Virus record (IMG/VR): IMGVR_UViG_3300036951_000304
Direction: 5' to 3' (one strand)
Length of the DNA stretch: 64,000 nucleotides
Source: a virus
Lineage: Duplodnaviria > Heunggongvirae > Uroviricota > Caudoviricetes
Both the position numbers and the translations under genes were made by a program. Below are positions 1 through 64,000 of the stretch, in pieces; positions within the stretch are counted from its first letter, which is position 1; each line of letters opens with the position of its first letter. A model generated the notes under the pieces. It saw nothing but the letters and a program-made list of their open reading frames with translations, was not told the origin of the DNA and ran no database searches.

Positions 1-111
1 ACCTTTTTATTTGCCACGGCCTGTGTATACACGGTTATGACCACATCAATCAAAACACCCGCAATAAAAACTAATATTAAATAAAAAAACAAACTCATAT
101 CACACATTTTC

Positions 112-185
112 TGGAGCGGGGTAAGGGAATTGAACCCTCGGCATCAGCTTGGAAGGCTGAGGTATTACCACTATACGAACCCCGC
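112..185 (-). tRNA. tRNA-Gly (anticodon UCC)
   Basis: CCA encoded (tgg 112-114), 7-bp acceptor gcggggt/accccgc, T-arm ggg-aattgaa-ccc, anticodon loop CUUCCAA. Confidence 0.75.
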
Positions 186-455
186 TTATTTTTTCTCAAA
201 ATCCGATGTTGGAAATCCCGTCCAAAGAAGAAAATAATTGGCTTCTTTTTCGGCAATCTTTGTGTTCAAACAGAACTTATTTTTCTTCAGATAAGAAACC
301 AACCACTTTCTGAATTGTTCTTCCTGCATCTTTGTCCATCTGTATTTCAGATACCATCTCTCTTTCTTTACTACGGAAGGATCATAAATGGCACCAACCA
401 TTTCAAACATCTTCGACAGGATTTCATCCAGATTTTTTTGTGTCAACTGCTTCAT
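186..455 (-). CDS. hypothetical protein (start trimmed to first Met after tRNA-Ile)
   Basis: ORF 186..554 overlaps tRNA 470-544; N-terminal part translates tRNA sequence, internal Met MKQLTQ at 455. Confidence 0.35.
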   Translation of the reverse strand: MKQLTQKNLDEILSKMFEMVGAIYDPSVVKKERWYLKYRWTKMQEEQFRKWLVSYLKKNKFCLNTKIAEKEANYFLLWTGFPTSDFEKK

Positions 456-469
456 AATAACTCCAATAT

Positions 470-544
470 TGGTAGCCGGGAGAGGAGTTGAACCTACCGT
501 CAAGCGATTATAAGTCGCACGTTCTACCATTGAACTACCCGGCC
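470..544 (-). tRNA. tRNA-Ile-like (anticodon UAU), weak T-stem
   Basis: tgg 470-472, acceptor agccggg/cccggcc, anticodon loop CUUAUAA; T-stem only 3 bp. Confidence 0.5.
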
Positions 545-552
545 ATATTTTC

Positions 553-667
553 AATCGGGGAACGGGGTCACGCCCGTTTCATAGGTTAGGGTCAACCATC
601 CTCTTTTCTGTCAGGTCAAGGCGGTCTATGAAACCCACTTCCATTATCGCTGACACGATACCCCGAT
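553..667 (-). ncRNA. long tRNA-like element (about 115 nt)
   Basis: perfect 7-bp acceptor pairing atcgggg (554-560) with ccccgat (661-667); T-arm-like aacggg-gtcacg-cccgtt; central region too long for canonical tRNA. Confidence 0.3.
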
Positions 668-672
668 ATTTC

Positions 673-758
673 TGGTGAGGAAGGTAGGATTTGCACCTAC
701 ACGCCCTTTCGAGCACAAGCCCCTCAGACTTGCGTGGCTGCTATTACACCACTTCCCC
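673..758 (-). tRNA. tRNA-Leu (anticodon GAG), class II
   Basis: 86 nt, CCA encoded, A73, anticodon loop CUGAGGG, 15-nt variable arm, T-arm gtagg-atttgca-cctac. Confidence 0.7.
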
Positions 759-760
759 AT

Positions 761-839
761 TGGTGCCGGAGGGGAGAGTCGAACTCCCACACTCCTAATT
801 TTAAGTCAGGAAGGTATGCCTAATTCCCTTCACTCCGGC
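761..839 (-). tRNA. tRNA with anticodon UAA (Leu-type) but short variable arm
   Basis: CCA encoded, acceptor gccggag/ctccggc, T-arm gggag-agtcgaa-ctccc, anticodon loop CUUAAAA, 12-nt D-loop, 5-nt variable region. Confidence 0.55.
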
Positions 840-1414
840 TAATCTATAAACTTTGTTTTATTTCCTTTTCTGATAACCGCCTCGATGGAAAACTCCCCGG
901 CCGCTATTACATATCTGTTATCTTTTATGTAATAACTGTAGTTATCGTCACACTTCTTCACATAAATTATATCATAATCCGTAAGATTGTCAATAATAAA
1001 TGGTATCAATCCTATTGTAACTGGCGGCTCATTTTTATCAATCACAAAGAACCATTTGTGATTTGCATTACCAGCAGAAGGTAGTGTCCTTCTCAATTCG
1101 AATAAATCACGATGAGGAACAAAAATAATGAGATATCCATCATCTCTCAATATTCTCCACCAGTTCTTTATTGCCACATCCGGTTTTTCCAAATCCTCAA
1201 GGCAATGTGACGAATATACGAAGTCATAAGTATTGTCCGGAATACCTTTCATATAAGTTGCATCGTGATCTTTACTGATGGATAGATCCCACATATCCAC
1301 ATCCGGAAGAATGGGGTCATTACCACAACCTATATCAATACCTCTTCCATTACAATACTTCTGGAAAAATCCCTCTTCGTGCCTTCTCTTTCTTGCTTTT
1401 CTTGTCTCGGCCAT
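839..1414 (-). CDS. class I SAM-dependent methyltransferase
   Basis: motif I GIDIGCGND, post-I acidic DVDMWD, DFVYSSHCLE, LRDDGYLII; stop overlaps tRNA 5' end by 1 nt. Confidence 0.6.
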   Translation of the reverse strand: MAETRKARKRRHEEGFFQKYCNGRGIDIGCGNDPILPDVDMWDLSISKDHDATYMKGIPDNTYDFVYSSHCLEDLEKPDVAIKNWWRILRDDGYLIIFVPHRDLFELRRTLPSAGNANHKWFFVIDKNEPPVTIGLIPFIIDNLTDYDIIYVKKCDDNYSYYIKDNRYVIAAGEFSIEAVIRKGNKTKFID

Positions 1415-1438
1415 ATCTGTTTTACTTCTATATATTTA

Positions 1439-1516
1439 TGGTGCCGGTGCAGGGAGTTGAACCCCGAAAACCTGCGTTCTAAGCGCAGTATGTATGCCAA
1501 GTTCCATCACACCGGC
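1439..1516 (-). tRNA. tRNA with anticodon UAG (Leu-type) but class I architecture
   Basis: CCA encoded, acceptor gccggtg/caccggc, anticodon stem CUGCG/CGCAG loop CUUAGAA, short variable region, atypical D-arm. Confidence 0.5.
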
Positions 1517-1524
1517 ATAAATTT

Positions 1525-1599
1525 TGGAGCGGATGAACGGATTTGAACCGTCAACCTTCTCGATGGCAACGAGATACTCTACCGTTGAGTTACATCCGC
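1525..1599 (-). tRNA. tRNA-Gly (anticodon GCC)
   Basis: CCA encoded, acceptor gcggatg/catccgc, anticodon stem UCUCG/CGAGA loop UUGCCAU. Confidence 0.7.
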
Positions 1600-1607
1600 A
1601 TATTTTC

Positions 1608-1690
1608 TGGAGCCGATGGAGGGAATCGAACCCCCACAGATTTCTCCGGCTGATTACAAATCAGCTGCCATACCATTAGGCGACATCGGC
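1608..1690 (-). tRNA. tRNA-like, anticodon UGU (Thr-type) with 13-nt variable region
   Basis: CCA encoded, acceptor gccgatg/catcggc, anticodon stem GCUGA/UCAGC loop UUUGUAA; 83 nt. Confidence 0.45.
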
Positions 1691-1697
1691 ATTATTC

Positions 1698-1774
1698 TGG
1701 AATGGGGCGCCCGAATCTAACGGGCTTCGGCATTTGAGCCTTGCTTCTCATAGCCAGTCCATACCAGACCCCAT
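1698..1774 (-). ncRNA. tRNA-like element, anticodon arm not resolvable (possible pseudo-tRNA)
   Basis: good acceptor (atggggt/gccccat) and T-arm gcccg-uuagauu-cgggc but no canonical anticodon stem-loop. Confidence 0.3.
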
Positions 1775-1782
1775 ATATTTAT

Positions 1783-1858
1783 TGGAGCCGGAAATCGGAT
1801 TTGAACCGATAATCTTGTCCTTACGAAAGACCTGCGTTTCCAGTTGCGCTATTCCGGC
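1783..1858 (-). tRNA. tRNA-Thr (anticodon CGU)
   Basis: CCA encoded, acceptor gccggaa/ttccggc, T-arm ucgga-uuugaac-cgau, anticodon loop UUCGUAA with 4-bp stem. Confidence 0.55.
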
Positions 1859-1860
1859 AT

Positions 1861-1937
1861 TGGTGGAGACAGGCGGAATTGAACCGCCGACCTCTTGCTC
1901 TTCAGGCAAGCGCTACTACCTACTGAGCTACATCTCC
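1861..1937 (-). tRNA. tRNA-Phe (anticodon GAA)
   Basis: CCA encoded, T-arm ggcgg-aattgaa-ccgcc, anticodon stem CUUGC/GCAAG loop CUGAAGA, D-arm GCUCAGUAGGUAG. Confidence 0.75.
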
Positions 1938-1940
1938 AAT

Positions 1941-2005
1941 ATTCCCGAGCGGGAATAACCGATAACATTTCTTCCGAAAAGAACCGAATTATTCCCGAGC
2001 GGGAA
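1941..2005. repeat. two copies of hairpin ttattcccgagcgggaa 49 bp apart
   Basis: identical 16-17 nt palindromic units at 1941-1957 and 1990-2006 downstream (minus sense) of the nucleotidyltransferase gene. Confidence 0.5.
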
Positions 2006-2108
2006 CTTTGTTCTATACGGGCTCCCATCCACGGCAGCCATGAGGACTAACCTGATGAGCCTCCCCATTCCTTGTAGGAATGGTCAGCGGGGCATCCCCT
2101 CAAACCCG

Positions 2109-2885
2109 TTATTTCAATAATAGTCTCCTTGCAACATCCATACAGAGTTCGTTTACTCTTACTCTGTCAGGAGAATGAGGAAGTGGAGATAACTCATACC
2201 ACCTTTCAAAGTCCTCATCAAACTTGGAAACATTCTCCATCAACTCATCGTAAGACCAGTATCCGTTTCTCAAAAAAACAAGAAACTCTGCTTCCGGTCT
2301 TGGAAAAGTAAGATTTCCGGTAAGTAACAGTTCCTTACCTTCATACATCAATCTCATCAGATGGGCAGCGTGTTTCGTATCATACCCAAACTTTTCCTCA
2401 AGGGCAAATCTTTCGGGATTTCTGTTTTTCTTCCAGAGTTCCCATGCTTCCCTTTCGGATTTATCGGTAGGAACAAAACCGTCCATCCATCTTTTATGGT
2501 TCTTCAACCTCTTGAGCTGAGAATGAGCATATCCTGAGAAAGTGTGTTTTGCTTTCTTGGAAAGAAAAGCATCTCTCACTTTCAGAACATCAAACCACTC
2601 ATCAGAATGGTTCAACCATTTATCTTCAGGAACAAAAAGCAACTCGACCATATTCGGGTTACAGTCAAGAGTAAGTTTCAGGAACTTTCTGAACTCATAA
2701 AAAACCTTGTCCTGTTTCTTATCCTCAACCTGTTCAACCCTGTCAAGAAAGCCGAGCCAGTATCTTTCCGGTGCAAGGAACACACCCCTTTCATCCACAT
2801 CAGAAGTTTCCGTTGCGGTTCCGTAAAGATGACTTCCGGCTACAGTCCTGAACAATAACTTGTAATCACTTGGTAGTCCTAACAT
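2109..2885 (-). CDS. pol-beta superfamily nucleotidyltransferase (minimal NTase-like)
   Basis: GSHLYGTATETSDVDERGVF = GS..Y..(n)..SD.D nucleotidyltransferase signature near N-terminus. Confidence 0.55.
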   Translation of the reverse strand: MLGLPSDYKLLFRTVAGSHLYGTATETSDVDERGVFLAPERYWLGFLDRVEQVEDKKQDKVFYEFRKFLKLTLDCNPNMVELLFVPEDKWLNHSDEWFDVLKVRDAFLSKKAKHTFSGYAHSQLKRLKNHKRWMDGFVPTDKSEREAWELWKKNRNPERFALEEKFGYDTKHAAHLMRLMYEGKELLLTGNLTFPRPEAEFLVFLRNGYWSYDELMENVSKFDEDFERWYELSPLPHSPDRVRVNELCMDVARRLLLK

Positions 2886-2890
2886 TTTAT

Positions 2891-3472
2891 TTACCTTTCC
2901 TCTTTATAAGGTCTTATCCAATCATTGTAGTTATAATTCAATGTTGGAAAATTTTTCTTGATATGATTTACAAAAGCCATTATCTCCTGTAATTCAACCG
3001 GATAAAATTTCCACCAATCAACACCTACATTGATGAGGATATTTCCTCTTTTTGTATCATTCCAAGTTATCCACTTTGCTCTCCAATTCAAGTGAACGTG
3101 AGCAACAAGGTTGATATTGATATCCCTGTTTATGTGTCTTGGATCGTGGACACAATACAAAAGATTATTTCCGTTTCTCAAAGTGAGATTCTCAATTTTT
3201 GTCTTGAGCCCGTTGTTTTTATCGTGGTTTCCCCTGATAAAAACCTTGTCACCATTCAGCCTCTCAATATAATAATCCACTCTGTTACATTCATTGAAAG
3301 CAAAATCTCCAACAAATATAACGGTGTCCTTTGGTTTCACCCTTTCGTTCCAGTTCCTTATCAAAACCCTATCCATCTTTTCCACGGTCTTGAAAGGCCT
3401 GTTGCAGAAACCAATCATATCTTCGTGACCGAAGTGAGTATCCGCTGTTATAAATGTTCTTCCCATTTTCAA
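2891..3472 (-). CDS. calcineurin-like metallophosphoesterase
   Basis: motifs DTHFGH, GDFAFNE, GNHD (IRGNHDKN), HVHL typical of MPP superfamily. Confidence 0.65.
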   Translation of the reverse strand: MKMGRTFITADTHFGHEDMIGFCNRPFKTVEKMDRVLIRNWNERVKPKDTVIFVGDFAFNECNRVDYYIERLNGDKVFIRGNHDKNNGLKTKIENLTLRNGNNLLYCVHDPRHINRDININLVAHVHLNWRAKWITWNDTKRGNILINVGVDWWKFYPVELQEIMAFVNHIKKNFPTLNYNYNDWIRPYKEER

Positions 3473-3476
3473 TCCT

Positions 3477-3552
3477 TGGTGGAGCGTGAGAGACTTGAAC
3501 TCTCGACCCCAAGACTGCCAGCCTTGTGCTCTCCCAACTGAGCTAACGCCCC
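3477..3552 (-). tRNA. tRNA-Ala (anticodon GGC), G3-U70
   Basis: CCA encoded, acceptor GGGGCGU with G3-U70 wobble, T-arm gagag-acuugaa-cucuc, anticodon loop CUGGCAG. Confidence 0.6.
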
Positions 3553-3555
3553 ATT

Positions 3556-3849
3556 CTATTCAATTACAAATAATTCATCCGGTAAAAATTCCTCAGCAGT
3601 TACTACCTTCCCCGTACTCGCGTACCAGATACTAAAACCCAAATCTTTTAATTGTAATGCCTGTTCCTTCGTCATATTTACCCTGTATGACAAACTATTG
3701 GTTCCCGTGATAGTATCCATAAAGTCAACAATGTCTTTTGCTTCTTTCAGACCAAGAGAAAGCACAGACCTCAACTCCTTGATGACTTGTATTTTCATGA
3801 GGTTACCATTCGGTCTTACATTTTTGTATATGTAAAAATCGTGATACAT
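3556..3849 (-). CDS. ribosomal protein bL12 (L7/L12) C-terminal-domain-like protein lacking the N-terminal L10-binding domain
   Basis: [24 protein letters not shown] matches the L7/L12 CTD core [24 protein letters not shown]; start trimmed to Met after tRNA-Glu overlap. Confidence 0.65.
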   Translation of the reverse strand: [97 protein letters not shown]

Positions 3850-3860
3850 ATTCTTTCCTC

Positions 3861-3935
3861 TGGTACTCCCAAAGAGATTTGAACTCATATTTCCGGCGTG
3901 AGAGGCCAGCGTCCTAACCATTAGACGATGGGAGC
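3861..3935 (-). tRNA. tRNA-Glu (anticodon CUC)
   Basis: CCA encoded, acceptor GCUCCCA/UGGGAGU (G1-U72), anticodon stem CUGGC/GCCGG loop CUCUCAC. Confidence 0.6.
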
Positions 3936-4005
3936 AAAAATTGTATAATTAGGCATAGTATGTCGAAAATCTCTCGACCTTCTGTGCCTCTTTCGACACT
4001 TTTTA

Positions 4006-4081
4006 TGGCGGGCCTTGAAGGATTTCAACCCTCATCTGCTTGTTTTGGAGACAAGTGTGTTTGCGTTTACACCAAAGACCC
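4006..4081 (-). tRNA. tRNA-Trp (anticodon CCA)
   Basis: CCA encoded, acceptor GGGUCUU/AAGGCCC, anticodon stem CUUGU/ACAAG loop CUCCAAA. Confidence 0.7.
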
Positions 4082-4094
4082 GTATTTTATAAAA

Positions 4095-4182
4095 ATTGTA
4101 TCAACGGAATTGAACCGTCCACCACCGCCAAATGACGGAGCTTCAGACCACTAATCGGCACATACGTTTGCCTTTGATACAA
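4095..4182 (-). ncRNA. class-II-length tRNA-like (88 nt), anticodon arm unresolved, CCA not encoded
   Basis: perfect acceptor ttgtatc/gatacaa, T-arm gacgg-uucaauu-ccguu; central 56 nt does not give canonical anticodon arm by eye. Confidence 0.35.
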
Positions 4183-4191
4183 CTTTATTTT

Positions 4192-4267
4192 TGGTGGGTA
4201 TGACAGGATTTGAACCTGCGCTCTATCGGTTAAGAGCCGATTGCATTTGCCACTTTGCTACATACCC
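4192..4267 (-). tRNA. tRNA-Lys (anticodon CUU)
   Basis: CCA encoded, acceptor gggtatg/cataccc, anticodon stem AUCGG/CCGAU loop CUCUUAA. Confidence 0.7.
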
Positions 4268-4276
4268 ACATATTTT

Positions 4277-4351
4277 TGGTGAAGCCGAAGGGAATTGAAC
4301 CCTCAACCTACTGGTTAAAAGCCAGTTGCTCTACCGTTGAGCTACGACCTC
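4277..4351 (-). tRNA. tRNA-Lys (anticodon UUU)
   Basis: CCA encoded, anticodon stem ACUGG/CCAGU loop CUUUUAA, acceptor pairs with two wobbles. Confidence 0.7.
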
Positions 4352-4359
4352 ATATTTCG

Positions 4360-4469
4360 TGGGATGTGGTAGGATTATACCTACTGGCATCACTATTTTA
4401 TAGGGATAAAAAGTTGGCATCCCTATAGAGTGCCCCTTCAGGCCTTACCAACATCGTAGCTCACATCCC
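4360..4469 (-). ncRNA. long tRNA-like element (about 110 nt) with internal 9-bp hairpin
   Basis: terminal pairing gggatgtg (4361-4368) with cacatccc (4462-4469), T-arm-like gtagg-attata-cctac, inner hairpin tatagggat..atccctata. Confidence 0.3.
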
Positions 4470-4474
4470 ATATA

Positions 4475-4552
4475 TGGTAGACCCGACGAGATTTGAACTC
4501 GCAATCTCCACCTTGAAAGGGTGGCGGCATAATCCGTTTCGCCTACGGGTCT
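4475..4552 (-). tRNA. tRNA-Glu (anticodon UUC)
   Basis: CCA encoded, acceptor agacccg/cgggtct, anticodon stem CCACC/GGUGG loop CUUUCAA. Confidence 0.7.
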
Positions 4553-4637
4553 ATATTTTGGAGGGCGGTTTATTCTCATTAACCTACGGATTACCGCGGC
4601 ATCCGGTGGGGCTTTAACCCACATCTCCCATATTTTC

Positions 4638-4713
4638 TGGAGGGCCCGATGGGAATTGCACCCACAATCTACGGTTTTGCAGACCGTCGCCTTAGCTATT
4701 TGGCCACGAGCCC
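4638..4713 (-). tRNA. tRNA-Cys (anticodon GCA)
   Basis: CCA encoded, anticodon stem ACGGU/ACCGU loop CUGCAAA, T-arm with aauugca loop. Confidence 0.7.
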
Positions 4714-4718
4714 ATTAA

Positions 4719-4830
4719 GTGTAGATGCTTGCAAGTCATCTACACAGAACCGATTTTCACGGTTCTCTCTTTCCATAGGTTGATGAACGGTTATGATTTC
4801 CCGTTCCGTTCCCTATGGCGTGATGGAAGA
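4719..4830. other. nested stable hairpins in spacer between tRNA-Cys and tRNA-Asp
   Basis: 9-bp stem gtgtagatg/catctacac, 7-bp agaaccg/cggttct, 7-bp ccatagg/cctatgg enclosing gaacgg/ccgttc. Confidence 0.45.
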
Positions 4831-4844
4831 GTACCACCAAGTTC

Positions 4845-4920
4845 TGGCGACCTTGATGGGAGTTGCACCCACGCCTACTTGATTGACAGTCAAGTGCTCT
4901 GGCTACTAAGCTACAAGGCC
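4845..4920 (-). tRNA. tRNA-Asp (anticodon GUC)
   Basis: CCA encoded, anticodon stem CUUGA/UCAAG loop CUGUCAA. Confidence 0.7.
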
Positions 4921-5044
4921 ATTCTATAGATGGGTAGGTTTCCAACCCTACTGGACGGTGTTTACCCTCTTGTGTGACCAAGCTTTAGTAGAAGCCCACA
5001 ATACTATCAACCGTTACTGATACTACTATATCACCATCTATTTT

Positions 5045-5121
5045 TGGGGTGACAGACGGGAATCGAACCCGCTCCTTACAGGGGCCACAACCCTGTGCCT
5101 CACCATTTGGCTTCTGCCACC
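5045..5121 (-). tRNA. tRNA-His (anticodon GUG) with encoded G-1
   Basis: CCA encoded, anticodon stem CAGGG/CCCUG loop UUGUGGC, extra 5' G (from c5121) opposite C73 discriminator. Confidence 0.75.
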
Positions 5122-5129
5122 ATATATTT

Positions 5130-5219
5130 TGGTGGGAGATGGAGGAGTTGAACCACCCGTCTGCCGCCCCACATAATTATAGACAACGGTTTTACAGACC
5201 GCCGTGGGGAACATCTCCC
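5130..5219 (-). tRNA. tRNA-Tyr-like (anticodon loop CUGUAAA, GUA), 90 nt, atypical D/variable regions
   Basis: CCA encoded, perfect acceptor gggagat/atctccc, T-arm, anticodon loop identical to bacterial tRNA-Tyr; D-arm region shortened and variable region very long. Confidence 0.5.
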
Positions 5220-5226
5220 GTGTTTT

Positions 5227-5299
5227 TGGTAGCGGGTGAGGGAATCGAACCCCCTGAACCTTGGTTATGAGCCATGGCGAGATACCAATCTTACCCGCG
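5227..5299 (-). tRNA. tRNA-Met or Ile2 (anticodon CAU) with C1-U72 mismatch
   Basis: CCA encoded, acceptor CGCGGGU/ACCCGCU, anticodon loop CUCAUAA. Confidence 0.6.
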
Positions 5300-5380
5300 A
5301 AAATCCCGCCCGGGGAATTGAAGGAACCTTATTCTAACGATGTTATACATCGTGCTGGATTCGATACCAGCATCACCGGG
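5300..5380 (-). ncRNA. degenerate tRNA-like spacer element
   Basis: flanked by conserved inter-tRNA motifs, contains ggaattgaagg T-loop-like sequence but stems do not pair; hairpin gctgg-tatcgaat-ccagc. Confidence 0.2.
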
Positions 5381-5386
5381 ATATTT

Positions 5387-5463
5387 TGGTGGAGCGTGAG
5401 AGATTCGAACTCTCTGCCTTCTCGGTGCAAGCGAGATGCTCTCCCATAGTGAGCTAACGCCCC
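5387..5463 (-). tRNA. tRNA-Ala (anticodon UGC), G3-U70
   Basis: CCA encoded, acceptor GGGGCGU G3-U70, perfect T-arm gagag-auucgaa-cucuc, anticodon stem UCUCG/CGAGA loop CUUGCAC. Confidence 0.75.
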
Positions 5464-5561
5464 ATATTTTTTCTGGGCGTGGTGATGGCCGGTATTGGAC
5501 ATAAGTTTTATCCGGCTTCCTCCTCACATTTCTGCAATCACCACGACATTTTTTTACAGAT

Positions 5562-5672
5562 TGACATTATCCCATTCCTAATCACTCTACCGCGCACTCC
5601 CGGTTTCCGGCCGGCGGCTCGTCATAGATTCAATATAGTCACAGAAATAATCTCGAGCGCCAATCTGTATAT
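5562..5672. repeat. structured spacer element copy A (paralog of 6228-6298)
   Basis: terminal 8-bp stem acagattg/caatctgt, contains agaTTGACAttatccc and GC-rich inner hairpins ccgg-ttt-ccgg, ccggccgg. Confidence 0.5.
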
Positions 5673-5686
5673 TCTGTTTTCAAAGA

Positions 5687-5762
5687 TGGTAGAATCGGCG
5701 GGAGTTGAACCCACGACCTTTGCCGTGTCAGGGCAACGCTCTCCCAACTGAGCTACGATTCT
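5687..5762 (-). tRNA. tRNA-Val (anticodon GAC)
   Basis: CCA encoded, canonical D-arm UAGCUCAGUUGGGAGAGC, anticodon stem UUGCC/GGCAA loop CUGACAC. Confidence 0.75.
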
Positions 5763-5858
5763 ATAGTGAGTAAGGTGTTTTCGTTGTGGTTATCCTCACT
5801 CATTACCACACCATTACATATAGGGCTCTTACCGCCTATATGAGTAATTCATAGAGGT

Positions 5859-5960
5859 GTTGTCAGGTGGGAGTTGAACCCACATTTCCTTTATGGAAGT
5901 GTCCGCCGCGCGACGAATTTACTTCCTCAAAGTTGTCCTATCCATTAGACGAACTGACCA
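5859..5960 (-). ncRNA. long tRNA-like element (about 100 nt); anticodon arm replaced by 12-bp hairpin with 20-nt loop
   Basis: acceptor ttgtcag/ctgacca, T-arm gtggg-agttgaa-cccac, D-arm-like GUCU..GGAC, long hairpin CUUUGAGGAAGU...ACUUCCAUAAAG. Confidence 0.3.
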
Positions 5961-5997
5961 AGGCGTTCCGGACTACCTTGTTTACACCTATATTTTC

Positions 5998-6073
5998 TGG
6001 TAGCCGGTGAGGGAATTGAACCCCCGGCCCTCACGGTGTAAACGTGATGCTCTCCCAATTGAGCTAACCGGCT
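5998..6073 (-). tRNA. tRNA-Val (anticodon UAC)
   Basis: CCA encoded, acceptor agccggt/accggct, anticodon stem UCACG/CGUGA loop UUUACAC. Confidence 0.75.
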
Positions 6074-6077
6074 ATAT

Positions 6078-6213
6078 AAAGAGGTTGTAGCATATACATC
6101 GTATACTATGTAATATGTGTCTAACTCTTATCTACTTCGTATCCCTTGCAATCAGGCTACAGGTCAGCCCGGCCTCAGGCTGACATTCGATGAAGTGTTT
6201 CCACTCACAACCT
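6078..6213. other. structured spacer with long-range inverted repeat and inner hairpin
   Basis: aagaggttg (6079-6087) pairs caacctct (6204-6211); inner stem gtcagcc/ggctgac. Confidence 0.35.
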
Positions 6214-6227
6214 CTATATTTTGTGTA

Positions 6228-6298
6228 GATTGACATTACCCTGTTACGAGGTGACGCCCCCATTTGTAACAGTAATAATTCCGGACGCCAATCTACAT
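6228..6298. repeat. structured spacer element copy B (paralog of 5562-5672)
   Basis: terminal stem gtagattgac/gccaatctac, contains TTGACAttaccc, inner 7-bp hairpin ctgttac/gtaacag. Confidence 0.5.
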
Positions 6299-6300
6299 TC

Positions 6301-6376
6301 TGGTCGGAGAGACAGGATTTGAACCTGCGACTTCTTGATCCCAAGTCAAGCACGCTACCATCTGCGCCACTCTCCG
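6301..6376 (-). tRNA. tRNA-Pro (anticodon UGG)
   Basis: CCA encoded, acceptor cggagag/ctctccg, anticodon stem CUUGA/UCAAG loop CUUGGGA. Confidence 0.75.
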
Positions 6377-6379
6377 ATA

Positions 6380-6440
6380 TTTTTCAAAGAACAAAAACAA
6401 AAAAGGGAGATTGAGTCAAAACCCAATCTCCCTTCAATAA
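6380..6440 (-). terminator. rho-independent terminator (minus strand)
   Basis: 9-bp stem gggagattg/caatctccc followed on minus strand by TTTTTTGTTTTTG. Confidence 0.6.
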
Positions 6441-6639
6441 TTCTACTCTATAGGATTTGACTCTTCTATTCTATAGTGCCCCCCTCTGCTGGCTTTGTTT
6501 CAATCGCAAGGCTCGGCACTAAATAAAACCAACAATCTTTATGTAGAAAATATTTCGTCATAGAATCCTCTGAAATTATATGTCAATATTATATATGTAA
6601 ATTATAACACAGTTTACATAGAATGTAAACAATTTTTTC

Positions 6640-6713
6640 TGGCTCCGGTAAATGGAATCGAACCAATAACTAATGGTTAACAGCCATTCGTGATACCGTT
6701 TCACCATACCGGA
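6640..6713 (-). tRNA. tRNA-Asn (anticodon GUU)
   Basis: CCA encoded, acceptor tccggta/taccgga, anticodon stem AAUGG/CCAUU loop CUGUUAA. Confidence 0.7.
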
Positions 6714-6996
6714 ATGTGTTTCCTGCTGGCCACCAGTTATTCCCTCGCTGGGGTGGCTCCACGGCGGCGAGGCCAGATGTTGTCAGGACAGGAAACGGTG
6801 ACAACCCACGGATTATAATAAAGAGGGCGAACAGATGGAATGGCGGTTCCTCTGTTCCTTACGAGTTCGTTCAACTTGCCGCAACAAGTTCATCTCTACT
6901 ACCCTCTAAATTTTCAAAGAATACGACATATCATATCATAATACGGTATCCCTGTCAAGAAAAATGTTTCTCAATAATTTCAATGACTTACGCAAT

Positions 6997-7051
6997 AAAA
7001 AAGGGCAGTATCTCCTTTACTTCGTAGGGGGCTTATACTGCCCTTTGGCAA
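6997..7051. terminator. bidirectional rho-independent terminator downstream of tmRNA
   Basis: 9-bp stem gggcagtat/atactgccc flanked by aaaaaa upstream and ttt downstream on plus strand. Confidence 0.6.
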
Positions 7052-7107
7052 GATTCTATGAAAAGAATCGCTCGCCCTTCATTATATGACCCCCTCATTG
7101 TTATTTA

Positions 7108-7470
7108 TGGTGGAGGTGGCCGGAATCGAACCGGCGTCCAAAAGCCCCGATAAATCAGGTGAATTACACGCTTCTCTGTTTGTTGCGGTCAATTCGATGC
7201 TCCTAACAGAAAACCGATACATCAAATCCAGTTTCTTTATTACCGTGAAATAGGCGAAACAACCTATTTTCCCGGCTCCCCATTGATTTGAACAATTTCC
7301 AACCCCGATGGAGAGGAGAGTATGAAAATTGTGGGCGGTTAACTAAGCCGCCATTGCGTAACTATAACTGTAGTCTGCGCTTATATGATAATCAGTTGAT
7401 AACGGAGCCGATGATTATCTCCGGCGTGCGCCTGAAGTACCAAAACCTCTGTCGAAGCCTGTGCACCCCC
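7108..7470 (-). ncRNA. ssrA: tmRNA (SsrA-like) with tag reading frame ADYSYSYAMAA-UAG
   Basis: 5' GGGGGUGCACAGGCUUCGAC resembles tmRNA 5' GGGGCUG..GGAUUCGAC; 3' tRNA-like end GCCGG-UUCGAUU-CCGGC-CACCUCC-A-CCA; acceptor G3-U70; internal ORF GCA GAC UAC AGU UAU AGU UAC GCA AUG GCG GCU UAG. Confidence 0.75.
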
Positions 7471-7491
7471 AAATTTTCAAGGAACGATTGT

Positions 7492-7520
7492 ATTCTATCA
7501 CATATTTATGGCGATGTAAA
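7492..7520 (-). promoter_or_regulatory. sigma70-like promoter for tmRNA (minus strand)
   Basis: minus-strand TTTACA-17 bp-TAGAAT about 24 nt upstream of tmRNA 5' end. Confidence 0.5.
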
Positions 7521-7537
7521 TAAAAATATCGAAAATG

Positions 7538-7566
7538 TTTACATTTCAATGTTTTTCTGGTATAAT
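7538..7566 (+). promoter_or_regulatory. sigma70-like promoter with extended -10
   Basis: TTTACA (7538-7543) 17-bp spacer ending TGG then TATAAT (7561-7566); 31 nt upstream of HU start. Confidence 0.65.
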
Positions 7567-7597
7567 AAATCAAAAATCTATGAAAGGAGAAAACCGT

Positions 7598-7873
7598 ATG
7601 AACAGGAAAGTTTTGTCAGACTTCGTTTCAAATGATATGAGTATTACCAAGACCGATGCTAAACTTGCCGTTGATTCTGTAGTTTCTGGTATTCTGAACG
7701 GTCTTATGAAAGGCGAAAAGGTTTCCTTGATGGGTCTGGGCACTTTCTATACATTGAATATGCCAGAGAGAAAAATCAGAAACCCGAAAACGGGGGAACA
7801 AATCACCGTTGCGCCCAAGAAAGTCATCAAATTCAAAGCATCAAAACTACTCAAGAAAGAATTGAATAAGTAA
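7598..7873 (+). CDS. HU/IHF-family histone-like DNA-binding protein
   Basis: MNRKVLSDF..GEKVSLMGLGTFYTLNMPERKIRNPKTGEQITVAPKKVIKFKASKLLK matches HU arm region; RBS aaaggag; start set to Met at 7598 inside ORF 7535..7873. Confidence 0.75.
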   Translation: MNRKVLSDFVSNDMSITKTDAKLAVDSVVSGILNGLMKGEKVSLMGLGTFYTLNMPERKIRNPKTGEQITVAPKKVIKFKASKLLKKELNK

Positions 7874-7876
7874 AAT

Positions 7877-8767
7877 ATGGAAACAAAAATCTGGACATTT
7901 GCGTATGAACCTCAAAAATTTGAGGATATAATATTGAATGATGTGGTGAAGCCGAGATTACAGAAGGCCTTGACCGAAATACCCAATCTGATGTTGGTGG
8001 GCCCGCCCGGAGTTGGTAAGGGAACCTATACAAATATCTTTCTGAAGGAAACAAAACTCGATTTTATCAAATTGAATTGTTCCGATGAAACATCAATTGA
8101 TGGTATCAGGACGAAGGTGAAATCATTTGCTACGGCCCTCGGCGTGACCAAGATGAAAATCGTTGTAATGAACGAAAGTGACTATCTCAGCCCAGCGGCC
8201 CAGGCAATGCTAAGGGATTTGATAGAGCAGGTGGAAGGTATTACAAGATTCATCTTCCAATGTAACTACGGTCACAAGATGATAAAAGAAATCCAATCGA
8301 GATGCCAGGTTATCGAGTTGACCAATCCACCCGCCAAAGAAATCTATCAGCATTGTATGGATATACTGAAGAAGGAAGGTGTGAAGGTGGGAGACACAAA
8401 AGCCATTGTGACCATCATCAAGCAATTGTACCCCGATATCAGAAAAATCATTCATACTTTACAAATGAATACTATTGATGGTAAAATAGATGGTATCAAA
8501 GTGGATGAAGTATCAGAGATACATTTCCAGATATTCAAGGCAGCCCAAGAGAAAAATCTGGATGATATCAGAAAACTCTTGAGAGGACATTCAATCAATT
8601 ATCCCGATTTGTATCTTCATTTCTATGAAAGCGCGGGAAAATTGAAAAGTCCTGGCGACGCCATCCTAGCAATAGGAGAATACCTTTATAGAGACAGCCT
8701 TGTGGCAAACAAGGAAATCAATTTTATGACGATGGTTGTTTCCCTTATAAAGAAGGGAGTTCTATGA
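7877..8767 (+). CDS. clamp loader ATPase subunit (T4 gp44-like AAA+)
   Basis: Walker A MLVGPPGVGKGTY, Walker B-like VVMNESD, sensor motifs; adjacent to putative clamp. Confidence 0.7.
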   Translation: METKIWTFAYEPQKFEDIILNDVVKPRLQKALTEIPNLMLVGPPGVGKGTYTNIFLKETKLDFIKLNCSDETSIDGIRTKVKSFATALGVTKMKIVVMNESDYLSPAAQAMLRDLIEQVEGITRFIFQCNYGHKMIKEIQSRCQVIELTNPPAKEIYQHCMDILKKEGVKVGDTKAIVTIIKQLYPDIRKIIHTLQMNTIDGKIDGIKVDEVSEIHFQIFKAAQEKNLDDIRKLLRGHSINYPDLYLHFYESAGKLKSPGDAILAIGEYLYRDSLVANKEINFMTMVVSLIKKGVL

Positions 8768-9120
8768 AAGAAAGAACAATATTCGATGTTCTCAATTCCA
8801 TATATTATAAAACGGGTATGGACTACGAGAAGAAAATCGTGTCTGCTTATGTCTTATCATTGTGGTTGTCTCACGACACCTCTCTTATAGAGATGGTGAA
8901 CGATGTCAATATGATTTTATTCAACCTTGAGGACGAATGGGTATATAAATACTATTATAATAAGATCCCCAAGGGCCGAAGATACATAAAATGGCCCCGA
9001 AAGTCTGAAAAGGACAAAGAGAAGGGAGAAAAAATAAAATCATTGATGCTCGAATTTGGGGTATCAAAGAGAGAGGCGGAGAAATGCATGGTGGAATTTG
9101 CAAAAAGTGCCAGAAAGTGA
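8764..9120 (+). CDS. hypothetical protein (possible small clamp-loader subunit by position)
   Basis: ORF overlapping stop/start with clamp loader gene; no recognisable motif. Confidence 0.35.
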   Translation: MKERTIFDVLNSIYYKTGMDYEKKIVSAYVLSLWLSHDTSLIEMVNDVNMILFNLEDEWVYKYYYNKIPKGRRYIKWPRKSEKDKEKGEKIKSLMLEFGVSKREAEKCMVEFAKSARK

Positions 9121-9434
9121 GAATAAGATTATACGATGGTATATGCTTCAGGTGTAGATTCAATATCAATGTTGAACAATATGAAAAAATAAAGCGGTTG
9201 AGAGATCTTGAAGAATTGAAAAAACAATTAGAGGAACCCGTAGTAGATGTAATAGAAGAACCAACTGAAGAAGAACCCGTAAGTGAGGATGTTATTGTTG
9301 AAGAAAAGGAACTTGACGAAATTACCCAACCTGACCAGCTGGTCAAGCCGGACAATTTAGTCAAGTCAGAAAAGAAGCCAACCAGAAAGAGAACTGGCAC
9401 AAGAAGAATAACAAAAAAGAAAAAAGTGGAGTAA
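9084..9434 (+). CDS. zinc-ribbon protein with acidic/basic tail
   Basis: N-terminal CKKC..(n)..CFRC, then EE-rich and KKK-rich C-terminus. Confidence 0.4.
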   Translation: MHGGICKKCQKVRIRLYDGICFRCRFNINVEQYEKIKRLRDLEELKKQLEEPVVDVIEEPTEEEPVSEDVIVEEKELDEITQPDQLVKPDNLVKSEKKPTRKRTGTRRITKKKKVE

Positions 9435-9438
9435 AAGT

Positions 9439-10194
9439 ATGAAATTAAATGTTGAGAATTTTAAATCTGTGTTACAGAAAGCAACACTCAATTTTTCAAT
9501 AGAGAGTGTTCAGCTGAAATTAACTTCAGATAAAATCCAATCCAGAATGTTGATGCAAAATTCCAAGGATGCCATCGTAATTCTGGATGTCGCAAATGAT
9601 GTACTTGAAATAAAGAGGGGAGCCGAATATACATTGAACTTTTCGGAACCAAGTATATCTGTTATGCCATATCTCGCCCTTATAGAAGGTGATGAAGAGG
9701 CGGATATCAGAATTTTCGATGAAAAAATAGCGATTACATCTGGAAACCAGAAATCAAATATCTTCTTCTGCTCACCAAATGTCGTTACTGTTTTTTCAGC
9801 AACGGCGCCGAGAGAAAGTGTAAAATATTTTGTCTCGTTTGACTTAAATTCTTCATTCATATCCGATTTCAATAAAATCAAGAAAATTGGAATGAGGTTC
9901 GGTAAAATATATTTCACCGTCATAAACAAGATATTCTCGATGGAGACTACAGATAAACAGAATCCATATTCCAACACTCTGAAATTTGATTTATTACAGG
10001 ATATAAAAGAGGACGATTTGAACCTATGTTTTGATTACAGGAACTTTGTGAACCTGATGTCCGTCATCGAAGATGATTTCGACAATTTCAGAACGAATTT
10101 CGCCTTTGTGAGACAGCAGGAACTTGGTATGGTATTTGTCGAGAAGAAAGACGGCACGGAGAAGTATTATCTAATGTCAAGAAAAGAGGTATAA
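9439..10194 (+). CDS. putative sliding clamp (gp45-like) - positional inference
   Basis: 251 aa, MKL start and size similar to T4 gp45, located beside clamp loader; sequence similarity only vague. Confidence 0.4.
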   Translation: MKLNVENFKSVLQKATLNFSIESVQLKLTSDKIQSRMLMQNSKDAIVILDVANDVLEIKRGAEYTLNFSEPSISVMPYLALIEGDEEADIRIFDEKIAITSGNQKSNIFFCSPNVVTVFSATAPRESVKYFVSFDLNSSFISDFNKIKKIGMRFGKIYFTVINKIFSMETTDKQNPYSNTLKFDLLQDIKEDDLNLCFDYRNFVNLMSVIEDDFDNFRTNFAFVRQQELGMVFVEKKDGTEKYYLMSRKEV

Positions 10195-10201
10195 TTTCTT
10201 A

Positions 10202-10230
10202 TTTACACACTATTTGAAATATGATATAAT
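10202..10230 (+). promoter_or_regulatory. sigma70-like promoter
   Basis: TTTACA-17 bp-TATAAT then RBS aggagg and ATG at 10260. Confidence 0.6.
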
Positions 10231-10259
10231 TAGTTGAAATCCTGATAGGAGGTTTTTTT

Positions 10260-10526
10260 ATGGATAGAGATGATGTATGGAATGGCGCAGAAGAGCGTAG
10301 AGCAGAATTTTCTTCAGAGACTTGTGCTCTGGTAAACAATGCTTCTATTCCACTTACCCCCGGCACACCGTTTAAGGATACCGTTATGAATCTCGCGAGA
10401 GATGCCGGTTTCGGAAAATTCAGAATTATCCTCAACGGCAGCGAAATCAAACCCTCACAGGCTCCCGAAGTGCTTAACGAGGGCGACAAGGTTGAAATCA
10501 GACCTTACGATGTCGCTGGTTTCTAA
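10260..10526 (+). CDS. hypothetical protein
   Basis: ORF with strong RBS aggagg 8 nt upstream. Confidence 0.5.
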   Translation: MDRDDVWNGAEERRAEFSSETCALVNNASIPLTPGTPFKDTVMNLARDAGFGKFRIILNGSEIKPSQAPEVLNEGDKVEIRPYDVAGF

Positions 10527-10591
10527 TTGAGAAGGGGGTGGGTGCGTAGCAGCTACCCCCACTCAAAAACAAACAAGAAAGGTATGAAATT

Positions 10592-11458
10592 ATGGCCGCA
10601 CCAAGGGATATCTCCGAAACCCTTTTGAACGAGATGTCAAGTATATTTGCCACGGTTGATACCGTCAATATAAATGATGTTGAACTGAAGGGCTTATCCC
10701 TCCGGGCCGGAGATAAAATTTTAAAACTTAAACTTATCGAAGTCGAAAATCTTGACTCTATAGATGAGATTAAAAGAGAATACAAACATATTCTCAACCA
10801 GAAATTGGCATCCATAAAGGATAACATTCAAAAGAAAGTGGCTGATATGGTGTCATTTGTTCAAACCTATAGAGAAGAATATGAGAGAAAGGAAATAGAG
10901 CTAAAGAGGAAACTCGAAAGTTCACAAATTATGCCTCAGGTTTCCTTTCAGCAGGCGGAGCGCGGGCTTTCAATTTCTCCGGGCAATAAAAAAGGAGAAA
11001 TTTATTGGTACATAAGGAGTATCTACTGGCCAAAATTTGTAGACCAAAAACCGATAGAGACAAAGTTTCAAAAGAAACTTATTACACCGATTGTTATATT
11101 AGTATCGACAGAAGGAGATAATGTAAAGTCTGTTTCAACAAGAACACCAATTGGCTTGAGATTCTTCTCACATTATCACCAGGCACAACCTGATTGCTGG
11201 GGAAAATGGAAGTGGAAACCAAAATGGAATTCGGCTGAAGATATTCTAACTATAGCAAAGGAAGTTGAAGGCGTGCTAGAAAATGTGAATACGGGATCAA
11301 TCGCAAACAGAACACCGATTGGACTCCCCACAATCCACATTTTAAATAAACATCTCATACAGAGAAAGGAATTGAAAAGGGATGTAGATACAACCAATGT
11401 AAGAGCGGGTATCTCCAACACCCAAAGCATTGAACTTGAAGATTCTTGGACAACTTAA
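10592..11458 (+). CDS. hypothetical protein
   Basis: 288-aa ORF, RBS aaaggtATG. Confidence 0.5.
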   Translation: MAAPRDISETLLNEMSSIFATVDTVNINDVELKGLSLRAGDKILKLKLIEVENLDSIDEIKREYKHILNQKLASIKDNIQKKVADMVSFVQTYREEYERKEIELKRKLESSQIMPQVSFQQAERGLSISPGNKKGEIYWYIRSIYWPKFVDQKPIETKFQKKLITPIVILVSTEGDNVKSVSTRTPIGLRFFSHYHQAQPDCWGKWKWKPKWNSAEDILTIAKEVEGVLENVNTGSIANRTPIGLPTIHILNKHLIQRKELKRDVDTTNVRAGISNTQSIELEDSWTT

Positions 11459-11461
11459 TAA

Positions 11462-12556
11462 ATGAATTTGCAGGTTATATCAAAGCCTGCCTCAGTAAAC
11501 ATACTTAGTTATGTAGGAGATACGCAAGGGTGTGGAACGATACGAGTTATCTATCCACACCTATTTCTCCCACACCTACGATATCAAGGTTATAGATTCG
11601 TGGGTTTCTATTCAGCGTATTTCATAAGGCAGACTGATTACTACAAAAATTTTAGTTTTGTTATATTTCAAAGGGCCGCAACCAAATCCCATCTTGCCCT
11701 CATATCTAATTTTATCAATCAGGTAACAAAGACCTATAAAACCCCCATCATCTACGAGATTGATGACCTTCTCATCAATATTCCCGATTGGAATTATGCC
11801 TCTGATTATTATAGGGATAACGAAAAGAACATCGAAGAGATGATGACAAAAGTAAACGGTATTACCGTTTCAACGGAGAAGCTCAAAGAAGTATACTCTA
11901 AATATAATACCAATATAGAAATCATTCCCAACCATCTACCCAAATTTGTGTGGGGAGAAATTATCCCGAAGCACGAAAACAATCCGAGAGAAACAAAACC
12001 ACGAATACTCTGGGCGGGGTCAGAAAATCATTTTGCTGTCAAGCCGGGAAAATCCGGTGGAGACTTTGGCCAAGAGCTCCTCAAATACATCCGTGGCACA
12101 GTTGATAAATATCAATGGGTGATTTGTGGCGGTATTCCAAAAGAACTCATTGACCTCAAGGGAAAAATAGAGCACCACGGGTGGAGAAATATATTTGAGT
12201 ATCCAGCATTCCTGAAGAGGCTCGATGTAGATATGGCTATGGCCCCGCTAATGCCCGGTATATTCAATGAATGTAAAAGCAATATAAAAATGTTGGAGTA
12301 TGTTGCCCTTGGTGTTCCGGCGGTGTATACTAATATAGAGCCATATAAAAATGCCTTTGCCAGGGCAAATAACGATGATGAATTGATTTCCAATCTGGAA
12401 AATCTTGTAAAGGACATTGACTTGAGGGCGAAGAGCTGGAAGAAAGATTACGAAACAGTAAAGGCACAATTGTGGTGGGAAGAAAACAATTATTATAATG
12501 TAAGGCATTATATCAACTCAAATTTAAAATTATTCGGAAAGAAGGTTCCATTTTGA
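11462..12556 (+). CDS. hypothetical protein
   Basis: 364-aa ORF tightly following previous gene. Confidence 0.5.
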   Translation: MNLQVISKPASVNILSYVGDTQGCGTIRVIYPHLFLPHLRYQGYRFVGFYSAYFIRQTDYYKNFSFVIFQRAATKSHLALISNFINQVTKTYKTPIIYEIDDLLINIPDWNYASDYYRDNEKNIEEMMTKVNGITVSTEKLKEVYSKYNTNIEIIPNHLPKFVWGEIIPKHENNPRETKPRILWAGSENHFAVKPGKSGGDFGQELLKYIRGTVDKYQWVICGGIPKELIDLKGKIEHHGWRNIFEYPAFLKRLDVDMAMAPLMPGIFNECKSNIKMLEYVALGVPAVYTNIEPYKNAFARANNDDELISNLENLVKDIDLRAKSWKKDYETVKAQLWWEENNYYNVRHYINSNLKLFGKKVPF

Positions 12557-12557
12557 T

Positions 12558-13259
12558 ATGACAGTTTTCGAAGTTTACAAGGCATTTAGAAGGGCCCAAG
12601 CCCTACATCACGCAAGACCGTATCAGCTACCAAAGGATTTTGAATATTATTTCAATACCAAAATGTCCTCGCAGAACAGGGCATATCTGAACAAGGCCGC
12701 CCTGTATTTCTCTACAAAATGGAAAAATATAAACATCAATAAATTTATGGCCTGTGGATTTGAATTGTTTGGGAAGAATTTTACTTATGTGAGATTTTTC
12801 AATATCAAATTGTTGAAATATTATATCGAGAAGGACAAGAATAAGAAGCGGGAATTGCGCGGCGGGAAAAGGGAAATTGTAACTTCAACAAAATTCATCA
12901 GGAAATATCTTGAGCAGTTCAAGGAAAAATTTGATGATATATTGCCCCTCTCATTCTACTGTAAACAGAAAGAAGGTCATCAGAGTATAATAATAAAACA
13001 TTACATAGAGGGGAAAATTGACAAATATATCCTTGTCTGGTTAATAAACAAGGGATTTGTATCTCTGACGGACGATGACAGGGCACAGATACCTTACATA
13101 GTGGAAAATTACAGAAAGTATGTTGAGGTTGTGGACAATTTTCCGGAGTTTATGGAAAGAGTGTTCGTAACTTTGAACAGGAGATATGAGAATGGTAAAA
13201 AGGATAAACAGGAAGGACTTGCTGATAACACCACCACCGTCGGGCACGATGTTATATGA
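12558..13259 (+). CDS. hypothetical protein (immediately upstream of SSB; helicase-loader-like position)
   Basis: 233-aa ORF; function not recognisable from sequence. Confidence 0.45.
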   Translation: MTVFEVYKAFRRAQALHHARPYQLPKDFEYYFNTKMSSQNRAYLNKAALYFSTKWKNININKFMACGFELFGKNFTYVRFFNIKLLKYYIEKDKNKKRELRGGKREIVTSTKFIRKYLEQFKEKFDDILPLSFYCKQKEGHQSIIIKHYIEGKIDKYILVWLINKGFVSLTDDDRAQIPYIVENYRKYVEVVDNFPEFMERVFVTLNRRYENGKKDKQEGLADNTTTVGHDVI

Positions 13260-13394
13260 TAAGGATTTTCCGGAAGAAATAAAGAAAAAGTATAAGGAAA
13301 ACAACCTAAACGAAAGTAAGGAAAAGCCAAGAAAAAGGAGGCAATCTTTCCATCGGCAGAAAAAAGTGGTAAAATGATAATATGAGGTCAATGA

Positions 13395-13514
13395 ATGGAT
13401 AAAACCTACAGAACAAACAGACAAATACTTGAAGATTTAGAAAGGATGATTAAACAACTAATAGAAAAAATCGAAAAATTAGAAAAGAAAATGGAGGAAG
13501 AAGAAGATGAGTAA
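13395..13514 (+). CDS. small coiled-coil peptide (39 aa)
   Basis: MDKTYRTNRQILEDLERMIKQLIEKIEKLEKKMEEEEDE, overlaps SSB start by ATGA. Confidence 0.25.
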   Translation: MDKTYRTNRQILEDLERMIKQLIEKIEKLEKKMEEEEDE

Positions 13515-14457
13515 ATGGATAAAAAAAGATTTATTTGACCAATTCGTAGAAGAAAAACAACAAGAGGAAACGAAGAAAACAGCTGGCCCTCGCAGGTCTG
13601 AAACAGTATGGCAGACCCCATCAATGGGAACACAGGACAAGCCAAAGGTCTATGAGGTAAGATACCTTCCAGATCCCAAGGGAAGATTTTACAAGAGATT
13701 TTACTATCACGGGTTCAAGTCCGGTGACAGATGGTACTTCCCTCTTTGTGAAAAGACCTATGACTTTTATAATTGGTGTCCTTTCTGTGCGGCAGCCAGT
13801 AAATTATATACAGGAACACAGGCTGATAAGCAACAGGCATCCACGATAAAGAGAAAAGAGAAATTTGTCGGCAATATTTTTGTAGTGGATGACCCGCGGG
13901 ATACAGATAGAGAAGAGAAGTTCACCAACACGGTAAAATTATATGAGTTCCCAGCAGAAGTCGAATCGAAGCTAAAGGGAACAATCACAGATATGAAACA
14001 CGGTCTTGGAAAAGCCGTATTTGATCCGGGCGAAGAAGGTTATAACTTTATCATCAAAGTAAAGGCCACAAAGCCAACGAGAGATGGTAAACAATGGCCT
14101 GTTTACGCAGATTCCGAGTTTGCCAGAAAACCAAATGCCCTGGCAAGAACTGACAAGGAAATCCAGACCATTTTGGGTCAAGCATTCGATGTAGATGAAT
14201 ATATTTCCTCACAGAGAATGTCAGATGAAGATATCATTTCCCTTCTCAAGGGGGAAATGTTGTGGGAAATCGTGAAAGACGAATGGGCAAGATACAGAGG
14301 TAAAGTAGCGAATGGTGATGTGAGAAAAGAAGAGCCTGTAGCCCCACCAAAATCAACAGCAGTAGAACCACCAAAGAAATCGGCAGCTGAAGAGGATGTT
14401 GATGATTATGAGGAGCCGCCCGATCAGGATTTATTAAAAGAACTCGATGAGCTATAA
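13507..14457 (+). CDS. single-stranded DNA-binding protein (T4 gp32-like)
   Basis: FVVDDPRD resembles gp32 LVVKDPAAP; Cys/His cluster CEK..CPFC (zinc site), acidic C-terminal tail EEDVDDYEEPPDQDLLKELDEL. Confidence 0.65.
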   Translation: MSKWIKKDLFDQFVEEKQQEETKKTAGPRRSETVWQTPSMGTQDKPKVYEVRYLPDPKGRFYKRFYYHGFKSGDRWYFPLCEKTYDFYNWCPFCAAASKLYTGTQADKQQASTIKRKEKFVGNIFVVDDPRDTDREEKFTNTVKLYEFPAEVESKLKGTITDMKHGLGKAVFDPGEEGYNFIIKVKATKPTRDGKQWPVYADSEFARKPNALARTDKEIQTILGQAFDVDEYISSQRMSDEDIISLLKGEMLWEIVKDEWARYRGKVANGDVRKEEPVAPPKSTAVEPPKKSAAEEDVDDYEEPPDQDLLKELDEL

Positions 14458-14478
14458 TCCATCATTTCCCATCCGCAA

Positions 14479-14507
14479 GAGGGGGAGCAGAAATGCTCCC
14501 CTTTTTT
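14479..14507 (+). terminator. rho-independent terminator after SSB gene
   Basis: stem gggggagc-agaaa-tgctcccc followed by TTTTTT. Confidence 0.7.
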
Positions 14508-14523
14508 GGGTCTAAATAATTAT

Positions 14524-14892
14524 ATGAAATGGAAAATATATGTGATACTAAATACTGTAAATGAGAAAAAATATGTAGGTATCACTAAAAACGGTATAAA
14601 AAACAGATTTAGAGGCCATTCCATAGCAAAAACGATGCTTGGAGAAGATATAAGGAAATATGGAAAAGACAAATTCATTTCTCAAATAATTGATGAAACG
14701 GATAATAGAAAAGAGGCCGGGAAAAAGGAAAAAAATTGGATCAATGTTTTAAAAACAAAACAATCTCAGGGCGGTTATAATGCCGATGTAATTTTCACAA
14801 ATAATCCCACCAAATCTAAACAGAAACAAAAAAATAGTCTATTAGAGGAATTAGAAAGCAACTTATTCCTCTATAATATGCGCTTATTCTAA
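14524..14892 (+). CDS. GIY-YIG nuclease domain protein (homing-endonuclease-like, short)
   Basis: KIYVILNTVNEKKYVGITKNGIKNRFRGH = GIY..YIG..R..H signature; start moved to Met outside terminator. Confidence 0.6.
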   Translation: MKWKIYVILNTVNEKKYVGITKNGIKNRFRGHSIAKTMLGEDIRKYGKDKFISQIIDETDNRKEAGKKEKNWINVLKTKQSQGGYNADVIFTNNPTKSKQKQKNSLLEELESNLFLYNMRLF

Positions 14893-14906
14893 TAATATTT
14901 CGTTAA

Positions 14907-14932
14907 ACGATTGAACGAAATGATTGAACGAA
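14907..14932. repeat. tandem direct repeat gattgaacgaaa x2 with flanking inverted tttcgtt/aacgaaa
   Basis: cgattgaacgaaatgattgaacgaaa immediately after GIY-YIG stop. Confidence 0.5.
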
Positions 14933-15096
14933 ACATTAAATTACCCATTGATAATGTCAATAGTAATCATAACAAAAATCTATTATATTGAAATTGTTGG
15001 AGAAAATATTTCCCAAAAAATCGAGTTTTGGTATGCTTATTGATGTATAAGGGGTAGAGGGGTCAAGAACCCCCAATAGAAAGTGAGGAAAATGAG

Positions 15097-15375
15097 ATGA
15101 AAAAGAATTTAGCAACCCTGATTACAATGATTTTTGTTATTCTGGTAACCGGAACCTTCACCTATGCAGAATCCGTTATGGTAGCAAATGCAGGTGAGTT
15201 TCCCTACTTCCACCTTGGAACATTGATTGTTGGTGGATTGATTATCACTTCTCTCCAGCAGAAGTATAACAAAATCCGTCTGAGCGAATCCGTAGGTTCT
15301 TTCGCTCTCTACGCTATTCTGATTGCACTTTTCACCAATCCGGTTATTGAGCTCATCAAAAATCTGGTTGGTTAA
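15097..15375 (+). CDS. small membrane protein with signal peptide
   Basis: N-terminal hydrophobic leader and second TM; RBS gaggaaaatgagATG. Confidence 0.5.
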   Translation: MKKNLATLITMIFVILVTGTFTYAESVMVANAGEFPYFHLGTLIVGGLIITSLQQKYNKIRLSESVGSFALYAILIALFTNPVIELIKNLVG

Positions 15376-15423
15376 TCCTTATATATGGGGCGGGATGACC
15401 CCGCCCCACCGAAAGGAGCTATT

Positions 15424-15621
15424 ATGATACATCAGGTCTTGACATTGAGCGCATGGAGTTTCGCCACGGTTATTTCTTCATTCCTCTTCCTGTATGTAGG
15501 AATGTGGATTGACAAGGCTCTACAGATGGAACCCACCTTCACTATCGGTCTGTTTGTCCTCGGCGCCTTCCTCTGTATCGGTAGATTGTACAGGGAAGCG
15601 TGGGAAAAACGCAACAGATAG
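15424..15621 (+). CDS. small membrane protein
   Basis: two predicted TM helices; RBS aaaggagc before Met at 15424. Confidence 0.45.
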   Translation: MIHQVLTLSAWSFATVISSFLFLYVGMWIDKALQMEPTFTIGLFVLGAFLCIGRLYREAWEKRNR

Positions 15622-15625
15622 TTTC

Positions 15626-15654
15626 TTTACAAATTACTGAAAATATGGTATAAT
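15626..15654 (+). promoter_or_regulatory. sigma70-like promoter with extended -10
   Basis: TTTACA-17 bp (ending TGG)-TATAAT. Confidence 0.65.
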
Positions 15655-15700
15655 AATCCTATAAATATGGGTATGAAAGTATCCGTGTTTAGGGATTATT

Positions 15701-16087
15701 TTGCGTATGTCAAAAAGAGATAAGTACCTGGCAAAGGCTATGGGCCTTTGCTGGCACGAACCAGTTACAATGATAATAGACGGTCAGATGTTCTACATCT
15801 GCAAGCATTGTGGTATGATGCCCGTATTCAGACCGGATAAGTTCATTACCCCGAACTTTTCCGAATGGTTATGGTTTGAATATCTCCACGAATGGACAAG
15901 GAAAAACCCCTACTTTATGGAGTTATTTCTGTCAGAATTTAGCCCCTATAATACTGGTCATATTCTTTCCCCCGATTTATATGCCGATCTGGTGTACAAT
16001 TTCCTTGTTCAGAAAGAACAGGAACAGCAACAGACATTTTTCGATAAAATTAAAAATAAAATTGGACTTGGTAATGAAAAAGATTGA
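15701..16087 (+). CDS. hypothetical protein
   Basis: 128-aa ORF downstream of promoter; CKHCG motif. Confidence 0.45.
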   Translation: MRMSKRDKYLAKAMGLCWHEPVTMIIDGQMFYICKHCGMMPVFRPDKFITPNFSEWLWFEYLHEWTRKNPYFMELFLSEFSPYNTGHILSPDLYADLVYNFLVQKEQEQQQTFFDKIKNKIGLGNEKD

Positions 16088-16385
16088 AATTGTTAGCCCG
16101 GAAGAAATACACAGTCTGGCTGTGGAAAAGGGATGGTGGGATCAGGACAGACCGATACCAGAATTATTATGTCTTTTACATAGTGAAATATCTGAGGCAC
16201 TCGAAGCATACAGGAACAAGATACCGGAAGGGGAGAGTGGCTGTTTGAGTGAGGAACTTTCGGATTTGGTTATCCGTATATGGGATATGTGTGGAGCGCT
16301 TGGTATAGATATATCGGAAAGTGTCGAAAAGAAACATAAATATAATATGACACGACCATATCGCCACGGAGGTAAGACTTGCTGA
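16074..16385 (+). CDS. MazG-like nucleotide pyrophosphohydrolase
   Basis: EISEALEAYRN and ELSDLVIRIWDMC helices typical of all-alpha NTP-PPase (MazG/HisE) fold. Confidence 0.5.
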   Translation: MKKIEIVSPEEIHSLAVEKGWWDQDRPIPELLCLLHSEISEALEAYRNKIPEGESGCLSEELSDLVIRIWDMCGALGIDISESVEKKHKYNMTRPYRHGGKTC

Positions 16386-16693
16386 TGAAAAAGATTGATA
16401 AAACAATAGAAAAGTATATTACAGAAGGTTCGTCATATACTGCGGACAAAATTGGTCACGATACATACGAGATTGAAGGAAACAAAGAACTTACAGATGC
16501 GATAATTTCTGCATACGAAGAAAATCCTAAGAGTGACGAGTTCAAATATATCAAGAAATTTGTAAAAGCACAGGGCGGCAAAAGAATAGTTTTGAAATTT
16601 GATACGGAAGAATACGGTAAACTTAAAGGCGGCCCACCAAATCTTACGATGAGCAAAGTTGTAAATAAGATTATAAAGAAATATTACACCTAA
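16379..16693 (+). CDS. hypothetical protein
   Basis: 104-aa ORF. Confidence 0.45.
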   Translation: MLMKKIDKTIEKYITEGSSYTADKIGHDTYEIEGNKELTDAIISAYEENPKSDEFKYIKKFVKAQGGKRIVLKFDTEEYGKLKGGPPNLTMSKVVNKIIKKYYT

Positions 16694-16719
16694 AAAGAAT
16701 AATCCAGATGTGAGGGCTA

Positions 16720-17406
16720 ATGGAAACAATTGTGTTTTGTGTGCCGGGAAAACAGTTCAGCTACCGATTTATGAGAAGCTGGACTAATACGATAATAGAA
16801 TGTCGTAAACAGGAAATGCCCTTTATTGTCAATTGGGCAACCGGAGCAAATGTGTATCAGGTGAGAAATCAATGTTTAGGCGCCAAACCTGAATTGGGGC
16901 CCAATCAGAAGCCTTTTCAGGGTCAATTCAAATACGACTACATAATGTGGTTTGATAGCGATCAGGAATGGAGAGTAAAGGATTTCAATGCCCTGCTACA
17001 AATTATGAGGGAAAGGCCAGAAATAAAGGCATTGACAGCTGTTTATCCAAGAGTGGCGGAAGATAGGTCTGATGTGTCTACAATTTGTAGTATTACAAAA
17101 CATCCAAACGGTATTATAAGCCAGAGGCTCCTCACGGCAGCTGAGGTAGATGAATTACCGGAACTGGGAAAAGTTGATGCCTCCGGCCTCGGTTTCTGTA
17201 TAATGAGATCCGGTGTAATAGAAAGCATAGACTATCCTTGGTTTATGCCGGTATTTTCAATTGATAAAAAGATTAGAAAACCCGTGTTCTTTATGTCGGA
17301 GGATATGGCACTCTTTGTAAGACTGAAAGAAGCTGGAATTGATTTGTGGTGTGCATCGAAAATCAGGATAGGTCACGAAAAGGAAAAAACATATTATTTG
17401 AAATGA
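16720..17406 (+). CDS. putative GT-A fold glycosyltransferase-like protein
   Basis: N-terminal Rossmann-like region and DSD (DxD-like) motif MWFDSDQEW; weak. Confidence 0.35.
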   Translation: METIVFCVPGKQFSYRFMRSWTNTIIECRKQEMPFIVNWATGANVYQVRNQCLGAKPELGPNQKPFQGQFKYDYIMWFDSDQEWRVKDFNALLQIMRERPEIKALTAVYPRVAEDRSDVSTICSITKHPNGIISQRLLTAAEVDELPELGKVDASGLGFCIMRSGVIESIDYPWFMPVFSIDKKIRKPVFFMSEDMALFVRLKEAGIDLWCASKIRIGHEKEKTYYLK

Positions 17407-17687
17407 AAATAAGAGAGTACCTAACAGAGGATAGCCACGGTTTTTGCCGTTCAATGAAAAGCGGTGTATTGGAACGGGTTAAAGAGGTTCTCGGTAAAGA
17501 AGATATAAAGAAAGCCTGGGTTCACGGCACCAAAATGGGTTCCAGAAAGATGTGGCAATTTCATTTCAAGGATTATAATTGGTATGGACAAGCCGATTGC
17601 TCCGCTGACGCTTACTATCAGGGGTGGAAATCTTGGTTAGAATCGGAAGAAACGGGTGGTAGAAAATATAAGGAGAAGAAAAAATGA
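17403..17687 (+). CDS. hypothetical protein
   Basis: ATGA overlap with upstream gene; start set at MKIREYL. Confidence 0.45.
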   Translation: MKIREYLTEDSHGFCRSMKSGVLERVKEVLGKEDIKKAWVHGTKMGSRKMWQFHFKDYNWYGQADCSADAYYQGWKSWLESEETGGRKYKEKKK

Positions 17688-17929
17688 AGTGGAGGAAATA
17701 CATCGGGGATTATTTTTTTGAAAAGTTCTTGACAGAGGCCGAGAAGGAAGGTCTTTCTCCAAAAGACGAGGGATTTTTCGATGCGTGTGTTCGAAGAATG
17801 AAGGGTAAAGTCGATGATCCCGAAGCATACTGTGCATCAATCAAAGATACGGCGTGGAAATCTACTTTTTGGAGAGGAAAAGGTAAAACAAGAAAAGAGG
17901 CAGAAAAGGCGGTAGCTAAAAACGACTAA
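17684..17929 (+). CDS. hypothetical protein
   Basis: 81-aa ORF, ATGA overlap. Confidence 0.45.
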   Translation: MKWRKYIGDYFFEKFLTEAEKEGLSPKDEGFFDACVRRMKGKVDDPEAYCASIKDTAWKSTFWRGKGKTRKEAEKAVAKND

Positions 17930-17935
17930 GGAGAT

Positions 17936-18091
17936 ATGTCTGACACAACGATTGCCGCTATCGTTTGGGTCATAATGATGGTATTTTTTACCTCAACACT
18001 TGTAACGGCAAGGCTTATAATAAAGGGAAAGCCGATACCCAAGATATTAAAAATTGTTTTTGATATAAAAGATGATAAGGAGAATGAATGA
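17936..18091 (+). CDS. small membrane peptide (51 aa)
   Basis: RBS aaggagatATG; single TM helix IVWVIMMVFFTSTLV. Confidence 0.3.
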   Translation: MSDTTIAAIVWVIMMVFFTSTLVTARLIIKGKPIPKILKIVFDIKDDKENE

Positions 18092-18525
18092 ATATGTTAT
18101 TGAAAGATGACGATGAAAGTACCGTCATCAATGGAAAAAGAATTTGTATTGATTTTGACGGTGTTATACACAAATATTCGAGGAAATACCACGACGGCTC
18201 AATATATGATAGACCAACAGAAGGAGTACGGGAATTTCTATTGAAGCTCAAAGATATGGGCTATTGTATATTTGTGCATACATCCAGACCCCTCGCCTCG
18301 GACAATCCGGAAGGCGCCATCAGATTGATGGAGAAATGGCTCAAGAGGTGGAAAATCCCTTATGACTTTATCACAATGATAAAGGTTCCAGCAAACGCCT
18401 ATATCGATGATAGGGCAATCAGGTTCACGGGTGATTGGAATTATGTAATGAAAGAGCTGGATGACATAGAAGATATAAATAAAGATGAAGGGGAATGGGA
18501 ATACTACCATAAGGAAATTGTATGA
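18088..18525 (+). CDS. HAD-like phosphatase (possible nucleotidase)
   Basis: HAD motif I ICIDFDGVI; 145 aa. Confidence 0.5.
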   Translation: MNMLLKDDDESTVINGKRICIDFDGVIHKYSRKYHDGSIYDRPTEGVREFLLKLKDMGYCIFVHTSRPLASDNPEGAIRLMEKWLKRWKIPYDFITMIKVPANAYIDDRAIRFTGDWNYVMKELDDIEDINKDEGEWEYYHKEIV

Positions 18526-19046
18526 AAGGTGGTGCATTTGAACGTGAGATAGCAAAGTTTCTCACGGTCTGGTTAACTGGTAAGGAAAAACCATATGTCT
18601 TTTGGAGAACCCCGTCATCGGGTGGGATGGCAACGATATCGGAGTTGAATAAGGAAATATCCGGAGATATTATAGCCATCAGACCAGAGGGAGCATTTTT
18701 TACTGACAGATTTAGTGTGGAATTGAAAACAGGATATCCAAAAGCCAGTTTTCATCAGCATTTGAAGGATAACAAGAATTTTGATATAGAGAAATTCTGG
18801 CTGCAATGTGTAGAGGCTGCCACCAAGGCCGAGAAGAAACCGATGCTAATATACAGGAAGCTTGGTTTTCCGATTATTGTGGGCATCAACTGTAATACGA
18901 GATTTCAATTGAAGGAAGTTGTGAAGGTGGATTTACCAAAATCTGTCCATCTTCTTTTTGAGAGTGAAACACCCTCGATTGCTTTTTATGATATGAAATC
19001 ATTTTTTGAATTGACTACACCGGATATTATAAGACAGATAATATGA
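18522..19046 (+). CDS. Hjc-like Holliday junction resolvase / PD-(D/E)xK nuclease
   Basis: KGGAFEREIAKFL, SSGG, DIIAIRPEG, VELK match Hjc motifs G..ERE, SAGS, DLVA, IEVK. Confidence 0.55.
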   Translation: MKGGAFEREIAKFLTVWLTGKEKPYVFWRTPSSGGMATISELNKEISGDIIAIRPEGAFFTDRFSVELKTGYPKASFHQHLKDNKNFDIEKFWLQCVEAATKAEKKPMLIYRKLGFPIIVGINCNTRFQLKEVVKVDLPKSVHLLFESETPSIAFYDMKSFFELTTPDIIRQII

Positions 19047-19423
19047 GATTAAAACTTACAAGCTCACAATTCGCAGATTTTGTTTCTACTTTCTTCTATG
19101 ATAGATTAACAAATGAAAATGTTGTTCCTTATCAAGTAAATGAAGAATTTGACGATCTCATAGAGGTTTTGAGGAGAAAAGGATGCAGGCAAGTATTTTT
19201 GGCATACTACCTCCGAATGAACCCACAAATAAGAGTAAAATACAGAATGGGAAGATCCACTTTCGAATTGGGGAAAGGAAGGGGAAGTCTTTTATTAGAA
19301 ATTGTTCCAGATGAAATACCAGTAGAAATGAAACCAGTAGGTATCATAAAAAAAGTTGGAAGGCTATTAAAAAAATTCCTCACAGGAGAATTTACAGAGG
19401 AAGAAACAAAGAAAAGAATGTAG
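19043..19423 (+). CDS. hypothetical protein
   Basis: 126-aa ORF. Confidence 0.45.
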   Translation: MRLKLTSSQFADFVSTFFYDRLTNENVVPYQVNEEFDDLIEVLRRKGCRQVFLAYYLRMNPQIRVKYRMGRSTFELGKGRGSLLLEIVPDEIPVEMKPVGIIKKVGRLLKKFLTGEFTEEETKKRM

Positions 19424-19432
19424 GAGGATTTT

Positions 19433-19744
19433 ATGCCCGGAGAATTTATGGGTCAGGAAACAGTATCCCCTGAACAAACGGCGCAACAGGATACAAAGTT
19501 TGATGGAAAAATGGAGCAAGTTCCAATTCCAGATATTGAGGGATTGTCAGCTGACGGTATCAACCAGAGAGACAATCTACCCATTTTCAATGTTGACAAG
19601 GACGAATTTTACCAGAATATGTCACACGGTAGAAGAAGAATAAGATTTAAGTCTGGCTCGTCCGCTCAGCAATTTATGAAAAAATCAAGATACAATAAGT
19701 CGTTTTATATTAAACACGGGGATTACATTCGTAAAATTAAATGA
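19433..19744 (+). CDS. hypothetical protein
   Basis: RBS aggaggattttATG. Confidence 0.5.
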   Translation: MPGEFMGQETVSPEQTAQQDTKFDGKMEQVPIPDIEGLSADGINQRDNLPIFNVDKDEFYQNMSHGRRRIRFKSGSSAQQFMKKSRYNKSFYIKHGDYIRKIK

Positions 19745-19935
19745 ACGAGATAAATAAAAAGGGATTAGCTAAAGCATTGAAAGGTCTGATGACTGCTATA
19801 ATATGTTTGGCTAAAATATGTGACACCATCGTTCATAACAGAACAAAAAGCAGGGGATCAGATACGGCACACGAAATCGAAAATCACATCAAGAAAATAT
19901 TCGTGGAATACGGGCTGTCCAAAGAGGAAAAATGA
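19741..19935 (+). CDS. hypothetical protein
   Basis: 64-aa ORF, ATGA overlap. Confidence 0.4.
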   Translation: MNEINKKGLAKALKGLMTAIICLAKICDTIVHNRTKSRGSDTAHEIENHIKKIFVEYGLSKEEK

Positions 19936-20213
19936 AATACAGAGCGTTTCTTACGCTCCAAGAAGCAGTATATGCCGGGAACATTGGCTTCTCGGAGATG
20001 GTAAGATTTTATAAAAACGCATCCAATAGTGAAATCGAGGAAATGGAAAAATATGTTTCCAACGGGAACTGGCGTGGCTTCAAGGCTCTCATCAAAAGGG
20101 TCATCGGTATAGAATTGGAAGAAGGACAAAATGTTCAACTGGGTTATGCGGGGGATACAAAAATTTTCTTGGGTGGAAAAGGATGGAAAGACGAGGACGA
20201 TGAGGAGGAATAA
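19932..20213 (+). CDS. hypothetical protein
   Basis: 93-aa ORF, acidic C-terminus. Confidence 0.45.
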   Translation: MKYRAFLTLQEAVYAGNIGFSEMVRFYKNASNSEIEEMEKYVSNGNWRGFKALIKRVIGIELEEGQNVQLGYAGDTKIFLGGKGWKDEDDEEE

Positions 20214-20465
20214 ATGAGTAAAGTAAGACAATACCTGACAGAAAGCAAAGGCCTGGCAAAATACTATACAAATGTTCTTGATGATATTATCGGCTCCTTT
20301 GATGAGATAATTTCCAGTATGAGAGTTGAAACGCCCAAATATCTCGAAGATAAAGACTTGAAAGATGTGGAGAAGAAAATCAAAAATATAGAAAAATATA
20401 TTGATACAATCATCGCCGAAATGAATAATATAACGGATCTCATCGCCAAGGGAGAAAGAAAATGA
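20214..20465 (+). CDS. paralog family member 1 (MSKVRQYLTESKG)
   Basis: N-terminus shared with next two ORFs. Confidence 0.5.
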   Translation: MSKVRQYLTESKGLAKYYTNVLDDIIGSFDEIISSMRVETPKYLEDKDLKDVEKKIKNIEKYIDTIIAEMNNITDLIAKGERK

Positions 20466-20704
20466 CAAAGGTAAGAAAAATTCTTACGGAAGATCGGGGA
20501 ACAGCAAAACATCTCTTCAAAGAATTCGGTGTTATGATAACTCAAATTTATGAGACAATAGAGGACGCTGGAATTTCAATAAACGAAATTCCACCAGCAT
20601 ATAAACATCAGGCAGATGAATATATGAAAGATTTGAGAAGAGCCGCAGGCCAAATAGAAAAGGCCTGTGACAGGATAGTAGAAATAATAGCCAAGGCGGA
20701 ATAA
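20462..20704 (+). CDS. paralog family member 2 (MTKVRKILTEDRG)
   Basis: tandem paralog. Confidence 0.5.
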   Translation: MTKVRKILTEDRGTAKHLFKEFGVMITQIYETIEDAGISINEIPPAYKHQADEYMKDLRRAAGQIEKACDRIVEIIAKAE

Positions 20705-20708
20705 TAAA

Positions 20709-20948
20709 ATGACAAAAATCAGAAAAGTATTGACAGAAGATGTTCCAATTATGGACAAAATAGAATTTTTGGAAGAATTTATGAACGATCTTGAAGATAG
20801 CGTAGATAATATACTCTTCCGCGCCGCAGAATCAAAACAAATGCTTAGGACAGCAGAATGGAAAGAATTTGAGAGGACAATGAATAAAGCCATTGCCGAT
20901 TTCTGGAAGCCTCTTGAAGATCTTGAAAAGAAGTGGAATAAGAAATAG
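20709..20948 (+). CDS. paralog family member 3 (MTKIRKVLTEDVP)
   Basis: tandem paralog. Confidence 0.5.
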   Translation: MTKIRKVLTEDVPIMDKIEFLEEFMNDLEDSVDNILFRAAESKQMLRTAEWKEFERTMNKAIADFWKPLEDLEKKWNKK

Positions 20949-20970
20949 ATAAATAATTATAAAGGAATTT

Positions 20971-21843
20971 GTGATGAAAATAAATGTTTTTGATTTCAAC
21001 AATCTCGCCATCCGTATCTTCTTCTTGAAGATGATCGGAGCACACTCACCACATCCAGATTATCAATTATGGAAATATTTGATATTCGACAATATTGTAA
21101 AATCTCTTGTCAGAAACCTTGATACAAGAGAAGTCATTCTCGCGGTAGATTACAAGAATTCTTGGAGAAAGCAATACTGGTCAGGTTATAAGCGTTCCAG
21201 AAAATCCGTGAGAGATAAAAGTGGTGTTGATTGGGATGGCTTCCATCTCGAATTGGACAGATATATTGGTGAGATAAAAAACCATTTACCATTCAAGGTT
21301 ATCAAGATAAGGTCTGCGGAGGCCGATGATATTATTGGTGTCATCTGCCTAAAACACCCCGAAAACCAGTATGTCATTATATCTACTGATGAGGATTATT
21401 CACAACTCTGTTCAAAAAATGTAAAGATTTACAATCCCCTCAAAAAAGGATTTGTGAAGTGTGATAATATCGAGAATTTCATAGTAGAAAAATGTTTACT
21501 TGGTCAGAGAAAAGATGATATTCCGAACATAAAGACACCTCTGGATTGGCCAGCAAATATCCGCCGGCCGGCCTTTGGAGATACCGCGGTGAAGAAAGTG
21601 ATGGAAGAAGGATACCAAAAATGGTTGAAGAAAAACAAGTTGGAAAAAAGATTTCGGGAAAATAAAATTCTCATTGATTTCAGAGAGATACCAAAAGTAA
21701 TTCAGCAACGAGTTTTGGAAGATTACCATAAATATCTTATGCCACCACCCGAACAATTATATGAATTTCTGGCTAAAAATAAGTTCAAATTATATCAGGA
21801 GAATTTCCACGACCTCGAAAAAAAGTTATTAAAATTATATTAG
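20971..21843 (+). CDS. RNase H / flap endonuclease (5'-3' exonuclease, T4 rnh-like)
   Basis: acidic clusters ILAVDYKNSW, AEADDIIGV, ISTDEDYSQL typical of FEN/53EXO metal sites. Confidence 0.6.
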   Translation: MMKINVFDFNNLAIRIFFLKMIGAHSPHPDYQLWKYLIFDNIVKSLVRNLDTREVILAVDYKNSWRKQYWSGYKRSRKSVRDKSGVDWDGFHLELDRYIGEIKNHLPFKVIKIRSAEADDIIGVICLKHPENQYVIISTDEDYSQLCSKNVKIYNPLKKGFVKCDNIENFIVEKCLLGQRKDDIPNIKTPLDWPANIRRPAFGDTAVKKVMEEGYQKWLKKNKLEKRFRENKILIDFREIPKVIQQRVLEDYHKYLMPPPEQLYEFLAKNKFKLYQENFHDLEKKLLKLY

Positions 21844-21851
21844 GTGTTAAA

Positions 21852-22115
21852 ATGTTTGATGATATTCTGAAAAACAAAGATAAAATGAAGGATAAGAAAA
21901 TCAATCTCCTTAAAAAGGACAAAGATGCTCTTACTGCAGAGGAAGTTATTTTTCTAATGGGTATGTGCTTTGAGGATGTATATGAGGAACACACGATGAA
22001 GGCGACCTCAAAGGATAATTATGCAGGGAAACTTGAGAATTTGATATTGGACGCCCTAATCAGAGCAGATTACACTTTTCAATCCATTCTCGGAGGCCCC
22101 AACAATAGACCGTGA
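21852..22115 (+). CDS. hypothetical protein
   Basis: 87-aa ORF. Confidence 0.4.
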   Translation: MFDDILKNKDKMKDKKINLLKKDKDALTAEEVIFLMGMCFEDVYEEHTMKATSKDNYAGKLENLILDALIRADYTFQSILGGPNNRP

Positions 22116-22366
22116 GGAGGCTAACAATGACGCTGTATGTGGTTATAAACGAAGCGGAAAGGACGAGGTTTGAGAAAGAGACACATCTTCCATATGGATA
22201 TGGAAATTCAGATGTCTACATAACAAATGATTATTTCAACGCACAATCTTATTACAATATAATACCATATCATATAAAACCAGAATATATTATCGAAAAG
22301 ATAGAATACGGTGTGGCGGAAAAAATATTTCCTGTTATACCGTTTACCAATAATGATCTTCATTGA
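22112..22366 (+). CDS. hypothetical protein
   Basis: 84-aa ORF, RBS gaggaggctaacaATG. Confidence 0.45.
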   Translation: MRRLTMTLYVVINEAERTRFEKETHLPYGYGNSDVYITNDYFNAQSYYNIIPYHIKPEYIIEKIEYGVAEKIFPVIPFTNNDLH

Positions 22367-22378
22367 GAGGGTAAATAA

Positions 22379-24598
22379 ATGTTATCGGAAAACGCAAAAA
22401 AGATAATAAAAGACTTATACAGTCTCAACGGAGAAAGCATAGACGATGTATTCAAACGGGTGGCAAAAGAATTCGCTACCAATGACACAGAGCTAAATCA
22501 AGCATATAAACTTCAAAAAGAAAATGTCTGGCGTCCGAATACACCAGTATATTTCAATGCGGGTTCAGACCATCCGATGTTTTCGGCTTGTTGGGTTGTG
22601 GGTCTGGAAGATACGATGAACAGTATCTATGACATTGCAAATGTTGCAAGGAGAATTTTCCAACACGGTGCTGGCATCGGTATTCCAATAGGAAATTTGA
22701 GAGCAAGAGATGCCCACATCTATGAAGGAAAACCGGATGCCCCACCAACAGGTAAATCATCCGGGCCCATCAGCTTTATGAAACTTTATGATGCTGTAGG
22801 TGAAACAACAAAAAGTGGAGGCAGAGCAAGACGAGCAGCTATATTATGTTGTATGCCGGTTTGGCACCCCGACATTATGGAGTTCATTACCTGTAAAGAA
22901 ATTGACGGACGGCTCAGCAATATGAACATCTCTGTTTCTATTACAGACGGTTTTATGAAATCGCTGGAACAGAATACACCGTATCAATTGGTAAGCCCGG
23001 CAGATGGGATAATGACGGGAGAAGTCATTCCATCAGAAGTGTGGGATAAACTGGCAGAAATGGCGTGGAAAAGTGCTGAGCCGGGCGTATTGTTTATTGA
23101 CACTATAAATGAGGACAACCCACTCCGAAAAATTACTCTTGTGGAAAGTACAAATCCCTGTGGTGAACAACCACTTTGGCCCTTCACTTCCTGTAACCTG
23201 AGTTCCATCAATGTAGCAAAATTCTGTAAAGACGGAAAATTTGATTTTGACGCCCTATATAAGGTATCTTATGATGTAATGGGGTTGATGGATAATATCA
23301 TTGATAAAATGTCATTCCCCGATGAAAGATTCAGGGTCAATGTATTGAAATATCGTCCTGTAGGTATAGGTATAATGGGTCTGTCAGATGCAATGTTTGA
23401 ACTCGACATAAAATATGATAGTAACGAAGGAATACAATTTGCTGCCGACATAATGAAAACAATAACAACCGCCTGTGTAGAAAAGAGTGTGGAGCTGGCA
23501 GCCAAAAAGGGCAAGTTCGAAAACTACGACCTCGTAAAAGAGGATGTGGAGAGAATTGTGTCAGACCACATAGGCGGAAATGAAAAGGTAATGGCGAAAG
23601 TGAAAAAACACGGATTGAGAAATGTCCAGTTTACTACTTGCCCCCCAACCGGAACAACCGCACTCACAGCAGATGCTTCCTACGGAATTGAACCATCTTT
23701 TGGACTTGTCTTTCAGAAAACCCTCGTTGAAACCGGAGAAAAAATCAACATCATAAATCCCGTATTCAAAAAAAGGTTTGAAAAAGAAGAATGGTACAAC
23801 GAAACATTGATGGAGAAAATATCCGCAAACGGTGGCTCGTTGAAAGGATTACACGGTATCCCAAAGAAAGTGAGGGATGTATTTGTCACCGCCCACGATA
23901 TAAAGTATAAAGACCGTATAGATATGCAGGCGGGATTACAGAGACATTGCTCATCCGGAATATCCAGCACGGTAAACCTTCCGAATACTACGACCAAAGA
24001 AGAAATATCAGAACTATACAAATACGCGTATAATGAGGGTCTGAAGGGCATTACAATCTACAGGGATGGTTGCAGACAATCCCAACCGATTACCTTCAGT
24101 AAGGGTGGCATAGAAGTTCAATCCAATTTCAAAAGACCGTCCAAATTGCCCGGTCAGGTCTACACCATCGAAACCGGAAACGGAAAACTATATGTGACAA
24201 TTACATCCCACAATAACAGACCCATTGAAATCTTTATGTCAATGGGGAAATCCGGGCAACTGTTCAATGTTTTCGGTGAAGCCCTTGGAAGAGTGATATC
24301 CATTGCTTTACAACACGGGGTTCCATTGGATTCTGTTATAAAGACTATGAAAGGAATTTATTCTGAAAGAGCAACGTGGACAAGATTTGAAGAAACAGAC
24401 AATAAACCCGTCCAGATTTTGAGTATTCCGGATGCGTTAGCGAAATTACTGGAAAGATATTACCTCAACGATGGTAAGGAAGAAAAAGATGCCCATCTGG
24501 ATGATAGGCTATTCTGTACCAAATGTGGTACATATTCCGTTATTTTGGTTGAAGGATGTAAAACCTGCTTGAATTGTAGTGAATCTGCGTGCGCATAA
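22379..24598 (+). CDS. nrdJ: class II (adenosylcobalamin-type) ribonucleotide reductase, NrdJ-like
   Basis: 739 aa; active-site TNPCGEQPLWPFTSCNLSSINV (NPCGE + Cys pair), C-terminal Cys cluster CTKCG..CKTCLNC. Confidence 0.65.
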   Translation: MLSENAKKIIKDLYSLNGESIDDVFKRVAKEFATNDTELNQAYKLQKENVWRPNTPVYFNAGSDHPMFSACWVVGLEDTMNSIYDIANVARRIFQHGAGIGIPIGNLRARDAHIYEGKPDAPPTGKSSGPISFMKLYDAVGETTKSGGRARRAAILCCMPVWHPDIMEFITCKEIDGRLSNMNISVSITDGFMKSLEQNTPYQLVSPADGIMTGEVIPSEVWDKLAEMAWKSAEPGVLFIDTINEDNPLRKITLVESTNPCGEQPLWPFTSCNLSSINVAKFCKDGKFDFDALYKVSYDVMGLMDNIIDKMSFPDERFRVNVLKYRPVGIGIMGLSDAMFELDIKYDSNEGIQFAADIMKTITTACVEKSVELAAKKGKFENYDLVKEDVERIVSDHIGGNEKVMAKVKKHGLRNVQFTTCPPTGTTALTADASYGIEPSFGLVFQKTLVETGEKINIINPVFKKRFEKEEWYNETLMEKISANGGSLKGLHGIPKKVRDVFVTAHDIKYKDRIDMQAGLQRHCSSGISSTVNLPNTTTKEEISELYKYAYNEGLKGITIYRDGCRQSQPITFSKGGIEVQSNFKRPSKLPGQVYTIETGNGKLYVTITSHNNRPIEIFMSMGKSGQLFNVFGEALGRVISIALQHGVPLDSVIKTMKGIYSERATWTRFEETDNKPVQILSIPDALAKLLERYYLNDGKEEKDAHLDDRLFCTKCGTYSVILVEGCKTCLNCSESACA

Positions 24599-24602
24599 AC
24601 TG

Positions 24603-24630
24603 TTTACAAATCTTATAAATAGGCTATAAT
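24603..24630 (+). promoter_or_regulatory. sigma70-like promoter
   Basis: TTTACA-16 bp-TATAAT upstream of 24654. Confidence 0.5.
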
Positions 24631-24653
24631 AATAGGTAAAATAACTTGTGTGG

Positions 24654-25005
24654 AGCTAAATATATGAAGCGGAACCTGACACGGAAAACGGTAAAAGAAG
24701 ATTTTAAACCCGTTTTACCTTATCACGACGAGAAAATTTCAGAGATTGCAAGACAAATGGGAATAACACGGCAAGCCGCTTCTCAAACACTCAAAAGAGC
24801 CCTCAAAAAATTTTATTTTGGGGTTCAAAAACTTGATGAAACTTGGACACCTTTTCAAATCGCCCTTATAATGGCAAAAATGTTGAACCAAGATCATTCA
24901 ATAAAGGAAATGAGAAGCCTCATCCATTTGCTCCCGAAAGATATAAGATATCTCATCTGGAGCGATGCAATGAAAAGAATGCCAAACGCATTGATTGAAG
25001 AATGA
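24654..25005 (+). CDS. sigma-70 region-4-like HTH protein (putative transcription factor/sigma-like)
   Basis: ISEIARQMGITRQAASQTLKRALKKF resembles sigma region 4.2 HTH; paralog of 49318..49605. Confidence 0.5.
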
Positions 25006-25045
25006 ACGAAACAGAACAAAACATTTATCCAGCGTGTATAAACTG

Positions 25046-25125
25046 TTTTTACTGTAAAATCAAGAAGAGTACAGTATATTGTAAAAATGGCCACTTCAAA
25101 GAAACGAATGTGAAAAAGATTTTAC
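25046..25125. promoter_or_regulatory. three TACTGTA-type repeats upstream of primase
   Basis: tttactgtaaaatc, gtacagtatattg (inverted), tttactgtatacac. Confidence 0.35.
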
Positions 25126-25171
25126 TGTATACACCCATCAAATTTGAATGTGAAGATTTTGAAAGTATGGA

Positions 25172-26197
25172 TTGAATATGTTATCACTACAATTTGTGAG
25201 AGAATTTGTATTTCAGCATTTCCCCAAAGTAACCACATCCAAGAACGGAACCCATTTCCACGCGAGATGCGTGCTCTGCGGGGATTCAAAAATAAGCCCG
25301 AGTAAAAAGAGATTTCATCTTGACTATCATAATGGAGAGCCCGGCTACCATTGTTTCAATTGTGGGGCAAAGGGATCATTCGTCAAGTTGTATTCTATTA
25401 TTATGGGTATGTCCATCGCGGAAGCCAAGAAAGAGATATACAAATATGACCCCGAACAAATAAAGAAAGCCCTGACAGAAAAACCAAACGGTAATGGTAA
25501 TGGTAAGAAAGAATACCATATCAGGAGTATGGATAATATTCTGGATGAATGTATAGGTATTGATACAGAGGCGAGAGGAACAATTGAACCCCAATACCAA
25601 AAACTTCTCAAGAAATTCATAGAGGAAAGAAAGATACCGAAAAATTTCAAGATATTTGTGGCAACAAGTGGAAGATATAAGGGGAGAGCAATTATACCGA
25701 TTTACAAGGACGGACATATTGTTTATTTCCAAGGCCGGGCCCTTGTCAATATAGAGCCAAAATATCTCAACCCGATAGTGGAAAAGAGTGGTATCATTAT
25801 GAATGAGGAAAAGTTCCAGAGAGACAAATATGTTATCGTCACGGAAGGTCTGCTAGATGCTATGATGATTGGGGATCAGGGAACATCGGTTCTTGGCGCA
25901 GACATTGACGAATACTTCGTAAAGAAAGTTGGCTCTATGACAGATAAGGGCATCATTGTTGTTCTGGATAATGATGAAACGGGATATGAAAAACTTATGG
26001 GAAAGAAGAAAGGCGAGGGATTACTCAATCAGGATTATTCAAATCCCCTCAAATTTTTCATAATGCCAAAGAAATATTCCCATATAAAAGATTTGAACCA
26101 GCTTGTGTCCAAGACAAATATAAAAAATATATATCAGTTTGTTGTGGATAATAGTTATGATAAGTTTGCTTGTAAAGTAAAACTGGGGTTGAAATGA
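25172..26197 (+). CDS. DNA primase (zinc-finger + TOPRIM, T7/T4 gp61-like)
   Basis: CVLCGDS..(n)..CFNCGAKG zinc ribbon; TOPRIM-like VIVTEGLLDAMM and VVLDNDETG. Confidence 0.6.
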   Translation: MNMLSLQFVREFVFQHFPKVTTSKNGTHFHARCVLCGDSKISPSKKRFHLDYHNGEPGYHCFNCGAKGSFVKLYSIIMGMSIAEAKKEIYKYDPEQIKKALTEKPNGNGNGKKEYHIRSMDNILDECIGIDTEARGTIEPQYQKLLKKFIEERKIPKNFKIFVATSGRYKGRAIIPIYKDGHIVYFQGRALVNIEPKYLNPIVEKSGIIMNEEKFQRDKYVIVTEGLLDAMMIGDQGTSVLGADIDEYFVKKVGSMTDKGIIVVLDNDETGYEKLMGKKKGEGLLNQDYSNPLKFFIMPKKYSHIKDLNQLVSKTNIKNIYQFVVDNSYDKFACKVKLGLK

Positions 26198-27423
26198 GCC
26201 AGATAAAAACGGGGAGAAGTGAAAGCTACAGGGTAGAAATACATCCAGAATATGTAAAAAAGTTTTACAACCAGAAGTGGAAGGATTGGAATAAAAGCCA
26301 CAAGAGGAAAGGAGAATACTATTTCCTGACAAAATATACATCCCCATTGTTTGTAAGCGTGCTGGATTATGACGGTGAAACTATAACATTGGAAAATTGT
26401 GGGGAGCCTCTGGAACCTGAGAACAGAGAAATACCATTTACAGAAAATAAAGATATTGATTTATTTGAACTGGTAAAATGGTTATACGACCTGCGCTCCG
26501 AACTCAAAAGATTTAAAATAATTCACAGAGACATCAATCCGACCAATATCCTCTACAAAAAAGAAACCCAAAAGTTCAAATTAATAGATTTCAACTGGGC
26601 TGAAGAACTTCGAGAGCCTTCTGGCATTGTTCCGCCCCCCCAATTGAATACGGCCTTGGATAAACCCCGTGGCATCGAAGGCCCAAGTTATTATATAGAG
26701 GATGATAAGAGTATAAACAAGATGATGACATTGGCAATCCAAAAGATGATTGGGGATATTGCGTCAGAAGGATATAAGGATGGGAGTAGCGTAAACAGGG
26801 GATGGTTTTATCATCCAAGCCCCTTCGAAGAATTTTCCGAAATACCCGTTCACAAAACAACCGCGATAGATGAATATAAGGAAATAGTGTTCAATTCAAG
26901 CATTATTGACCTGAAAGGAAGTAATATTCTTGATATTGGTTCGTCTCAAGGATATTTTGCATTCAAATTGGCTGAAATTGCGAAGTCAATCATCGGTATC
27001 GAGGGTGATATTTTCACATATAGGGTAACAGAGGCGATAAGACTATTGAAAGATATACGAAATATATCTTTCCTGAATTATTATCTCGATGAGAACACAA
27101 TACCGAATGAAAATTTTGATATCACGATTTTTTTGAACACTCATATGTGGATTTACAAGCAAATCGGCCCAATCAGGACACAACATTTGATGAGGAAACT
27201 ATCAGAGAAAACCAAGAATATGTTCTTTCAGACATCAGGAATTGATGGAAACGCAATGTTCAATATAAGCGAGTTTAAAACATCGGATGATATTGGAAAA
27301 TACCTGCTTGCCTCAGGTTTCAAGAACATAAAACTTATCAGAACATCACATAAACACGGGGGAAACAGACATTTATTTTATGCAGAGGGGTCTAATTATA
27401 TAAATACACTTGGGAAGTTTTAA
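26194..27423 (+). CDS. protein-kinase-like domain fused to class I SAM-methyltransferase domain
   Basis: catalytic loop IIHRDINPTNILY and LIDFNWAEE (HRD..N / DFG-like); C-terminal ILDIGSSQGYFAFKLAE (MTase motif I). Confidence 0.5.
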   Translation: MSQIKTGRSESYRVEIHPEYVKKFYNQKWKDWNKSHKRKGEYYFLTKYTSPLFVSVLDYDGETITLENCGEPLEPENREIPFTENKDIDLFELVKWLYDLRSELKRFKIIHRDINPTNILYKKETQKFKLIDFNWAEELREPSGIVPPPQLNTALDKPRGIEGPSYYIEDDKSINKMMTLAIQKMIGDIASEGYKDGSSVNRGWFYHPSPFEEFSEIPVHKTTAIDEYKEIVFNSSIIDLKGSNILDIGSSQGYFAFKLAEIAKSIIGIEGDIFTYRVTEAIRLLKDIRNISFLNYYLDENTIPNENFDITIFLNTHMWIYKQIGPIRTQHLMRKLSEKTKNMFFQTSGIDGNAMFNISEFKTSDDIGKYLLASGFKNIKLIRTSHKHGGNRHLFYAEGSNYINTLGKF

Positions 27424-27441
27424 TTTTCGGAGGATAACAAT

Positions 27442-27897
27442 ATGAAACTAACAGCTGTGGGAACGGATTACATTACTATCAATGAGGAAAATCTGCGGGA
27501 TGAAAATATGTTGAAAATTCCTCGCGTCCACTTGATTGAACTCTCTTTCCAAGACCCCACAAGAGAAAAGATAGAAGCAGTATTGACGCTATATTCAAAG
27601 ACAAACAGATTTGTCATATCAGACAATATTAGAATATATAATGCCCTTCTCAAGGAAACAGCCAAAAAATATTATGTACAGAATACTGTGGGTCTGGGCC
27701 TTATATCCTTCTTTAGAAAGAACAACAAAGTTCTTCTGGATACTACAGCACTCACGGAACAGGAAAAATCTTTTGTATTTGATGTGATGTTACAGGACAT
27801 TTTGAGAAATATTGAGGTTATCAAACTCTCAAAAGGTGATTTCGAAAAATGTAAATCAAAACTTGAGCCGTGGGAAGGTAATGTTATTGTAATCTGA
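27442..27897 (+). CDS. hypothetical protein
   Basis: RBS ggaggataacaatATG. Confidence 0.5.
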   Translation: MKLTAVGTDYITINEENLRDENMLKIPRVHLIELSFQDPTREKIEAVLTLYSKTNRFVISDNIRIYNALLKETAKKYYVQNTVGLGLISFFRKNNKVLLDTTALTEQEKSFVFDVMLQDILRNIEVIKLSKGDFEKCKSKLEPWEGNVIVI

Positions 27898-28709
27898 TGG
27901 TAGTTTTAGCGTGTGGCCCCTTTATAGGAGATTGGGAACAGGAAATTCTCAACTTTCGTCCATTTGTTCAATGGGTATATAAATCTTTTAATCCCAAAGA
28001 TGTCTACCTTTCAACTCATTTCAATCGATCATTTCTTTATCAATGGATAGACAGCCGAAAAATTTTACCCATATACCAGCATCTGACGAGAAATGAACTA
28101 TCTCAGGAGGGAACATTACACAAAAATTTACCACCAAAGGACTACTCTCTGATAACCAAAATATTCAAGGAAGATGTTATTAGGATGGCAAATTCAAATA
28201 AGAGAGATATCGCCATCGTCAATCTACCATATACCAAAAATTCAGATTATCCCTTCTACAATAAATTTTTTTCGAAAATAGAAACACCGAATATTAAAAT
28301 TAAGCGTACATACCCAATACTTTATATTCCAGATGCCAAAGAAGATGAAGAAAGACTGGCGGGCATATACGGCTATCTGAAGAAAAAATATGACATTGGG
28401 GTAATTGGTGATTTAAAGACATATCTGGAAAGTGAAAATGTAGTTACAAGAAGAGTTGATTATTTTGAAAATGGGTATAAGTATATTCTAAAATATATAA
28501 TGGAGGCCCGAATAGTAATTTGCCCGGCCGGGCATTGGACATTGTTATGTAATCAGCAAAAAGTTCCGGTATTTTCGTGGGGAGAAAGCATCGGGAGATT
28601 TTCGAAATCGGGAATTTATAATCTCGGAAATGAGAAATGTTTTCTTCTCCCCACTACAGATGAAATCACACCAAAAGATATCTTCAATACCATCCAGCAA
28701 TTTGTCTAA
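27897..28709 (+). CDS. hypothetical protein
   Basis: 270-aa ORF ending convergently with minus-strand block. Confidence 0.45.
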   Translation: MVVLACGPFIGDWEQEILNFRPFVQWVYKSFNPKDVYLSTHFNRSFLYQWIDSRKILPIYQHLTRNELSQEGTLHKNLPPKDYSLITKIFKEDVIRMANSNKRDIAIVNLPYTKNSDYPFYNKFFSKIETPNIKIKRTYPILYIPDAKEDEERLAGIYGYLKKKYDIGVIGDLKTYLESENVVTRRVDYFENGYKYILKYIMEARIVICPAGHWTLLCNQQKVPVFSWGESIGRFSKSGIYNLGNEKCFLLPTTDEITPKDIFNTIQQFV

Positions 28710-29149
28710 AAGTTTTTAATTTTATTTTCTACCCACTTTCTTGTATATGGCGCAAGAATAATATCTTCTTTGTGTTCATCATACCAATCTTTTAGTTGGT
28801 GTCTATATCTTCCCTGTGCTTTCCCGGCCGCAACCCAATCACAGACCATTTCTACCATATATTTTCTTGGCATTTCCAGTATAACTTCCTTTGAACCGTT
28901 CTCCGGTATTACCCAATGTTGCCAATGGTGCGGATTGTGGTGTATATGATGAACCCACGCTTTATCAAATTCCACATCCTTTATCGGATCATCGTCCTTC
29001 GAATACCCATTACGGGAAACATATTTATATACATTTCTGTTCTCACCGCAAAAATGGTTCGCGTATGCTTGAAATTCAAGAGGGGAAAATTTAGAGAAAT
29101 CATGCATTATTCCTTCTATTATCATTCCCTCTTTGAAACATTCAATCAT
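28706..29149 (-). CDS. His-rich hypothetical protein
   Basis: HHIHHNPHHWQHW; start trimmed. Confidence 0.4.
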   Translation of the reverse strand: MIECFKEGMIIEGIMHDFSKFSPLEFQAYANHFCGENRNVYKYVSRNGYSKDDDPIKDVEFDKAWVHHIHHNPHHWQHWVIPENGSKEVILEMPRKYMVEMVCDWVAAGKAQGRYRHQLKDWYDEHKEDIILAPYTRKWVENKIKNF

Positions 29150-29462
29150 TACGAAGAATTTGTGTTTCAGAAGATATTTCAAATATCTCAAATATTTCAT
29201 TGTCAGTCCTCTTTTCCAAAAGTTCTACTAAAACATCGCCGTGACAGGATTTGGGCTTACAACAACAACCCAAAACCTTTCCTTCCAGCTCTCGTAAATC
29301 TTCCAATAAAGAAGGCTGAGACATAATCCATACTTTGTATTTTCTTATGCACTCAGCCCGGTTGCCGTCTTTACCGATTATGAACGGGTTGCCCCATTTT
29401 GAGGGCCTCATAATTTTCACATCATATTTCTCTTTCTTATAATGAACAACTTTTGTTTTCAT
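29142..29462 (-). CDS. DUF4326-like small protein
   Basis: SKWGNPF...GKVLGCCCKPKSCHGDVL pattern. Confidence 0.45.
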   Translation of the reverse strand: MKTKVVHYKKEKYDVKIMRPSKWGNPFIIGKDGNRAECIRKYKVWIMSQPSLLEDLRELEGKVLGCCCKPKSCHGDVLVELLEKRTDNEIFEIFEISSETQILRND

Positions 29463-29469
29463 ATACTAT

Positions 29470-29946
29470 TTATCTTTTTCTATAGTTTTTGGAGAGATTT
29501 AAAAACCCCCTTTCATTATAATAGCGATGTGACCGTGGGCATCGCGGGCAACGGCTGCCACGGAGCCAATTGTACATCGAAACCTCGAAAATATGACCAT
29601 TAGGACACATTAGCTTTGCTTTTGCGGTGCTTTTCTCCGGTTCCGCTAGAACCTTATACCCCCTTTTTTCCATATCTTTCCTTGCAATTGACCATTTCGA
29701 GGAGATTTCCCTGTGATTTCCACAAGTTGCACATCTGTGTCCGGCGAGCCAATTGTCAAATCTCATTTCCCTTTTATGTCCTTTCGGACATATTACAGTC
29801 AATTTCGTGCGACTATTGGTGTAACAATCGTCACAAAGAGTATAACCCTCTGTTTCTATTATGTTTTTCACCTCATCGTATGTATATTTCCCTCTTTTTG
29901 TTTTCCATTCACGACCTTTTATGACCTTATCGTATAAGGGATTCAT
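29470..29946 (-). CDS. Cys-rich protein with two internal repeats
   Basis: CPKGHKREMRFDNWLAGHRCATCGN and CPNGHIFEVSMYNWLRGSRCPRCP. Confidence 0.45.
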   Translation of the reverse strand: MNPLYDKVIKGREWKTKRGKYTYDEVKNIIETEGYTLCDDCYTNSRTKLTVICPKGHKREMRFDNWLAGHRCATCGNHREISSKWSIARKDMEKRGYKVLAEPEKSTAKAKLMCPNGHIFEVSMYNWLRGSRCPRCPRSHRYYNERGFLNLSKNYRKR

Positions 29947-30673
29947 AGGGCGGTTTGCTCCTGATATATCTCGATGTATTTCTCTGAATCTCTTTGTTTA
30001 TCTTTTCCACTTGTAACATATTATCGTCATTATAATTATACAACACTTCGTCAATAAAGTGAATTTTATCGGGTGAGGACATTTCCAACATAGGCATCAA
30101 AATCACTTGGTCATACGCATATTTTAAATAATTTCCTTCCCTGTCTTTCAAATCCTCATCTTTGAGATTGAACCAGAGAAAGGCCTTGAATGTTCTCATA
30201 TGACCAAAAGACCAGATATATTTCCTGAACAGTTTCTTTTCAAATACCTCTCTTGTATACTTAGGAATCCATGCAGAAGTTGTACCATTGGAATATCTGA
30301 ATAAACTGTAGGCCATCCAACAATTATGTTTACGATAAGCCTTTTCTACTTTATTGAGTACGGTATTATGGGCAAGAGAATCATCCAAATCAACAATAAC
30401 AATTACATCTTCTTCAGACTTTATATTTTCGGGGAGATATTGGAGGGCGTTCCTAATCCATTTTTGGTTTTCCTTGTTTCTGTAAACTACGGTTCTTGAA
30501 TCTTTATATTTCTCTATTTCATTATATGTTCCGTCTGTGGAAGCATCATCCACAATAATATGAACATAGTTCTTATAGAGCTGGCTCTGGATACTTTTCA
30601 TATGGCCAGAAACATATTTCTCCGCATTGTAACCACAGCTGATAATCACAAATCTCATATCAATCCCAATCAA
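29927..30673 (-). CDS. family 2 glycosyltransferase
   Basis: IISCGYNAEKYV..IIVDDASTDGT GT2 signature and DLDD. Confidence 0.6.
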   Translation of the reverse strand: MIGIDMRFVIISCGYNAEKYVSGHMKSIQSQLYKNYVHIIVDDASTDGTYNEIEKYKDSRTVVYRNKENQKWIRNALQYLPENIKSEEDVIVIVDLDDSLAHNTVLNKVEKAYRKHNCWMAYSLFRYSNGTTSAWIPKYTREVFEKKLFRKYIWSFGHMRTFKAFLWFNLKDEDLKDREGNYLKYAYDQVILMPMLEMSSPDKIHFIDEVLYNYNDDNMLQVEKINKEIQRNTSRYIRSKPPYESLIR

Positions 30674-31751
30674 TCTTTTTGATCTTCGTTATTTTTTCTG
30701 TGGTGGATGGCTCTTTCGACAAGACCAGCCGCCTTGTATCCTTGTCCTCTTCCATCCATTGCTTTCTAACCCTCTTCTTTTCTTTCTGGTGAGAAATCCT
30801 TTTTTTGAGGGAGATTTTTCTGAGATTATCTTTTATATTTTCAGGTGGTGAGACAGGGGTATTTATGAGCTCCTGCTCCCTTTTCTTATATTCTTCTATT
30901 TCGTTGGAAATTTTTTCTATATATGCCTTGCTGCTTTCTGTATCTTGAATCCTCTTCAGAAAGATTTCTTTATCGGCAATTCTGAGCCGGACACTTTTCA
31001 ATTCATTTTCTTTTTTCTGAATCTCGGTGATGTATATGTTTTCAGAATTCAGGAACTCCGCTTCCTGTCTGGATAATTCTTCTTCCTGTCTGGATAATTC
31101 CTCTTCAAGCCTCGAAATTTCCTCTCGGAGTTTCTCCAAATCAAGTATCCTGTTATTCCTTTCCTGTTCTCTCTGTTTTCTTCGCTCTTTTATCGTTGTC
31201 AATTTTTGCATAAGAGCATCTTTTTTCTTTTCCTCATCTCTTCTTCTATCTTCCTCTTCCAATTTGAAAAGCTCCACTAACTTTTTTTGATCTCTCAGGG
31301 GAGTGTAAAAACTTCCACGACCAATACTTCTGACCATTTCTTTCAAGATAGCCATATAATCTGAGTGTGGGGATATATCGCCAAATTGCCTCTTATATAA
31401 ACTTTTCTGAATAAGAAAACAGTCCGTAGGCCTCAATAAATTAATGTCACTTGTAAAATAAAAATCATCGAATTCTTCAAGGGGGGAGCGTATCAGAATA
31501 TTTTCTGTTTCACCGGCGAAGGATTTAAAAACCTCTATAAAATCATCCGTTATATCCGATACACTTGGGCTGATAAAAAGAATACAGCAATCAGGAGTAT
31601 TAATGTCTTTCCAGATAATTTCATCCAATTTTCTTGTGAAAAGCTTTGGAAAATCAACGGCAACAAGTCTATCTTTTTCACCAAGTTTCTTCTGTATCTT
31701 TTCTATAAGTGATTTATTTTGTCTGGTCGGTAAAATCACAACAAGGTTCAT
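30660..31751 (-). CDS. coiled-coil protein with tandem EEELSRQ repeats
   Basis: C-terminal half EK-rich with repeated EEELSRQEEELSRQEAE; DNA-level direct repeat at 31060-31110. Confidence 0.5.
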   Translation of the reverse strand: MNLVVILPTRQNKSLIEKIQKKLGEKDRLVAVDFPKLFTRKLDEIIWKDINTPDCCILFISPSVSDITDDFIEVFKSFAGETENILIRSPLEEFDDFYFTSDINLLRPTDCFLIQKSLYKRQFGDISPHSDYMAILKEMVRSIGRGSFYTPLRDQKKLVELFKLEEEDRRRDEEKKKDALMQKLTTIKERRKQREQERNNRILDLEKLREEISRLEEELSRQEEELSRQEAEFLNSENIYITEIQKKENELKSVRLRIADKEIFLKRIQDTESSKAYIEKISNEIEEYKKREQELINTPVSPPENIKDNLRKISLKKRISHQKEKKRVRKQWMEEDKDTRRLVLSKEPSTTEKITKIKKIDWD

Positions 31752-32062
31752 TTTTTACTCCCCGAAACAGGGAATATATTTCTCTTGGCCTGTTTGTCAT
31801 ATTCCCTGTACCTTTGTGTTCTAGCATATCCCTCATTACCCCACGATACAAGGTCTTTTTTGGGATCGTACAATAATTCAAATGTCATTTTGGTTGGCAT
31901 TACTTTTATCATAATACCACCACAATTACATTTGTGCTCCTCTTCGGATTTGGCTACACTCTCGTAGATCTCCACCCGTTTATTACATTTTTTACACTCA
32001 AAATCATATATCGGCATATAATTATTTATCTCCAAGTAAGCAATAAGCAACCTGATAATCAA
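31748..32062 (-). CDS. FmdB-family zinc-ribbon protein
   Basis: YDFECKKCNKRVEIYESV..HKCNCGG. Confidence 0.5.
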   Translation of the reverse strand: MIIRLLIAYLEINNYMPIYDFECKKCNKRVEIYESVAKSEEEHKCNCGGIMIKVMPTKMTFELLYDPKKDLVSWGNEGYARTQRYREYDKQAKRNIFPVSGSKK

Positions 32063-32492
32063 TTAATTTTTCAAGTTTATATTTGTAAGCAAGCAAAAAG
32101 GCCGCCTCTCTTCTCGCCGCCTCCCTGTTAGGTTCATATTTTAATTGTTCCCTGAATGCTTCAAGCTCAAATAATAGACGGAACCTATCAGAATTAAGAT
32201 ATAGGATTGGCATCAATCCAAGAGTAGACCAAAATTGTCTGATATGGACAAATTCGTGCTTGAGACTTGGAACATCGTATCTATCAGCGGGCCTGATATA
32301 AACCAGCATTCCCTTTGAATAGGAAAGGATATCCTTTGGTATGTTTTCCTTATAGACAATGACACAGGGCGGGTCAAAGTTTAATGTCATCTCTTTGTCG
32401 TAATCAAATAGAAGTGTAAGAGGATTAGTCAAAAAATAGCCTATGATCACACTCAATAATACAACACGAATTCGAATTTGATACCACTTCAT
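32022..32492 (-). CDS. membrane-anchored putative zinc metallopeptidase (HExxH)
   Basis: N-terminal TM helix, HEFVH motif. Confidence 0.4.
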   Translation of the reverse strand: MKWYQIRIRVVLLSVIIGYFLTNPLTLLFDYDKEMTLNFDPPCVIVYKENIPKDILSYSKGMLVYIRPADRYDVPSLKHEFVHIRQFWSTLGLMPILYLNSDRFRLLFELEAFREQLKYEPNREAARREAAFLLAYKYKLEKLIDYQVAYCLLGDK

Positions 32493-32508
32493 TAAATATC
32501 TCTCACTA

Positions 32509-32775
32509 TTATTCTGCGTCGCTCTGAAAAAATCTTCTCATTCTGAGGCGCCCTCGGCCACCACGACCAAGGCCTCTACCAGAAGTTCTAAACCTTCCGG
32601 GCCCAAGACCGAGGCCTCTGCGTAACCCTCTTCCACAAGGGCCAAGGCCAAGGCCAGGAGCATCATAATAAGCAAACCCCTCGCCGTTTTCTTCCTCTTC
32701 TTTTTTCTTCTCGGATTTTTCAAGTTTTCCTAATATTTTTTCCAAGAGCATCTCGATTTTTTCTAAATTAGCCAT
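32509..32775 (-). CDS. small protein with coiled-coil N-term and Gly/Arg-rich (RGG-like) tail
   Basis: GLGLGPCGRGLRRGLGLGPGRFRTSGRGLGRGGRGRLRMRRFF. Confidence 0.4.
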   Translation of the reverse strand: MANLEKIEMLLEKILGKLEKSEKKKEEEENGEGFAYYDAPGLGLGPCGRGLRRGLGLGPGRFRTSGRGLGRGGRGRLRMRRFFQSDAE

Positions 32776-32785
32776 TATACACCTC

Positions 32786-33463
32786 CTAATGTTCTACAAA
32801 TAATACTTGTGGTTGTGTCCAGCACAGCGTACAATCTATACCACATCTCACTTTATTTCCGGGCCTACAGGGGCAAATTGGAACACCGAGCTCCTGTGCC
32901 CTGATTTTTATTTCTTTTTCCGGCCCAAAATTAACTTTGCCGGCGATAATCGAACTTACAAGATTGAAATTTGGAAGTCTTTTTATTTCAGACCAATCCC
33001 AAAGATGTTCTGTTTTGGAGTATGTATAAAACATTACATCCGGTCTTTCTTTCGCAATTTCACACCACATATCCAGATATTCCTGACTGAAAAAGTCACC
33101 GCTTTCGTGGATCCTGACAACATCTCCCCTTTCAAGATGTTGAAGTATTCTCTTCTTCAGCAGCCCGGTATTCTCTTTAGCAAGCCTGAAGTTTCTCTCT
33201 CTGGATATACGAACCGTTGGGCGCCTCTGCGCCTTTTTAGCATAACATTTTTTATAACATTCTGCCATATTCGGGCAGGAACCACCGGCGGGAAGGTTGA
33301 AAGTTTTGATATTGTCAGCCAATTTCAAATTTCCTCTTTGCATAGCAATCCATAAATCCTCAATGGGTATTTCTTCCATAGGAACACCCCTGTACTTTTT
33401 GGCCATTTCTTTCGAGTATTTTTCCCCAGCGCTGACTTCTCTTATGTATTGTTGTAGTTTCAT
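32786..33463 (-). CDS. Cys-rich hypothetical protein
   Basis: GGSCPNMAECYKKCYAKK and C-terminal CPCRPGNKVRCGIDCTLC. Confidence 0.45.
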   Translation of the reverse strand: MKLQQYIREVSAGEKYSKEMAKKYRGVPMEEIPIEDLWIAMQRGNLKLADNIKTFNLPAGGSCPNMAECYKKCYAKKAQRRPTVRISRERNFRLAKENTGLLKKRILQHLERGDVVRIHESGDFFSQEYLDMWCEIAKERPDVMFYTYSKTEHLWDWSEIKRLPNFNLVSSIIAGKVNFGPEKEIKIRAQELGVPICPCRPGNKVRCGIDCTLCWTQPQVLFVEH

Positions 33464-33486
33464 ATCAACCTTCCCAAATATATTTA

Positions 33487-34398
33487 TTACTTTATTTTTG
33501 TTCTATATGCCTCTTCCCAATAATCTTCCAGCTCACCAACGTGTCTTGGCGAGAGATATTGATTGGAAATCAACCACAGCGCGAAATCAAGATACGATTT
33601 GTTTTTAAATCCCTTGGGGTGAGGTAAAGTTTTCAAAAATGATCTAAATTTTATATCCTGTAATACAGCCTCGATTGCATTTCTTTTTTGTCTCTCATAC
33701 ATTCCCATTATCAATTCTTTTGGAATGTTCTTATCATCATAATGGCCGGGGATACCCTTGTAGGGTTTTTGATCAACCGTGCCGGCCCATTTGGATCTTG
33801 GTTCCGGTTTGGAAACCAAAGGCCTTTTCGGTAGATGTTTCCATCCTTTTTTCTGTAGACCTTCGATGTATTTTGTGATCTTCATATTACCGGCAAGACC
33901 CGAATTTCGCCTCATCCATTCAATATAATCGAACATTGATTGTTCTCCCTTCCATCCGGGCCTTGGGATGGCATTGAGAACTTCCCGAAAATCTTCATTG
34001 TTGTCCAGAAATTCAAGGGCCAGCCTGACCCTCTCCTTCTGGGCATCCTTGACAACATTCCTCTTGTAATCTGTGACGGCTTTTTTGAGAATGTATTCTG
34101 ATTTTCGCTCTTCCGGTGTGGCACCCGTGCGGCTCTTTCGGTTGGCCTTCATTATACATTCGGAACCGACCTTGAATTTTTTTCCGTCAGCACTTTCAAG
34201 CCAGAATTGATAATAGATACCCGTGGAGCAATAGTCACAACTACCGCCGGGCTGAACAGGGGCGCCAGGACAAGCCACATAAACCTCTCTTTTCGCGTAG
34301 AGATATTTGTATGGATACTTCCCAAGTCCGGCCTGTTCAAAGGGATGGACTTCCAATTTTTCTTCATTCAGATAATGTTCAAATTTCATAGAATACAC
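33487..34398 (-). CDS. hypothetical protein
   Basis: 303-aa ORF. Confidence 0.5.
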   Translation of the reverse strand: MYSMKFEHYLNEEKLEVHPFEQAGLGKYPYKYLYAKREVYVACPGAPVQPGGSCDYCSTGIYYQFWLESADGKKFKVGSECIMKANRKSRTGATPEERKSEYILKKAVTDYKRNVVKDAQKERVRLALEFLDNNEDFREVLNAIPRPGWKGEQSMFDYIEWMRRNSGLAGNMKITKYIEGLQKKGWKHLPKRPLVSKPEPRSKWAGTVDQKPYKGIPGHYDDKNIPKELIMGMYERQKRNAIEAVLQDIKFRSFLKTLPHPKGFKNKSYLDFALWLISNQYLSPRHVGELEDYWEEAYRTKIK

Positions 34399-34421
34399 CC
34401 ATCTGATATATTTATGAAAAA

Positions 34422-34501
34422 TGGTGCCCCCGTGAGGATTCGAACCCCAACATTATCCTTGGTTCGTGGCCAAGTGCTCTATCCAGTTGAGCTACGGAGG
34501 C
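34422..34501 (-). tRNA. tRNA-Arg (anticodon ACG), 8-nt variable region
   Basis: tgg then acceptor, T-arm tgagg-attcgaa-cccca, D-arm UAGCUCAACUGGAUAGAGC, anticodon stem CUUGG/CCAAG loop CCACGAA. Confidence 0.55.
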
Positions 34502-35386
34502 TTATTCTACTTCAAAGAAGGCGGAAACAGGCTCTTCCTCTTCCTCGATTTCAATTTCTCCGTCCACAAATTTACCCGGCCTTCTACAGACGATGATATA
34601 TTCGTGGATTTTCGATGTGTATCTGTTTGCAGCCACCTTCCCCGCCTGTAGTGCTCCAAAGGGGCTGATATTCTTCACTACAATGATATCCCAAACAATA
34701 AATCCGATTTCCTTGAAAATTCGGAGTGAATCGGCGTGGAATATTCTGAAATCCTTTGCATCCCGCCAATCGGCACAGACCCAAACAAAAAATCTCCCCT
34801 CTTTCAAGACCCTCATTACATTCGAGCCACAATCATATATGGACATAAGAAAATCCGCATATGATTTGATGTCAGATAATTGACCCGGCACACTCTCGTA
34901 TCTTTCCAATGCGTGATAAGGTGGGCAAGTAAAAACCAAATCCGCGGATTTATCCGGTGTTTTTTTCAATCTGACCCCATCCTCATTATAGATGGTGGCT
35001 TTCGAATTGTGTTTTTCCAGATGGTCAACAACCTTTCTGTATGTCTCCGGTGATATTTCATATCCAAAATAATTCCGGCCCAGTTTACTTGAGACAAAAG
35101 CCCTTGTCGCCCTTCCACAAAATGGATCAACGATTGTATCACCTTTCAATGACCAATATTTTACAATCCACTCCGCCAATTCGGCGTGAAACTCCGAAAA
35201 TCCCAAATTGGGAAGATATTTACAGTCATCCGACCTTCTGAACTCCACATTTTCAAGGTAGGCGTGCTTCCATTTCATCTTACCTTTCTTTGTGGGTTCA
35301 AGCACAGACATAGGTGAGAAACCGAATTGGTCAGACACCTTCATATTCACATTGAACGGTAATACTTGTTTATATTTCTTCTTCAT
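34502..35386 (-). CDS. DNA amino-methyltransferase (N6-adenine or N4-cytosine)
   Basis: motif I DPFCGRATRAF and motif IV TCPPY. Confidence 0.6.
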   Translation of the reverse strand: MKKKYKQVLPFNVNMKVSDQFGFSPMSVLEPTKKGKMKWKHAYLENVEFRRSDDCKYLPNLGFSEFHAELAEWIVKYWSLKGDTIVDPFCGRATRAFVSSKLGRNYFGYEISPETYRKVVDHLEKHNSKATIYNEDGVRLKKTPDKSADLVFTCPPYHALERYESVPGQLSDIKSYADFLMSIYDCGSNVMRVLKEGRFFVWVCADWRDAKDFRIFHADSLRIFKEIGFIVWDIIVVKNISPFGALQAGKVAANRYTSKIHEYIIVCRRPGKFVDGEIEIEEEEEPVSAFFEVE

Positions 35387-35396
35387 AATCTTATAT

Positions 35397-35472
35397 TGGA
35401 GCCCCTGACAGGATTCGAACCCGCATAAGAGAGTTTAGGAAACTCTTGCCTCATCCATTAGGCTACAGGGGC
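35397..35472 (-). tRNA. tRNA-Arg (anticodon CCU)
   Basis: CCA encoded, acceptor gcccctg/caggggc, T-arm acagg-attcgaa-cccgc, anticodon stem AGAGU/ACUCU loop UUCCUAA. Confidence 0.7.
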
Positions 35473-35480
35473 ATATTTTC

Positions 35481-35556
35481 TGGCACCCCCAAGAGGATTC
35501 GAACCTCTATAAGACTGCTTAGAAGGCAGTTGCCTGATCCATTAGGCTATGGGGGT
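35481..35556 (-). tRNA. tRNA-Arg (anticodon UCU)
   Basis: CCA encoded, acceptor accccca/tgggggt, anticodon stem ACUGC/GCAGU loop CUUCUAA. Confidence 0.7.
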
Positions 35557-35614
35557 AAAATAAAAAAAGGGGAACCTCACGGCTCCCCTCTTTTCGGTTT
35601 TTTGCCGTGTTCAA

Positions 35615-36100
35615 TTACTTGATAACTACAATGTCAACTCTTCGGTCTTTGGCGTGATTACCAGTAGCTTTCGACTCACCGAATGATTTCGTTGTAAGCC
35701 TCTTGCTGTCAATACCCTTCTTCACAAGGATATCTTTTACGGTATTCGCTCTCCGCTGACCAAGCTTCATATTGTAAGCCTCTGAACCCCGATTGTCACA
35801 ATTACCCTGAAGCTCCACGGTTTTTGCCGGGTCATCTTTCAGGTATTCGATGGCTCTACCGATTGCTTCCTGCTGGTTCTCCAATGTTGCCTTGTCAAAG
35901 GCAAAATAGAAAGGAAGAACATCAATCTTCTTCTTCACCACGGGTGGCGGCGGTGGTGGGGGTGGCGGTGGAGTAACTTTGACCACCGGCACCGGCTCGG
36001 CTTTACAGGCCGGACAGGGGCCTACAGGAACCTTTGTTACTTTGGGTGCATAACACGCCACAAGTGTCAGGCACATCACAATGATAAGGAAATTCCTCAT
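35615..36100 (-). CDS. OmpA-family peptidoglycan-binding lipoprotein with poly-Pro linker
   Basis: lipobox LVAC, PPPPPPPPPP linker, OmpA C-domain NCDNRGSEAYNMKLGQRRANTVKDILV. Confidence 0.6.
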   Translation of the reverse strand: MRNFLIIVMCLTLVACYAPKVTKVPVGPCPACKAEPVPVVKVTPPPPPPPPPPVVKKKIDVLPFYFAFDKATLENQQEAIGRAIEYLKDDPAKTVELQGNCDNRGSEAYNMKLGQRRANTVKDILVKKGIDSKRLTTKSFGESKATGNHAKDRRVDIVVIK

Positions 36101-36130
36101 ACAATTTGACCCTCCAATATTGGATTTCTC

Positions 36131-36472
36131 TCATTTCATAAATGAGAAATTTTTAATGTCGTTATATTTTTCCGGTTTCTTTATCGGAACATAGGAAAAC
36201 TCTTCCGGATACCATTTATACCATCTGGCTTCAGATACAGGGGTATTTATCCCCTCTGGAACCATCTCGATAATGAAATACGGCCACATTTCCAAGTCCT
36301 CATCAAAAATGTGTTTTACGAAATTCACTATTCCACTTGAGGCATCAGGAAATGTGGAGAACCATCCCAAGGGAACGGTCAACAACCCTTCCTCATTTTC
36401 CTTCGCGACTATTACCGTAAATATAACTGCCATATTTTCTATTCGGGGGCGGTTCAGGATTATCGGTTCCAT
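36131..36472 (-). CDS. hypothetical protein
   Basis: 113-aa ORF. Confidence 0.45.
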   Translation of the reverse strand: MEPIILNRPRIENMAVIFTVIVAKENEEGLLTVPLGWFSTFPDASSGIVNFVKHIFDEDLEMWPYFIIEMVPEGINTPVSEARWYKWYPEEFSYVPIKKPEKYNDIKNFSFMK

Positions 36473-36567
36473 ATGATTTATACCTGATTATGCGTCAGTA
36501 AAAGAAACAGAAAAGTCGCGTCCAACCTACCATTCCTCACTCAAGAACCTACCGCCACATTTTTATT

Positions 36568-36645
36568 TGGTAGCGGGTCAGGGTAACGCTCCCTGCTGTC
36601 CACCGTTATGAGCGGTAGTTGCGACCTTGCGCCCCCGCCATTGTA
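36568..36645 (-). tRNA. tRNA-Met-like (anticodon CAU) with non-canonical T-loop; possible pseudo-tRNA
   Basis: tgg, acceptor agcgggt identical to tRNA-Met at 5231, T-arm caggg-taacgct-ccctg, anticodon stem UACCG/CGGUG loop CUCAUAA. Confidence 0.4.
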
Positions 36646-37207
36646 TTCAGAACTGGAAACGTAAAGACGGCATTTTGACTTCTATCGGGTTCTATCCATA
36701 CCCTTCCACATCAGTATGGAATGTCCGGCCTTGACCGGCGCGCTCGGGAGAAGCCTCAGATGTGGCTCTATTGCTGTCTCCTCTCGCTTTCCACCAGTAA
36801 TAGGTATTGATGCGCCTCAGAAGATATCTGATATTGTCCGCTTTGATCGGGCGCTAAGTTCACCATCTGGCTGATAGCTGTATCCGTCGAGCCCTTACTC
36901 CGTTTCCAGTTGTAATTGATAATCCCCGTACCCCGGCTTCTGTTTTATGGCTACATTTGTCTTAGCCCCTACCCGACCATCATCATACCGCTCACCTACT
37001 CCGGTCTGTTTGGGTTGCTCCCTCTGTAGTCCGAGCGATTTTCATCTCCTACATTCGAGCGGTGGAGGCCGAAGTTCCTCTGTTTCCAGCGTAGCCTCAG
37101 GATTATCTTTTCTGTAATCTATTGAACATCCTATCCCATCAAACAAATTTGCTATTTCATCCAAAACATTGTCTGGTATTGAGGCCCCTCTTTTTTCTTT
37201 TCCCCGC

Positions 37208-37402
37208 TTATTCATTTCTGGCTCTTTCATAAAGCCAATAAGCTCCATATCCCACAAGGGCAAAAAATAGAAGAGCTAAAAAGACCTTCATCGAAGTCCA
37301 TATCATACTGATCAATAGAAGAACGACCAGAGCGATAAGAACCTTGGCCTTGGTGTCCAGAGCCATTATTTTCTCTTTTATCAGGTTCCAATAAGTCTCA
37401 AT
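37208..37402 (-). CDS. small membrane protein
   Basis: RBS gggggaatattcgATG; two TM helices. Confidence 0.4.
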   Translation of the reverse strand: METYWNLIKEKIMALDTKAKVLIALVVLLLISMIWTSMKVFLALLFFALVGYGAYWLYERARNE

Positions 37403-37527
37403 CATCGAATATTCCCCCATCTTGTATATTATACCATATTTATAGGAGAATGTCAATAAAAAGCCGTGGCGATGTTCTCACCACGGCTTTCAAAAGAATC
37501 ACATCACCACTTGGATTTATGGATTAA

Positions 37528-37848
37528 TTATGGACGGCCACCACAATAATGATTTTCACGCACCGGAATAATCACGACGCCCTGTGCCTGAAGCTGTCCA
37601 GAAGCGGCAAATGAACTTGAATAACTGCACCAGCTGCCTCTCTCCGTGGCATACAGACCGCCCTGAGCCTGAAGTGCACCAGCGGCAATAATGGAACCAC
37701 CAGTTGTGAAAACTGATGTGTTCTGATGCTGTCCACCCCAAATGCTCATCTGGCATTGTGACATATTCACAGATGTGAAATCACCAAATGCGAAGGCGGG
37801 AACTGTGAAACAAAGAACCATAATAACTGCTAACAAAATTTTCTTCAT
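37528..37848 (-). CDS. secreted Gly/Ala/Gln-rich small protein
   Basis: signal peptide MKKILLAVIMVLCFTVPAFA. Confidence 0.5.
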   Translation of the reverse strand: MKKILLAVIMVLCFTVPAFAFGDFTSVNMSQCQMSIWGGQHQNTSVFTTGGSIIAAGALQAQGGLYATERGSWCSYSSSFAASGQLQAQGVVIIPVRENHYCGGRP

Positions 37849-37917
37849 ACTACATTTCTCCTTATAAGGTTTTGTGGGGGCAAGTCGCTAAGCGCCCGGC
37901 CCCCGTTATTTGTCATA

Positions 37918-39084
37918 TTACTTCATCAACTCGTTGAATGTTGCCTCGTCCGTAAGAACGACACCGTGAATAAACGGATTGGCCTGACGGCCGGCATTAC
38001 CGGATGAATAACCAACACCAGCTGTACCCGTTCCGGCCCATTGACCGTTATCGGAAATACCAGCGTGTGTATATCCAAGAGCAACACCCCATCCAGAAGT
38101 CTTTGTATACTTCTGAATACCTTCACCGGAAACCAACACATACTTAGCACCCTTGATTGTAAGGGCTTCAAGACCCATATCACCAAGAACCTGCTCTGTA
38201 GTGGTGTCACCAGTTCTCGCCTTGGACACAACCGAACCGATTTTCTTCAACTTGAGATCCTTCGGAATTTCCGTAAGGAATGTAATTGTGGCGGTATCTT
38301 CAGGGAAAGAAACCTTATTACCATAAAGATTGGTAAGCTGAAGCGTCTTTACCCAACCGTCACCCTTCATATTCTCAAGATGAACCTTGTTGTAAACACA
38401 GCCGAACTGAAGGATAAACTTCACAGGCTGAGCGTTTGCGAACTGAGTATCATTCAAGAACTCTGAAGGCATACCGGGATAATACACGGTGCCCGGAATA
38501 GCGAAGTTACGGGGAATCTCGGCACCATTCTGTGTAATGGACACGTTAGCCACGGATTGATTTCCAGAAAGCTCCTGAGCCTGACCCTGTTGCTGACCTT
38601 GAGCCTGACCCTGTTGCTGTTTCTGATCCACATCAATGTTATTCACATTGGTGTTCCGATTGGAATTCCTATTATAGGAATTACCGGAATTGTTCAAGTT
38701 ACCATTGAGGTTACCATTGAGGTTACCATTCATTTCCTGTTTATTGGAATTGAGTGAATTACCCGAATTGGAAACACTTGCTTCCGGTGATAGTGTCTTA
38801 CTGAACATACCACCACCAACAGTAACATTTCCACCGGCTCCACCAGCACCACCAGTAGCAGTATTGGTATTGGTGTTTGTTGCCGTTGCTGTGGCACTAC
38901 CACCAGTAACATTACCACCAACCGTAGGCCCCATCACACCCGTATTGATTGTACCGTGATTGTTATCGGAATACACGGCGCCGGGCGAGCCCCAAGTGGT
39001 ATTATCATAAACACCACTATCAGCAAATGCCATCGTTGACAACGCCAATACAAAAATTAAACTTAATAGAACTCTTTTTACCAT
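37918..39084 (-). CDS. secreted protein with Gly/Thr/Asn-rich low-complexity region
   Basis: signal peptide, TNTNT/GNLNGNLNGNLN repeats, structured C-terminal domain. Confidence 0.55.
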   Translation of the reverse strand: MVKRVLLSLIFVLALSTMAFADSGVYDNTTWGSPGAVYSDNNHGTINTGVMGPTVGGNVTGGSATATATNTNTNTATGGAGGAGGNVTVGGGMFSKTLSPEASVSNSGNSLNSNKQEMNGNLNGNLNGNLNNSGNSYNRNSNRNTNVNNIDVDQKQQQGQAQGQQQGQAQELSGNQSVANVSITQNGAEIPRNFAIPGTVYYPGMPSEFLNDTQFANAQPVKFILQFGCVYNKVHLENMKGDGWVKTLQLTNLYGNKVSFPEDTATITFLTEIPKDLKLKKIGSVVSKARTGDTTTEQVLGDMGLEALTIKGAKYVLVSGEGIQKYTKTSGWGVALGYTHAGISDNGQWAGTGTAGVGYSSGNAGRQANPFIHGVVLTDEATFNELMK

Positions 39085-39100
39085 TTATGCCTCCTATACA

Positions 39101-39382
39101 TTATTTTGTGTTATTGATTTTGATTTGAATGTTCTGGCTTTCAGCCGGTAAATACGGCTGAACTACAGAATTGTTGATTGTTGATTGCTTCTCTTCTTCC
39201 ATCGCCCGGTTGTAGACGATTTTCTTCTTCCGGGCATCCGCTTTGATAGCCTTGTCCTGTTCCTTAGCTTTTTCCTTCACGACATACTCTTTCTCAGGGA
39301 GTGACATTTGTGCGCTCGCCGTGAAAGGAAAGAGATTGGGGAGCAGAAAAACAATAACTACCAGTAAAACAAGTTTCTTCAT
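39101..39382 (-). CDS. secreted small protein
   Basis: signal peptide MKKLVLLVVIVFLLPNLFPFTASA. Confidence 0.5.
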   Translation of the reverse strand: MKKLVLLVVIVFLLPNLFPFTASAQMSLPEKEYVVKEKAKEQDKAIKADARKKKIVYNRAMEEEKQSTINNSVVQPYLPAESQNIQIKINNTK

Positions 39383-39393
39383 TCAATACCCCC

Positions 39394-39891
39394 TTACTTT
39401 ATTATATAAGTAAACAAACCGTGAGTGGCTATCAGGTTTCCATCGTAATCAGCAACATCAATGGAAACTCTGTATGTTCCGTAATCCAATGGACAGCTAA
39501 TAGCCCACGTTTTGTCCTTATCATTTCCGGTATAAAGTTTGACTGTTTCCTTCATAAAGTCGAAATCATTATTTGTCTTGTGTTCGATTGTTTTCAATAA
39601 GATATATTTGTGACCCTTCGGATTGACTACCCTGAAGGAAATAAAAATACCTCTTGTCTTGTCCTTTGGAACTCTGTATTTTTTGAAAAGGTCAAGATAC
39701 TCCGGTTCATAACTCTCCGGTGATATTTCCACCGACCTTATGATACTCTGGAATGTCTGAATATCATAAGAAGGTTGAGATAAAACCGTTTCATAGTTTG
39801 GAGCCGGCATTCCCCGTTCATCCACGACTTTGACGGTAGCACATCCGGTGAGTACCATCAAAAACACAAGTAAAAACACAGTTTTTTTCAT
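39394..39891 (-). CDS. lipoprotein
   Basis: MKKTVFLLVFLMVLTGC lipobox. Confidence 0.55.
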   Translation of the reverse strand: MKKTVFLLVFLMVLTGCATVKVVDERGMPAPNYETVLSQPSYDIQTFQSIIRSVEISPESYEPEYLDLFKKYRVPKDKTRGIFISFRVVNPKGHKYILLKTIEHKTNNDFDFMKETVKLYTGNDKDKTWAISCPLDYGTYRVSIDVADYDGNLIATHGLFTYIIK

Positions 39892-39942
39892 ATTCAACCT
39901 TTCTATGTTATTATAACACAATACCCTATCAATGTAAATATC

Positions 39943-40245
39943 CTATTTTTTGTTCCCCAGCACCCATTTTACATGCTTTTTGTACTCTGGATGAAAGAAT
40001 GTCTCTATATGCTGTTCCTGTTTTATCCTTTCTTTTCTGGAAAGTTTCAAGAGGGATTTTCTGACTTTCTTTTCGTATTGTAATATCTCATTGAAAGCCT
40101 CTTTTCTCTTATCGAAGAGAACAGCTCCGGTAGAATACAATTGAACCATGCGCCTCAGGTGTCGAATACCGTCATCAATAGACTTGGCCTTGTAACCACC
40201 GGATATCGTTTGTGTATAAGTATTTGATTTCACTATCCTTTTCAT
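39943..40245 (-). CDS. hypothetical protein
   Basis: 100-aa ORF. Confidence 0.45.
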   Translation of the reverse strand: MKRIVKSNTYTQTISGGYKAKSIDDGIRHLRRMVQLYSTGAVLFDKRKEAFNEILQYEKKVRKSLLKLSRKERIKQEQHIETFFHPEYKKHVKWVLGNKK

Positions 40246-40375
40246 ATTTTATCCTATCCTCTTGAAATCATTGAACAATATGACCGTTTTATTTGACCTA
40301 TAAAGGGTGACCCCATCCATCGGTATAAAACCCCCTGCATCCCCGAATATCCCTTTATAAGCCAAATATGACGGT

Positions 40376-40768
40376 TTATTCATCATCCATATTCAATTGT
40401 CTGATCCGCTCGTTTAACCAGTTGCGGATTTGAGTATCGGTAATCTGGAACCCCTCTCTTTCCGCGGGGGCAATAAACTTCCACTTGAAGTCCATATAGA
40501 AACCGTCAGCCATTTTGGTTGCCGCCTTTTTGTTTGATCTCAATCCAGACCTTCTGATGAAATCCGTGAGAATAGAAAGGGCGGTATCAGCCGGGCCACT
40601 ACCACCGTAACCCCACTCCATACCAGTAGGACTGTGGCGGACAATCTGCTTCAGGGGCAAACCCAAATCAGTTCCGTCCGGTTGTCTCTCTTCCACAAGG
40701 ATATCAATACCAAAATCATCCTTGGGATCTCTCCACGCGATATATCTGAACTTTTCCATCTTACTCAT
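40376..40768 (-). CDS. hypothetical protein
   Basis: ORF; start trimmed. Confidence 0.45.
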   Translation of the reverse strand: MSKMEKFRYIAWRDPKDDFGIDILVEERQPDGTDLGLPLKQIVRHSPTGMEWGYGGSGPADTALSILTDFIRRSGLRSNKKAATKMADGFYMDFKWKFIAPAEREGFQITDTQIRNWLNERIRQLNMDDE

Positions 40769-40964
40769 TGTCCTCACCATTTTTTATAAATTCGAGATGT
40801 TCTTCCGGCTCCCCACAGGGCCACCCGATACGGAGATAATCAGAACCACCGTCAACAAAAATCTTCCCGCACTTACATTCGACAAAATCCCAACGATGTT
40901 TCGATTGTATGATATCTCCGCAATGTTTACACCTTACTTTTTTTCCGGCTTTTCTCATTTCCAC
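40761..40964 (-). CDS. zinc-ribbon small protein
   Basis: CKHCGD..(n)..CKCGK. Confidence 0.45.
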   Translation of the reverse strand: MEMRKAGKKVRCKHCGDIIQSKHRWDFVECKCGKIFVDGGSDYLRIGWPCGEPEEHLEFIKNGEDNE

Positions 40965-41193
40965 TTTTCCTTTTCTTGTTCTCGTATTCAGGCCTGTAGG
41001 GTTTTATTACAAGAAACATCTCTCCAAGTTCCAGTTCCAAATACTTGAAACCCGGCTTCGAAATGGCTGGAACATATTGTTCAAATCTTCGCCACAATTC
41101 CGGCTTGTCCAGTACCATTTCTTCAACCTGCTTTGGCTCCTCATTGAGCATTATTACCACTTTCCACTTATTATCTGCTTTACTTTCCACCAT
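40927..41193 (-). CDS. hypothetical protein
   Basis: 88-aa ORF. Confidence 0.4.
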   Translation of the reverse strand: MVESKADNKWKVVIMLNEEPKQVEEMVLDKPELWRRFEQYVPAISKPGFKYLELELGEMFLVIKPYRPEYENKKRKSGNEKSRKKSKV

Positions 41194-41455
41194 TCTGTTC
41201 TCTCCTCTCCCATAGTAAACCGATTGATACGCCCCTCAATATGGCCTTCTGTAAGATACCACGAAGCTTCAGGTGTATTTTCGGATCAAAGTTTTCTTTC
41301 AAAATTGATTGGGTATGTTGCTCAACCAACTCGAGCATTTCTTTTTCCAGTTTATCCATAATCAATTCCTCATAACGAAAAGAAGAAAGACAATAATTAT
41401 TATCGCCCAGAGAACAATGGATGGTAATAGAGCATTCATTGTGCCACGGGGGCAT
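41180..41455 (-). CDS. hypothetical protein
   Basis: 91-aa ORF. Confidence 0.4.
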   Translation of the reverse strand: MPPWHNECSITIHCSLGDNNYCLSSFRYEELIMDKLEKEMLELVEQHTQSILKENFDPKIHLKLRGILQKAILRGVSIGLLWERREQNGGK

Positions 41456-41464
41456 CCAAGTCCA

Positions 41465-41725
41465 TCATCTTTTTCCATTTTTCTTCTCCTTCAATCTTTT
41501 TTGGATTGCTTTCATTGTTTTCCAAGAAGGTGTATAAACCTCATCCATTCTCTCCAAGGCCGCTTTTGCCTCGTACTCAATTCCAAGCATAGCACCAATC
41601 AACATTGCGGAATGAACAATATATCCCTCTCTCTCCGAGAGTTTGTTATCCACACAGAGAAGATTTGTTTGTCTATCTATAGCTTCCATCAATGCACTCG
41701 TTTCTTCGGCTAATGATTTTTTCAT
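41465..41725 (-). CDS. hypothetical protein
   Basis: 86-aa ORF. Confidence 0.4.
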   Translation of the reverse strand: MKKSLAEETSALMEAIDRQTNLLCVDNKLSEREGYIVHSAMLIGAMLGIEYEAKAALERMDEVYTPSWKTMKAIQKRLKEKKNGKR

Positions 41726-41728
41726 TGA

Positions 41729-41965
41729 CTACTCCTTTACATATCTTGCTCTGATCCTATCAATCCTATCAATCAATTCCGAAAGGTCAGTATCAAGTAC
41801 ATCCTCAAATTCAAGGATGTAACTTTCAAATGCCTCCTCAACTGAAATCAGATTTCTGAAAGAATCGAACAAGTCCTCTTTGAGCTGATCCAGTTTACTA
41901 CGGTCAAGATCATCAGTCAGGATACCAATGACAAAACCGACCAATTTTACTTTGTCTTTATCCAT
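41729..41965 (-). CDS. acidic small protein
   Basis: 78-aa ORF, D/E-rich. Confidence 0.4.
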   Translation of the reverse strand: MDKDKVKLVGFVIGILTDDLDRSKLDQLKEDLFDSFRNLISVEEAFESYILEFEDVLDTDLSELIDRIDRIRARYVKE

Positions 41966-41966
41966 T

Positions 41967-42215
41967 TTACTTCACCCTGTAAGCGTAGGTGATGACATCC
42001 TTCACATAGGTGTCACCGTATTCGTAGGAACCATAAGTAAACGGAGACTTCACAGCACAGAACCAGCGAGCATAGGGGTTCTGTTTTTCCCTTTCAGGCG
42101 TCTGATACTTCTTGAGAACTCTCCACTCCCATCCCTGATTGTTCATCCAGATTTCATAGGGATCCTTGACATCTCTCGTCTTGCCACATTCGTTCTTCAT
42201 AATTTTACTCCTCAT
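41967..42215 (-). CDS. hypothetical protein
   Basis: 82-aa ORF. Confidence 0.4.
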   Translation of the reverse strand: MRSKIMKNECGKTRDVKDPYEIWMNNQGWEWRVLKKYQTPEREKQNPYARWFCAVKSPFTYGSYEYGDTYVKDVITYAYRVK

Positions 42216-42438
42216 TGTTCATCCATTTCAAATGGGTATGTTTTCTTTTCTTGATTGCTACCAATTCGTCAGAATGGAAATTCAAGAAATCCAAAATCAA
42301 CTTCTTGTCCATCCTGTACTCATTGCCCCTATGGTCATAAAGGACAATATACCTTGCATAGACAAAATCGTTTGTCAACTCCGATCTGATATGCACACTA
42401 TCTGTAAATCCGAGAAAAGGTGATAATTTGTTTGCCAT
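42205..42438 (-). CDS. hypothetical protein
   Basis: 77-aa ORF. Confidence 0.4.
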   Translation of the reverse strand: MANKLSPFLGFTDSVHIRSELTNDFVYARYIVLYDHRGNEYRMDKKLILDFLNFHSDELVAIKKRKHTHLKWMNNEE

Positions 42439-42441
42439 ATT

Positions 42442-42657
42442 CTACTCCTCTCTATGATCCTCACCTGTATCTGCAACAAGCATAAATCCATCATCCTGAG
42501 CGATTGAGATATCAGGATTTCTCATCTTGTTTCCGGCAACCATAACCCTTGCATCTTTGAGAATGTCCAGAGCCTCATTACGGGAATAGGCATAAACAAG
42601 GGCAATTCCGGTCACGGTCACATCAAAATAAAACGCCTTCAGTTTTGGCGGTTTCAT
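42442..42657 (-). CDS. hypothetical protein
   Basis: ORF; start trimmed. Confidence 0.35.
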   Translation of the reverse strand: MKPPKLKAFYFDVTVTGIALVYAYSRNEALDILKDARVMVAGNKMRNPDISIAQDDGFMLVADTGEDHREE

Positions 42658-42658
42658 A

Positions 42659-42856
42659 TTATTTCTCCTTTGCCGTTTTTGTCGTATAATAATACTGATC
42701 CGTATAGGGAACATCCTTCAAGGGGCAGATAGGTGGAACTCGTTCATATCCCTTATAGATGACCTTACCTTCAAGCAACTCACAAAAGTCACTCATAATG
42801 TCCTCTACAAAATAAGGACATTCGATGCACCGATTTATGTAAATAGCCTTTGTCAT
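42659..42856 (-). CDS. CxxCPYF-family small Cys protein
   Basis: CIECPYF; paralogs at 49094 and 58994. Confidence 0.45.
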   Translation of the reverse strand: MTKAIYINRCIECPYFVEDIMSDFCELLEGKVIYKGYERVPPICPLKDVPYTDQYYYTTKTAKEK

Positions 42857-42871
42857 ATTTTATTCCTTTCC

Positions 42872-43243
42872 TTATTTTGTTATGTTCTTCATTGGTTGTT
42901 CTGCTCTTTCCAACCCACCAGTATAACCAGTACCAATACCGCCACCCATTGCGGATTTGACTGTTATCCAGAAACAATGACATTCTACATTATATCCCTG
43001 TTTCAGATAGCCATACATATATTCCTCTGACCATTTTTCAGCCATTTTTATTCTCTCATCTTTCGGAATACGATGAGATAGTTTATACTCTGTAGAGATG
43101 GTGCCCATATTCTGACCATCCTTTGACAAGAGATAGGAACAACTGTATATGTCAAACCCATAAGATATTCCCCATTGTTGGGCATCTACGGGAAAAGTCC
43201 ACATACCCTGTAACAGTAATATGATGATGAGCAGTCTCTTCAT
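42872..43243 (-). CDS. secreted small protein
   Basis: signal peptide MKRLLIIILLLQGMWTFPVDA. Confidence 0.45.
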   Translation of the reverse strand: MKRLLIIILLLQGMWTFPVDAQQWGISYGFDIYSCSYLLSKDGQNMGTISTEYKLSHRIPKDERIKMAEKWSEEYMYGYLKQGYNVECHCFWITVKSAMGGGIGTGYTGGLERAEQPMKNITK

Positions 43244-43246
43244 ATT

Positions 43247-43786
43247 TTATTCCTTCCAGTTATTTCTCTGTTTACCCCAATAGGTTTGAGGATTGGGCTT
43301 CTTCCTACCATCCTTCAGATAAGGAATATAAACAATGTCATCATCCTCACCATAAGGTTTGCTTTCAAGAAGTATCACATCGGGAAGAAGCTCACCGATA
43401 TATTCATCTACCAGTTTCTTCGTGACATGCGCCGCATAGAAAGTATAACCTTTCTTCCACACTTCAGGATCATCGGTGATGATCACATCGAGGCAAGGCA
43501 CAAAACCCGCCCGGTTCATCGCACCGGCCCTGCTTGACCACGGGCCTTTCAAATCCATCTTGGTGCCGTCCGTAAGGACAATGGGGAATACCCGTCCACC
43601 GTACCCGTCACCCGGCTGACTGTAGGCGAAGAAGGACACATATCCATCTTTCTCCGCAAAATACAGGGGGCCTTTCTTCTCATACCTGAGATCATCGTGG
43701 TCAGGTAACTTGTCCACCAAGAGCATAAGCTCCGGCTCGTTGTCAAAGTTCTCATACCAATGAACTTTCATATCCAAAATCTTCAT
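43247..43786 (-). CDS. hypothetical protein
   Basis: 179-aa ORF. Confidence 0.5.
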   Translation of the reverse strand: MKILDMKVHWYENFDNEPELMLLVDKLPDHDDLRYEKKGPLYFAEKDGYVSFFAYSQPGDGYGGRVFPIVLTDGTKMDLKGPWSSRAGAMNRAGFVPCLDVIITDDPEVWKKGYTFYAAHVTKKLVDEYIGELLPDVILLESKPYGEDDDIVYIPYLKDGRKKPNPQTYWGKQRNNWKE

Positions 43787-43787
43787 A

Positions 43788-43958
43788 TTACTTCTCCTTT
43801 CCGATTGCTAACCGGATACCGAATGTAATCGCGAATCCGATGAAGGCCAGAAGGCCACCAACTATTACAAGAAACCCCATCACGACAAAGGTAAAGAACA
43901 ATACCTTACCAATGAAAAACAACACGGCCAATATACAGTTCCACAAAAACAAATCCAT
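43788..43958 (-). CDS. small membrane protein
   Basis: two TM helices; start trimmed. Confidence 0.35.
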   Translation of the reverse strand: MDLFLWNCILAVLFFIGKVLFFTFVVMGFLVIVGGLLAFIGFAITFGIRLAIGKEK

Positions 43959-43959
43959 A

Positions 43960-44187
43960 TTACTCTTTCCTTTCCGATTTGTAGATGAACTCACAAACTG
44001 GTTCATTATTGTCCAAAGACTTGAGAAGTCTTTCTATGATGGCCAATGTAAGATCAGGCCCGGACATTTGGCACAACCACTTTACCTGTAGTGCCGTTCT
44101 CAAATCACGATATACTTCATCTGATATGACCAGTTTTATTTCTTTCATTTTTTCCTTTTCAAATTTATCTCCGCTTGTTTCCGGCAA
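43960..44187 (-). CDS. hypothetical protein
   Basis: 75-aa ORF. Confidence 0.4.
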   Translation of the reverse strand: MPETSGDKFEKEKMKEIKLVISDEVYRDLRTALQVKWLCQMSGPDLTLAIIERLLKSLDNNEPVCEFIYKSERKE

Positions 44188-44447
44188 GCGGTATCAAATT
44201 TCTCTATTTCCTCTCTCAAAGACCACAACTCCTCACAAATAGCGACTGCTCTTTTGGCGGCTTTTACATCAATACCATTTTCTTCGCCAAATATTACAGA
44301 ATTTGCGAGTGGTTTCAGTTTACTCTTGAAGTCTAGCGGATAAGAAACTATTTGGCAGTCAGAGTATAACTTGATACCCATTGGAACATACCAGTTTCTA
44401 TTCTTTACTCTTTCCCGTAATTTTTTTATCTTGTCGTTGAAAACCAT
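44145..44447 (-). CDS. hypothetical protein
   Basis: 100-aa ORF. Confidence 0.4.
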   Translation of the reverse strand: MVFNDKIKKLRERVKNRNWYVPMGIKLYSDCQIVSYPLDFKSKLKPLANSVIFGEENGIDVKAAKRAVAICEELWSLREEIEKFDTACRKQAEINLKRKK

Positions 44448-44460
44448 ACTCCTTTCCTAT

Positions 44461-44619
44461 TTGTGTTTGTTTACCCTATACCTTCTCAAATATTCCTGAT
44501 ACGACTTGCAATGTTTACCATTATGGAAACCGTGGCAGTTATACCAGCACTCATAAGTGTCCAATGTCTTTCTTGTCTTAGGACAAGGCGGTTTTATCGG
44601 TTTGTCTATCCTCATATTA
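44461..44619 (-). CDS. small Cys-rich protein (52 aa)
   Basis: MRIDKPIKPPCPKTRKTLDTYECWYNCHGFHNGKHC. Confidence 0.3.
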
Positions 44620-44832
44620 CTCGTCCTTCAAAAAGAAGAGTGACCTGATGGTTTTCAACTCATCCGTAATGAGTTCCAAATCCTTTATGGATGAGGAAAT
44701 GTAACCATACTCACGGGCATCCTTGATGTCCTGATTTGTTTCAGAGACATTGAATGAGTTCCTGATTTTTTTCTGAACATCGCCGAGCTTCTCGATAGCC
44801 TCGACCAATCCCTTATAGGTTGTTTCCTTCAT
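44617..44832 (-). CDS. hypothetical protein
   Basis: 71-aa ORF. Confidence 0.4.
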   Translation of the reverse strand: MKETTYKGLVEAIEKLGDVQKKIRNSFNVSETNQDIKDAREYGYISSSIKDLELITDELKTIRSLFFLKDE

Positions 44833-44842
44833 ATATCAGCTC

Positions 44843-45214
44843 CTAACTCTTGTAGATGTAATAGGTGACATTATCCCATCCCATCGTGATTTCGTGCTCT
44901 TCACCATCCCAGGCGGCAAGAGACTGACCACGGCCGGCGTACCTGGCCTCATCTTTCCACTTCTCCCTATCGAAATAGGGATGAACACTTGCCGGAAGTG
45001 TGGGGAAGATCACATCGTCAATGTAATTCTCAAGAGAGAGATTTTCCATCTCGTCTGCTTCCTCATTGGTCAGAACGAGATAGTTATGACCCCCAAATTC
45101 GAATGTCCGATCATTGATATCACGGATGCGACCATCCGAAATATCTAAAAACATTGCCAACGCCCGAGCTCTCTGCTCAGGATAGAAATTTCTCTCTGGA
45201 AAATGTTTGTACAT
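44843..45214 (-). CDS. hypothetical protein
   Basis: 123-aa ORF. Confidence 0.45.
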   Translation of the reverse strand: MYKHFPERNFYPEQRARALAMFLDISDGRIRDINDRTFEFGGHNYLVLTNEEADEMENLSLENYIDDVIFPTLPASVHPYFDREKWKDEARYAGRGQSLAAWDGEEHEITMGWDNVTYYIYKS

Positions 45215-45215
45215 A

Positions 45216-45410
45216 TTACTTCTCCTCTCTTACTTTGACAGACATAGGGCCAATAATCGACCAATCCAATTCCCAATCCCTGTAACCACCACCCGCCCCG
45301 GTATCAAAGTGAATACCGAGCTTGGCAAGTCTCCGCTCAATATCAAAGATGTCATTCAATTCCACCTTTGACAAATCAAACTGAACTGTTACACTATACT
45401 TCTTTTCCAT
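45216..45410 (-). CDS. hypothetical protein
   Basis: 64-aa ORF. Confidence 0.4.
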   Translation of the reverse strand: MEKKYSVTVQFDLSKVELNDIFDIERRLAKLGIHFDTGAGGGYRDWELDWSIIGPMSVKVREEK

Positions 45411-45431
45411 TTTATTTTCCTTTCCTTGTTT

Positions 45432-45680
45432 TTAGTAATCCAATCCTTTTTCAATTGCGTCTGCACAGGAATTACAGATGGCGTAATCCCTGCGAATTTT
45501 CACTCTACGACCACAGCGTTCACAGGTTTTCCAGACGGAGTTTCTCTGTGTCTCAAAGTAGAAGTCTATGTCATCCTGATCCCGAATGTCATAGACACCA
45601 TAATTGTCATCGTAAAATATTCTACTCATTTTCTTTCCTTTCAGTAGAGAAGGGATAACAGATGAAGATATCGGGCTCAC
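45432..45680 (-). CDS. zinc-ribbon small protein
   Basis: CERCGRRV..(n)..CNSC. Confidence 0.45.
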   Translation of the reverse strand: MSPISSSVIPSLLKGKKMSRIFYDDNYGVYDIRDQDDIDFYFETQRNSVWKTCERCGRRVKIRRDYAICNSCADAIEKGLDY

Positions 45681-45825
45681 CTTTCATTTTATCCATTTCA
45701 GCCCTACACTTTTTACAAGTGTAATAATGTCCAATGACCTTATCATCCCTCACTACATCGTGAACCGCAAGATATTCGATACTGAGGCATCTGATACAGG
45801 CCGCATTTGGTGAAACAATTATCAT
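45622..45825 (-). CDS. Cys-containing small protein
   Basis: CIRC..(n)..CKKC; start trimmed to avoid frame clash with 45836..46039. Confidence 0.35.
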   Translation of the reverse strand: MIIVSPNAACIRCLSIEYLAVHDVVRDDKVIGHYYTCKKCRAEMDKMKGEPDIFICYPFSTERKENE

Positions 45826-45835
45826 CTTTCCACTC

Positions 45836-46039
45836 CTAAAACCATTTACCTTCATCGGTAACTCTTTCGATGAAGATTTTATCACTCTTATCCTTTTCCT
45901 CAAGGTCTTTGATGAGCTGTCTGACAAATCTTTCGGTCTGGCCGTCCAGACGGCCATCCTTTCTTGTCTTGACAGGAAAGCTCTCCCTGATTTCAAGAAT
46001 AACATCGTTTTGATCCAGTTTGATTGTCCTGATTTTCAT
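45836..46039 (-). CDS. hypothetical protein
   Basis: 67-aa ORF. Confidence 0.4.
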   Translation of the reverse strand: MKIRTIKLDQNDVILEIRESFPVKTRKDGRLDGQTERFVRQLIKDLEEKDKSDKIFIERVTDEGKWF

Positions 46040-46048
46040 TTTCCAATC

Positions 46049-46258
46049 CTATCTGGTTGTATCTTCAGTATACTCCGCGAACCTTTTACAAAAGGCACAT
46101 TTCATTCTTTTTCTTCCGGTGCTTCTTCCATATCCTTTTCTACCACAATAGGGGCAGACAGGATAGGAACCCCACCAAGGCATACAGACCATACAATGAT
46201 CGATGTATGGGTTTCCGTGGGCTTCACCGTTACAAACTTTCCAGATCATCTTTTTCAT
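46049..46258 (-). CDS. Cys-rich small protein
   Basis: C..HCMVCMPWW..CPYCGRKG..CAFCKRF. Confidence 0.45.
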   Translation of the reverse strand: MKKMIWKVCNGEAHGNPYIDHCMVCMPWWGSYPVCPYCGRKGYGRSTGRKRMKCAFCKRFAEYTEDTTR

Positions 46259-46262
46259 TTTC

Positions 46263-46637
46263 TTATCCTAACTCACATCTGTTATTGGGAAAAGATATTT
46301 CATCGCTCTGACCCTCGGCATCGTCAGTACCTTTAAATCTGAGCTTCACATAGTCTATTCCCATCGGGGCGACAACACCGTAGTAATAATTACCGAGCTT
46401 GGCACAAATGTAAACCCTGATTTCCTTGGCATACTTCAGAGGAGTTGAAACCCGAAAATAGTTTACATTGGTAGGAATACCGTCCTTCTTGGCTTTTTCC
46501 CAATCAGGATTGGTGCCACGCAACCTCAGGCGATAGCTGTCCTTGTTGAGATGTTTCTTCATTTCCTCAATAAGAGACAATCCGAAATGGTTATTGGGAA
46601 CCTTCATAAGGAAGTTGTACTGTTTTTTCTCTTTCAT
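46263..46637 (-). CDS. hypothetical protein
   Basis: 124-aa ORF. Confidence 0.45.
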   Translation of the reverse strand: MKEKKQYNFLMKVPNNHFGLSLIEEMKKHLNKDSYRLRLRGTNPDWEKAKKDGIPTNVNYFRVSTPLKYAKEIRVYICAKLGNYYYGVVAPMGIDYVKLRFKGTDDAEGQSDEISFPNNRCELG

Positions 46638-46641
46638 TGTA

Positions 46642-47040
46642 TTATCCTTTCAGGGAATATTTGATGAAGTCAACCGAAGCCTTGAAACCTTTACCGTCCG
46701 ACACCCTCTGTAACTTGACAGGAGACTTGCGGGCTCTGTTATTCCAACCCACAATCTTGTACTGTGTAGTACCGAGAGTGATAACCTTACCGAGAAGGTT
46801 GGGGTCAAGACCGGAATACTTGGCGAAAACCTTGAAGGAATGCTCATCGGTTTCCTTCTTCTTTTGAACGACCGCTTTCCTATCGGAAGTGCCAGTCAAC
46901 TTCCCCCGAAACTGATTTTCGGTGAAATAGATGTTACCGAGATTGAACTCGATCTTGTATTTCTTTCCGAGAGGGGAAAGAGCCTTGTCGATCTCTGACC
47001 GGAGTTTCTTGATTGTGTCTTTTGTGAATGTCGTACTCAT
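46642..47040 (-). CDS. hypothetical protein
   Basis: 132-aa ORF. Confidence 0.45.
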   Translation of the reverse strand: MSTTFTKDTIKKLRSEIDKALSPLGKKYKIEFNLGNIYFTENQFRGKLTGTSDRKAVVQKKKETDEHSFKVFAKYSGLDPNLLGKVITLGTTQYKIVGWNNRARKSPVKLQRVSDGKGFKASVDFIKYSLKG

Positions 47041-47243
47041 TATTTTCCTTTCCTACAGTCTTTGTGATAATAAAACCACTTGTTAAATCTCATTATACCC
47101 TTTACAGGATAAAACTTCTCTTGTTTCACAAGTTGGAATGTGGTCATTTCACCGTCAGAAATCAACTTACCACAAATCCGGCATTTGTGACGGTGTTTTC
47201 CAACCATCTTGTATGGTTTGTCAAATGTCCTGACAACTTCCAC
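47040..47243 (-). CDS. zinc-ribbon small protein
   Basis: HKCRICGK..(n)..HKDCRKG. Confidence 0.4.
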   Translation of the reverse strand: MEVVRTFDKPYKMVGKHRHKCRICGKLISDGEMTTFQLVKQEKFYPVKGIMRFNKWFYYHKDCRKGK

Positions 47244-47462
47244 TTACTTTACCGTGATACCTTTCTTTCTGAATGTTTTCTGAACTTTCAAAATGTTCTC
47301 TCTGTTACATAACCCTTCTTCAAGAAGAGTTTTTCCGATGACCGCCGTTTTCAAAGTATTGTTGAAAATTTCACCTTCGAGAATTTCGACTACATACTTG
47401 AACTTTTCTCTTTTGGTCATTCTGATTTTCCTTTCATCAGGAAATGTAAGCGACGGTTTCAT
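47244..47462 (-). CDS. hypothetical protein
   Basis: 72-aa ORF. Confidence 0.4.
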   Translation of the reverse strand: MKPSLTFPDERKIRMTKREKFKYVVEILEGEIFNNTLKTAVIGKTLLEEGLCNRENILKVQKTFRKKGITVK

Positions 47463-47733
47463 ACCGTCCGGTGTTGGAGTAACGATACCACGAAATGGCT
47501 AAGACGGAATTGGTGACTTTCCCGAACTCGTTTCCAATCTCGATTGTCGTATGGCTGTTTTCACCGAGAAGGAAACCTGACCACGGAGTACCATCCTCTT
47601 GAATGAGGAAAAGACCGTGTTCACGGAGAATGAAATCAATTTCGGATAGAACGATATGGTTATGAAGTGTTTTGGTGAGGGCGTAAATCTTGTTGTTGAT
47701 TTTCTTTCGAAGATTGGTGGGGATTTTCGTCAT
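47437..47733 (-). CDS. hypothetical protein
   Basis: ORF; start trimmed. Confidence 0.4.
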   Translation of the reverse strand: MTKIPTNLRKKINNKIYALTKTLHNHIVLSEIDFILREHGLFLIQEDGTPWSGFLLGENSHTTIEIGNEFGKVTNSVLAISWYRYSNTGRYETVAYIS

Positions 47734-47894
47734 TTCCTGTCCTGTCCTTTCCGATTTTTCTATGATAATTCTACCACAATTTGAATATAATGTCAATAGA
47801 AATGTTTCTCAATGATTTCAATAAGATAGACCATTTTTGAGGGTAAAAAAGGTCAAAAAACCCAAAAATTACGGTATTTTACACCATTTTTACC

Positions 47895-48119
47895 CTATTT
47901 TTTGATAACCACAATACCACTATTCCCCGCCCTGAAGATGAGATATCTATCACCGTCTATCGTGGTTTCATAGATTGCCATCCCGTGAATTTTGGAATAG
48001 GCCACCATTTCTATAGTGTATTTGTCATAACTATGTTTGGATGTGCCCATCTCTTCTTGTCGTACACAACCAATGAACAACAACGAAAACAGAACAATTG
48101 CCAATAACAGTTTTTTCAT
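47895..48119 (-). CDS. small lipoprotein
   Basis: MKKLLLAIVLFSLLFIGC lipobox. Confidence 0.45.
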   Translation of the reverse strand: MKKLLLAIVLFSLLFIGCVRQEEMGTSKHSYDKYTIEMVAYSKIHGMAIYETTIDGDRYLIFRAGNSGIVVIKK

Positions 48120-48760
48120 TTTACAGCCTCCACAATACAATTTGTCATCCCGTCAATTACGGAACTTTTTCTCAATTTCATTTCCTCTTCGGAATTTGTA
48201 ATGACTCCGACTTCCAGAAGTACAATCGGTTTTCGAGTATATTTCAGGATATAAAAATTCGCTTGATATACACCGTATTCTTCTGAAAGAAGTGTCTTTC
48301 GTTCACCATCTATATCTTCCGCATGATGAAGTGAGGGAGAATAACCACAACTCACAAGTTCCTTACCTATCCTCTCCGCGAGATGGATATTCTTCCGGTC
48401 ATAGATAAACAGGGAAAATCCTTTATACTTGTTTGTACCAAGATATTGTGGTTGTGTACTATCGTGGTGAATTGATATCACCAAATCAACATCGGAATTG
48501 TTGAAATACTTTACCCTGTCTTTCAGAGAAAGATTTGAGACAATTTCAGAAAACACACCAACCTTGTTCAATTTCCACATAAGAACAGTACCGAACCACA
48601 AATTATATTTCAACTCCGGTTCCCCTGTAGTGGAGATGACGCCCGGCTCCATATATGTATGACCCGCATCAATGATGACATTTCTCGCCTCCGCAACCGG
48701 AAGGAAAAAGAACAGGCTAATTATCATCCAGATGATACTTTGTTTTATATTCCTTGTCAT
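48116..48760 (-). CDS. N-acetylmuramoyl-L-alanine amidase (Amidase_3 family)
   Basis: signal peptide; IIDAGHTYMEPG, VISIHHDS, E..D metal-site pattern. Confidence 0.6.
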   Translation of the reverse strand: MTRNIKQSIIWMIISLFFFLPVAEARNVIIDAGHTYMEPGVISTTGEPELKYNLWFGTVLMWKLNKVGVFSEIVSNLSLKDRVKYFNNSDVDLVISIHHDSTQPQYLGTNKYKGFSLFIYDRKNIHLAERIGKELVSCGYSPSLHHAEDIDGERKTLLSEEYGVYQANFYILKYTRKPIVLLEVGVITNSEEEMKLRKSSVIDGMTNCIVEAVK

Positions 48761-49082
48761 AGACTTTACCGCCGTCTATCTTGCCCTTGTAGTTCCAATC
48801 TTTGTCGTAAATCTTGTTGTCCTTGATGTTATATTGTCTCTTGTAATTCTTGTCATAGACCGCACCATCCTTTATATAACCCGTCCGGTTACCGTACTTG
48901 TCGTAGATGGCACCATCCTTGACATATCCTCTTGTCCTGTAATTCTCGTCATAGATTTTCGTGTCTGCAAAAACCCAGCTCAGACCAACAATAGTAAAAT
49001 ACAGGAAGGCCCCCAATATGAGCATCATAATAATAAATCGGAGCCTGATTTCTTTTTCCCGTTCCCTTGTCAATAGTGGCAT
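48717..49082 (-). CDS. membrane-anchored protein with four YDK repeats
   Basis: TM helix then repeats DGAIYDKYGNRTGYIK / DGAVYDKNYKRQYNIK / DNKIYDKDWNYKGKI / DGGKVYDKEYKTKYHL. Confidence 0.45.
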   Translation of the reverse strand: MPLLTREREKEIRLRFIIMMLILGAFLYFTIVGLSWVFADTKIYDENYRTRGYVKDGAIYDKYGNRTGYIKDGAVYDKNYKRQYNIKDNKIYDKDWNYKGKIDGGKVYDKEYKTKYHLDDN

Positions 49083-49093
49083 ATTATTTCTCC

Positions 49094-49318
49094 TTATAGT
49101 GGACACCAATCAGGTATATTATTCTCCCAATCTTCCCGCCACAATGCTTTATAAAACGAGGCCGCCCTGACATTTGGTATTGCCGGTTTCACATCCGGTG
49201 TTGCAATACAACACGGAAATCTGTCATCAAACGGGCCATCGTGTGCCGCACTATCACTCCAAAACCTGATATTCGGGCACTCTTTACAATTGTGTATGTC
49301 CTTGGTGTAGGTTTTCAT
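49094..49318 (-). CDS. CxxCP-family small Cys protein
   Basis: CKECPNIRFW...CCIATP. Confidence 0.4.
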   Translation of the reverse strand: MKTYTKDIHNCKECPNIRFWSDSAAHDGPFDDRFPCCIATPDVKPAIPNVRAASFYKALWREDWENNIPDWCPL

Positions 49319-49605
49319 TACTTCCCCCTTCTCGCAACGCCCGGAAATCTCTTGGTCGCATCCTTCTTGATTTTCTCCCTGTACTTTGGTGGGAAGAGAT
49401 TGAAGAAGGCCGGAGCATCGTGGGTGCTCACATCGAACATCAATAACATTTCAAGTGCAATCTCGTAAGGTGTATAATGTGGTTTTGTTCTTGCAATACC
49501 ACAATACACTTTCTTCATACCGGACTTGAGGGTTTGAGAAACATACTGCCTTGTGGTTTTCATTTCCCTTGCGATTTCCTCGCCCGTCATTGGTCTATTG
49601 TCCAT
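49318..49605 (-). CDS. sigma-70 region-4-like HTH protein (paralog of 24654..25005)
   Basis: TGEEIAREMKTTRQYVSQTLKSGMKKVY aligns with ISEIARQMGITRQAASQTLKRALKKFY. Confidence 0.5.
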   Translation of the reverse strand: MDNRPMTGEEIAREMKTTRQYVSQTLKSGMKKVYCGIARTKPHYTPYEIALEMLLMFDVSTHDAPAFFNLFPPKYREKIKKDATKRFPGVARRGK

Positions 49606-49708
49606 AACTATTTCCCCTTTCTGTTATCTCTTACAATTGTATAAAGGTAGTAAAGAAATACTACTATCAAAACACCCAATAATGTATCAAAATCTATTAT
49701 GTTCATAA

Positions 49709-50857
49709 TTATTTTTTTACCAATCTGTAGTTTTTAATAGAAGAAAAGTTATTTACATGATGCCAAAACTCATCTTCTGTCTCACCTATCCATCTGAATA
49801 AATTTTTTGATTTTGTAAGTGGGAGAAATCCATGCATAAAAGTATACAATTTTACTATACCAACCACTTTTTCTTTTGTCCAATGTTTTCCAATAAACTT
49901 ATTTCGTTCCAATGCATATAATGGCTCAAATCTTTGAGGAAAGAGAAAAATCGTCCTTCCGATATCATCAACCATATTTTGGGCAAGCATAATTCTCTTC
50001 CAAAAATCATGGGGGGTGTCTCTCCAATTGAAAAGCATATAACAGAAAAATCCTGCCTTAATTTTATATTTCTCAACCCATTCAAGGGCCCGCCTTATAT
50101 CCCTTTCATATTTGACAAAATCAAAACTGAATCTCAAATATGCCGTTCCACTTTCATGCTGAGCCCCCCATTTCAACTCAGAAAATCTCTTCGCGTGGTG
50201 TTCTGTGAAACAGGAAACATGAAGCCCATGAATATCCACCGGCAAATCAAATTCTTTCAATTCATCTACAATATTATCAAAATATTCGTGGGCTGTAAAA
50301 TTGTTATCATATAACACTACACCCGTTGCATCAGGAATTTCCCCTTTTCCGTGAAGGAGAATATGTTTTATAGATTTGAAGGATTTCATTTCTCCTTCCA
50401 GCTTTGGAACCATACAATAACCGCATTTATTTGGACATCCTCTTGAGGCATATAGAACAATCTTTTTATTTTCCGGCACAAGAGAATATTTAGGTGGAAG
50501 CTTTTCTATTTTTTCACTCATACCTCTATGAATTTCAACTTTTCCAAAATTAAAGAATGGATTTGAAGGAAAGTTTGTTTCAAACCATTCAGGCATCACG
50601 GAAGGAAATGTTCCCCCAACAATAATATTTGCCTTCGGAAAAAGAGATTGATAATATCGAATTGTTTCTTTGTATCTTTGTGAATAATATGTGAAGATAC
50701 ATGATATAAGTATCCTATCAGGAGTGATTTTAGGTCTAACTGTACCAACCACATATTCGTACTTATGTTTATTTCTCTCACACCATGTTGCCCATTTCAT
50801 CAAGGCAATATTCGGTGCAATTGATTTTACTTTTGGCTCTACTAATAAATATTTCAT
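49709..50857 (-). CDS. radical SAM enzyme
   Basis: YASRGCPNKCGYCMVP = CxxxCxxC cluster; 382 aa. Confidence 0.6.
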   Translation of the reverse strand: MKYLLVEPKVKSIAPNIALMKWATWCERNKHKYEYVVGTVRPKITPDRILISCIFTYYSQRYKETIRYYQSLFPKANIIVGGTFPSVMPEWFETNFPSNPFFNFGKVEIHRGMSEKIEKLPPKYSLVPENKKIVLYASRGCPNKCGYCMVPKLEGEMKSFKSIKHILLHGKGEIPDATGVVLYDNNFTAHEYFDNIVDELKEFDLPVDIHGLHVSCFTEHHAKRFSELKWGAQHESGTAYLRFSFDFVKYERDIRRALEWVEKYKIKAGFFCYMLFNWRDTPHDFWKRIMLAQNMVDDIGRTIFLFPQRFEPLYALERNKFIGKHWTKEKVVGIVKLYTFMHGFLPLTKSKNLFRWIGETEDEFWHHVNNFSSIKNYRLVKK

Positions 50858-51384
50858 CTGATTTTATTTATAGCCTCGACAAATGAACCAGTTCCCGTTT
50901 TTGAGAGGAAGAGCATATTCTTTTTAGTATTTGACATTGTGTATGTCTTACCACCAGAATGTTGCCTACTGAGAGTCAAGAATTTTAATTCAGATTTTTT
51001 AATTGTATAAAATTTCGAATTTTCTGGTGAAAGAAAAAAGAAAATAATGAATTGATACTTATTCTCTTCGGGTCGAATTTGATTAAATGTATAATTCCCG
51101 TTATTTGCCTCAGCAGCATACTTTATTTCAACCCGAATTTTATTTTTACCAATAAAAGCGTCGAAGCCACTTCTATTATCAGATTGTAATTCACAATCAA
51201 TCTTTAATTTTTTACACATAGATTTGATCAATTTTTCCGCGATAACCCCCCGATTTTTAGGAACCATCTTCATAAAGACTTCTCTATTTGTTCCTTCCCA
51301 TTTATTTACTTCCAGTAAATGATTGATATAAATATTCAGATCCTTAAATGCAAAATCCAATAGTGATTTATTAGTTTCTCCCAT
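50854..51384 (-). CDS. hypothetical protein
   Basis: 176-aa ORF overlapping stop/start with radical SAM gene. Confidence 0.45.
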   Translation of the reverse strand: MGETNKSLLDFAFKDLNIYINHLLEVNKWEGTNREVFMKMVPKNRGVIAEKLIKSMCKKLKIDCELQSDNRSGFDAFIGKNKIRVEIKYAAEANNGNYTFNQIRPEENKYQFIIFFFLSPENSKFYTIKKSELKFLTLSRQHSGGKTYTMSNTKKNMLFLSKTGTGSFVEAINKIR

Positions 51385-51601
51385 TTCTCGTCCTTTCCAA
51401 ATATTCTTTATCTTCTCTACACAAACACTTGTGATCCGGTTTTCTCAGGTGAAGATAACTGTCAATTTCAATGACAAAATATAGACTGATAACAATGTAC
51501 AGAAAGATTAATTCCCCCATACCAGTTCCAGAACAAACAGGGCCAGAAAGACCAAACAGATAAGACCAAACACCTTTTCTTTCCAGCTCATCGCTCTCCA
51601 A
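51371..51601 (-). CDS. small membrane protein
   Basis: 76-aa ORF with TM helix. Confidence 0.35.
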   Translation of the reverse strand: MESDELERKGVWSYLFGLSGPVCSGTGMGELIFLYIVISLYFVIEIDSYLHLRKPDHKCLCREDKEYLERTRNGRN

Positions 51602-51616
51602 TAAAACATAACTGTA

Positions 51617-51814
51617 TCAACGAAGTTTCTCAGTATCATCTTTTGACCTCTCCAATATCATTTTCTTTACTTCCGCTAATTTGGGAGTAGGAACAAGACC
51701 ACAAGGCTCCGGATTTTCCGTCCTCTTCAAGAAGGCTTCCACATCTTTACCACGAAGGACAGGACATTCCGGGCAGAGCCATCTGAGTATTCTTTCTTTT
51801 ATCCAATGTATCAT
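51617..51814 (-). CDS. small Cys protein
   Basis: CPECPV..(n)..CG. Confidence 0.35.
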   Translation of the reverse strand: MIHWIKERILRWLCPECPVLRGKDVEAFLKRTENPEPCGLVPTPKLAEVKKMILERSKDDTEKLR

Positions 51815-52044
51815 AATCCCACACCCTTCCTTTTCCAGTTTCTTATCGCAAAGATATTCAATCCCATCAACACGACATTCTGCATCAAAAGAAATGGTGC
51901 ACCTTTCATTATAGCAAATATCGTCCAGAACGTCTGGGCGACTATCATCACATAGATACCCCTGATATTCGGTAACGAAACAAGGTAAACACCTATGAAC
52001 ACGAACATCATTGCGGTAAACTCTATTACTGTAGACAGTTCCAT
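51811..52044 (-). CDS. small membrane protein
   Basis: three hydrophobic segments. Confidence 0.4.
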   Translation of the reverse strand: MELSTVIEFTAMMFVFIGVYLVSLPNIRGIYVMIVAQTFWTIFAIMKGAPFLLMQNVVLMGLNIFAIRNWKRKGVGL

Positions 52045-52045
52045 A

Positions 52046-52597
52046 TCACACCATCACTATCTTGAATGGAGGCCTGACTACCGAACAGTACATTGATGAG
52101 ACTGTAAGTGCCATTGTAACTTTCTCTTCCGGTTTATATCTATCATCTTTTGATAGGATATATAAAGCACCAAGAGCATACGGGCCACCTTCACCACAGG
52201 CCTCAAAATGTTCCATAGATTCCGTGGGTGAAAAATCCTCTTCTATAAGAAACAATCTTCCACGAAACCCCACAAGGATTTCTGAACCCGTGAGTTTTAT
52301 CTTGTTCCTGACCATTTGATCTTCAAGGTCTGGAAGAAATGACCGATAGACATAACTCTGTGGCTCTTGTCTCAATCCCGCCGCCGGAAGCTCGAAGCAA
52401 TGTTTCAAAAAATAACCTATACGATAGGAACCGCAAAACCCCACTACAATTTCCGTGTCGTTTTGCCCTGTCAGTCGAAAAACTTTCTCCGATTTTCTCA
52501 ATCTCTGGTCACTTGATCCATCACCCGTAGCCGCACTATCTCCACCCATATAAATCACATCGTTATCAACATATCCCACTACACAGCTCATAATCAA
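52046..52597 (-). CDS. Ntn-hydrolase / proteasome-beta (HslV)-like protein
   Basis: N-terminal SCVVGYVDNDVIYMGGDSAATGDG resembles proteasome/HslV N-terminal nucleophile region. Confidence 0.45.
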   Translation of the reverse strand: MIMSCVVGYVDNDVIYMGGDSAATGDGSSDQRLRKSEKVFRLTGQNDTEIVVGFCGSYRIGYFLKHCFELPAAGLRQEPQSYVYRSFLPDLEDQMVRNKIKLTGSEILVGFRGRLFLIEEDFSPTESMEHFEACGEGGPYALGALYILSKDDRYKPEEKVTMALTVSSMYCSVVRPPFKIVMV

Positions 52598-53004
52598 TCC
52601 TCAATCGTAAATAATTTTTCATCCAGACCTACTTTTGGTGTTTCCTTGAGATTTGTGATTCCCCCCTTCTCATTATAAGAGAAGATTATTGTCTCGATGA
52701 GAGAAAAAAGTTTTTCGGGTACAAAGGAACCGATAGATCCCTCTTTTTTCGTAAGGGTATTTCTGATATAAAGAGTGTTCTGCCCCGTGGAAAATCCCGT
52801 GAAGGATGCGGTGACAACCATATAATCCCTTCCATCGGGGGTTTTGACAGATGTATAGATTTTATCTTTTGCATAGGCGAAAAAACCTACATACTTTTTA
52901 CCGTCTGGTGACATAACATTGACATCCACCCGATAGAAGTGAATGGGCGCACCACTATTTTCCCTGTCAACAACCCATTGTCTATCATAATTATTCCAAG
53001 CCAT
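52594..53004 (-). CDS. hypothetical protein
   Basis: 136-aa ORF. Confidence 0.45.
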   Translation of the reverse strand: MAWNNYDRQWVVDRENSGAPIHFYRVDVNVMSPDGKKYVGFFAYAKDKIYTSVKTPDGRDYMVVTASFTGFSTGQNTLYIRNTLTKKEGSIGSFVPEKLFSLIETIIFSYNEKGGITNLKETPKVGLDEKLFTIED

Positions 53005-53163
53005 TACTTCACCGCCTCACTTCTCGACAAATCTTCCGTAAAGATCACGGGATCACTCTCGCCGTTTTGTATTTTTTCCTGTTCTGTCAACTGACGATAA
53101 TACGGGCAGTTATCACAATCCAATTCTTGACACCAGATACAGGGATCATCGAAATCTATCATA
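53005..53163 (-). CDS. small Cys-rich protein (52 aa)
   Basis: MIDFDDPCIWCQELDCDNCPYY. Confidence 0.3.
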
Positions 53164-53305
53164 GCTGTTCCTTATAATGAAAGTTGTTATCTTATAGAAG
53201 ATAAATGATACAATGAAGAGCACTATGGCATCGGGAACCCAACCCCATAGTGCGTTATACATTTCATTGTAGTTTTGAGGAAGAGGAACAATAATCGAAT
53301 ACATA

Positions 53306-53509
53306 TTACGGCCTCAACTTCACATCGAAAACTTCCTTATCATAGACAAAGCCCTTCAATATGATAGCCTGCTTCATTCGCCACTCATAAAGAAGTTTAC
53401 CACCGAATACACCGGCACACATTCCAAAGATGAAGGTCAACATAAGGACAAAAAGTATTTGTCTATGTAACCACTCCACATAGAACTTTTTCACAGTTTC
53501 GAAACTCAT
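53306..53509 (-). CDS. small membrane protein
   Basis: TM helix ILFVLMLTFIFGMCAGVFGG. Confidence 0.4.
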   Translation of the reverse strand: MSFETVKKFYVEWLHRQILFVLMLTFIFGMCAGVFGGKLLYEWRMKQAIILKGFVYDKEVFDVKLRP

Positions 53510-53521
53510 AAAAATCTCCTT

Positions 53522-54052
53522 TTACAGTTTTGCTAAATGCCTATAGAGATTGAATGTCTCTTTGGCCTGTCTTTTTGCCATCGGATTGTTTCCACCTTTA
53601 TACAGGGCCAAAGCCAGAAGAAGGTCACCGTTGGCATATCCCATCTTCTCTTCCAAGATTTTGGCACCGTACAATATATTCACTTCGCTAAATCTTGTTG
53701 CGGAAGGTGTTTGCATTTCTCCTTTATATCCTTTCGGAGAAATGGCCTCTCTCTTGAATGTTGACTCTGTTTTAATCAGGGCCACCAGTAGGGCCGGATT
53801 GAACCCCGTGGAACTGGAAGCCGTTGCTATCGCATCCACCAGTACGGGAATACGATTTTCAGGTGCACCGGCTGCCACCAATAATTTTTCTATTCTTTCT
53901 GTCTGCCCGCCTCCTTTTATCTCAACTGGAACAGGTAGTGAAATATAAAAATCGTGAACAAAATAAAAAAGAAGGAAGAAGCTCAGAAATAACACAACAT
54001 AATGTCGAACCAATCCAACATAATGTTTATGTAAATATTTTGATATGTGCAT
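53522..54052 (-). CDS. lytic transglycosylase (SLT domain), membrane-anchored
   Basis: N-terminal TM, ALIKTESTF (catalytic ES), GEMQ, ILYGAKIL. Confidence 0.55.
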   Translation of the reverse strand: MHISKYLHKHYVGLVRHYVVLFLSFFLLFYFVHDFYISLPVPVEIKGGGQTERIEKLLVAAGAPENRIPVLVDAIATASSSTGFNPALLVALIKTESTFKREAISPKGYKGEMQTPSATRFSEVNILYGAKILEEKMGYANGDLLLALALYKGGNNPMAKRQAKETFNLYRHLAKL

Positions 54053-54276
54053 TATTTCATTCTCTCCCTGTAGTTTGTCACCCTCACCCTCAAGGCATCG
54101 TCATATAGGGCAAGACCCTGAAGATACAGGCGCATCAAATCATTTGTTTTGATTTGTGGATCCACCGTAAAGCCGAAATCCCTCAAAGCCATTCTCATCG
54201 CTTTCAGAAATTTCTCATCACAGATGAAATCCTTTGGTTTCGTTGTTCTCATATTATATTTGTTGAAAGAGAACAT
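54052..54276 (-). CDS. hypothetical protein
   Basis: 74-aa ORF. Confidence 0.4.
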   Translation of the reverse strand: MFSFNKYNMRTTKPKDFICDEKFLKAMRMALRDFGFTVDPQIKTNDLMRLYLQGLALYDDALRVRVTNYRERMK

Positions 54277-54435
54277 AGACTTACACTCCTTTCCTGTATT
54301 TATCCTTTTTAATCCCTTTTATTATTTTACCATATTTCAAGTAACTTGTCAAGAGACTGAAAACAAACAATATCAAGTATATAGACAGAAACGGGGGCAG
54401 ATATATCCCACAAAACCCCCGTTTCTGTTATATTA

Positions 54436-55332
54436 TTATTTCTTGACATCAATGAATGGAACAACTCCACCACCAGTATAGTAAGGAAGTTTACCATCCC
54501 ATTTGTCAATAGCTTTACTCTGGACTTCAATTTTCCTCAACTCAACCAGTTTGTCCGTGACTTGTTCCTTCTGTAATCTCAAACTCTCAGCCTCGGCTTT
54601 TGCACTTGCTACCTTCTGGTCTGCCTCAATCTTGATTCTTTCAAGGTCATTCTTTGCCTTGAGGGCTAACTGTTCCGCGGTCTGTTTGGCTTCGATAGCC
54701 TTTGTGAACTCACCGGAGAACTTGAAATTGACGATTGAAATATCATCCACAATCAAACCATATTCAAGAAATCTCGTCTTGAGAAGATTCTTTGTCTCGT
54801 TACGAACCTTTTCACGAAGGGTAATCAATTCAACTGCCGTGAACTTTGCAGTAACCGCCTTGAAGATTTCCTGTACCTGTGGGTCAATAATCCTTTCTTT
54901 ATATTCCTTCCCGATGTTCTGGTATACCCACCACGCTCTATCGGGGTCAATATGATAGTTGACGGCGATAGTTGAATGTGCATCCTGTAAATCCTTGGAT
55001 GACGCATCAGCCGGTGTCTCTGCTTTCTGAACCCTCACATCGGCCTTATAAACCGATTGATATATTGGTGCGATAAAATGAAGTCCTTCACCAAGTACCC
55101 TTGACTGAACGGCTCCCCAATTCATCACGACACCCCTTTGACCTGCTCTCACAATCACAATAGGATTGAAAATCAGTAATATCAAAAGAAGAATAATAAG
55201 GGTTGCCGTAGAAACCCCAACCAATACTATTTTATTCTGTTTCAATAAATACCACAACCTTCCAAAGAAGGACTTTGGAATTTCCTCTCTCTGACTTTTT
55301 GCTGACCAATTATCTGACATATTTGCCTCCAT
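54436..55332 (-). CDS. SPFH/band-7 (prohibitin/HflK-like) membrane protein
   Basis: TM anchor then SPFH domain and C-terminal coiled coil AEQLALKAKNDLERIKIEADQKVASAKAEAE. Confidence 0.6.
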   Translation of the reverse strand: MEANMSDNWSAKSQREEIPKSFFGRLWYLLKQNKIVLVGVSTATLIILLLILLIFNPIVIVRAGQRGVVMNWGAVQSRVLGEGLHFIAPIYQSVYKADVRVQKAETPADASSKDLQDAHSTIAVNYHIDPDRAWWVYQNIGKEYKERIIDPQVQEIFKAVTAKFTAVELITLREKVRNETKNLLKTRFLEYGLIVDDISIVNFKFSGEFTKAIEAKQTAEQLALKAKNDLERIKIEADQKVASAKAEAESLRLQKEQVTDKLVELRKIEVQSKAIDKWDGKLPYYTGGGVVPFIDVKK

Positions 55333-55724
55333 TACTTTCTTTCTTTTATAGTGTAAAGAATAATCAACGACTTAAATATTTCTTCCCCGATAGTATCTTT
55401 CTGGACAATCAAACACGGTTTATCCAAAGGTAATAACACCTTATTCCCTATTATGACCTGATCATAACAAACGGCCTTCGTTTCGAAAGTGGAATAAAAT
55501 CGAATTAAAACATCACCGTTTTCTCCCGCGAATTTAAACCAGGCACAGGAATATTTCGGTTCTTTTTGAGTTACCGCGGATTTTATATCCACATATACCA
55601 ATTCACCCTTATCACTTTTACCGATTAACTCCCATTGTGGGATATGTTCCTGTGCATTTGCATAAGCGTGAAAGACCAAGAACATCACCAAAACCGTAAC
55701 CATTGTCCAGATAATTTTTCTCAT
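55332..55724 (-). CDS. secreted protein
   Basis: signal peptide MRKIIWTMVTVLVMFLVFHAYANA. Confidence 0.45.
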   Translation of the reverse strand: MRKIIWTMVTVLVMFLVFHAYANAQEHIPQWELIGKSDKGELVYVDIKSAVTQKEPKYSCAWFKFAGENGDVLIRFYSTFETKAVCYDQVIIGNKVLLPLDKPCLIVQKDTIGEEIFKSLIILYTIKERK

Positions 55725-55727
55725 AGT

Positions 55728-56267
55728 TTAGCTCCATAGTGACATAAAGTATTTTTGGAAGAGAGCAAACCCTTCCTTGTATTTCTGTATTTCTTCTTCT
55801 GTGGCTACACGACCACGGCAAGATGAATTAACCGCCTCTTTTGCTTTCTCGTATCTTTCCTCGGATTCGAAGCCGTCTGCTTCGAAATAGTAGATATCAA
55901 GATCTATAATCTTGATAATAAGATCAAATGTCCACGCGATCTTGCCAAGGATTTCTTTCCATTCGTCCATAGATTGAAGGTCTGATGGATAACCACAAGT
56001 TGTGTCCTTCAGATACAAGACACTATCCCTGATGGTTTTTGCAAGATAGAAATCGAGGCTCCAAGTGTCCATTGGCGCCCATCCTCTCTTGCCACGAATG
56101 AAATAAGATTTGATACATCTGAAAAAATGGCGGGTATTCTGTGGGAGCCTATGGATAATACCATAGGTTCTGTAGTATAACTTCTCATACCACTTGCGGT
56201 TTTCCAGGCGGGCAATCAAATCCTGAAGTGTATAATTTGGTTTGAATTGGTTCATTTTATTCCTCAC
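55728..56267 (-). CDS. hypothetical protein
   Basis: 179-aa ORF. Confidence 0.45.
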   Translation of the reverse strand: MRNKMNQFKPNYTLQDLIARLENRKWYEKLYYRTYGIIHRLPQNTRHFFRCIKSYFIRGKRGWAPMDTWSLDFYLAKTIRDSVLYLKDTTCGYPSDLQSMDEWKEILGKIAWTFDLIIKIIDLDIYYFEADGFESEERYEKAKEAVNSSCRGRVATEEEIQKYKEGFALFQKYFMSLWS

Positions 56268-56457
56268 AAAGTAAGTTTATCAAATCTCCTTTTGAGAGAT
56301 GCTTGAAATTGTTGTAATAAAGAGGGAGATGTTTGTCGAGCAGAGACAAGAGTTCTTCCTTTTCCAGATTTCTCATCCTGTTTCGCATCCCCCTCTTCCG
56401 GTCAATCTTCATATCACAATGATTTTGAAAATTTCTCCAGCTATTTTTGCTTTTCAT
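56257..56457 (-). CDS. hypothetical protein
   Basis: 66-aa ORF. Confidence 0.35.
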   Translation of the reverse strand: MKSKNSWRNFQNHCDMKIDRKRGMRNRMRNLEKEELLSLLDKHLPLYYNNFKHLSKGDLINLLCEE

Positions 56458-56684
56458 CAGTTCAATTTCCTCTTATCCACTTTCTGCTCTACACTCTCGA
56501 TTTTTCTTTTGAGCCAAAGCATATACACACTTGTGATATCGTGAAAATTCGTCAAATCACCAATATTGTAGGATGCGAGAGCCGTGAAGATTATACTTTT
56601 GAGATATCTCTCTTCAGGATATTCTTCGCTAATCTTATTGAGGGCCTCGATAATCCGTTCAGAATTTTCTCTGATCTTATCCAT
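56457..56684 (-). CDS. hypothetical protein
   Basis: 75-aa ORF. Confidence 0.4.
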   Translation of the reverse strand: MDKIRENSERIIEALNKISEEYPEERYLKSIIFTALASYNIGDLTNFHDITSVYMLWLKRKIESVEQKVDKRKLN

Positions 56685-56698
56685 TTATTGTTTCCTTT

Positions 56699-57223
56699 CT
56701 ATTGAGTTGTTTTCCAGGCATCTTCATCCGGCTGTTTATCATCTTCCTCAGTATCTTCCATCTCCTGTAAGAAATCCATAACAGCGTCCGCAAATTTATC
56801 AGGAACCATCAAATCAACTGGTAAGTAGTGTTCCGGTTGAGCATTTTCATCCTTGCAAATGACCACACCATACTCCCCGATAAACTCTTCCCACCAATCT
56901 TCGTCTTTTGCCCAATTGAGAAGATGACCAAAACCATCCCAAGTGTCAAAGTCCTGCTCATAAAGCGTGGCAACAATTTCCACGATGGACTTACCATCCC
57001 TGTCAATATACTCCTCGTCCATTGCTTCCACAAGAAACTTATCTCTATCATCATCGTTATAATAATTCGTCATACATCTTTCTCCTACTGGAATACATTT
57101 TGAATTTTTGAGATGTGGGCACTTTTTACCACAAAGAATACTATCCCAAAGATGTGGCTTACTGTGATAACAGTTTATTCCACATTTCCGGGCATTTTCA
57201 CATATAAACCAGGCTTCTGGCAT
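56699..57223 (-). CDS. Cys-rich N-term / acidic C-term protein
   Basis: CGINCYHSKPH..CGKKCPH..C; DE-rich tail. Confidence 0.45.
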   Translation of the reverse strand: MPEAWFICENARKCGINCYHSKPHLWDSILCGKKCPHLKNSKCIPVGERCMTNYYNDDDRDKFLVEAMDEEYIDRDGKSIVEIVATLYEQDFDTWDGFGHLLNWAKDEDWWEEFIGEYGVVICKDENAQPEHYLPVDLMVPDKFADAVMDFLQEMEDTEEDDKQPDEDAWKTTQ

Positions 57224-57423
57224 TATTCAACACCGAGCCTCTCAAGATAATTTTTGGTTGCATCGGGTTCCCTGTATATTACACAGACACCGCAACTTGT
57301 CAAATCACATTTGTTTGATCTATCGTGGGGATAGATATGATAACAATTTCTCCTATCACAAATTTCGTGATATTTACAAATGACTTTTCTTGCCAATCTT
57401 CTTTTCCTGTTTATTCTTACCAC
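57223..57423 (-). CDS. Cys-rich small protein, KNYLERLG family
   Basis: C-terminal KNYLERLGVE shared with next gene. Confidence 0.45.
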   Translation of the reverse strand: MVRINRKRRLARKVICKYHEICDRRNCYHIYPHDRSNKCDLTSCGVCVIYREPDATKNYLERLGVE

Positions 57424-57692
57424 GGTCTACCACCACCTCTGCCGCGACCAGAAGTTGATATACCAAGTCGCTCCAAATAATTTTTCTCATCGGTTTTTAC
57501 CAGATTACACTTGGTAAATCTCCCCACTATATAACACCAATATTTTTTCCTACTGCAATATTGCCCCTCGACAAGCTCTCCGTTTCGCCCCTCTATATAC
57601 ATTCTTCCGTGCTCATTGTAATGAGGGCAATTGGTGTGTATACATATTCCTTCAGATGATAATTTACAAACGAAAGCCATATTCAACTCCAA
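57417..57692 (-). CDS. Cys-rich small protein, KNYLERLG family with RGG tail
   Basis: KNYLERLGISTSGRGRGGGRPW. Confidence 0.45.
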   Translation of the reverse strand: MELNMAFVCKLSSEGICIHTNCPHYNEHGRMYIEGRNGELVEGQYCSRKKYWCYIVGRFTKCNLVKTDEKNYLERLGISTSGRGRGGGRPW

Positions 57693-57729
57693 GCAATATT
57701 ATATCATAAAACAAAGTTTCGGTCAATAA

Positions 57730-58116
57730 TTATTCGATGAAAAACAACCTATCCCATTCTGGAATAAAATCAGGGATTTCGATTTTATCACCGAACATCA
57801 TATTATATTCTTTGATGGCAAAAAGTATCTGTTTCAAATCGTCGCGAGATACTTCAACACCTATGGTATCGTAATCTTGCCGTGAACCTCTGACAAAAAG
57901 AGTTTTACTTTCCTCTCTCCATTCAGGGCATCCAGCAGATTTCAATTTCACCCCGTTACTTGATAAAAAGGAGCTGCCGGGGCGTAAGCCTGTACCAGAT
58001 TTCATCGGAACAAATCTTTCATTTCTATGAGACTGCTCGATAATACGCACAATGTTACGATTATTATCAAGTGTCCAGGCTTCCACTTCTATCAAGAGTT
58101 TCCTTTTCTCTTTCAT
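57730..58116 (-). CDS. hypothetical protein
   Basis: 128-aa ORF. Confidence 0.45.
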   Translation of the reverse strand: MKEKRKLLIEVEAWTLDNNRNIVRIIEQSHRNERFVPMKSGTGLRPGSSFLSSNGVKLKSAGCPEWREESKTLFVRGSRQDYDTIGVEVSRDDLKQILFAIKEYNMMFGDKIEIPDFIPEWDRLFFIE

Positions 58117-58553
58117 ACAAATTTCCTGTCAAGTATTTCCATCATATTGTTATCGGGGTCACTATATCTATCATATAATATTCTGGAAATGAGATTGTCG
58201 AGCATCTTCTGTTCCGTAATTGAAAGCCTCTTCCTCAATTCCCCACACATAAATGTAAGGCAAATATCGGCACGATATATACGGGGAAGTTTACATCCCC
58301 TGTTCAAATCGAGAAAACCATATCTCTCATTCCAATTATATCTTTCTTTCAATTTCAAAAAAAGATTATCGGATAACCATTTTCCTGAAAGCTCACGATA
58401 GGCATCCATTTGCCCACAATATCCACAACACCCCATAGCATCGGCATCGTGGAATAAAACATCACAGGATGGGCACAAATCTGCGGTAACATCTTTCAGA
58501 ATGTTTTCCATCCTTCGACATTCACTTATGTATCTTTGATAAAAATTATTCAT
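58113..58553 (-). CDS. Cys-rich protein
   Basis: CPSCD..(n)..CCGYCGQ. Confidence 0.45.
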   Translation of the reverse strand: MNNFYQRYISECRRMENILKDVTADLCPSCDVLFHDADAMGCCGYCGQMDAYRELSGKWLSDNLFLKLKERYNWNERYGFLDLNRGCKLPRIYRADICLTFMCGELRKRLSITEQKMLDNLISRILYDRYSDPDNNMMEILDRKFV

Positions 58554-58635
58554 TACAAAATCTTGTAAAGAAAAAGAGCGACGGTTATTCCGACGGCTAT
58601 TCCCATTGTAATCAATGCTCCAATGTCTCTATTGT

Positions 58636-58992
58636 CTATTTCCATAAATAAAGTACCAGTAACAACAAAACCATATAGTGGAGAAACTGGTCAAATCCTA
58701 TCATCACGAAAAATTCGTGTCGTTTATTGTTCAACCAGAACTTCTTGTTCAATCTTGCCGTCACATAGTCAATTGCGAAGTGTGAAATAAAAAGAGCACC
58801 AAAGGCAATGCCGGCCGTTTCCAAACCCCAAAACAAAAACAGTAAAGAAAGAGGAAAACTATATATAAGACAATGTTTTCCAAGAACTTTGTTATTCTCC
58901 GATTTCTGTAGAGCCATTGCATCGGATTGAAGAAAAAAATCCGTCACCCAATGAAGAAACAACAACAACAAAATAAACCGTATCATCATCAT
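58636..58992 (-). CDS. multi-pass membrane protein
   Basis: four hydrophobic helices. Confidence 0.45.
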   Translation of the reverse strand: MMMIRFILLLLFLHWVTDFFLQSDAMALQKSENNKVLGKHCLIYSFPLSLLFLFWGLETAGIAFGALFISHFAIDYVTARLNKKFWLNNKRHEFFVMIGFDQFLHYMVLLLLVLYLWK

Positions 58993-58993
58993 C

Positions 58994-59179
58994 TTACTTT
59001 CCTTTCTTATAATCTTTCAGCGGACACCAAGATGGAATTGTCCTTTTCTTTTTACCCTTCTCAATAGGTTTCATTTCCAGTTTATAACCACAAAAATCTG
59101 TCAAGTAATGAGAAACACCACTATTATTGATAAAGTACGGACAATCATTACAATATCTGATGATAATCTGTTTTACCAT
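58994..59179 (-). CDS. CxxCPYF-family small Cys protein
   Basis: RYCNDCPYFINN. Confidence 0.4.
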   Translation of the reverse strand: MVKQIIIRYCNDCPYFINNSGVSHYLTDFCGYKLEMKPIEKGKKKRTIPSWCPLKDYKKGK

Positions 59180-59359
59180 ATTTTATCTCCTACTGGTAAG
59201 GTGAAGAAATAAATAGATCAAAATGACAATAAATGACCACAAAGCGCGGGCCACCAAATCATAACAGATTGCCCATAAGAAGGAAAATCCCGGCGTAAAA
59301 ATTGTTGCTAATATATAATGTTTGTCAAACCACCATTGTAAAAAGTCCATATCGTTCTC

Positions 59360-59620
59360 CTATTTCTTTTTGATTTCTTTCAGGGCACGGACGATCCGGT
59401 CAACCTCTTCCGGTAAGACAGAAATGCGGGTTGTCTGATATCCGTTATGAGTAATGTAAAGGCCGTACTCGTCCTTATAGCGGAAATATGGCTCCTGTTT
59501 TGTCCAGACCTTGAAGTTCTTCTTGCGGAAATGCCTCATCCTCTCGATTTCCCTCACCCTATCCTCTTTCATCTTTTTAATCTCTTTCTTTGAAGGCTTC
59601 ATCGGGCACTCTCCACACAT
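59360..59620 (-). CDS. hypothetical protein
   Basis: 86-aa ORF. Confidence 0.4.
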   Translation of the reverse strand: MCGECPMKPSKKEIKKMKEDRVREIERMRHFRKKNFKVWTKQEPYFRYKDEYGLYITHNGYQTTRISVLPEEVDRIVRALKEIKKK

Positions 59621-59807
59621 CTTTGTCTCTGATTATGTCGGCGACCTTCTCTGAACGCCAAGACACCGTTCCACATATCTCACAGATTTCCACTATGATA
59701 TCAATTACAGGGTAACCCACATCCTCGTCACCGTTGAATGTGAGAACTCCCTGCATCCATTTCTTATTCTTCCCGTGAAAGAGAATACACCAGATTTTCT
59801 TTATCAT
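59577..59807 (-). CDS. hypothetical protein
   Basis: 76-aa ORF. Confidence 0.4.
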   Translation of the reverse strand: MIKKIWCILFHGKNKKWMQGVLTFNGDEDVGYPVIDIIVEICEICGTVSWRSEKVADIIRDKDVWRVPDEAFKERD

Positions 59808-59934
59808 TTTATTTGACCTCTCTTTATTTCAGATTTTATCAAGTCTCTTATCTTCTTGTCGAGAAGTTCCTCGGTTTTCTGTCTCGCGAGAGACTTACAG
59901 AGAACTTCCAATCTTTCCTTCGTTTCATCGTCCA

Positions 59935-60303
59935 TTATCTCAACTCCATCGGCTGTAATTCGTAGAACTCAACCCAATCCTGCTGTAACCAGACTTCGAT
60001 AGGGGAATGGGAGTAATCAGCATTTCGGAAACAGTAGATATATCCTACCTTCGAGCACCAATTCGGTTTTTCTTTCGTGGGTTTTGCGCCAGTAATATCC
60101 CTGTACATCGGAACTCTCTTGACATTACCATACTTCGCCTTGAGGAAATCTTTTGCATCCCTCAAAGAAAGGAAATTAATTGTCTCCGTCGCGAAAGTCT
60201 CGTACTTATCGTTCTTCTTGAAGGATTTGCCCGTAAGGGTAATTTTCAGTTGTATCATTTTATCACTCCTGTAAATCAAGTTCCAATATTTCAAAGGAAA
60301 CAT
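59935..60303 (-). CDS. hypothetical protein
   Basis: 122-aa ORF. Confidence 0.45.
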   Translation of the reverse strand: MFPLKYWNLIYRSDKMIQLKITLTGKSFKKNDKYETFATETINFLSLRDAKDFLKAKYGNVKRVPMYRDITGAKPTKEKPNWCSKVGYIYCFRNADYSHSPIEVWLQQDWVEFYELQPMELR

Positions 60304-60514
60304 TGTATATCAATGGTCTGACAGTTGTCACCCTCATTATATGATCCCTCAATTTCCCGGCTTCTTCCGTCGCCGTGGTTTCATTGAGATATACGGGGCT
60401 TTCCAGTTTGAAGGTGATAATATCTCCCGTTTCCGGATGGATCAATTTCCTGACAATGATGTAGACTTTTTTCATCTCAAATGCTCCAAGATATAGATAA
60501 TTCCAAGGTAGCAC
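60263..60514 (-). CDS. hypothetical protein
   Basis: 83-aa ORF. Confidence 0.4.
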   Translation of the reverse strand: MLPWNYLYLGAFEMKKVYIIVRKLIHPETGDIITFKLESPVYLNETTATEEAGKLRDHIMRVTTVRPLIYNVSFEILELDLQE

Positions 60515-60571
60515 AACACAACAATAACGGAAATACCAATGACTTCAAATAACAACATAATTTTTCTCCTT

Positions 60572-60802
60572 TTATATCAATTTCTCTTCTCTGTGTGGCG
60601 GTAGATAAAGTTCGTAAATATCTTCCTCAAATTCCCTGACAATTACGGGCAGCCACCTATGGCACTTCGGGCATTTGACTGTTCCCCGTCTTGTAACGGG
60701 AGAGAAAATAAGGTCATCCGTTGCGACAATCATATCATTCCGAACTTTACCCAAGAATAATCTTTCATCTGTACAGATTTTATTTTTTGTCCGCATATTC
60801 AC
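60572..60802 (-). CDS. zinc-ribbon small protein
   Basis: C..(n)..CPKCHRW. Confidence 0.4.
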   Translation of the reverse strand: MNMRTKNKICTDERLFLGKVRNDMIVATDDLIFSPVTRRGTVKCPKCHRWLPVIVREFEEDIYELYLPPHREEKLI

Positions 60803-60992
60803 CTATCCCGAAATGTCTCTTGTACATTTCACATTCCTTGAAGTGTTTGTGAAGCTCATCGGAAGTTCTCGCCCAGGCCGTCCACTTACCCCTCAAGAGG
60901 TCTTTCCTTGAAGGAAAAGGGAATACCATTGTCTTGACCGCTCCACAATAAGGGCAAGTCACCGTTGTCTCGTATGTGTTTGATTTTCTCAT
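60780..60992 (-). CDS. zinc-ribbon small protein
   Basis: CPYCGAV..(n)..HKHFKEC. Confidence 0.4.
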   Translation of the reverse strand: MRKSNTYETTVTCPYCGAVKTMVFPFPSRKDLLRGKWTAWARTSDELHKHFKECEMYKRHFGIGEYADKK

Positions 60993-61279
60993 TTTGCACC
61001 TATCCTTTTCAGATAATCGTCATCAAATGTGTCCAATTTTGTCTCCCGAGCCAGCCGTGCTGGTGGGGGATCTGCCCCATAAAGTTTCTGGTACGCTTCG
61101 ATACCCAAATCCCTGTATTCCTGCGCCCTGTGTGTCCTTCCCATATTTTCCATCCCCGTCGCAAATTCCTCTGCCATACGAATGAACCTTCTCAATTTCT
61201 CGCGGTCTGTAATCCTGTTCAACCGTGTTCTCAATTGAGGGATTGTCAATGTCTCAAATCTCATTCTTTCGTGTTCCAT
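60989..61279 (-). CDS. hypothetical protein
   Basis: 96-aa ORF. Confidence 0.45.
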   Translation of the reverse strand: MEHERMRFETLTIPQLRTRLNRITDREKLRRFIRMAEEFATGMENMGRTHRAQEYRDLGIEAYQKLYGADPPPARLARETKLDTFDDDYLKRIGAK

Positions 61280-61403
61280 ATTTTATCCTCTGTGTAAAAT
61301 GATGTAAAGACCAATCAGGGCTAATGCCAACCCGATTGCCGGGTGAGCACCGATTGTCACACCACCGATGAAGGTAACCAAAAGACCAGTAAGTGTTTTC
61401 ATT

Positions 61404-61559
61404 TTACTTTTCCTCTTCAATTCGATTCAACCAGACAAGGGCAAGCTCAATTTTCTGTTTATTGGTGAAATTATACTTCTCATCCTCAAGGATCATCCTT
61501 GCAGAGATTGCGTAAAGGCGGAGCTTGTCCAGCTTCCATTCAAGTTTTTCACTCATCTA
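61404..61559 (-). CDS. small protein (51 aa)
   Basis: MSEKLEWKLDKLRLYAISARMILEDEKYNFTNKQ. Confidence 0.25.
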
Positions 61560-61748
61560 CTTCCCCTCATCTTCATCCGGCCTGTCAAAGTCGAACAACA
61601 CCTGACCGCAGGTTTCACACTCGACCGACACATTTACCGGCTTAGTCGGGTCACCGTATACAACCACCTCAATCTTGTGACCGAAGTGTTCCAACAAATC
61701 ATAATAGTTCATATATCTTCCTTTCAGACCCACCGCCACCCATATCAT
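61557..61748 (-). CDS. small Cys protein
   Basis: CETCGQVLFDFDRPDEDEGK. Confidence 0.4.
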   Translation of the reverse strand: MIWVAVGLKGRYMNYYDLLEHFGHKIEVVVYGDPTKPVNVSVECETCGQVLFDFDRPDEDEGK

Positions 61749-61932
61749 TATTCTACTATTGTGCCCTTCGTTTTACGACACACTCTGTATATTCAGGATA
61801 AGCCATATAATGTAGATACCCAGCATAAAACCTATCGCCAGAACAGACAGACCCGCGAGGAAACCGATAAACTCAAAATTGACAACATTTGTAAATCCGT
61901 TCTTGAAGTCTTTCCACATAGTATTATCTCCC

Positions 61933-62160
61933 CTACACCGTAAACTTCCACTCTCTCGAGCGCTTGTTCCAAAGGTTGCAGAGCTCCAGCAGACCAGACT
62001 TCGCTCTGGAAATACTGTCAGCCAGAATATAGATAGGCATTTCTTCCGTTACCCTGTGGGAACGGCCCTCAAAGTGGCGGGTATAGAACAGTCCATACAT
62101 ATTATACTGCTCGGCCACTTCCTCATTGAAAGTGTAGGTCACATTCGCTTCTGTCAACAT
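61933..62160 (-). CDS. hypothetical protein
   Basis: start trimmed to follow 62165..62356. Confidence 0.4.
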   Translation of the reverse strand: MLTEANVTYTFNEEVAEQYNMYGLFYTRHFEGRSHRVTEEMPIYILADSISRAKSGLLELCNLWNKRSREWKFTV

Positions 62161-62164
62161 ATTT

Positions 62165-62356
62165 CTACTCCACTTCTTCCAGTACACGGTCAAGTTTATA
62201 GATATCGAACCATTTCCTTCCACACTTGTCACATCTGCAGATACGCCTGATTTCCGTTTCAGCGATATCATTATAAGGATAAGATGGTACGGTCTGTTCG
62301 ACATACCAGTTACCGCAGAACGGACAGAAAGACGGTTCTGCTAAGTAGTTTTTCAC
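62165..62356 (-). CDS. zinc-ribbon small protein
   Basis: CPFCGN..(n)..CRCDKCGRKW. Confidence 0.45.
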   Translation of the reverse strand: MKNYLAEPSFCPFCGNWYVEQTVPSYPYNDIAETEIRRICRCDKCGRKWFDIYKLDRVLEEVE

Positions 62357-62358
62357 GG

Positions 62359-62571
62359 TTATCTCCTGTACTTTACAATCCTGACTTCAACATCCCGCCT
62401 GTTCTGCAGAAGGTCGTTGACCTCATCAAGGGTCAATCCCTGACCAATCTCAAACTCCACGGTGTTGACAAGCTCTTTCACTTCGAATCGCGTCTGTGGC
62501 AGACGCAACTCCCTCAAGTCCGCCAATGTAATCTTTACTTTTTTCATTCTGTTTTCCTTTCCAAAAGGCAT
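62359..62571 (-). CDS. hypothetical protein
   Basis: 70-aa ORF downstream of minus-strand promoter. Confidence 0.45.
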   Translation of the reverse strand: MPFGKENRMKKVKITLADLRELRLPQTRFEVKELVNTVEFEIGQGLTLDEVNDLLQNRRDVEVRIVKYRR

Positions 62572-62671
62572 TATCTACCCTTTATTTTTGGCCCAGCGCC
62601 AAAATTTTTTATTGCGTAAACTACCCTTGTCAAAAAGCTTGTGCATTTCTAAACACAGATCCTCATTTTAC

Positions 62672-62710
62672 CCCTTTTTTGGAGTAAGGGGTAATTATTT
62701 TTTCGACAAT
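62672..62710 (+). terminator. terminator-like hairpin with T-run (plus orientation)
   Basis: stem ttacccctt/aaggggtaa followed by ttattttttcg. Confidence 0.35.
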
Positions 62711-62789
62711 TTGTGTATGTGTGTGAAAATAACACAAAAATGACAAAAAATTGACAAAATGTACCATTTTTCCATCATTTTGTATATTT

Positions 62790-62818
62790 TATCACATTTT
62801 TGTGTTTGTGTCAATACC
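62790..62818 (-). promoter_or_regulatory. sigma70-like promoter (minus strand)
   Basis: minus-strand TTGACA-17 bp-TAAAAT; flanked by 12-bp inverted repeat aacacaaaaatg/catttttgtgtt. Confidence 0.55.
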
Positions 62819-62838
62819 TCTGAAACCCTTGTGTGTCA

Positions 62839-62882
62839 AGGATTTGACATAGGTGGGGGGTACTGTGTAGTATATCCCCCAC
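62839..62882 (-). terminator. strong 12-bp hairpin downstream of 62905..63135
   Basis: cataggtggggg...cccccacctatg; no clear T-tract. Confidence 0.4.
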
Positions 62883-62904
62883 CTATGGGGTGCTAAGTCC
62901 TCTC

Positions 62905-63135
62905 TTAGCTCTTCTTTTCGAACTTGAGAGTAATGGTATCAGGAACATCCTCACCCCTTGGGGTATAGATGACACCCGTAATACCGTGACTACCACTCAC
63001 ATTGTAGGCGTGGAACCTCTTGGTGTCCTTGTAGAACTTGAATAACCCTGTAGCGCTAGTGCTAGGGGGGGTTTTCTTGGCCTTCGCCACCTGCTTCTGG
63101 ATTTCCTTACCCGTCATTTTGGTCTTTTTTGACAT
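62905..63135 (-). CDS. hypothetical basic protein
   Basis: 76-aa ORF, RBS aaggag. Confidence 0.5.
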   Translation of the reverse strand: MSKKTKMTGKEIQKQVAKAKKTPPSTSATGLFKFYKDTKRFHAYNVSGSHGITGVIYTPRGEDVPDTITLKFEKKS

Positions 63136-63164
63136 TTTTTAAATCTCCTTGTAAAGTGTTGTTA

Positions 63165-63512
63165 TTATTGGGTTCTATATACTTCTTTCCATCCGATATT
63201 GTCACATTGGTACATCCTGTTTGTGTAAACGTCCAGTATTACATCCCCTGTAGACATTGATGTATGGTCAAGGTCAAGGGATTGGATATAGTCTCTGGCC
63301 TCGCCATTGGGGCTCCACCTCTCACCTTGCATTTGAGTAAAGACCTCTTCAAGGCTCTTCGCCAATTGGGTCATTACAAACACATATTTTCCCCCTTTTG
63401 TGACCTTCTCGAAAGTCAGGTCGTGGTCAGGGGAAAAATCGGTGTCCTTCTTGTAGTACACCATATAAAGATGAATATAATCGTCCATTATTTTTTCCTC
63501 AAAATGTACCAA
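63165..63512 (-). CDS. hypothetical protein
   Basis: 115-aa ORF. Confidence 0.5.
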   Translation of the reverse strand: MVHFEEKIMDDYIHLYMVYYKKDTDFSPDHDLTFEKVTKGGKYVFVMTQLAKSLEEVFTQMQGERWSPNGEARDYIQSLDLDHTSMSTGDVILDVYTNRMYQCDNIGWKEVYRTQ

Positions 63513-63718
63513 ACGTCGTTCTTTACCGATTTGACTTCCTCAAGACCGAAAAGCCACAGATGGACATAGTGACCGTTTTTCAGTTTCCACGTTCCCGGCC
63601 CCACTATAGTGGCACCCTTGGAATAGTGTTTTCTGAAATAATTTTTCGTGGCCTTGGGCGTACCAAAGTTCTGGGCGAAAACAACATTTTTTGATGTTAT
63701 CTTTCTTATCCTTGGCAT
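63488..63718 (-). CDS. hypothetical protein
   Basis: RBS aaggaggtaatATG. Confidence 0.5.
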   Translation of the reverse strand: MPRIRKITSKNVVFAQNFGTPKATKNYFRKHYSKGATIVGPGTWKLKNGHYVHLWLFGLEEVKSVKNDVWYILRKK

Positions 63719-64000
63719 ATTACCTCCTTTGCATTTTCCTTGCTATGCTCGTTGATAAGCATTTCCAATTCTTTTTCAAATTCCATTTGTTCCTCCGATT
63801 TAGTTCGTGTCAGGATAACTTGCTAAAGAATCCATCTAACCAGCGGGTCAAGCGGACGCGAAACAGCCGCGCCGCTTACCCTTGTCGTTATTTTCCAGCC
63901 GTTGAACATTTTTCTAACTCAATGCGAGCGATTGCCATGCAAAGTGCAAGCACTTCGCCTTTGTCAGTGTTTTCAGTAATTTGCATATTGGCGATTGCCC

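Follow-up and report, generated by a model that had tools for sequence, protein, structure and literature searches.

A short minus-strand gene at positions 3556-3849 of a 64,000-nucleotide stretch of viral DNA (IMG/VR record IMGVR_UViG_3300036951_000304, Caudoviricetes; hereafter the window) is genuine: it belongs to a large T4-like phage, as an accessory gene that selection maintains. Its 97-aa product consists of two parts: a complete, diverged C-terminal domain (CTD) of the ribosomal protein bL12 (L7/L12, RplL), forming a 'head', and a flexible tail of about 20 residues with the putative docking peptide LPDELFVIE. Phage copies of the bL12 CTD have been known since 2019. The position in tRNA arrays and a tail common to other proteins are new, and both are clues to the function of phage bL12-domain proteins. 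The best reading, in which our confidence falls a little short of even, is that the protein is a mimic of the ribosomal stalk head, which would be transcribed within the tRNA array, bind a bL12 client and be tethered by its tail.

The original prediction that the ORF encodes a stand-alone bL12 CTD was borne out by both profile searches and structure prediction. The 97-aa protein matches Pfam PF00542 (Ribosomal_L12) with 35.1 bits (E = 1.6e-8; gathering cut-off 25.9), in an alignment restricted to residues 19-46 (28 residues; profile positions 12-39 of 67), that is, to the helix 4-helix 5 hairpin. When PDB sequences were searched by phmmer, the top matches were all bL12 chains, the best one being from Thermus (T.) thermophilus (E = 6.5e-4); here, too, the aligned stretch is the hairpin (3712-3795, minus strand), which holds the equivalents of the bL12 factor-docking residues. 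Moreover, the whole domain can be aligned with true bL12, and a profile of the subfamily finds bona fide bL12 proteins, containing both PF16320 and PF00542, at E-values near 1e-7 among 5.8 billion database sequences. AlphaFold2 predicts a three-stranded sheet and three helices in the order b-a-a-b-a-b, as in the PF00542 fold, for residues 2-76 (3622-3846, minus strand; b1 2-8, a4 19-30, a5 34-45, b2 55-60, a6 61-69, b3 73-76). The mean pLDDT is 84.6, and it is 85.1 in a control prediction for which the alignment contained no true bL12. The CTD is complete, the N-terminus of the protein being beta1.

The same arrangement can be described as ClpS-like, and a protease adaptor that binds N-degrons or the N-domain of a Clp ATPase, and thereby redirects host proteolysis, would have such a fold. 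We consider this explanation extremely improbable. Identity to ClpS is 7-14%, compared to 36-41% to bL12 over approximately 59 residues, and no ClpS profile of Pfam was matched even at E <= 1. There is also no sign of an N-degron pocket, and every sequence search points to bL12. On the basis of the low identity and the missing profile match, a ClpS function was rejected.

The ORF ends with the stop codon TAG at 3556-3558, and translation of the minus strand from 3849 yields a product whose last residues are LPDELFVIE. A longer version of the ORF (3556-3921, 121 aa) had been noted to overlap a tRNA-Glu gene, and we rejected it: its 24 added codons are the tRNA-Glu gene itself, they contribute no domain, lack a Shine-Dalgarno sequence and are not found in the orthologues. 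A Pfam scan of the 121-aa form gave no match beyond that of the 97-aa form, so a true start further upstream that would include an intact N-terminal domain did not emerge. The ATG at 3847-3849 has a Shine-Dalgarno sequence, read from the sequence as GAGGA (3856-3860, minus strand), 6 nt on its 5' side and directly 3' of the CCA of tRNA-Glu, and the orthologue on contig L006 has AGAGG at the matching position. The exact 97-aa product (P0001) was independently called on at least 22 contigs, and in the orthologues homology starts at the same point. Thus, the trimmed start at 3849 is correct.

Bacterial bL12 enters the stalk through a dimer of its N-terminal domain (NTD) on uL10. This dimerisation and uL10-binding domain (PF16320) had been described as missing, and we find it neither in the ORF, nor in the 24-residue extension, nor elsewhere in the window; the hinge is likewise absent from ORF and window. 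A search of all six frames of the window with an HMM of 70 bL12 NTDs returned no NTD (best E = 0.69, compared to 1e-25 to 1e-31 for the positive controls), which for the window rules out a split bL12 with its NTD encoded elsewhere. On the NCBIfam model for full-length bL12 (TIGR00855, equivalog), the protein reaches 25.6 bits and so falls below the cut-off of 84.4. Finally, there is no rplJ-rplL operon context, the gene being placed between tRNA-Glu and tRNA-Ala of a phage array, beside T4-type replication genes. Since stalk entry depends on the NTD dimer on uL10, and neither NTD nor hinge is encoded in the ORF or the window, the hybrid stalks that had been put forward are unlikely. They would require a non-canonical docking, for example of the tail on uL10/uL11 or on the bL12 NTD dimer, by which an extra or altered stalk head is added to the ribosome. 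The tail could in principle provide such an anchor, and Mizuno et al. (2019; PMC6375957) found that ribosome fractions of E. coli contained a peptide of a phage bL12-domain protein. However, this single peptide is the evidence for ribosome association in that study, in which affinity purification failed to recover the tagged phage bL12 together with ribosomes, and the tail is common to unrelated proteins. Together with the missing NTD and hinge and the failed TIGR00855 match, this makes a ribosome-bound factor improbable. The protein would be unable to join the stalk and is most likely a soluble, off-ribosome mimic of the stalk head.

The tRNA array in which the gene is embedded spans positions 112-7470 and comprises 23 tRNAs and a tmRNA, all on the minus strand, as well as a few co-oriented ORFs. 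In line with the earlier description, ARAGORN places the gene between two tRNA genes of the same strand. Immediately upstream is tRNA-Glu(ctc) (3861-3935), whose 3' CCA is separated from the start codon by 11 nt, and immediately downstream is tRNA-Ala(ggc) (3477-3552), which begins 3 nt past the stop codon. Because of these short distances, the mRNA would probably be freed from the tRNA precursor by tRNA end-processing. No consensus promoter or terminator was found on the minus strand between approximately 6400 and 3556, from which we infer that the gene is co-transcribed with the upstream tRNAs. Next in the downstream direction are two further minus-strand genes, both of which are syntenic in L006: a calcineurin-like phosphoesterase (2891-3472; Pfam PF00149, phrog_547) and an RlaP-type nucleotidyltransferase of the RNA-repair-pathway kind (2109-2885; PF10127, E = 4e-23, phrog_388). 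RNA-repair-type neighbours also occur at another locus of the family (L007), where RtcB is encoded near the bL12-CTD-like gene.

Small accessory ORFs are known to be frequent in the tRNA regions of large phages, a point that counts against the stalk-mimic reading. That the gene belongs to a phage is shown by a gp44/62 clamp loader, a T4 RNase H, a gp32-like single-strand binding protein (SSB), a primase, a ribonucleotide reductase (RNR), 26 tRNAs and the tmRNA, and also by IMG/VR contigs; for the phage, a contig of at least 116 kb exists. A megablast search with 20 kb against 50,697 phage records retrieved no cultured relative. One contig (L001) joins genes of Smithellaceae to the phage, as if a prophage had integrated at tRNA-Glu. 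The tRNA at the junction is a hybrid of a host 5' part and a phage 3' part with a broken acceptor-stem pair, and the contig is therefore an assembly chimera.

The family is rare: it has about 15 metagenomic members, each built from one or two bL12-CTD modules, and in nearly all of them the start lies 9-20 nt past a tRNA of a phage array. Its members are approximately 30% identical, the invariant columns being I20, I23, K24, R27, L34, E36 and K38, and the acidic-hydrophobic tail of about 20 residues that follows the CTD is conserved across the family. The L006 orthologue is 58% identical to the protein of the window. Judged by the substitutions between the two (pN = 0.25; pS = 0.88, which is saturated), the gene is under purifying selection. 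At seven out of eight distinct loci, with L146/L147 entered once and placed, like the window and L006, in a single syntenic group, the gene lies inside a co-oriented phage tRNA array. L006 and L146/L147 have the same slot as the window, between tRNA-Glu and tRNA-Ala. In six of these loci, as well as in L146/L147, the start codon is 9-20 nt past the 3' end of a tRNA, and the flanking tRNAs vary by lineage. This association is in part inherited synteny and corresponds to about four independent lineages rather than eight. One member (P0158 on L011) is on a 2.1-kb contig that shows no tRNA. Among 48 other viral bL12-like genes in IMG/VR, 12 have a tRNA or tmRNA no more than 1 kb away. We found no literature linking L12 to phage tRNA arrays.

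How does the phage protein relate to known bL12-domain proteins? It shares with the CTD of bacterial bL12 the fold, the order of its elements and the helix 4-helix 5 motif, in which all residues implicated in docking of EF-Tu, EF-G, IF2 and RF3 are conserved. In contrast to bL12, it has neither NTD nor hinge, its helix 6 is four residues shorter, and its beta3 reads GF(S/T)(I/V) instead of GA-x-VE-(V/I)-K. Moreover, it has the additional 20-residue tail, and its gene belongs to a phage tRNA array, not to an rplJL operon. With its bL12 domain at residues 2-76 of 97, it belongs to the virus-encoded stand-alone bL12-domain proteins known from the Ralstonia phages RSB3 (BAN92321, 98 aa), RSJ2 and RSJ5 (Mizuno et al., 2019; PMC6375957). 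These proteins, too, are about 95 aa long and essentially consist of one bL12 CTD with the conserved hairpin, and RSJ5 is the top fold match of the 97-aa protein in BFVD. A tblastn search of cultured phages yielded only hairpin-level matches, to RSJ2 and to BE-type phages of Streptomyces, and neither gene is beside tRNAs. RSJ2 and RSB3 are T7-like podoviruses; their bL12 gene is part of the early region and has no tRNAs in its vicinity. Unlike the protein of the window, their C-terminus has no LF tail, and the subfamily of the window, unlike these examples, includes two-module members.

Outside the phages, an exhaustive HMMER search identified non-ribosomal multi-repeat PF00542 proteins of bacteria as the top-scoring relatives of the hairpin motif. 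These proteins contain two to seven tandem bL12 CTDs, in some cases fused to TIR, PNP-type effector, LRV/HEAT or transmembrane segments, and thus use the domain outside the ribosome, as the phage protein would. They differ in that they are cellular and long, that their CTDs are full-length and canonical, ending in GA-x-V-E-V-K, and that they have no LF tail; for none of them was a tRNA context observed.

A hint at a function comes from the helix 4-helix 5 face of the domain. E. coli bL12 residues K65, V66, I69, K70, R73, L80, E82 and K84, which are reported to dock helix D of EF-Tu as well as EF-G (Kothe 2004 and Diaconu 2005, both listed in PMC12179292; Helgstrand 2007), correspond to K19, I20, I23, K24, R27, L34, E36 and K38 of the phage protein. 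All of these docking residues are thus present, with V66 replaced by I, and they are invariant in the subfamily. In view of this conservation, it is a reasonable hypothesis that the 97-aa protein binds a translational GTPase. The contacts between the bL12 CTD and the factors are weak and transient, and a simple titration would therefore require very high expression. Conservation of the docking residues was also pointed out for the previously described phage bL12 domains (Mizuno et al., 2019; PMC6375957). However, the same hairpin residues are invariant in many of the non-ribosomal multi-repeat PF00542 proteins as well, so their conservation could be structural or serve another shared ligand.

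The second part of the protein is the tail (residues 77-97; 3559-3621, minus strand), which ends in LPDELFVIE (3559-3585) and for which the pLDDT of 55-73 predicts flexibility. Two unrelated minus-strand ORFs of the window have the same kind of C-terminus: an ORF of 136 aa (52594-53004) ends in LDEKLFTIED and one of 128 aa (57730-58116) in EWDRLFFIE. Neither has a Pfam or PHROG match, nor a homologue in cultured phages or IMG/VR. Thus, three ORFs of the window end in the strict pattern LFxI(E/D), whereas 0.03 are expected, and none of 2000 shuffles reached three. Phage-specific versions of the tail are also found on unrelated ORFs of L006 (680-946) and L010 (122-976). Among the IMG/VR bL12-like genes examined, only those of the phage of the window (L014) and of its close relatives L146/L147, which came from a separate query, have the tail. 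An antisense ORF of 84 aa in L145 that ends in EELFLFIE was dismissed as a chance occurrence, being nested in a genuine RimK-like gene and deviating from the strict motif. As unrelated ORFs of the same phages carry it, the tail looks like a portable docking peptide, through which the protein would be anchored to a second partner, one also used by several other proteins of the phage.

Tails of this style are found on the clients of interaction hubs. Examples are the bacterial clamp motif QL(S/D)LF, the SSB tip DDDIPF and the archaeal and eukaryotic P-stalk terminus GFGLFD; likewise, the T4 clamp clients gp43, gp33 and gp55 have acidic-hydrophobic C-terminal tails that bind the gp45 clamp. The tail of the phage protein resembles them in form only: an acidic stretch, L-F and a hydrophobic residue are found at the extreme C-terminus, in a flexible segment that recurs on several unrelated proteins of one genome, and the sequence matches none of the hub-client consensus motifs exactly. 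Since it is common to proteins without a link to translation, the tail points to a general hub rather than to a translation factor. One candidate receptor is a putative sliding clamp of the phage (9439-10194, plus strand; phrog_223, 'DNA polymerase processivity factor', E = 5e-8), which adjoins the gp44/gp62-type clamp-loader genes.

These features allow for a different explanation, namely that the protein is a generic adaptor unrelated to translation, in which the bL12 CTD serves as a compact protein-binding module, the tail docks on a phage hub such as a T4-type sliding clamp, and the position in the array reflects expression timing or a permissive insertion site. We regard this as possible, if doubtful. 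It accommodates the non-ribosomal multi-repeat proteins as nearest relatives, the presence of the tail on unrelated ORFs distant from the tRNA array, the candidate clamp with its clamp loader, and the tails of the T4 clamp clients. However, the layout in which the start codon follows a tRNA has outlasted changes of the flanking tRNAs between lineages, and the charged surface residues equivalent to the factor-docking set of bL12 are invariant. Moreover, the RNase H, primase and SSB of the window do not have the LF tail. When the tail receptor was approached by way of late-transcription factors or the DNA polymerase, which would be a clamp client, neither the window nor a further 28 kb, traced in IMG/VR past the window's start, yielded a polymerase.

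Taken as a stalk-head mimic, the protein would use its helix 4-helix 5 face to engage one of the usual clients of bL12, and its tail to reach the second partner. The client would most likely be a translational GTPase, for instance EF-Tu in its ternary complex, or EF-G. The net effect may be that the supply of factors is re-routed or buffered during translation on the phage's own tRNAs. A more specific version of this scheme is a phage 'free stalk' system. In this system, one or two copies of the soluble bL12 head would capture the EF-Tu ternary complex or another stalk client, and the LF tail, acting like the C-terminal tail of the archaeal and eukaryotic P-stalk or like that of a clamp client, would tether them to a phage hub. 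This would provide either a private delivery of factors and tRNAs or a shield against stalk-dependent nucleases, from an mRNA punctuated out of the tRNA precursor. In this full form, we consider the proposal unlikely.

An anti-defence decoy strikes us as similarly unlikely. The free stalk head would in this case absorb host effectors that dock on ribosomal bL12, such as Cami1, the cA4-activated CARF-RelE nuclease of type III CRISPR systems, and thereby shield phage translation, a chain of reasoning that is entirely inferential. Cami1, an mRNA nuclease that depends on the ribosome, has been cited for an L12-mediated interaction (PMC11229360; PMC12179292). PDB entry 8phj ('cA4-bound Cami1 in complex with 70S ribosome') is among the fold matches of the phage protein, by way of its bL12 chain. 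The gene is also accompanied by tRNAs, a tmRNA and genes of the RNA-repair type, a combination that is commonly read as translation counter-defence. Moreover, there are cellular proteins in which TIR or PNP effector domains are fused to arrays of bL12 CTDs, which shows that the domain is used in conflict systems. On the other hand, the presence of stalk-dependent effectors in the likely hosts is only presumed, the PADLOC models gave no match for the 97-aa protein, and a decoy would not need a conserved second docking tail.

Genes for fragments of ribosomal proteins have been catalogued in phages since 2019 and are still referred to as experimentally unvalidated (PMC13573597). The stalk-head gene described here offers three handles that the published examples lack: a tRNA-tied position that persists in diverging lineages while their flanking tRNAs change; an invariant surface, the very one with which bL12 recruits translational GTPases; and a second, portable docking peptide that is common to other proteins of the same phage. 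With these handles, the mere presence of a piece of L12 in a phage becomes a matter that can be tested, by way of the stalk client, the tail receptor and an mRNA released by processing of a tRNA-ORF-tRNA transcript. If the protein does modulate the supply of factors or block toxins that depend on the stalk, large tRNA-bearing phages would have a further, new layer of control over host translation. Should the 'free stalk' reading be true, it would be a new viral way to take over or protect elongation.

The open reading frame at window 3556-3849 on the minus strand comprises 97 codons plus a stop and encodes the protein [97 protein letters not shown]. ARAGORN places it between two tRNA genes on the same strand, tRNA-Glu(ctc) (3861-3935, CCA end at 3861) and tRNA-Ala(ggc) (3477-3552), both of which belong to an array of 23 tRNAs and a tmRNA that lies entirely on the minus strand (112-7470). 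The ATG (3847-3849) is preceded by a GAGGA read from the sequence (3856-3860, minus strand), and the TAG ends at 3556, 3 bases ahead of tRNA-Ala. A 121-aa version starting at 3921 was rejected, as its extension runs through the tRNA-Glu gene and contributes no domain. Moreover, the exact 97-aa product is called by independent gene callers on at least 22 contigs (ENA, JGI, NCBI and Logan assemblies). Since the ORF, its flanks and the independent gene calls agree, the coordinates, sequence, placement between tRNA genes and trimmed start given in the original prediction are all correct.

The same prediction took the product for a bL12 C-terminal domain (CTD) lacking the N-terminal dimerisation and uL10-binding domain (NTD), and both claims hold. 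Pfam Ribosomal_L12 (PF00542) matches with 35.1 bits (E = 1.6e-8; cut-off 25.9), the alignment spanning residues 19-46 only, which correspond to the helix 4-helix 5 hairpin, and bL12 chains are the first matches in a phmmer search of all PDB sequences. The NCBIfam full-length bL12 equivalog model is not reached (25.6 bits versus the 84.4 needed). A multiple alignment that includes 15 true bL12 proteins shows every element of the domain: beta1 (FYIYKNV, FSVVLK in bL12), beta2 (SLSYRVN, PKPVKEN in bL12), beta3 (GFSIW, GATVEIK in bL12), the helix hairpin, and a helix 6 that is four residues shorter than in bL12. AlphaFold2 predicts strands at residues 2-8, 55-60 and 73-76 and helices at 19-30, 34-45 and 61-69 (mean pLDDT 84.6); a control using an alignment of 14 subfamily members without true bL12 yields the identical fold (pLDDT 85.1). 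Foldseek ranks bL12 of T. maritima and E. coli first (E = 0.03-0.05), modest scores that are usual for a 75-residue domain, and in a viral structure library the best match is a Ralstonia phage RSJ5 protein annotated as 'bL12 C-terminal domain-containing protein'. ClpS and the bL12 CTD have one fold in common; however, sequence identity and every profile search favour bL12, so that identification as ClpS was rejected and a ClpS-like role is disfavoured. Finally, the NTD and the hinge are missing from the ORF, and an HMM built for the purpose from 70 bL12 N-domains detects no NTD in the six frames of the 64-kb window.

A stand-alone phage bL12 CTD is not a new kind of protein, since such proteins have already been described. 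bL12 is the second commonest virus-encoded ribosomal protein, with examples that include short all-domain proteins such as that of Ralstonia phage RSB3 (98 aa) (Mizuno et al., 2019, PMC6375957), and later phage papers annotate L7/L12 homologues whose function is stated as unvalidated (PMC13573597). The RSJ2 homologue (95 aa) has a domain layout like that of the window protein but, unlike it, has neither tRNA neighbours nor the acidic-hydrophobic C-terminal peptide (LPDELFVIE in the window protein), termed the LF tail. The novelty lies in the subfamily, whose members have a compact module in one or two copies, a conserved LF tail that is also found on other phage proteins, and a start-after-tRNA position kept across lineages.

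An exhaustive HMMER search of 1.84 billion representative proteins gives only 312 matches at E <= 0.001, the best of which are non-ribosomal and form two groups: (a) long proteins of cellular origin in which 2-7 canonical bL12 CTDs stand in tandem, and (b) a few short metagenomic proteins with a compact domain and a C-terminal tail like that of the window protein. A group (b) profile run against 5.8 billion sequences recovers about 15 members, of which three are single-module proteins (the window protein, its orthologue P0002, and P0158) and about a dozen are two-module proteins (150-200 aa). The relatives are all metagenomic, mostly on short contigs. Every group (b) member ends in a hydrophobic residue, 1-3 acidic or polar residues and L-F-x-(I/L/F), as in [28 protein letters not shown] and HFEESLFEF. 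Columns I20, I23, K24, R27, L34, E36, K38, (M44), L67, G71, F72 and F94 are invariant, of which I20/I23/K24/R27/L34/E36/K38 align to E. coli bL12 V66/I69/K70/R73/L80/E82/K84. These seven positions make up the helix 4/5 patch, the site on bL12 at which EF-Tu helix D, EF-G and further translational GTPases dock, as reportedly described by Kothe in 2004, Diaconu in 2005 and likewise Helgstrand in 2007. The hairpin residues are invariant in the non-ribosomal repeat proteins too, and their invariance may therefore be partly structural. Conservation of helix 4/5 residues has also been remarked in phage bL12 domains (Mizuno et al., 2019, PMC6375957).

Among the cellular proteins, P0007 (686 aa) joins a TIR domain and a coiled coil to four bL12 CTDs, P0071 (796 aa) carries a PNP-superfamily effector (PADLOC 'Effector PN-superfamily', E = 5e-17), pentapeptide repeats and three bL12 CTDs, and others from the representative-protein search have 5-7 bL12 CTDs with LRV/HEAT repeats. 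These architectures suggest a use of the stalk-head domain in conflict systems, where it would serve as a sensor, bait or localiser. That the phage protein is itself a decoy against defence nucleases that depend on the stalk, for example the CARF-RelE nuclease Cami1 of type III CRISPR systems, we consider improbable.

The orthologue P0002 (58% identity, contig L006) occupies the same slot between tRNA-Glu(ctc) and tRNA-Ala(ggc), and the phosphoesterase and RlaP genes follow it as they do in the window. Comparison of the two genes (pN = 0.25; pS = 0.88, with synonymous sites saturated) indicates strong purifying selection. A third orthologue, in the IMG/VR contigs L146/L147, starts 9 nt past tRNA-Glu and its stop abuts tRNA-Ala. 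In these contigs (2838-3216) the spacer is 0 nt, the first base of tRNA-Ala directly following the stop codon, so that RNase P cleavage would leave an mRNA ending exactly there.

We surveyed the context of all family members whose contigs offered usable flanking sequence. At seven of eight distinct loci the gene is located within a phage tRNA array of the same orientation, a count that shared ancestry lowers to about four independent lineages. In six of the seven array loci, as well as in L146/L147 (9 nt), the start codon is found 9-20 nt past the 3' end of a tRNA: 11 nt in the window, 12 nt in L006, 20 nt in L009 (18 tRNAs), 16 nt in L010 (17 tRNAs), 20 nt in L012 and 18 nt in L013. The distance is about 1.4 kb in L007, and the 2.1-kb contig L011 has no tRNA. 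Flanking tRNA pairs differ between lineages (Glu/Ala, Gln/Tyr, Val/Glu, Val/Cys), and the arrangement has therefore been retained through reshuffling of the arrays. Because no consensus promoter or terminator is found on the minus strand of the window between ~6400 and the gene, we infer that the ORF is co-transcribed with the upstream tRNAs and released by tRNA end-processing. Among 48 other viral bL12-like loci in IMG/VR, a tRNA or tmRNA lies within 1 kb in 12 (raw count), and wherever any tRNA lies within 6 kb, one lies within 2 kb. Viral bL12-CTD-like genes whose product has no LF tail thus also tend to be found close to a tRNA or tmRNA; the loci are L024, L030, L031/L041/L059, L038, L046, L049/L051/L058/L060 and L053. 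A literature search found no paper tying phage L12 genes to tRNA arrays.

The window array is headed by the tmRNA (7108-7470, minus strand; tag peptide ADYSYSYAMAA), with a promoter-like site just upstream (7492-7520). Three ORFs between its tRNAs (839-1414, 2109-2885 and 2891-3472, all minus strand) resemble an RNA-repair set of class I methyltransferase, RlaP-type nucleotidyltransferase and calcineurin-like phosphoesterase, and in the related phage L007 an RtcB RNA ligase (3624-4841) lies near the bL12-like gene in the same region; together they fit a tRNA-damage counter-defence island. A second cluster, 27 kb from the main array (34422-35556, minus strand), holds three tRNA-Arg (acg, cct, tct) interleaved with a DNA methyltransferase-like ORF (34502-35386).

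The sole hint at a host comes from contig L001 (1-7995; ENA ERZ27249272 k141_548721), which fuses a Smithellaceae/Syntrophales chromosome piece (ribBA ... gltX; GltX 85% identical to that of a MAG) to phage sequence, the junction falling precisely within tRNA-Glu(CTC) (window 3861-3935). The junction tRNA joins a host-type 5' half to a T-arm and 3' acceptor strand of phage type; because this breaks the G2-C71 pair, we rejected a genuine host-phage junction and regard the contig as an assembly chimera. The tRNA-Glu(CTC) that lies after gltX in Smithellaceae has ~40 nt in common with the phage copy, a weak hint that this clade is the host or the origin of the phage tRNA.

The last 20 residues of the window protein are modelled with low confidence (pLDDT 55-73). 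A scan of all window ORFs for a similar ending recovers ...LDEKLFTIED (52594-53004) and ...EWDRLFFIE (57730-58116), both on the minus strand in tightly packed gene runs. The strict C-terminal pattern LF-x-I-(E/D) thus occurs three times versus 0.03 expected (three or more in 0 of 2000 shuffles), the fair count being two extra matches, since the pattern was derived from the first case. Moreover, the motif covaries by phage: in L006 a neighbouring 88-aa ORF (680-946) ends IPDEMFVIE and the orthologue LPDELFVID, and in L010 a 284-aa ORF (122-976) ends DAGDLFTI and the family member NEDLFTI. The other tail-bearing ORFs have no Pfam or PHROG match and no relatives in cultured phages or IMG/VR. Because a flexible acidic-hydrophobic C-terminal peptide recurs on unrelated proteins of one genome, a pattern typical of clients of a single hub, the tail is a putative docking motif common to these proteins.

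The T4 clamp binds tails of this style on gp43, gp33 and gp55. The phage has T4-type replication genes (gp44/62 clamp loader, T4 RNase H, gp32-like SSB, primase, RNR) and a sliding clamp candidate (9439-10194); a DNA polymerase was not found in the window or the 28 kb beyond its start. An adaptor independent of translation and brought to a hub, for instance the clamp, is a possible, if unlikely, explanation of the bL12-like protein. About 6 kb past the window start, the same phage encodes a RimK-like ATP-grasp enzyme (L145 10082-11134, plus strand; Pfam RimK, E = 8e-21). RimK glutamylates ribosomal protein bS6 at its C-terminal Glu, and by analogy it is conceivable that the tail-bearing proteins ending ...IE/...IED are glutamylated at their C-terminus. 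A 409-aa ORF (26194-27423, plus strand) shows a weak protein-kinase match (Pkinase/OspG-like) and a Methyltransf_9 region.

Thus, a conserved, translated-looking gene encodes a complete bL12 head without the means of joining the stalk; its factor-docking patch is invariant, its tRNA-array position fixed and its docking-type tail shared. The hybrid stalk proposed originally is the weakest idea, as co-purification of a tagged phage bL12 with ribosomes failed in the sole published experiment (Mizuno et al., 2019, PMC6375957), a result that also speaks against non-canonical ribosome binding, which we regard as very improbable. We favour a bL12-like protein that would be made together with the phage tRNAs and, off the ribosome, would bind a normal stalk-head client, most probably the EF-Tu ternary complex or EF-G, while its tail would link it to a second partner. 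The effect could be inhibition of host translation, channelling of factors to the phage tRNAs, or protection of these tRNAs.

What the first reader, a model, noticed from the sequence alone, without database searches (positions are those of the whole stretch)
7108..7470. Phage-encoded tmRNA with predicted proteolysis tag ADYSYSYAMAA
On the minus strand the 5' end is GGGGGUGCACAGGCUUCGAC and the 3' end is GCCGG-UUCGAUU-CCGGC-CACCUCC-A-CCA. These pair as a tRNA-like domain with a G3-U70 alanine identity pair.

An internal short frame reads GCA GAC UAC AGU UAU AGU UAC GCA AUG GCG GCU UAG, which resembles SsrA tags ending in ...Y-A-x-A-A.

A sigma70-like promoter lies upstream on the minus strand. 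A strong bidirectional terminator lies downstream.

tmRNAs are uncommon in phages. A phage tag sequence could redirect host trans-translation or proteolysis.
Basis: partly seen in the sequence, partly recalled or inferred. Interest (0 to 1): 0.7.

Follow-up and report, generated by a model that had tools for sequence, protein, structure and literature searches.

The report
Phage-encoded tmRNA heading a tRNA array
This is a genuine, complete ribosome-rescue RNA (tmRNA) carried by an uncultured T4-like phage at the head of its tRNA gene cluster; phage tmRNAs are already known, so it is a new example rather than a new kind of thing.

Summary
ARAGORN and the Rfam tmRNA model (153.9 bits, gathering score 47, E 1.2e-60) both call a full-length one-piece tmRNA at 7108-7470 (-) with tag ADYSYSYAMAA.

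It has every canonical element: the G3•U alanine identity pair, T-arm, encoded CCA, helix 2, PK1-PK4, and helix 5 enclosing the stop codon. The window is phage, with a T4-type replication module, an endolysin and 26 tRNAs.

The gene sits at the same place in four diverged lineages of this uncultured phage clade. All four keep the same promoter (TTTACA-17-TAnAnT) and leader, and show many compensatory base-pair changes. Their tags differ (…YAMAA, …YALAA, …YAQAA, …FAEAA), but all keep [Y/F]-A-x-A-A.

In the closest relatives by clamp loader (84% identical) only a 5' remnant is left, so the gene is dispensable. No smpB was found, so the RNA must use host SmpB, AlaRS and EF-Tu.

The downstream hairpin is a terminator for the minus strand only, not bidirectional. 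Nothing supports "redirected" proteolysis. The tag keeps the Ala-Ala terminus that dominates ClpXP recognition in E. coli, and AMAA tags occur in bacteria.

Phage tmRNAs are documented in Bxz1-type mycobacteriophages, Bacillus phage G and huge phages. Verdict: real, a new member of a known kind, of modest interest.

The parts
7108..7470 (-). tmRNA (ssrA) gene, 363 nt, one-piece, with encoded 3' CCA
   Evidence: ARAGORN. Rfam RF00023, 153.9 bits, full model.
7492..7520 (-). Promoter: -35 TTTACA (7520-7515), 17-nt spacer, TG-extended -10 TAGAAT (7497-7492)
   Evidence: Consensus scan. The same TTTACA-17-TAnAnT is conserved upstream of the tmRNA in L044, L029 and L031.
7471..7485 (-). Predicted 5' leader of the precursor, ending ...CCUUGAAAAUUU directly before G1. 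The transcription start is inferred, not mapped. Presumed to be removed by RNase P.
   Evidence: The leader motif is conserved in all four lineages. The exact TTGAAAATTT occurs only twice on the minus strand of the window.
7464..7470 (-). 5' strand of the acceptor stem, GGGGGUG; G3 forms the G•U alanine identity pair
   Evidence: 7/7 paired with 7112-7118. G•U is invariant in 6/6 aligned sequences, with compensatory changes at positions 5 and 6.
7108..7135 (-). T-arm (GCCGG-UUCGAUU-CCGGC), 3' acceptor strand CACCUCC, discriminator A and CCA
7388..7423 (-). Pseudoknot PK1: stem a CGGAG/CUCCG (7423-7419 / 7407-7403) and stem b AUAAUCA/UGAUUAU (7418-7412 / 7394-7388)
   Evidence: 5/5 and 7/7 paired. 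Stem a is compensated in relatives: AGAGG/CCUCU in L029 and CGUGG/CCACG in L031.
7343..7378 (-). Tag reading frame: resume codon GCA (7378-7376), 11 codons in all (ADYSYSYAMAA), then stop UAG (7345-7343). The upstream context AUAAGC has A at -4, U at -5 and A at -6.
   Evidence: ARAGORN. Sequence. The homologous context AAUAAAC precedes the resume codon in L044, L029 and L031.
7334..7352 (-). Helix 5, GGCGG/CCGCC, with the stop codon in its loop
   Evidence: 5/5 paired. Rfam alignment.
7276..7332 (-). PK2: hairpin ACAAUU/AAUUGU plus CUCU/GGGG, and knot CUCUCC/GGGGAG
   Evidence: 6/6, 4/4 and 6/6 paired. Rfam alignment.
7231..7275 (-). PK3: hairpin CCGGGAAA/UUUCACGG plus UAGG/CCUA, and candidate knot GUUUC/GAAAC
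   Evidence: 7/8 and 4/4 paired, plus a 5-bp knot candidate.
7174..7228 (-). PK4: hairpin GAUUUGAUG/CAUCGAAUU, and candidate knot UUCUGUU/AACAGAG
   Evidence: 9/9 paired, plus a 7-bp knot candidate.
6995..7046 (-). Intrinsic-terminator-like hairpin (12-bp stem, 23-nt loop) followed by UUUUUUAUU; minus strand only
112..6713 (-). Context: downstream array of 23 tRNA genes on the same strand. It also holds an RlaP-family RNA-repair nucleotidyltransferase (2109-2885), a metallophosphoesterase (2891-3472) and a methyltransferase (839-1414).
7598..8767 (+). Context: divergently transcribed HU-like DNA-binding gene (7598-7873) and gp44-type clamp loader (7877-8767), the start of the T4-type replication module. 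Their promoter TTTACA-17-TATAAT lies at 7538-7566 (+).

Best explanation
This is a functional one-piece tmRNA gene carried by an uncultured, distantly T4-like phage.

Shown: it has all the defining sequence and structure features of tmRNA. It has been kept at the same position, with the same promoter and leader, in four diverged lineages of the phage clade. Its stems evolve by compensatory changes and its tag frame stays open.

Inferred mechanism: host RNA polymerase transcribes it from its own strong sigma-70-type promoter. RNase P removes the short conserved leader at G1. The roughly 100-nt trailer up to the terminator is trimmed back to the encoded CCA. Host AlaRS charges the RNA through G3•U. 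Host SmpB and EF-Tu then deliver it to ribosomes stalled on broken or non-stop mRNAs. No phage smpB was found in 64 kb. Translation resumes on GCA and appends (A)ADYSYSYAMAA, and the ribosome is released at UAG. The tagged fragment is handed to host proteases through its Ala-Ala terminus.

Inferred purpose: to raise ribosome-rescue capacity in infected cells, where mRNA decay or RNA-cleaving host defences create stalled ribosomes. On this reading it belongs to a translation-maintenance module that also includes 26 tRNAs, an RlaP RNA-repair nucleotidyltransferase and a phosphoesterase. It is helpful but not essential, since the closest sister lineage has lost it.
For: Identity:
- ARAGORN and Rfam agree on the ends.
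- Every helix and pseudoknot was verified by index.
- RNAalifold independently recovers the acceptor stem (G•U invariant), helix 2, PK1a and the T-arm, with 31 of 59 predicted pairs showing double compensatory changes.

Phage context:
- gp32, gp61-like primase, gp44/62 clamp loader, gp45-like clamp, RNR, endolysin and exonuclease.
- The best GenBank phage protein matches are only 24-31% identical and are T4-like phages.
- Relatives are in IMG/VR.

Conservation:
- Intact syntenic tmRNAs in L044 (172.8 bits), L029/L030/L035 (149.1 bits) and L031/L038/L045 (84.6 bits).
- Conserved promoter and leader.
- The nearest tmRNA to the window copy is that of phage L044 (69 bits by nhmmer), ahead of any sampled bacterial copy.
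- Window, L044 and L029 group together in 75 of 100 bootstraps.
- Two near-identical contigs from other samples carry the same tmRNA and tag.

Other points:
- All four tag frames keep [Y/F]-A-x-A-A plus a stop in the H5 loop.
- No SmpB by tblastn, with a working positive control, and none among about 50 ORFs scanned.
- RNA-repair genes lie within the array.
Against: - No expression, charging or tagging data exist. Everything about function is inferred from sequence.
- Only 64 kb of a probably much larger genome was seen, so a phage smpB elsewhere cannot be excluded.
- L036/L037/L042 keep only about 90 nt of the 5' part, so the gene is dispensable in at least one lineage.
- Relatives at or below 65% clamp-loader identity show no tmRNA in the DNA available.
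- The host is unknown, so the phage and host tags cannot be compared.
- The proposed purpose (extra rescue capacity or counter-defence) is not tested by anything here.
Confidence: 0.82

Rival explanations
1. The tmRNA is the host's own ssrA next to an integrated prophage, or a bacterial fragment mis-joined to phage DNA. ssrA 3' ends are common phage attachment sites.
For: tmRNA 3' ends are classic att sites. The generic 3' 31-mer of this gene hits 28 IMG/VR contigs, many of them ends of unrelated two-piece tmRNAs. Contigs of this phage tend to break in or near the tRNA array.
Against: - The gene lies between a phage replication module and a phage-type tRNA array, and phage genes continue for 56 kb on one side.
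- The same arrangement recurs in four diverged phage lineages and in independent assemblies from different samples.
- It shares its promoter type and leader motif with neighbouring phage RNA genes.
- No smpB, integrase or housekeeping genes were found nearby.
- No sampled bacterial tmRNA is more than 69% identical to it.
Confidence: 0.03
2. The RNA is a decoy or inhibitor rather than a working tmRNA. It would soak up host SmpB, EF-Tu or AlaRS to shut down host trans-translation, as proposed for the TLD-only molecule of mycobacteriophage DS6A.
For: The phage appears to lack its own smpB, so it competes for host SmpB. TLD-only phage molecules, and their inhibitory effect, are described in the literature (PMC4131195).
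Against: A decoy needs only the tRNA-like domain. Here the tag frame, the resume-codon context, helix 5 with its stop codon and all four pseudoknots are kept across lineages that are only 56-70% identical, with compensatory changes.
Confidence: 0.06
3. The phage tag re-routes tagged proteins. The unusual residues (Tyr/Ser-rich body, Met instead of Leu at the antepenultimate position) would change which protease or adaptor sees the product, or stabilise it, to the phage's benefit.
For: Across the four lineages the antepenultimate residue is M, L, Q or E, while its neighbours are constant. The closest sampled bacterial tmRNAs (Caldisericota) have tags ending AVA, not AA.
Against: - The terminal Ala-Ala and the aromatic residue at -5 are retained. 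In E. coli, Ala-Ala-COO- dominates ClpXP recognition, and the antepenultimate Leu matters only modestly (PMC7652416).
- AMAA and AIAA tags occur naturally in bacteria.
- One lineage has the plain ...YALAA.
- Variation at one position is equally well explained by relaxed constraint.
Confidence: 0.08

Closest known systems
Bacterial one-piece tmRNA (SsrA, Rfam RF00023)
   Same: Full architecture: tRNA-like domain with G3•U and CCA, helix 2, PK1, tag frame with GCA resume codon, helix 5 and PK2-PK4. It scores three times the gathering threshold.
   Different: It is encoded by a phage, heads a phage tRNA array and has no adjacent smpB. It is at most 69% identical to the sampled bacterial copies.
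tmRNAs of mycobacteriophages of the Bxz1 group (Bxz1, Cali, Catera, Rizal, ScottMcG, Spud and others) and of Bacillus phage G (PMC4131195)
   Same: Full-length tmRNA genes in large lytic phages that also carry many tRNA genes.
   Different: No detectable sequence similarity: blastn with word size 11 finds nothing among 50,697 GenBank phage records. The phage lineage is different (distantly T4-like). The host is unknown, with hints that it is diderm (OmpA-family protein and lipoproteins).
tmRNA, with or without SmpB, in metagenomic huge phages (Al-Shayeb et al. 2020, PMC7162821)
   Same: An uncultured phage carrying a tmRNA among other translation-related genes. That paper proposes the same general role of maintaining translation during infection.
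   Different: Some huge phages also encode SmpB; none was found here. The longest contig seen for this phage is 82 kb, so its genome size is unknown and it may not be a huge phage.
TLD-only tmRNA-like molecule of mycobacteriophage DS6A (PMC4131195)
   Same: A phage-borne derivative of tmRNA.
   Different: The window gene is complete. The remnant in sister contigs L036/L037/L042 keeps the 5' strand, helix 2 and PK1 but lacks the 3' acceptor strand, so it cannot form a tRNA-like domain either.

Membership tests
tmRNA (RF00023) | Covariance-model score above the curated gathering threshold over the full model | tested here: met
   153.9 bits against 47, model positions 1-374, E 1.2e-60.
tmRNA (RF00023) | tRNA-like domain: 7-bp acceptor stem joining the 5' and 3' ends, T-arm with a GUUCGAnUC-type loop, discriminator A and CCA | tested here: met
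   Acceptor 7/7, T-arm 5/5, 3' end ...CACCUCCACCA.
tmRNA (RF00023) | G3•U70 wobble pair, the alanine identity element | tested here: met
   G3 pairs with U. The pair is invariant in 6/6 aligned phage and bacterial sequences.
tmRNA (RF00023) | Internal short reading frame without a start codon, beginning at a resume codon, ending at a stop codon and encoding a tag with a hydrophobic or Ala-Ala end | tested here: met
   GCA...UAG encodes ADYSYSYAMAA. The frame is kept open in three other lineages.
tmRNA (RF00023) | A-rich context upstream of the resume codon that sets the frame (A at -4, U at -5 as in E. coli; this determinant is recalled from the literature, not re-read here) | tested here: met
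   AUAAGC|GCA in the window. AAUAAAC precedes the resume codon in L044, L029 and L031.
tmRNA (RF00023) | Helix 2, PK1 upstream of the tag, helix 5 at the stop codon, and PK2-PK4 downstream | tested here: met
   All were located by index, with both stems for PK1 and PK2 and knot candidates for PK3 and PK4. Covariation supports helix 2 and PK1a.
tmRNA (RF00023) | Alanylation, SmpB and EF-Tu binding, entry into stalled ribosomes and addition of the tag | not testable with these tools
   Needs biochemistry or proteomics.
tmRNA (RF00023) | Expressed as a stable RNA processed at both ends | not testable with these tools
   Only predicted: conserved promoter and leader and a terminator. No RNA data.
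Phage-encoded tmRNA (known examples: Bxz1 group, phage G, huge phages) | The gene lies within a bona fide phage genome, not at a prophage-host junction | tested here: met
   It is flanked by the phage replication module and the tRNA array. Synteny holds in four lineages and in independent assemblies.
Phage-encoded tmRNA (known examples: Bxz1 group, phage G, huge phages) | Sequence relatedness to the previously described phage tmRNAs (common descent) | tested here: not met
   No blastn match to any of 50,697 GenBank phage records at E <= 1e-5. It is the same kind of element but an independent lineage.
Prophage attachment site in host ssrA | Integrase adjacent, host genes (often smpB) on one side, usually a duplicated partial 3' end | tested here: not met
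   No smpB. No integrase or housekeeping genes among the scanned neighbours. nhmmer finds no second copy of the tmRNA 3' end other than weak tRNA T-arm matches.

The most novel reading that the evidence does not exclude
The tmRNA is not just spare capacity but part of a dedicated counter-defence module, together with the tRNA array, the RlaP RNA-repair nucleotidyltransferase and the phosphoesterase. The module would keep phage translation running after a host defence cleaves tRNAs, mRNAs or the host's own tmRNA. The lineage-specific changes at the antepenultimate tag residue (L/M/Q/E) would then reflect adaptation of the degron to different hosts' proteases or adaptors, or escape from them.
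Probability: 0.12. Interest if true: 0.65.

Novelty: new member of a known kind. Interest (0 to 1): 0.3.

Why it matters
The finding adds a distantly T4-like, uncultured but recurrent phage clade to the short list of phages with their own tmRNA. The exact clamp-loader protein is on record in 50 blocks of the public collection.

It also gives a small natural series: four intact variants with different tags and one decayed copy. That series could be used to ask experimentally what a phage gains from carrying a tmRNA, and how much tag sequence matters.

It does not reveal a new mechanism.

Tried and rejected
- blastn (word size 11) of the tmRNA against GenBank phages found no match.
- An exact 36-nt tag-region search in IMG/VR gave 0 hits.
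- A search with the 3' 31-mer in IMG/VR gave 28 hits. They were unrelated, mostly two-piece tmRNA ends or att-like fragments, and uninformative.
It can therefore only give a lead on the donor or host: Caldisericota tmRNAs are the best match, at 68-69% identity and 50-54 nhmmer bits.
- Second pattern hits in two Caldisericota MAGs (L114, L161) looked like possible binned phage contigs. They are ordinary bacterial contigs ending inside the host ssrA, with no similarity to the window.
- ARAGORN miscalls the L031-type tmRNA as a permuted gene with a spurious tag. The Rfam coordinates (L031 2354-2797) were used instead.
- My first hand-guessed register for helix 2 was wrong (5/11 and 1/7 pairs). 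The RNAalifold pairing was used.
- One fold_alignment call failed because a sequence was too long.
- The 197-nt stretch downstream of the terminator does not fold better than shuffles (z = -0.89). It has no Rfam match and no homologue in any fetched locus.
- Building a covariance model of the whole tmRNA was not attempted, because models of that length exceed the calibration limit.

Full report
**1. Observation**

ARAGORN finds 26 tRNA genes and one tmRNA in the window. The tmRNA is at 7108-7470 on the minus strand, with tag ADYSYSYAMAA*. The Rfam tmRNA covariance model (RF00023) matches the same ends over its whole length, at 153.9 bits against a gathering score of 47 and E 1.2e-60. This is far beyond chance.

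**2. Anatomy**

Gene position i corresponds to window coordinate 7471-i. The following were verified by index:

| Element | Pairing | Result |
|---|---|---|
| Acceptor stem | GGGGGUG/CACCUCC, with G3•U | 7/7 |
| T-arm | GCCGG/CCGGC | 5/5 |
| PK1 stem a | CGGAG/CUCCG | 5/5 |
| PK1 stem b | AUAAUCA/UGAUUAU | 7/7 |
| Helix 5 | GGCGG/CCGCC, stop codon in its loop | 5/5 |
| PK2 | hairpin plus knot CUCUCC/GGGGAG | 6/6, 4/4, 6/6 |
| PK3 | hairpin, plus knot candidate GUUUC/GAAAC | 7/8, 4/4 |
| PK4 | hairpin, plus knot candidate UUCUGUU/AACAGAG | 9/9 |

- The tag frame runs from GCA (7378-7376) to UAG (7345-7343). It is preceded by AUAAGC, which has the A(-4)/U(-5) context I recall as frame-setting in E. 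coli.
- CCA is encoded at the 3' end.
- A promoter, TTTACA-17-TAGAAT with a TG extension, lies at 7520-7492.
- It stands back to back with a plus-strand promoter (7538-7566) for an HU-like gene and the clamp loader.
- About 60 nt past the 3' end is a 12-bp hairpin (7046-7035 / 7011-7000) followed by UUUUUUAUU. On the plus strand the same palindrome is followed by GGCAAGAUUCUA, so it terminates one strand only.

**3. The window is phage**

- It encodes a gp32-type SSB, a gp61-like primase, a gp44/62-type clamp loader, a gp45-like clamp, ribonucleotide reductase, an exonuclease, a PDDEXK nuclease, DNA methylases, an endolysin, an SLT transglycosylase and many ORFs without a family match.
- The best GenBank phage matches are T4-like phages at only 24-31% protein identity.
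- The tmRNA has no DNA match in 50,697 GenBank phage records.
- The exact clamp-loader protein is on record in 50 blocks of the public collection. One 82-kb contig is 100% identical to the window. A 58-kb contig from another sample is 99.97% identical from window position 6590 onward (a stretch that contains the tmRNA) and has the same tag.

**4. Relatives**

Searches with gp32 and the clamp loader in IMG/VR and in metagenomes define a clade in which the tmRNA occupies the same slot: first gene of the minus-strand tRNA array, divergent from the HU/clamp-loader genes.

| Contigs | tmRNA status | Tag |
|---|---|---|
| Window, L184, L185 | intact, 153.9 bits | ADYSYSYAMAA |
| L044 | intact, 172.8 bits | ADNYVYALAA |
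| L029/L030/L035 | intact, 149.1 bits | GDFVYAQAA |
| L031/L038/L045 | 444 nt with an insertion, 84.6 bits | (N)DNLFVFAEAA, read by homology of the AAUAAAC context |
| L036/L037/L042 | about 90 nt left: 5' acceptor strand, helix 2, PK1 | none |
| Relatives at or below 65% clamp-loader identity | none in the DNA available | none |

- L036/L037/L042 are the closest relatives by clamp loader (84% identical) and have the same tRNA order. Their remnant is fused by deletion to the next promoter.
- All four intact copies share the promoter TTTACA-17-TAnAnT and a leader ending ...TTgaAAaTTT directly before G1.
- Pairwise tmRNA identity is 56-70%.
- RNAalifold on three phage and three bacterial sequences recovers the acceptor stem, helix 2, PK1a and the T-arm. 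Of 59 predicted pairs, 31 show double compensatory changes.
- PK1 stem a reads CGGAG/CUCCG, AGAGG/CCUCU or CGUGG/CCACG in different lineages.

The RNA is therefore under selection for its fold, and the tag frame is under selection to stay open. The gene can nevertheless be lost.

**5. Origin**

- None exceeds 69% identity to the window copy.
- By nhmmer, the window's best hit is phage L044 (69 bits), then four Caldisericota MAGs (50-54 bits), then everything else at 36 bits or less.
- Window, L044 and L029 group together in 75 of 100 NJ bootstraps. L031 sits on a long branch and is unresolved.

This fits one old acquisition followed by vertical descent in the phage. A Caldisericota-like donor is a lead only. 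OmpA-family and lipobox proteins hint at a diderm host.

**6. Partners**

- tblastn with three SmpB sequences finds nothing in the window or in related loci. The same queries find smpB next to ssrA in bacterial loci at E down to 1e-57.
- About 50 ORFs scanned against Pfam or PHROGs include no SmpB, ArfB, Pth or release factor.
- The RNA must therefore use host SmpB, AlaRS, EF-Tu, RNase P and proteases, unless a partner is encoded outside the 64 kb seen.

**7. The tag**

- All four tags keep [Y/F]-A-x-A-A.
- For E. coli ClpXP the terminal Ala-Ala-COO- is the most important element. Changes at the antepenultimate Leu, or at the Tyr two residues upstream, raise KM only modestly (PMC7652416).
- Bacterial tags ending in AMAA (Lentisphaeria, Verrucomicrobiota) and AIAA (Opitutales) appear in my own sample.
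- The window's tag is thus within natural variation, and nothing indicates redirected proteolysis.
- The L/M/Q/E variation at one position is noted. It may reflect relaxed constraint or adaptation to different hosts.

**8. Mechanism and purpose**

- The steps from transcription to tagging follow from the established tmRNA pathway and from the features shown above. None of them is demonstrated for this RNA.
- The most likely purpose is extra ribosome-rescue capacity during infection.
- It sits alongside 26 tRNAs and RNA-repair-type genes in the same array: an RlaP nucleotidyltransferase (PF10127), a metallophosphoesterase and a methyltransferase.
- The literature on huge phages proposes the same general role (PMC7162821).

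**9. Comparison and novelty**

- Phage tmRNAs have been catalogued in Bxz1-group mycobacteriophages and Bacillus phage G, with a TLD-only form in DS6A (PMC4131195). They are also reported in huge phages, sometimes together with SmpB (PMC7162821).
- This one is a full member of the tmRNA family. It is the same kind of element as those phage examples, but has no detectable sequence relationship to them and belongs to a different phage lineage.
- It is a new member of a known kind.
- Interest is modest at 0.3. The natural series of four tags plus a decayed copy is a useful handle, but no new principle emerges.

Noticed in passing
window 6714-6958 (-): The window has about 390 nt between the tmRNA and tRNA-Asn. 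L029/L030/L035 lack this stretch (their two genes are 6 nt apart), and L036 lacks its last ~190 nt. It holds a second promoter (TTGACA-17-TATGAT, 6958-6930). The exact leader TTGAAAATTT that precedes the tmRNA follows, and then about 190 G+C-rich nt starting AGAGGGUAG. The first ~90 nt close into a 7-bp terminal stem (AGAGGGU/GCCCUCU) with a UNCG-type hairpin. There is no ARAGORN or Rfam call, the overall fold is not better than shuffles (z = -0.89), and no homologue exists in any fetched locus. It may be an unknown small RNA processed like a tRNA.
   Followed up: partly
window 839-3472 (-): Three protein genes sit inside the tRNA array: an RlaP-family 'RNA repair pathway' nucleotidyltransferase (PF10127, 2109-2885), a calcineurin-like metallophosphoesterase (2891-3472) and a methyltransferase (839-1414). 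This suggests tRNA/RNA repair or modification functions co-located with the tRNAs and the tmRNA.
   Followed up: partly
L036 9305-9392 (-), likewise L037 and L042: A tmRNA pseudogene in the closest relatives. The 5' acceptor strand, helix 2 and PK1 are retained. A deletion then joins them to the promoter of tRNA-Asn. The upstream promoter and leader are still recognisable.
   Followed up: yes
L031 2354-2797 (-), the same in L038 and L045: A 444-nt tmRNA variant with roughly 80 extra nt after helix 5. By homology of the AAUAAAC context its resume codon is AAC rather than GCN/GGN, and its tag ends in AEAA. ARAGORN miscalls it as a permuted tmRNA overlapping a tRNA-Trp.
   Followed up: partly
window 470-544 (-): A tRNA-Ile with anticodon UAU, which reads AUA directly and is uncommon in bacteria. 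It is preceded by the one-mismatch leader TTGAAAATAT. The same gene is in L036/L037.
   Followed up: no
window 34422-35556 (-): Three tRNA-Arg genes (ACG, CCU, UCU) lie 27 kb from the main array. They flank an N6/N4 DNA methylase gene (34502-35386).
   Followed up: no
window 26194-27423 (+): A 409-aa ORF with a weak protein-kinase-like N-terminal part (below Pfam's cut-off) and a methyltransferase-like C-terminal part (PF08003).
   Followed up: no
window 52046-52597 (-), 54436-55332 (-), 35615-36100 (-): An HslV-family peptidase match in PHROGs only (E 4e-14; no Pfam hit), an SPFH/Band 7 protein and an OmpA-family protein. With the lipobox lipoproteins, the last two hint at a diderm host.
   Followed up: no
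L114 1-100 and L161 780-866 (Caldisericota MAG contigs): In two Caldisericota MAGs one contig ends inside the 5' part of ssrA, while another contig of the same MAG carries a complete ssrA. This could reflect an island inserted in ssrA or strain mixtures. Their tags (ANYTNYANNYAVA) end in AVA rather than AA.
   Followed up: partly
window 14506-14892 (+): A GIY-YIG domain ORF (per the precomputed Pfam annotation of the identical contig L184) lies immediately downstream of gp32. It is probably a homing endonuclease.
   Followed up: no
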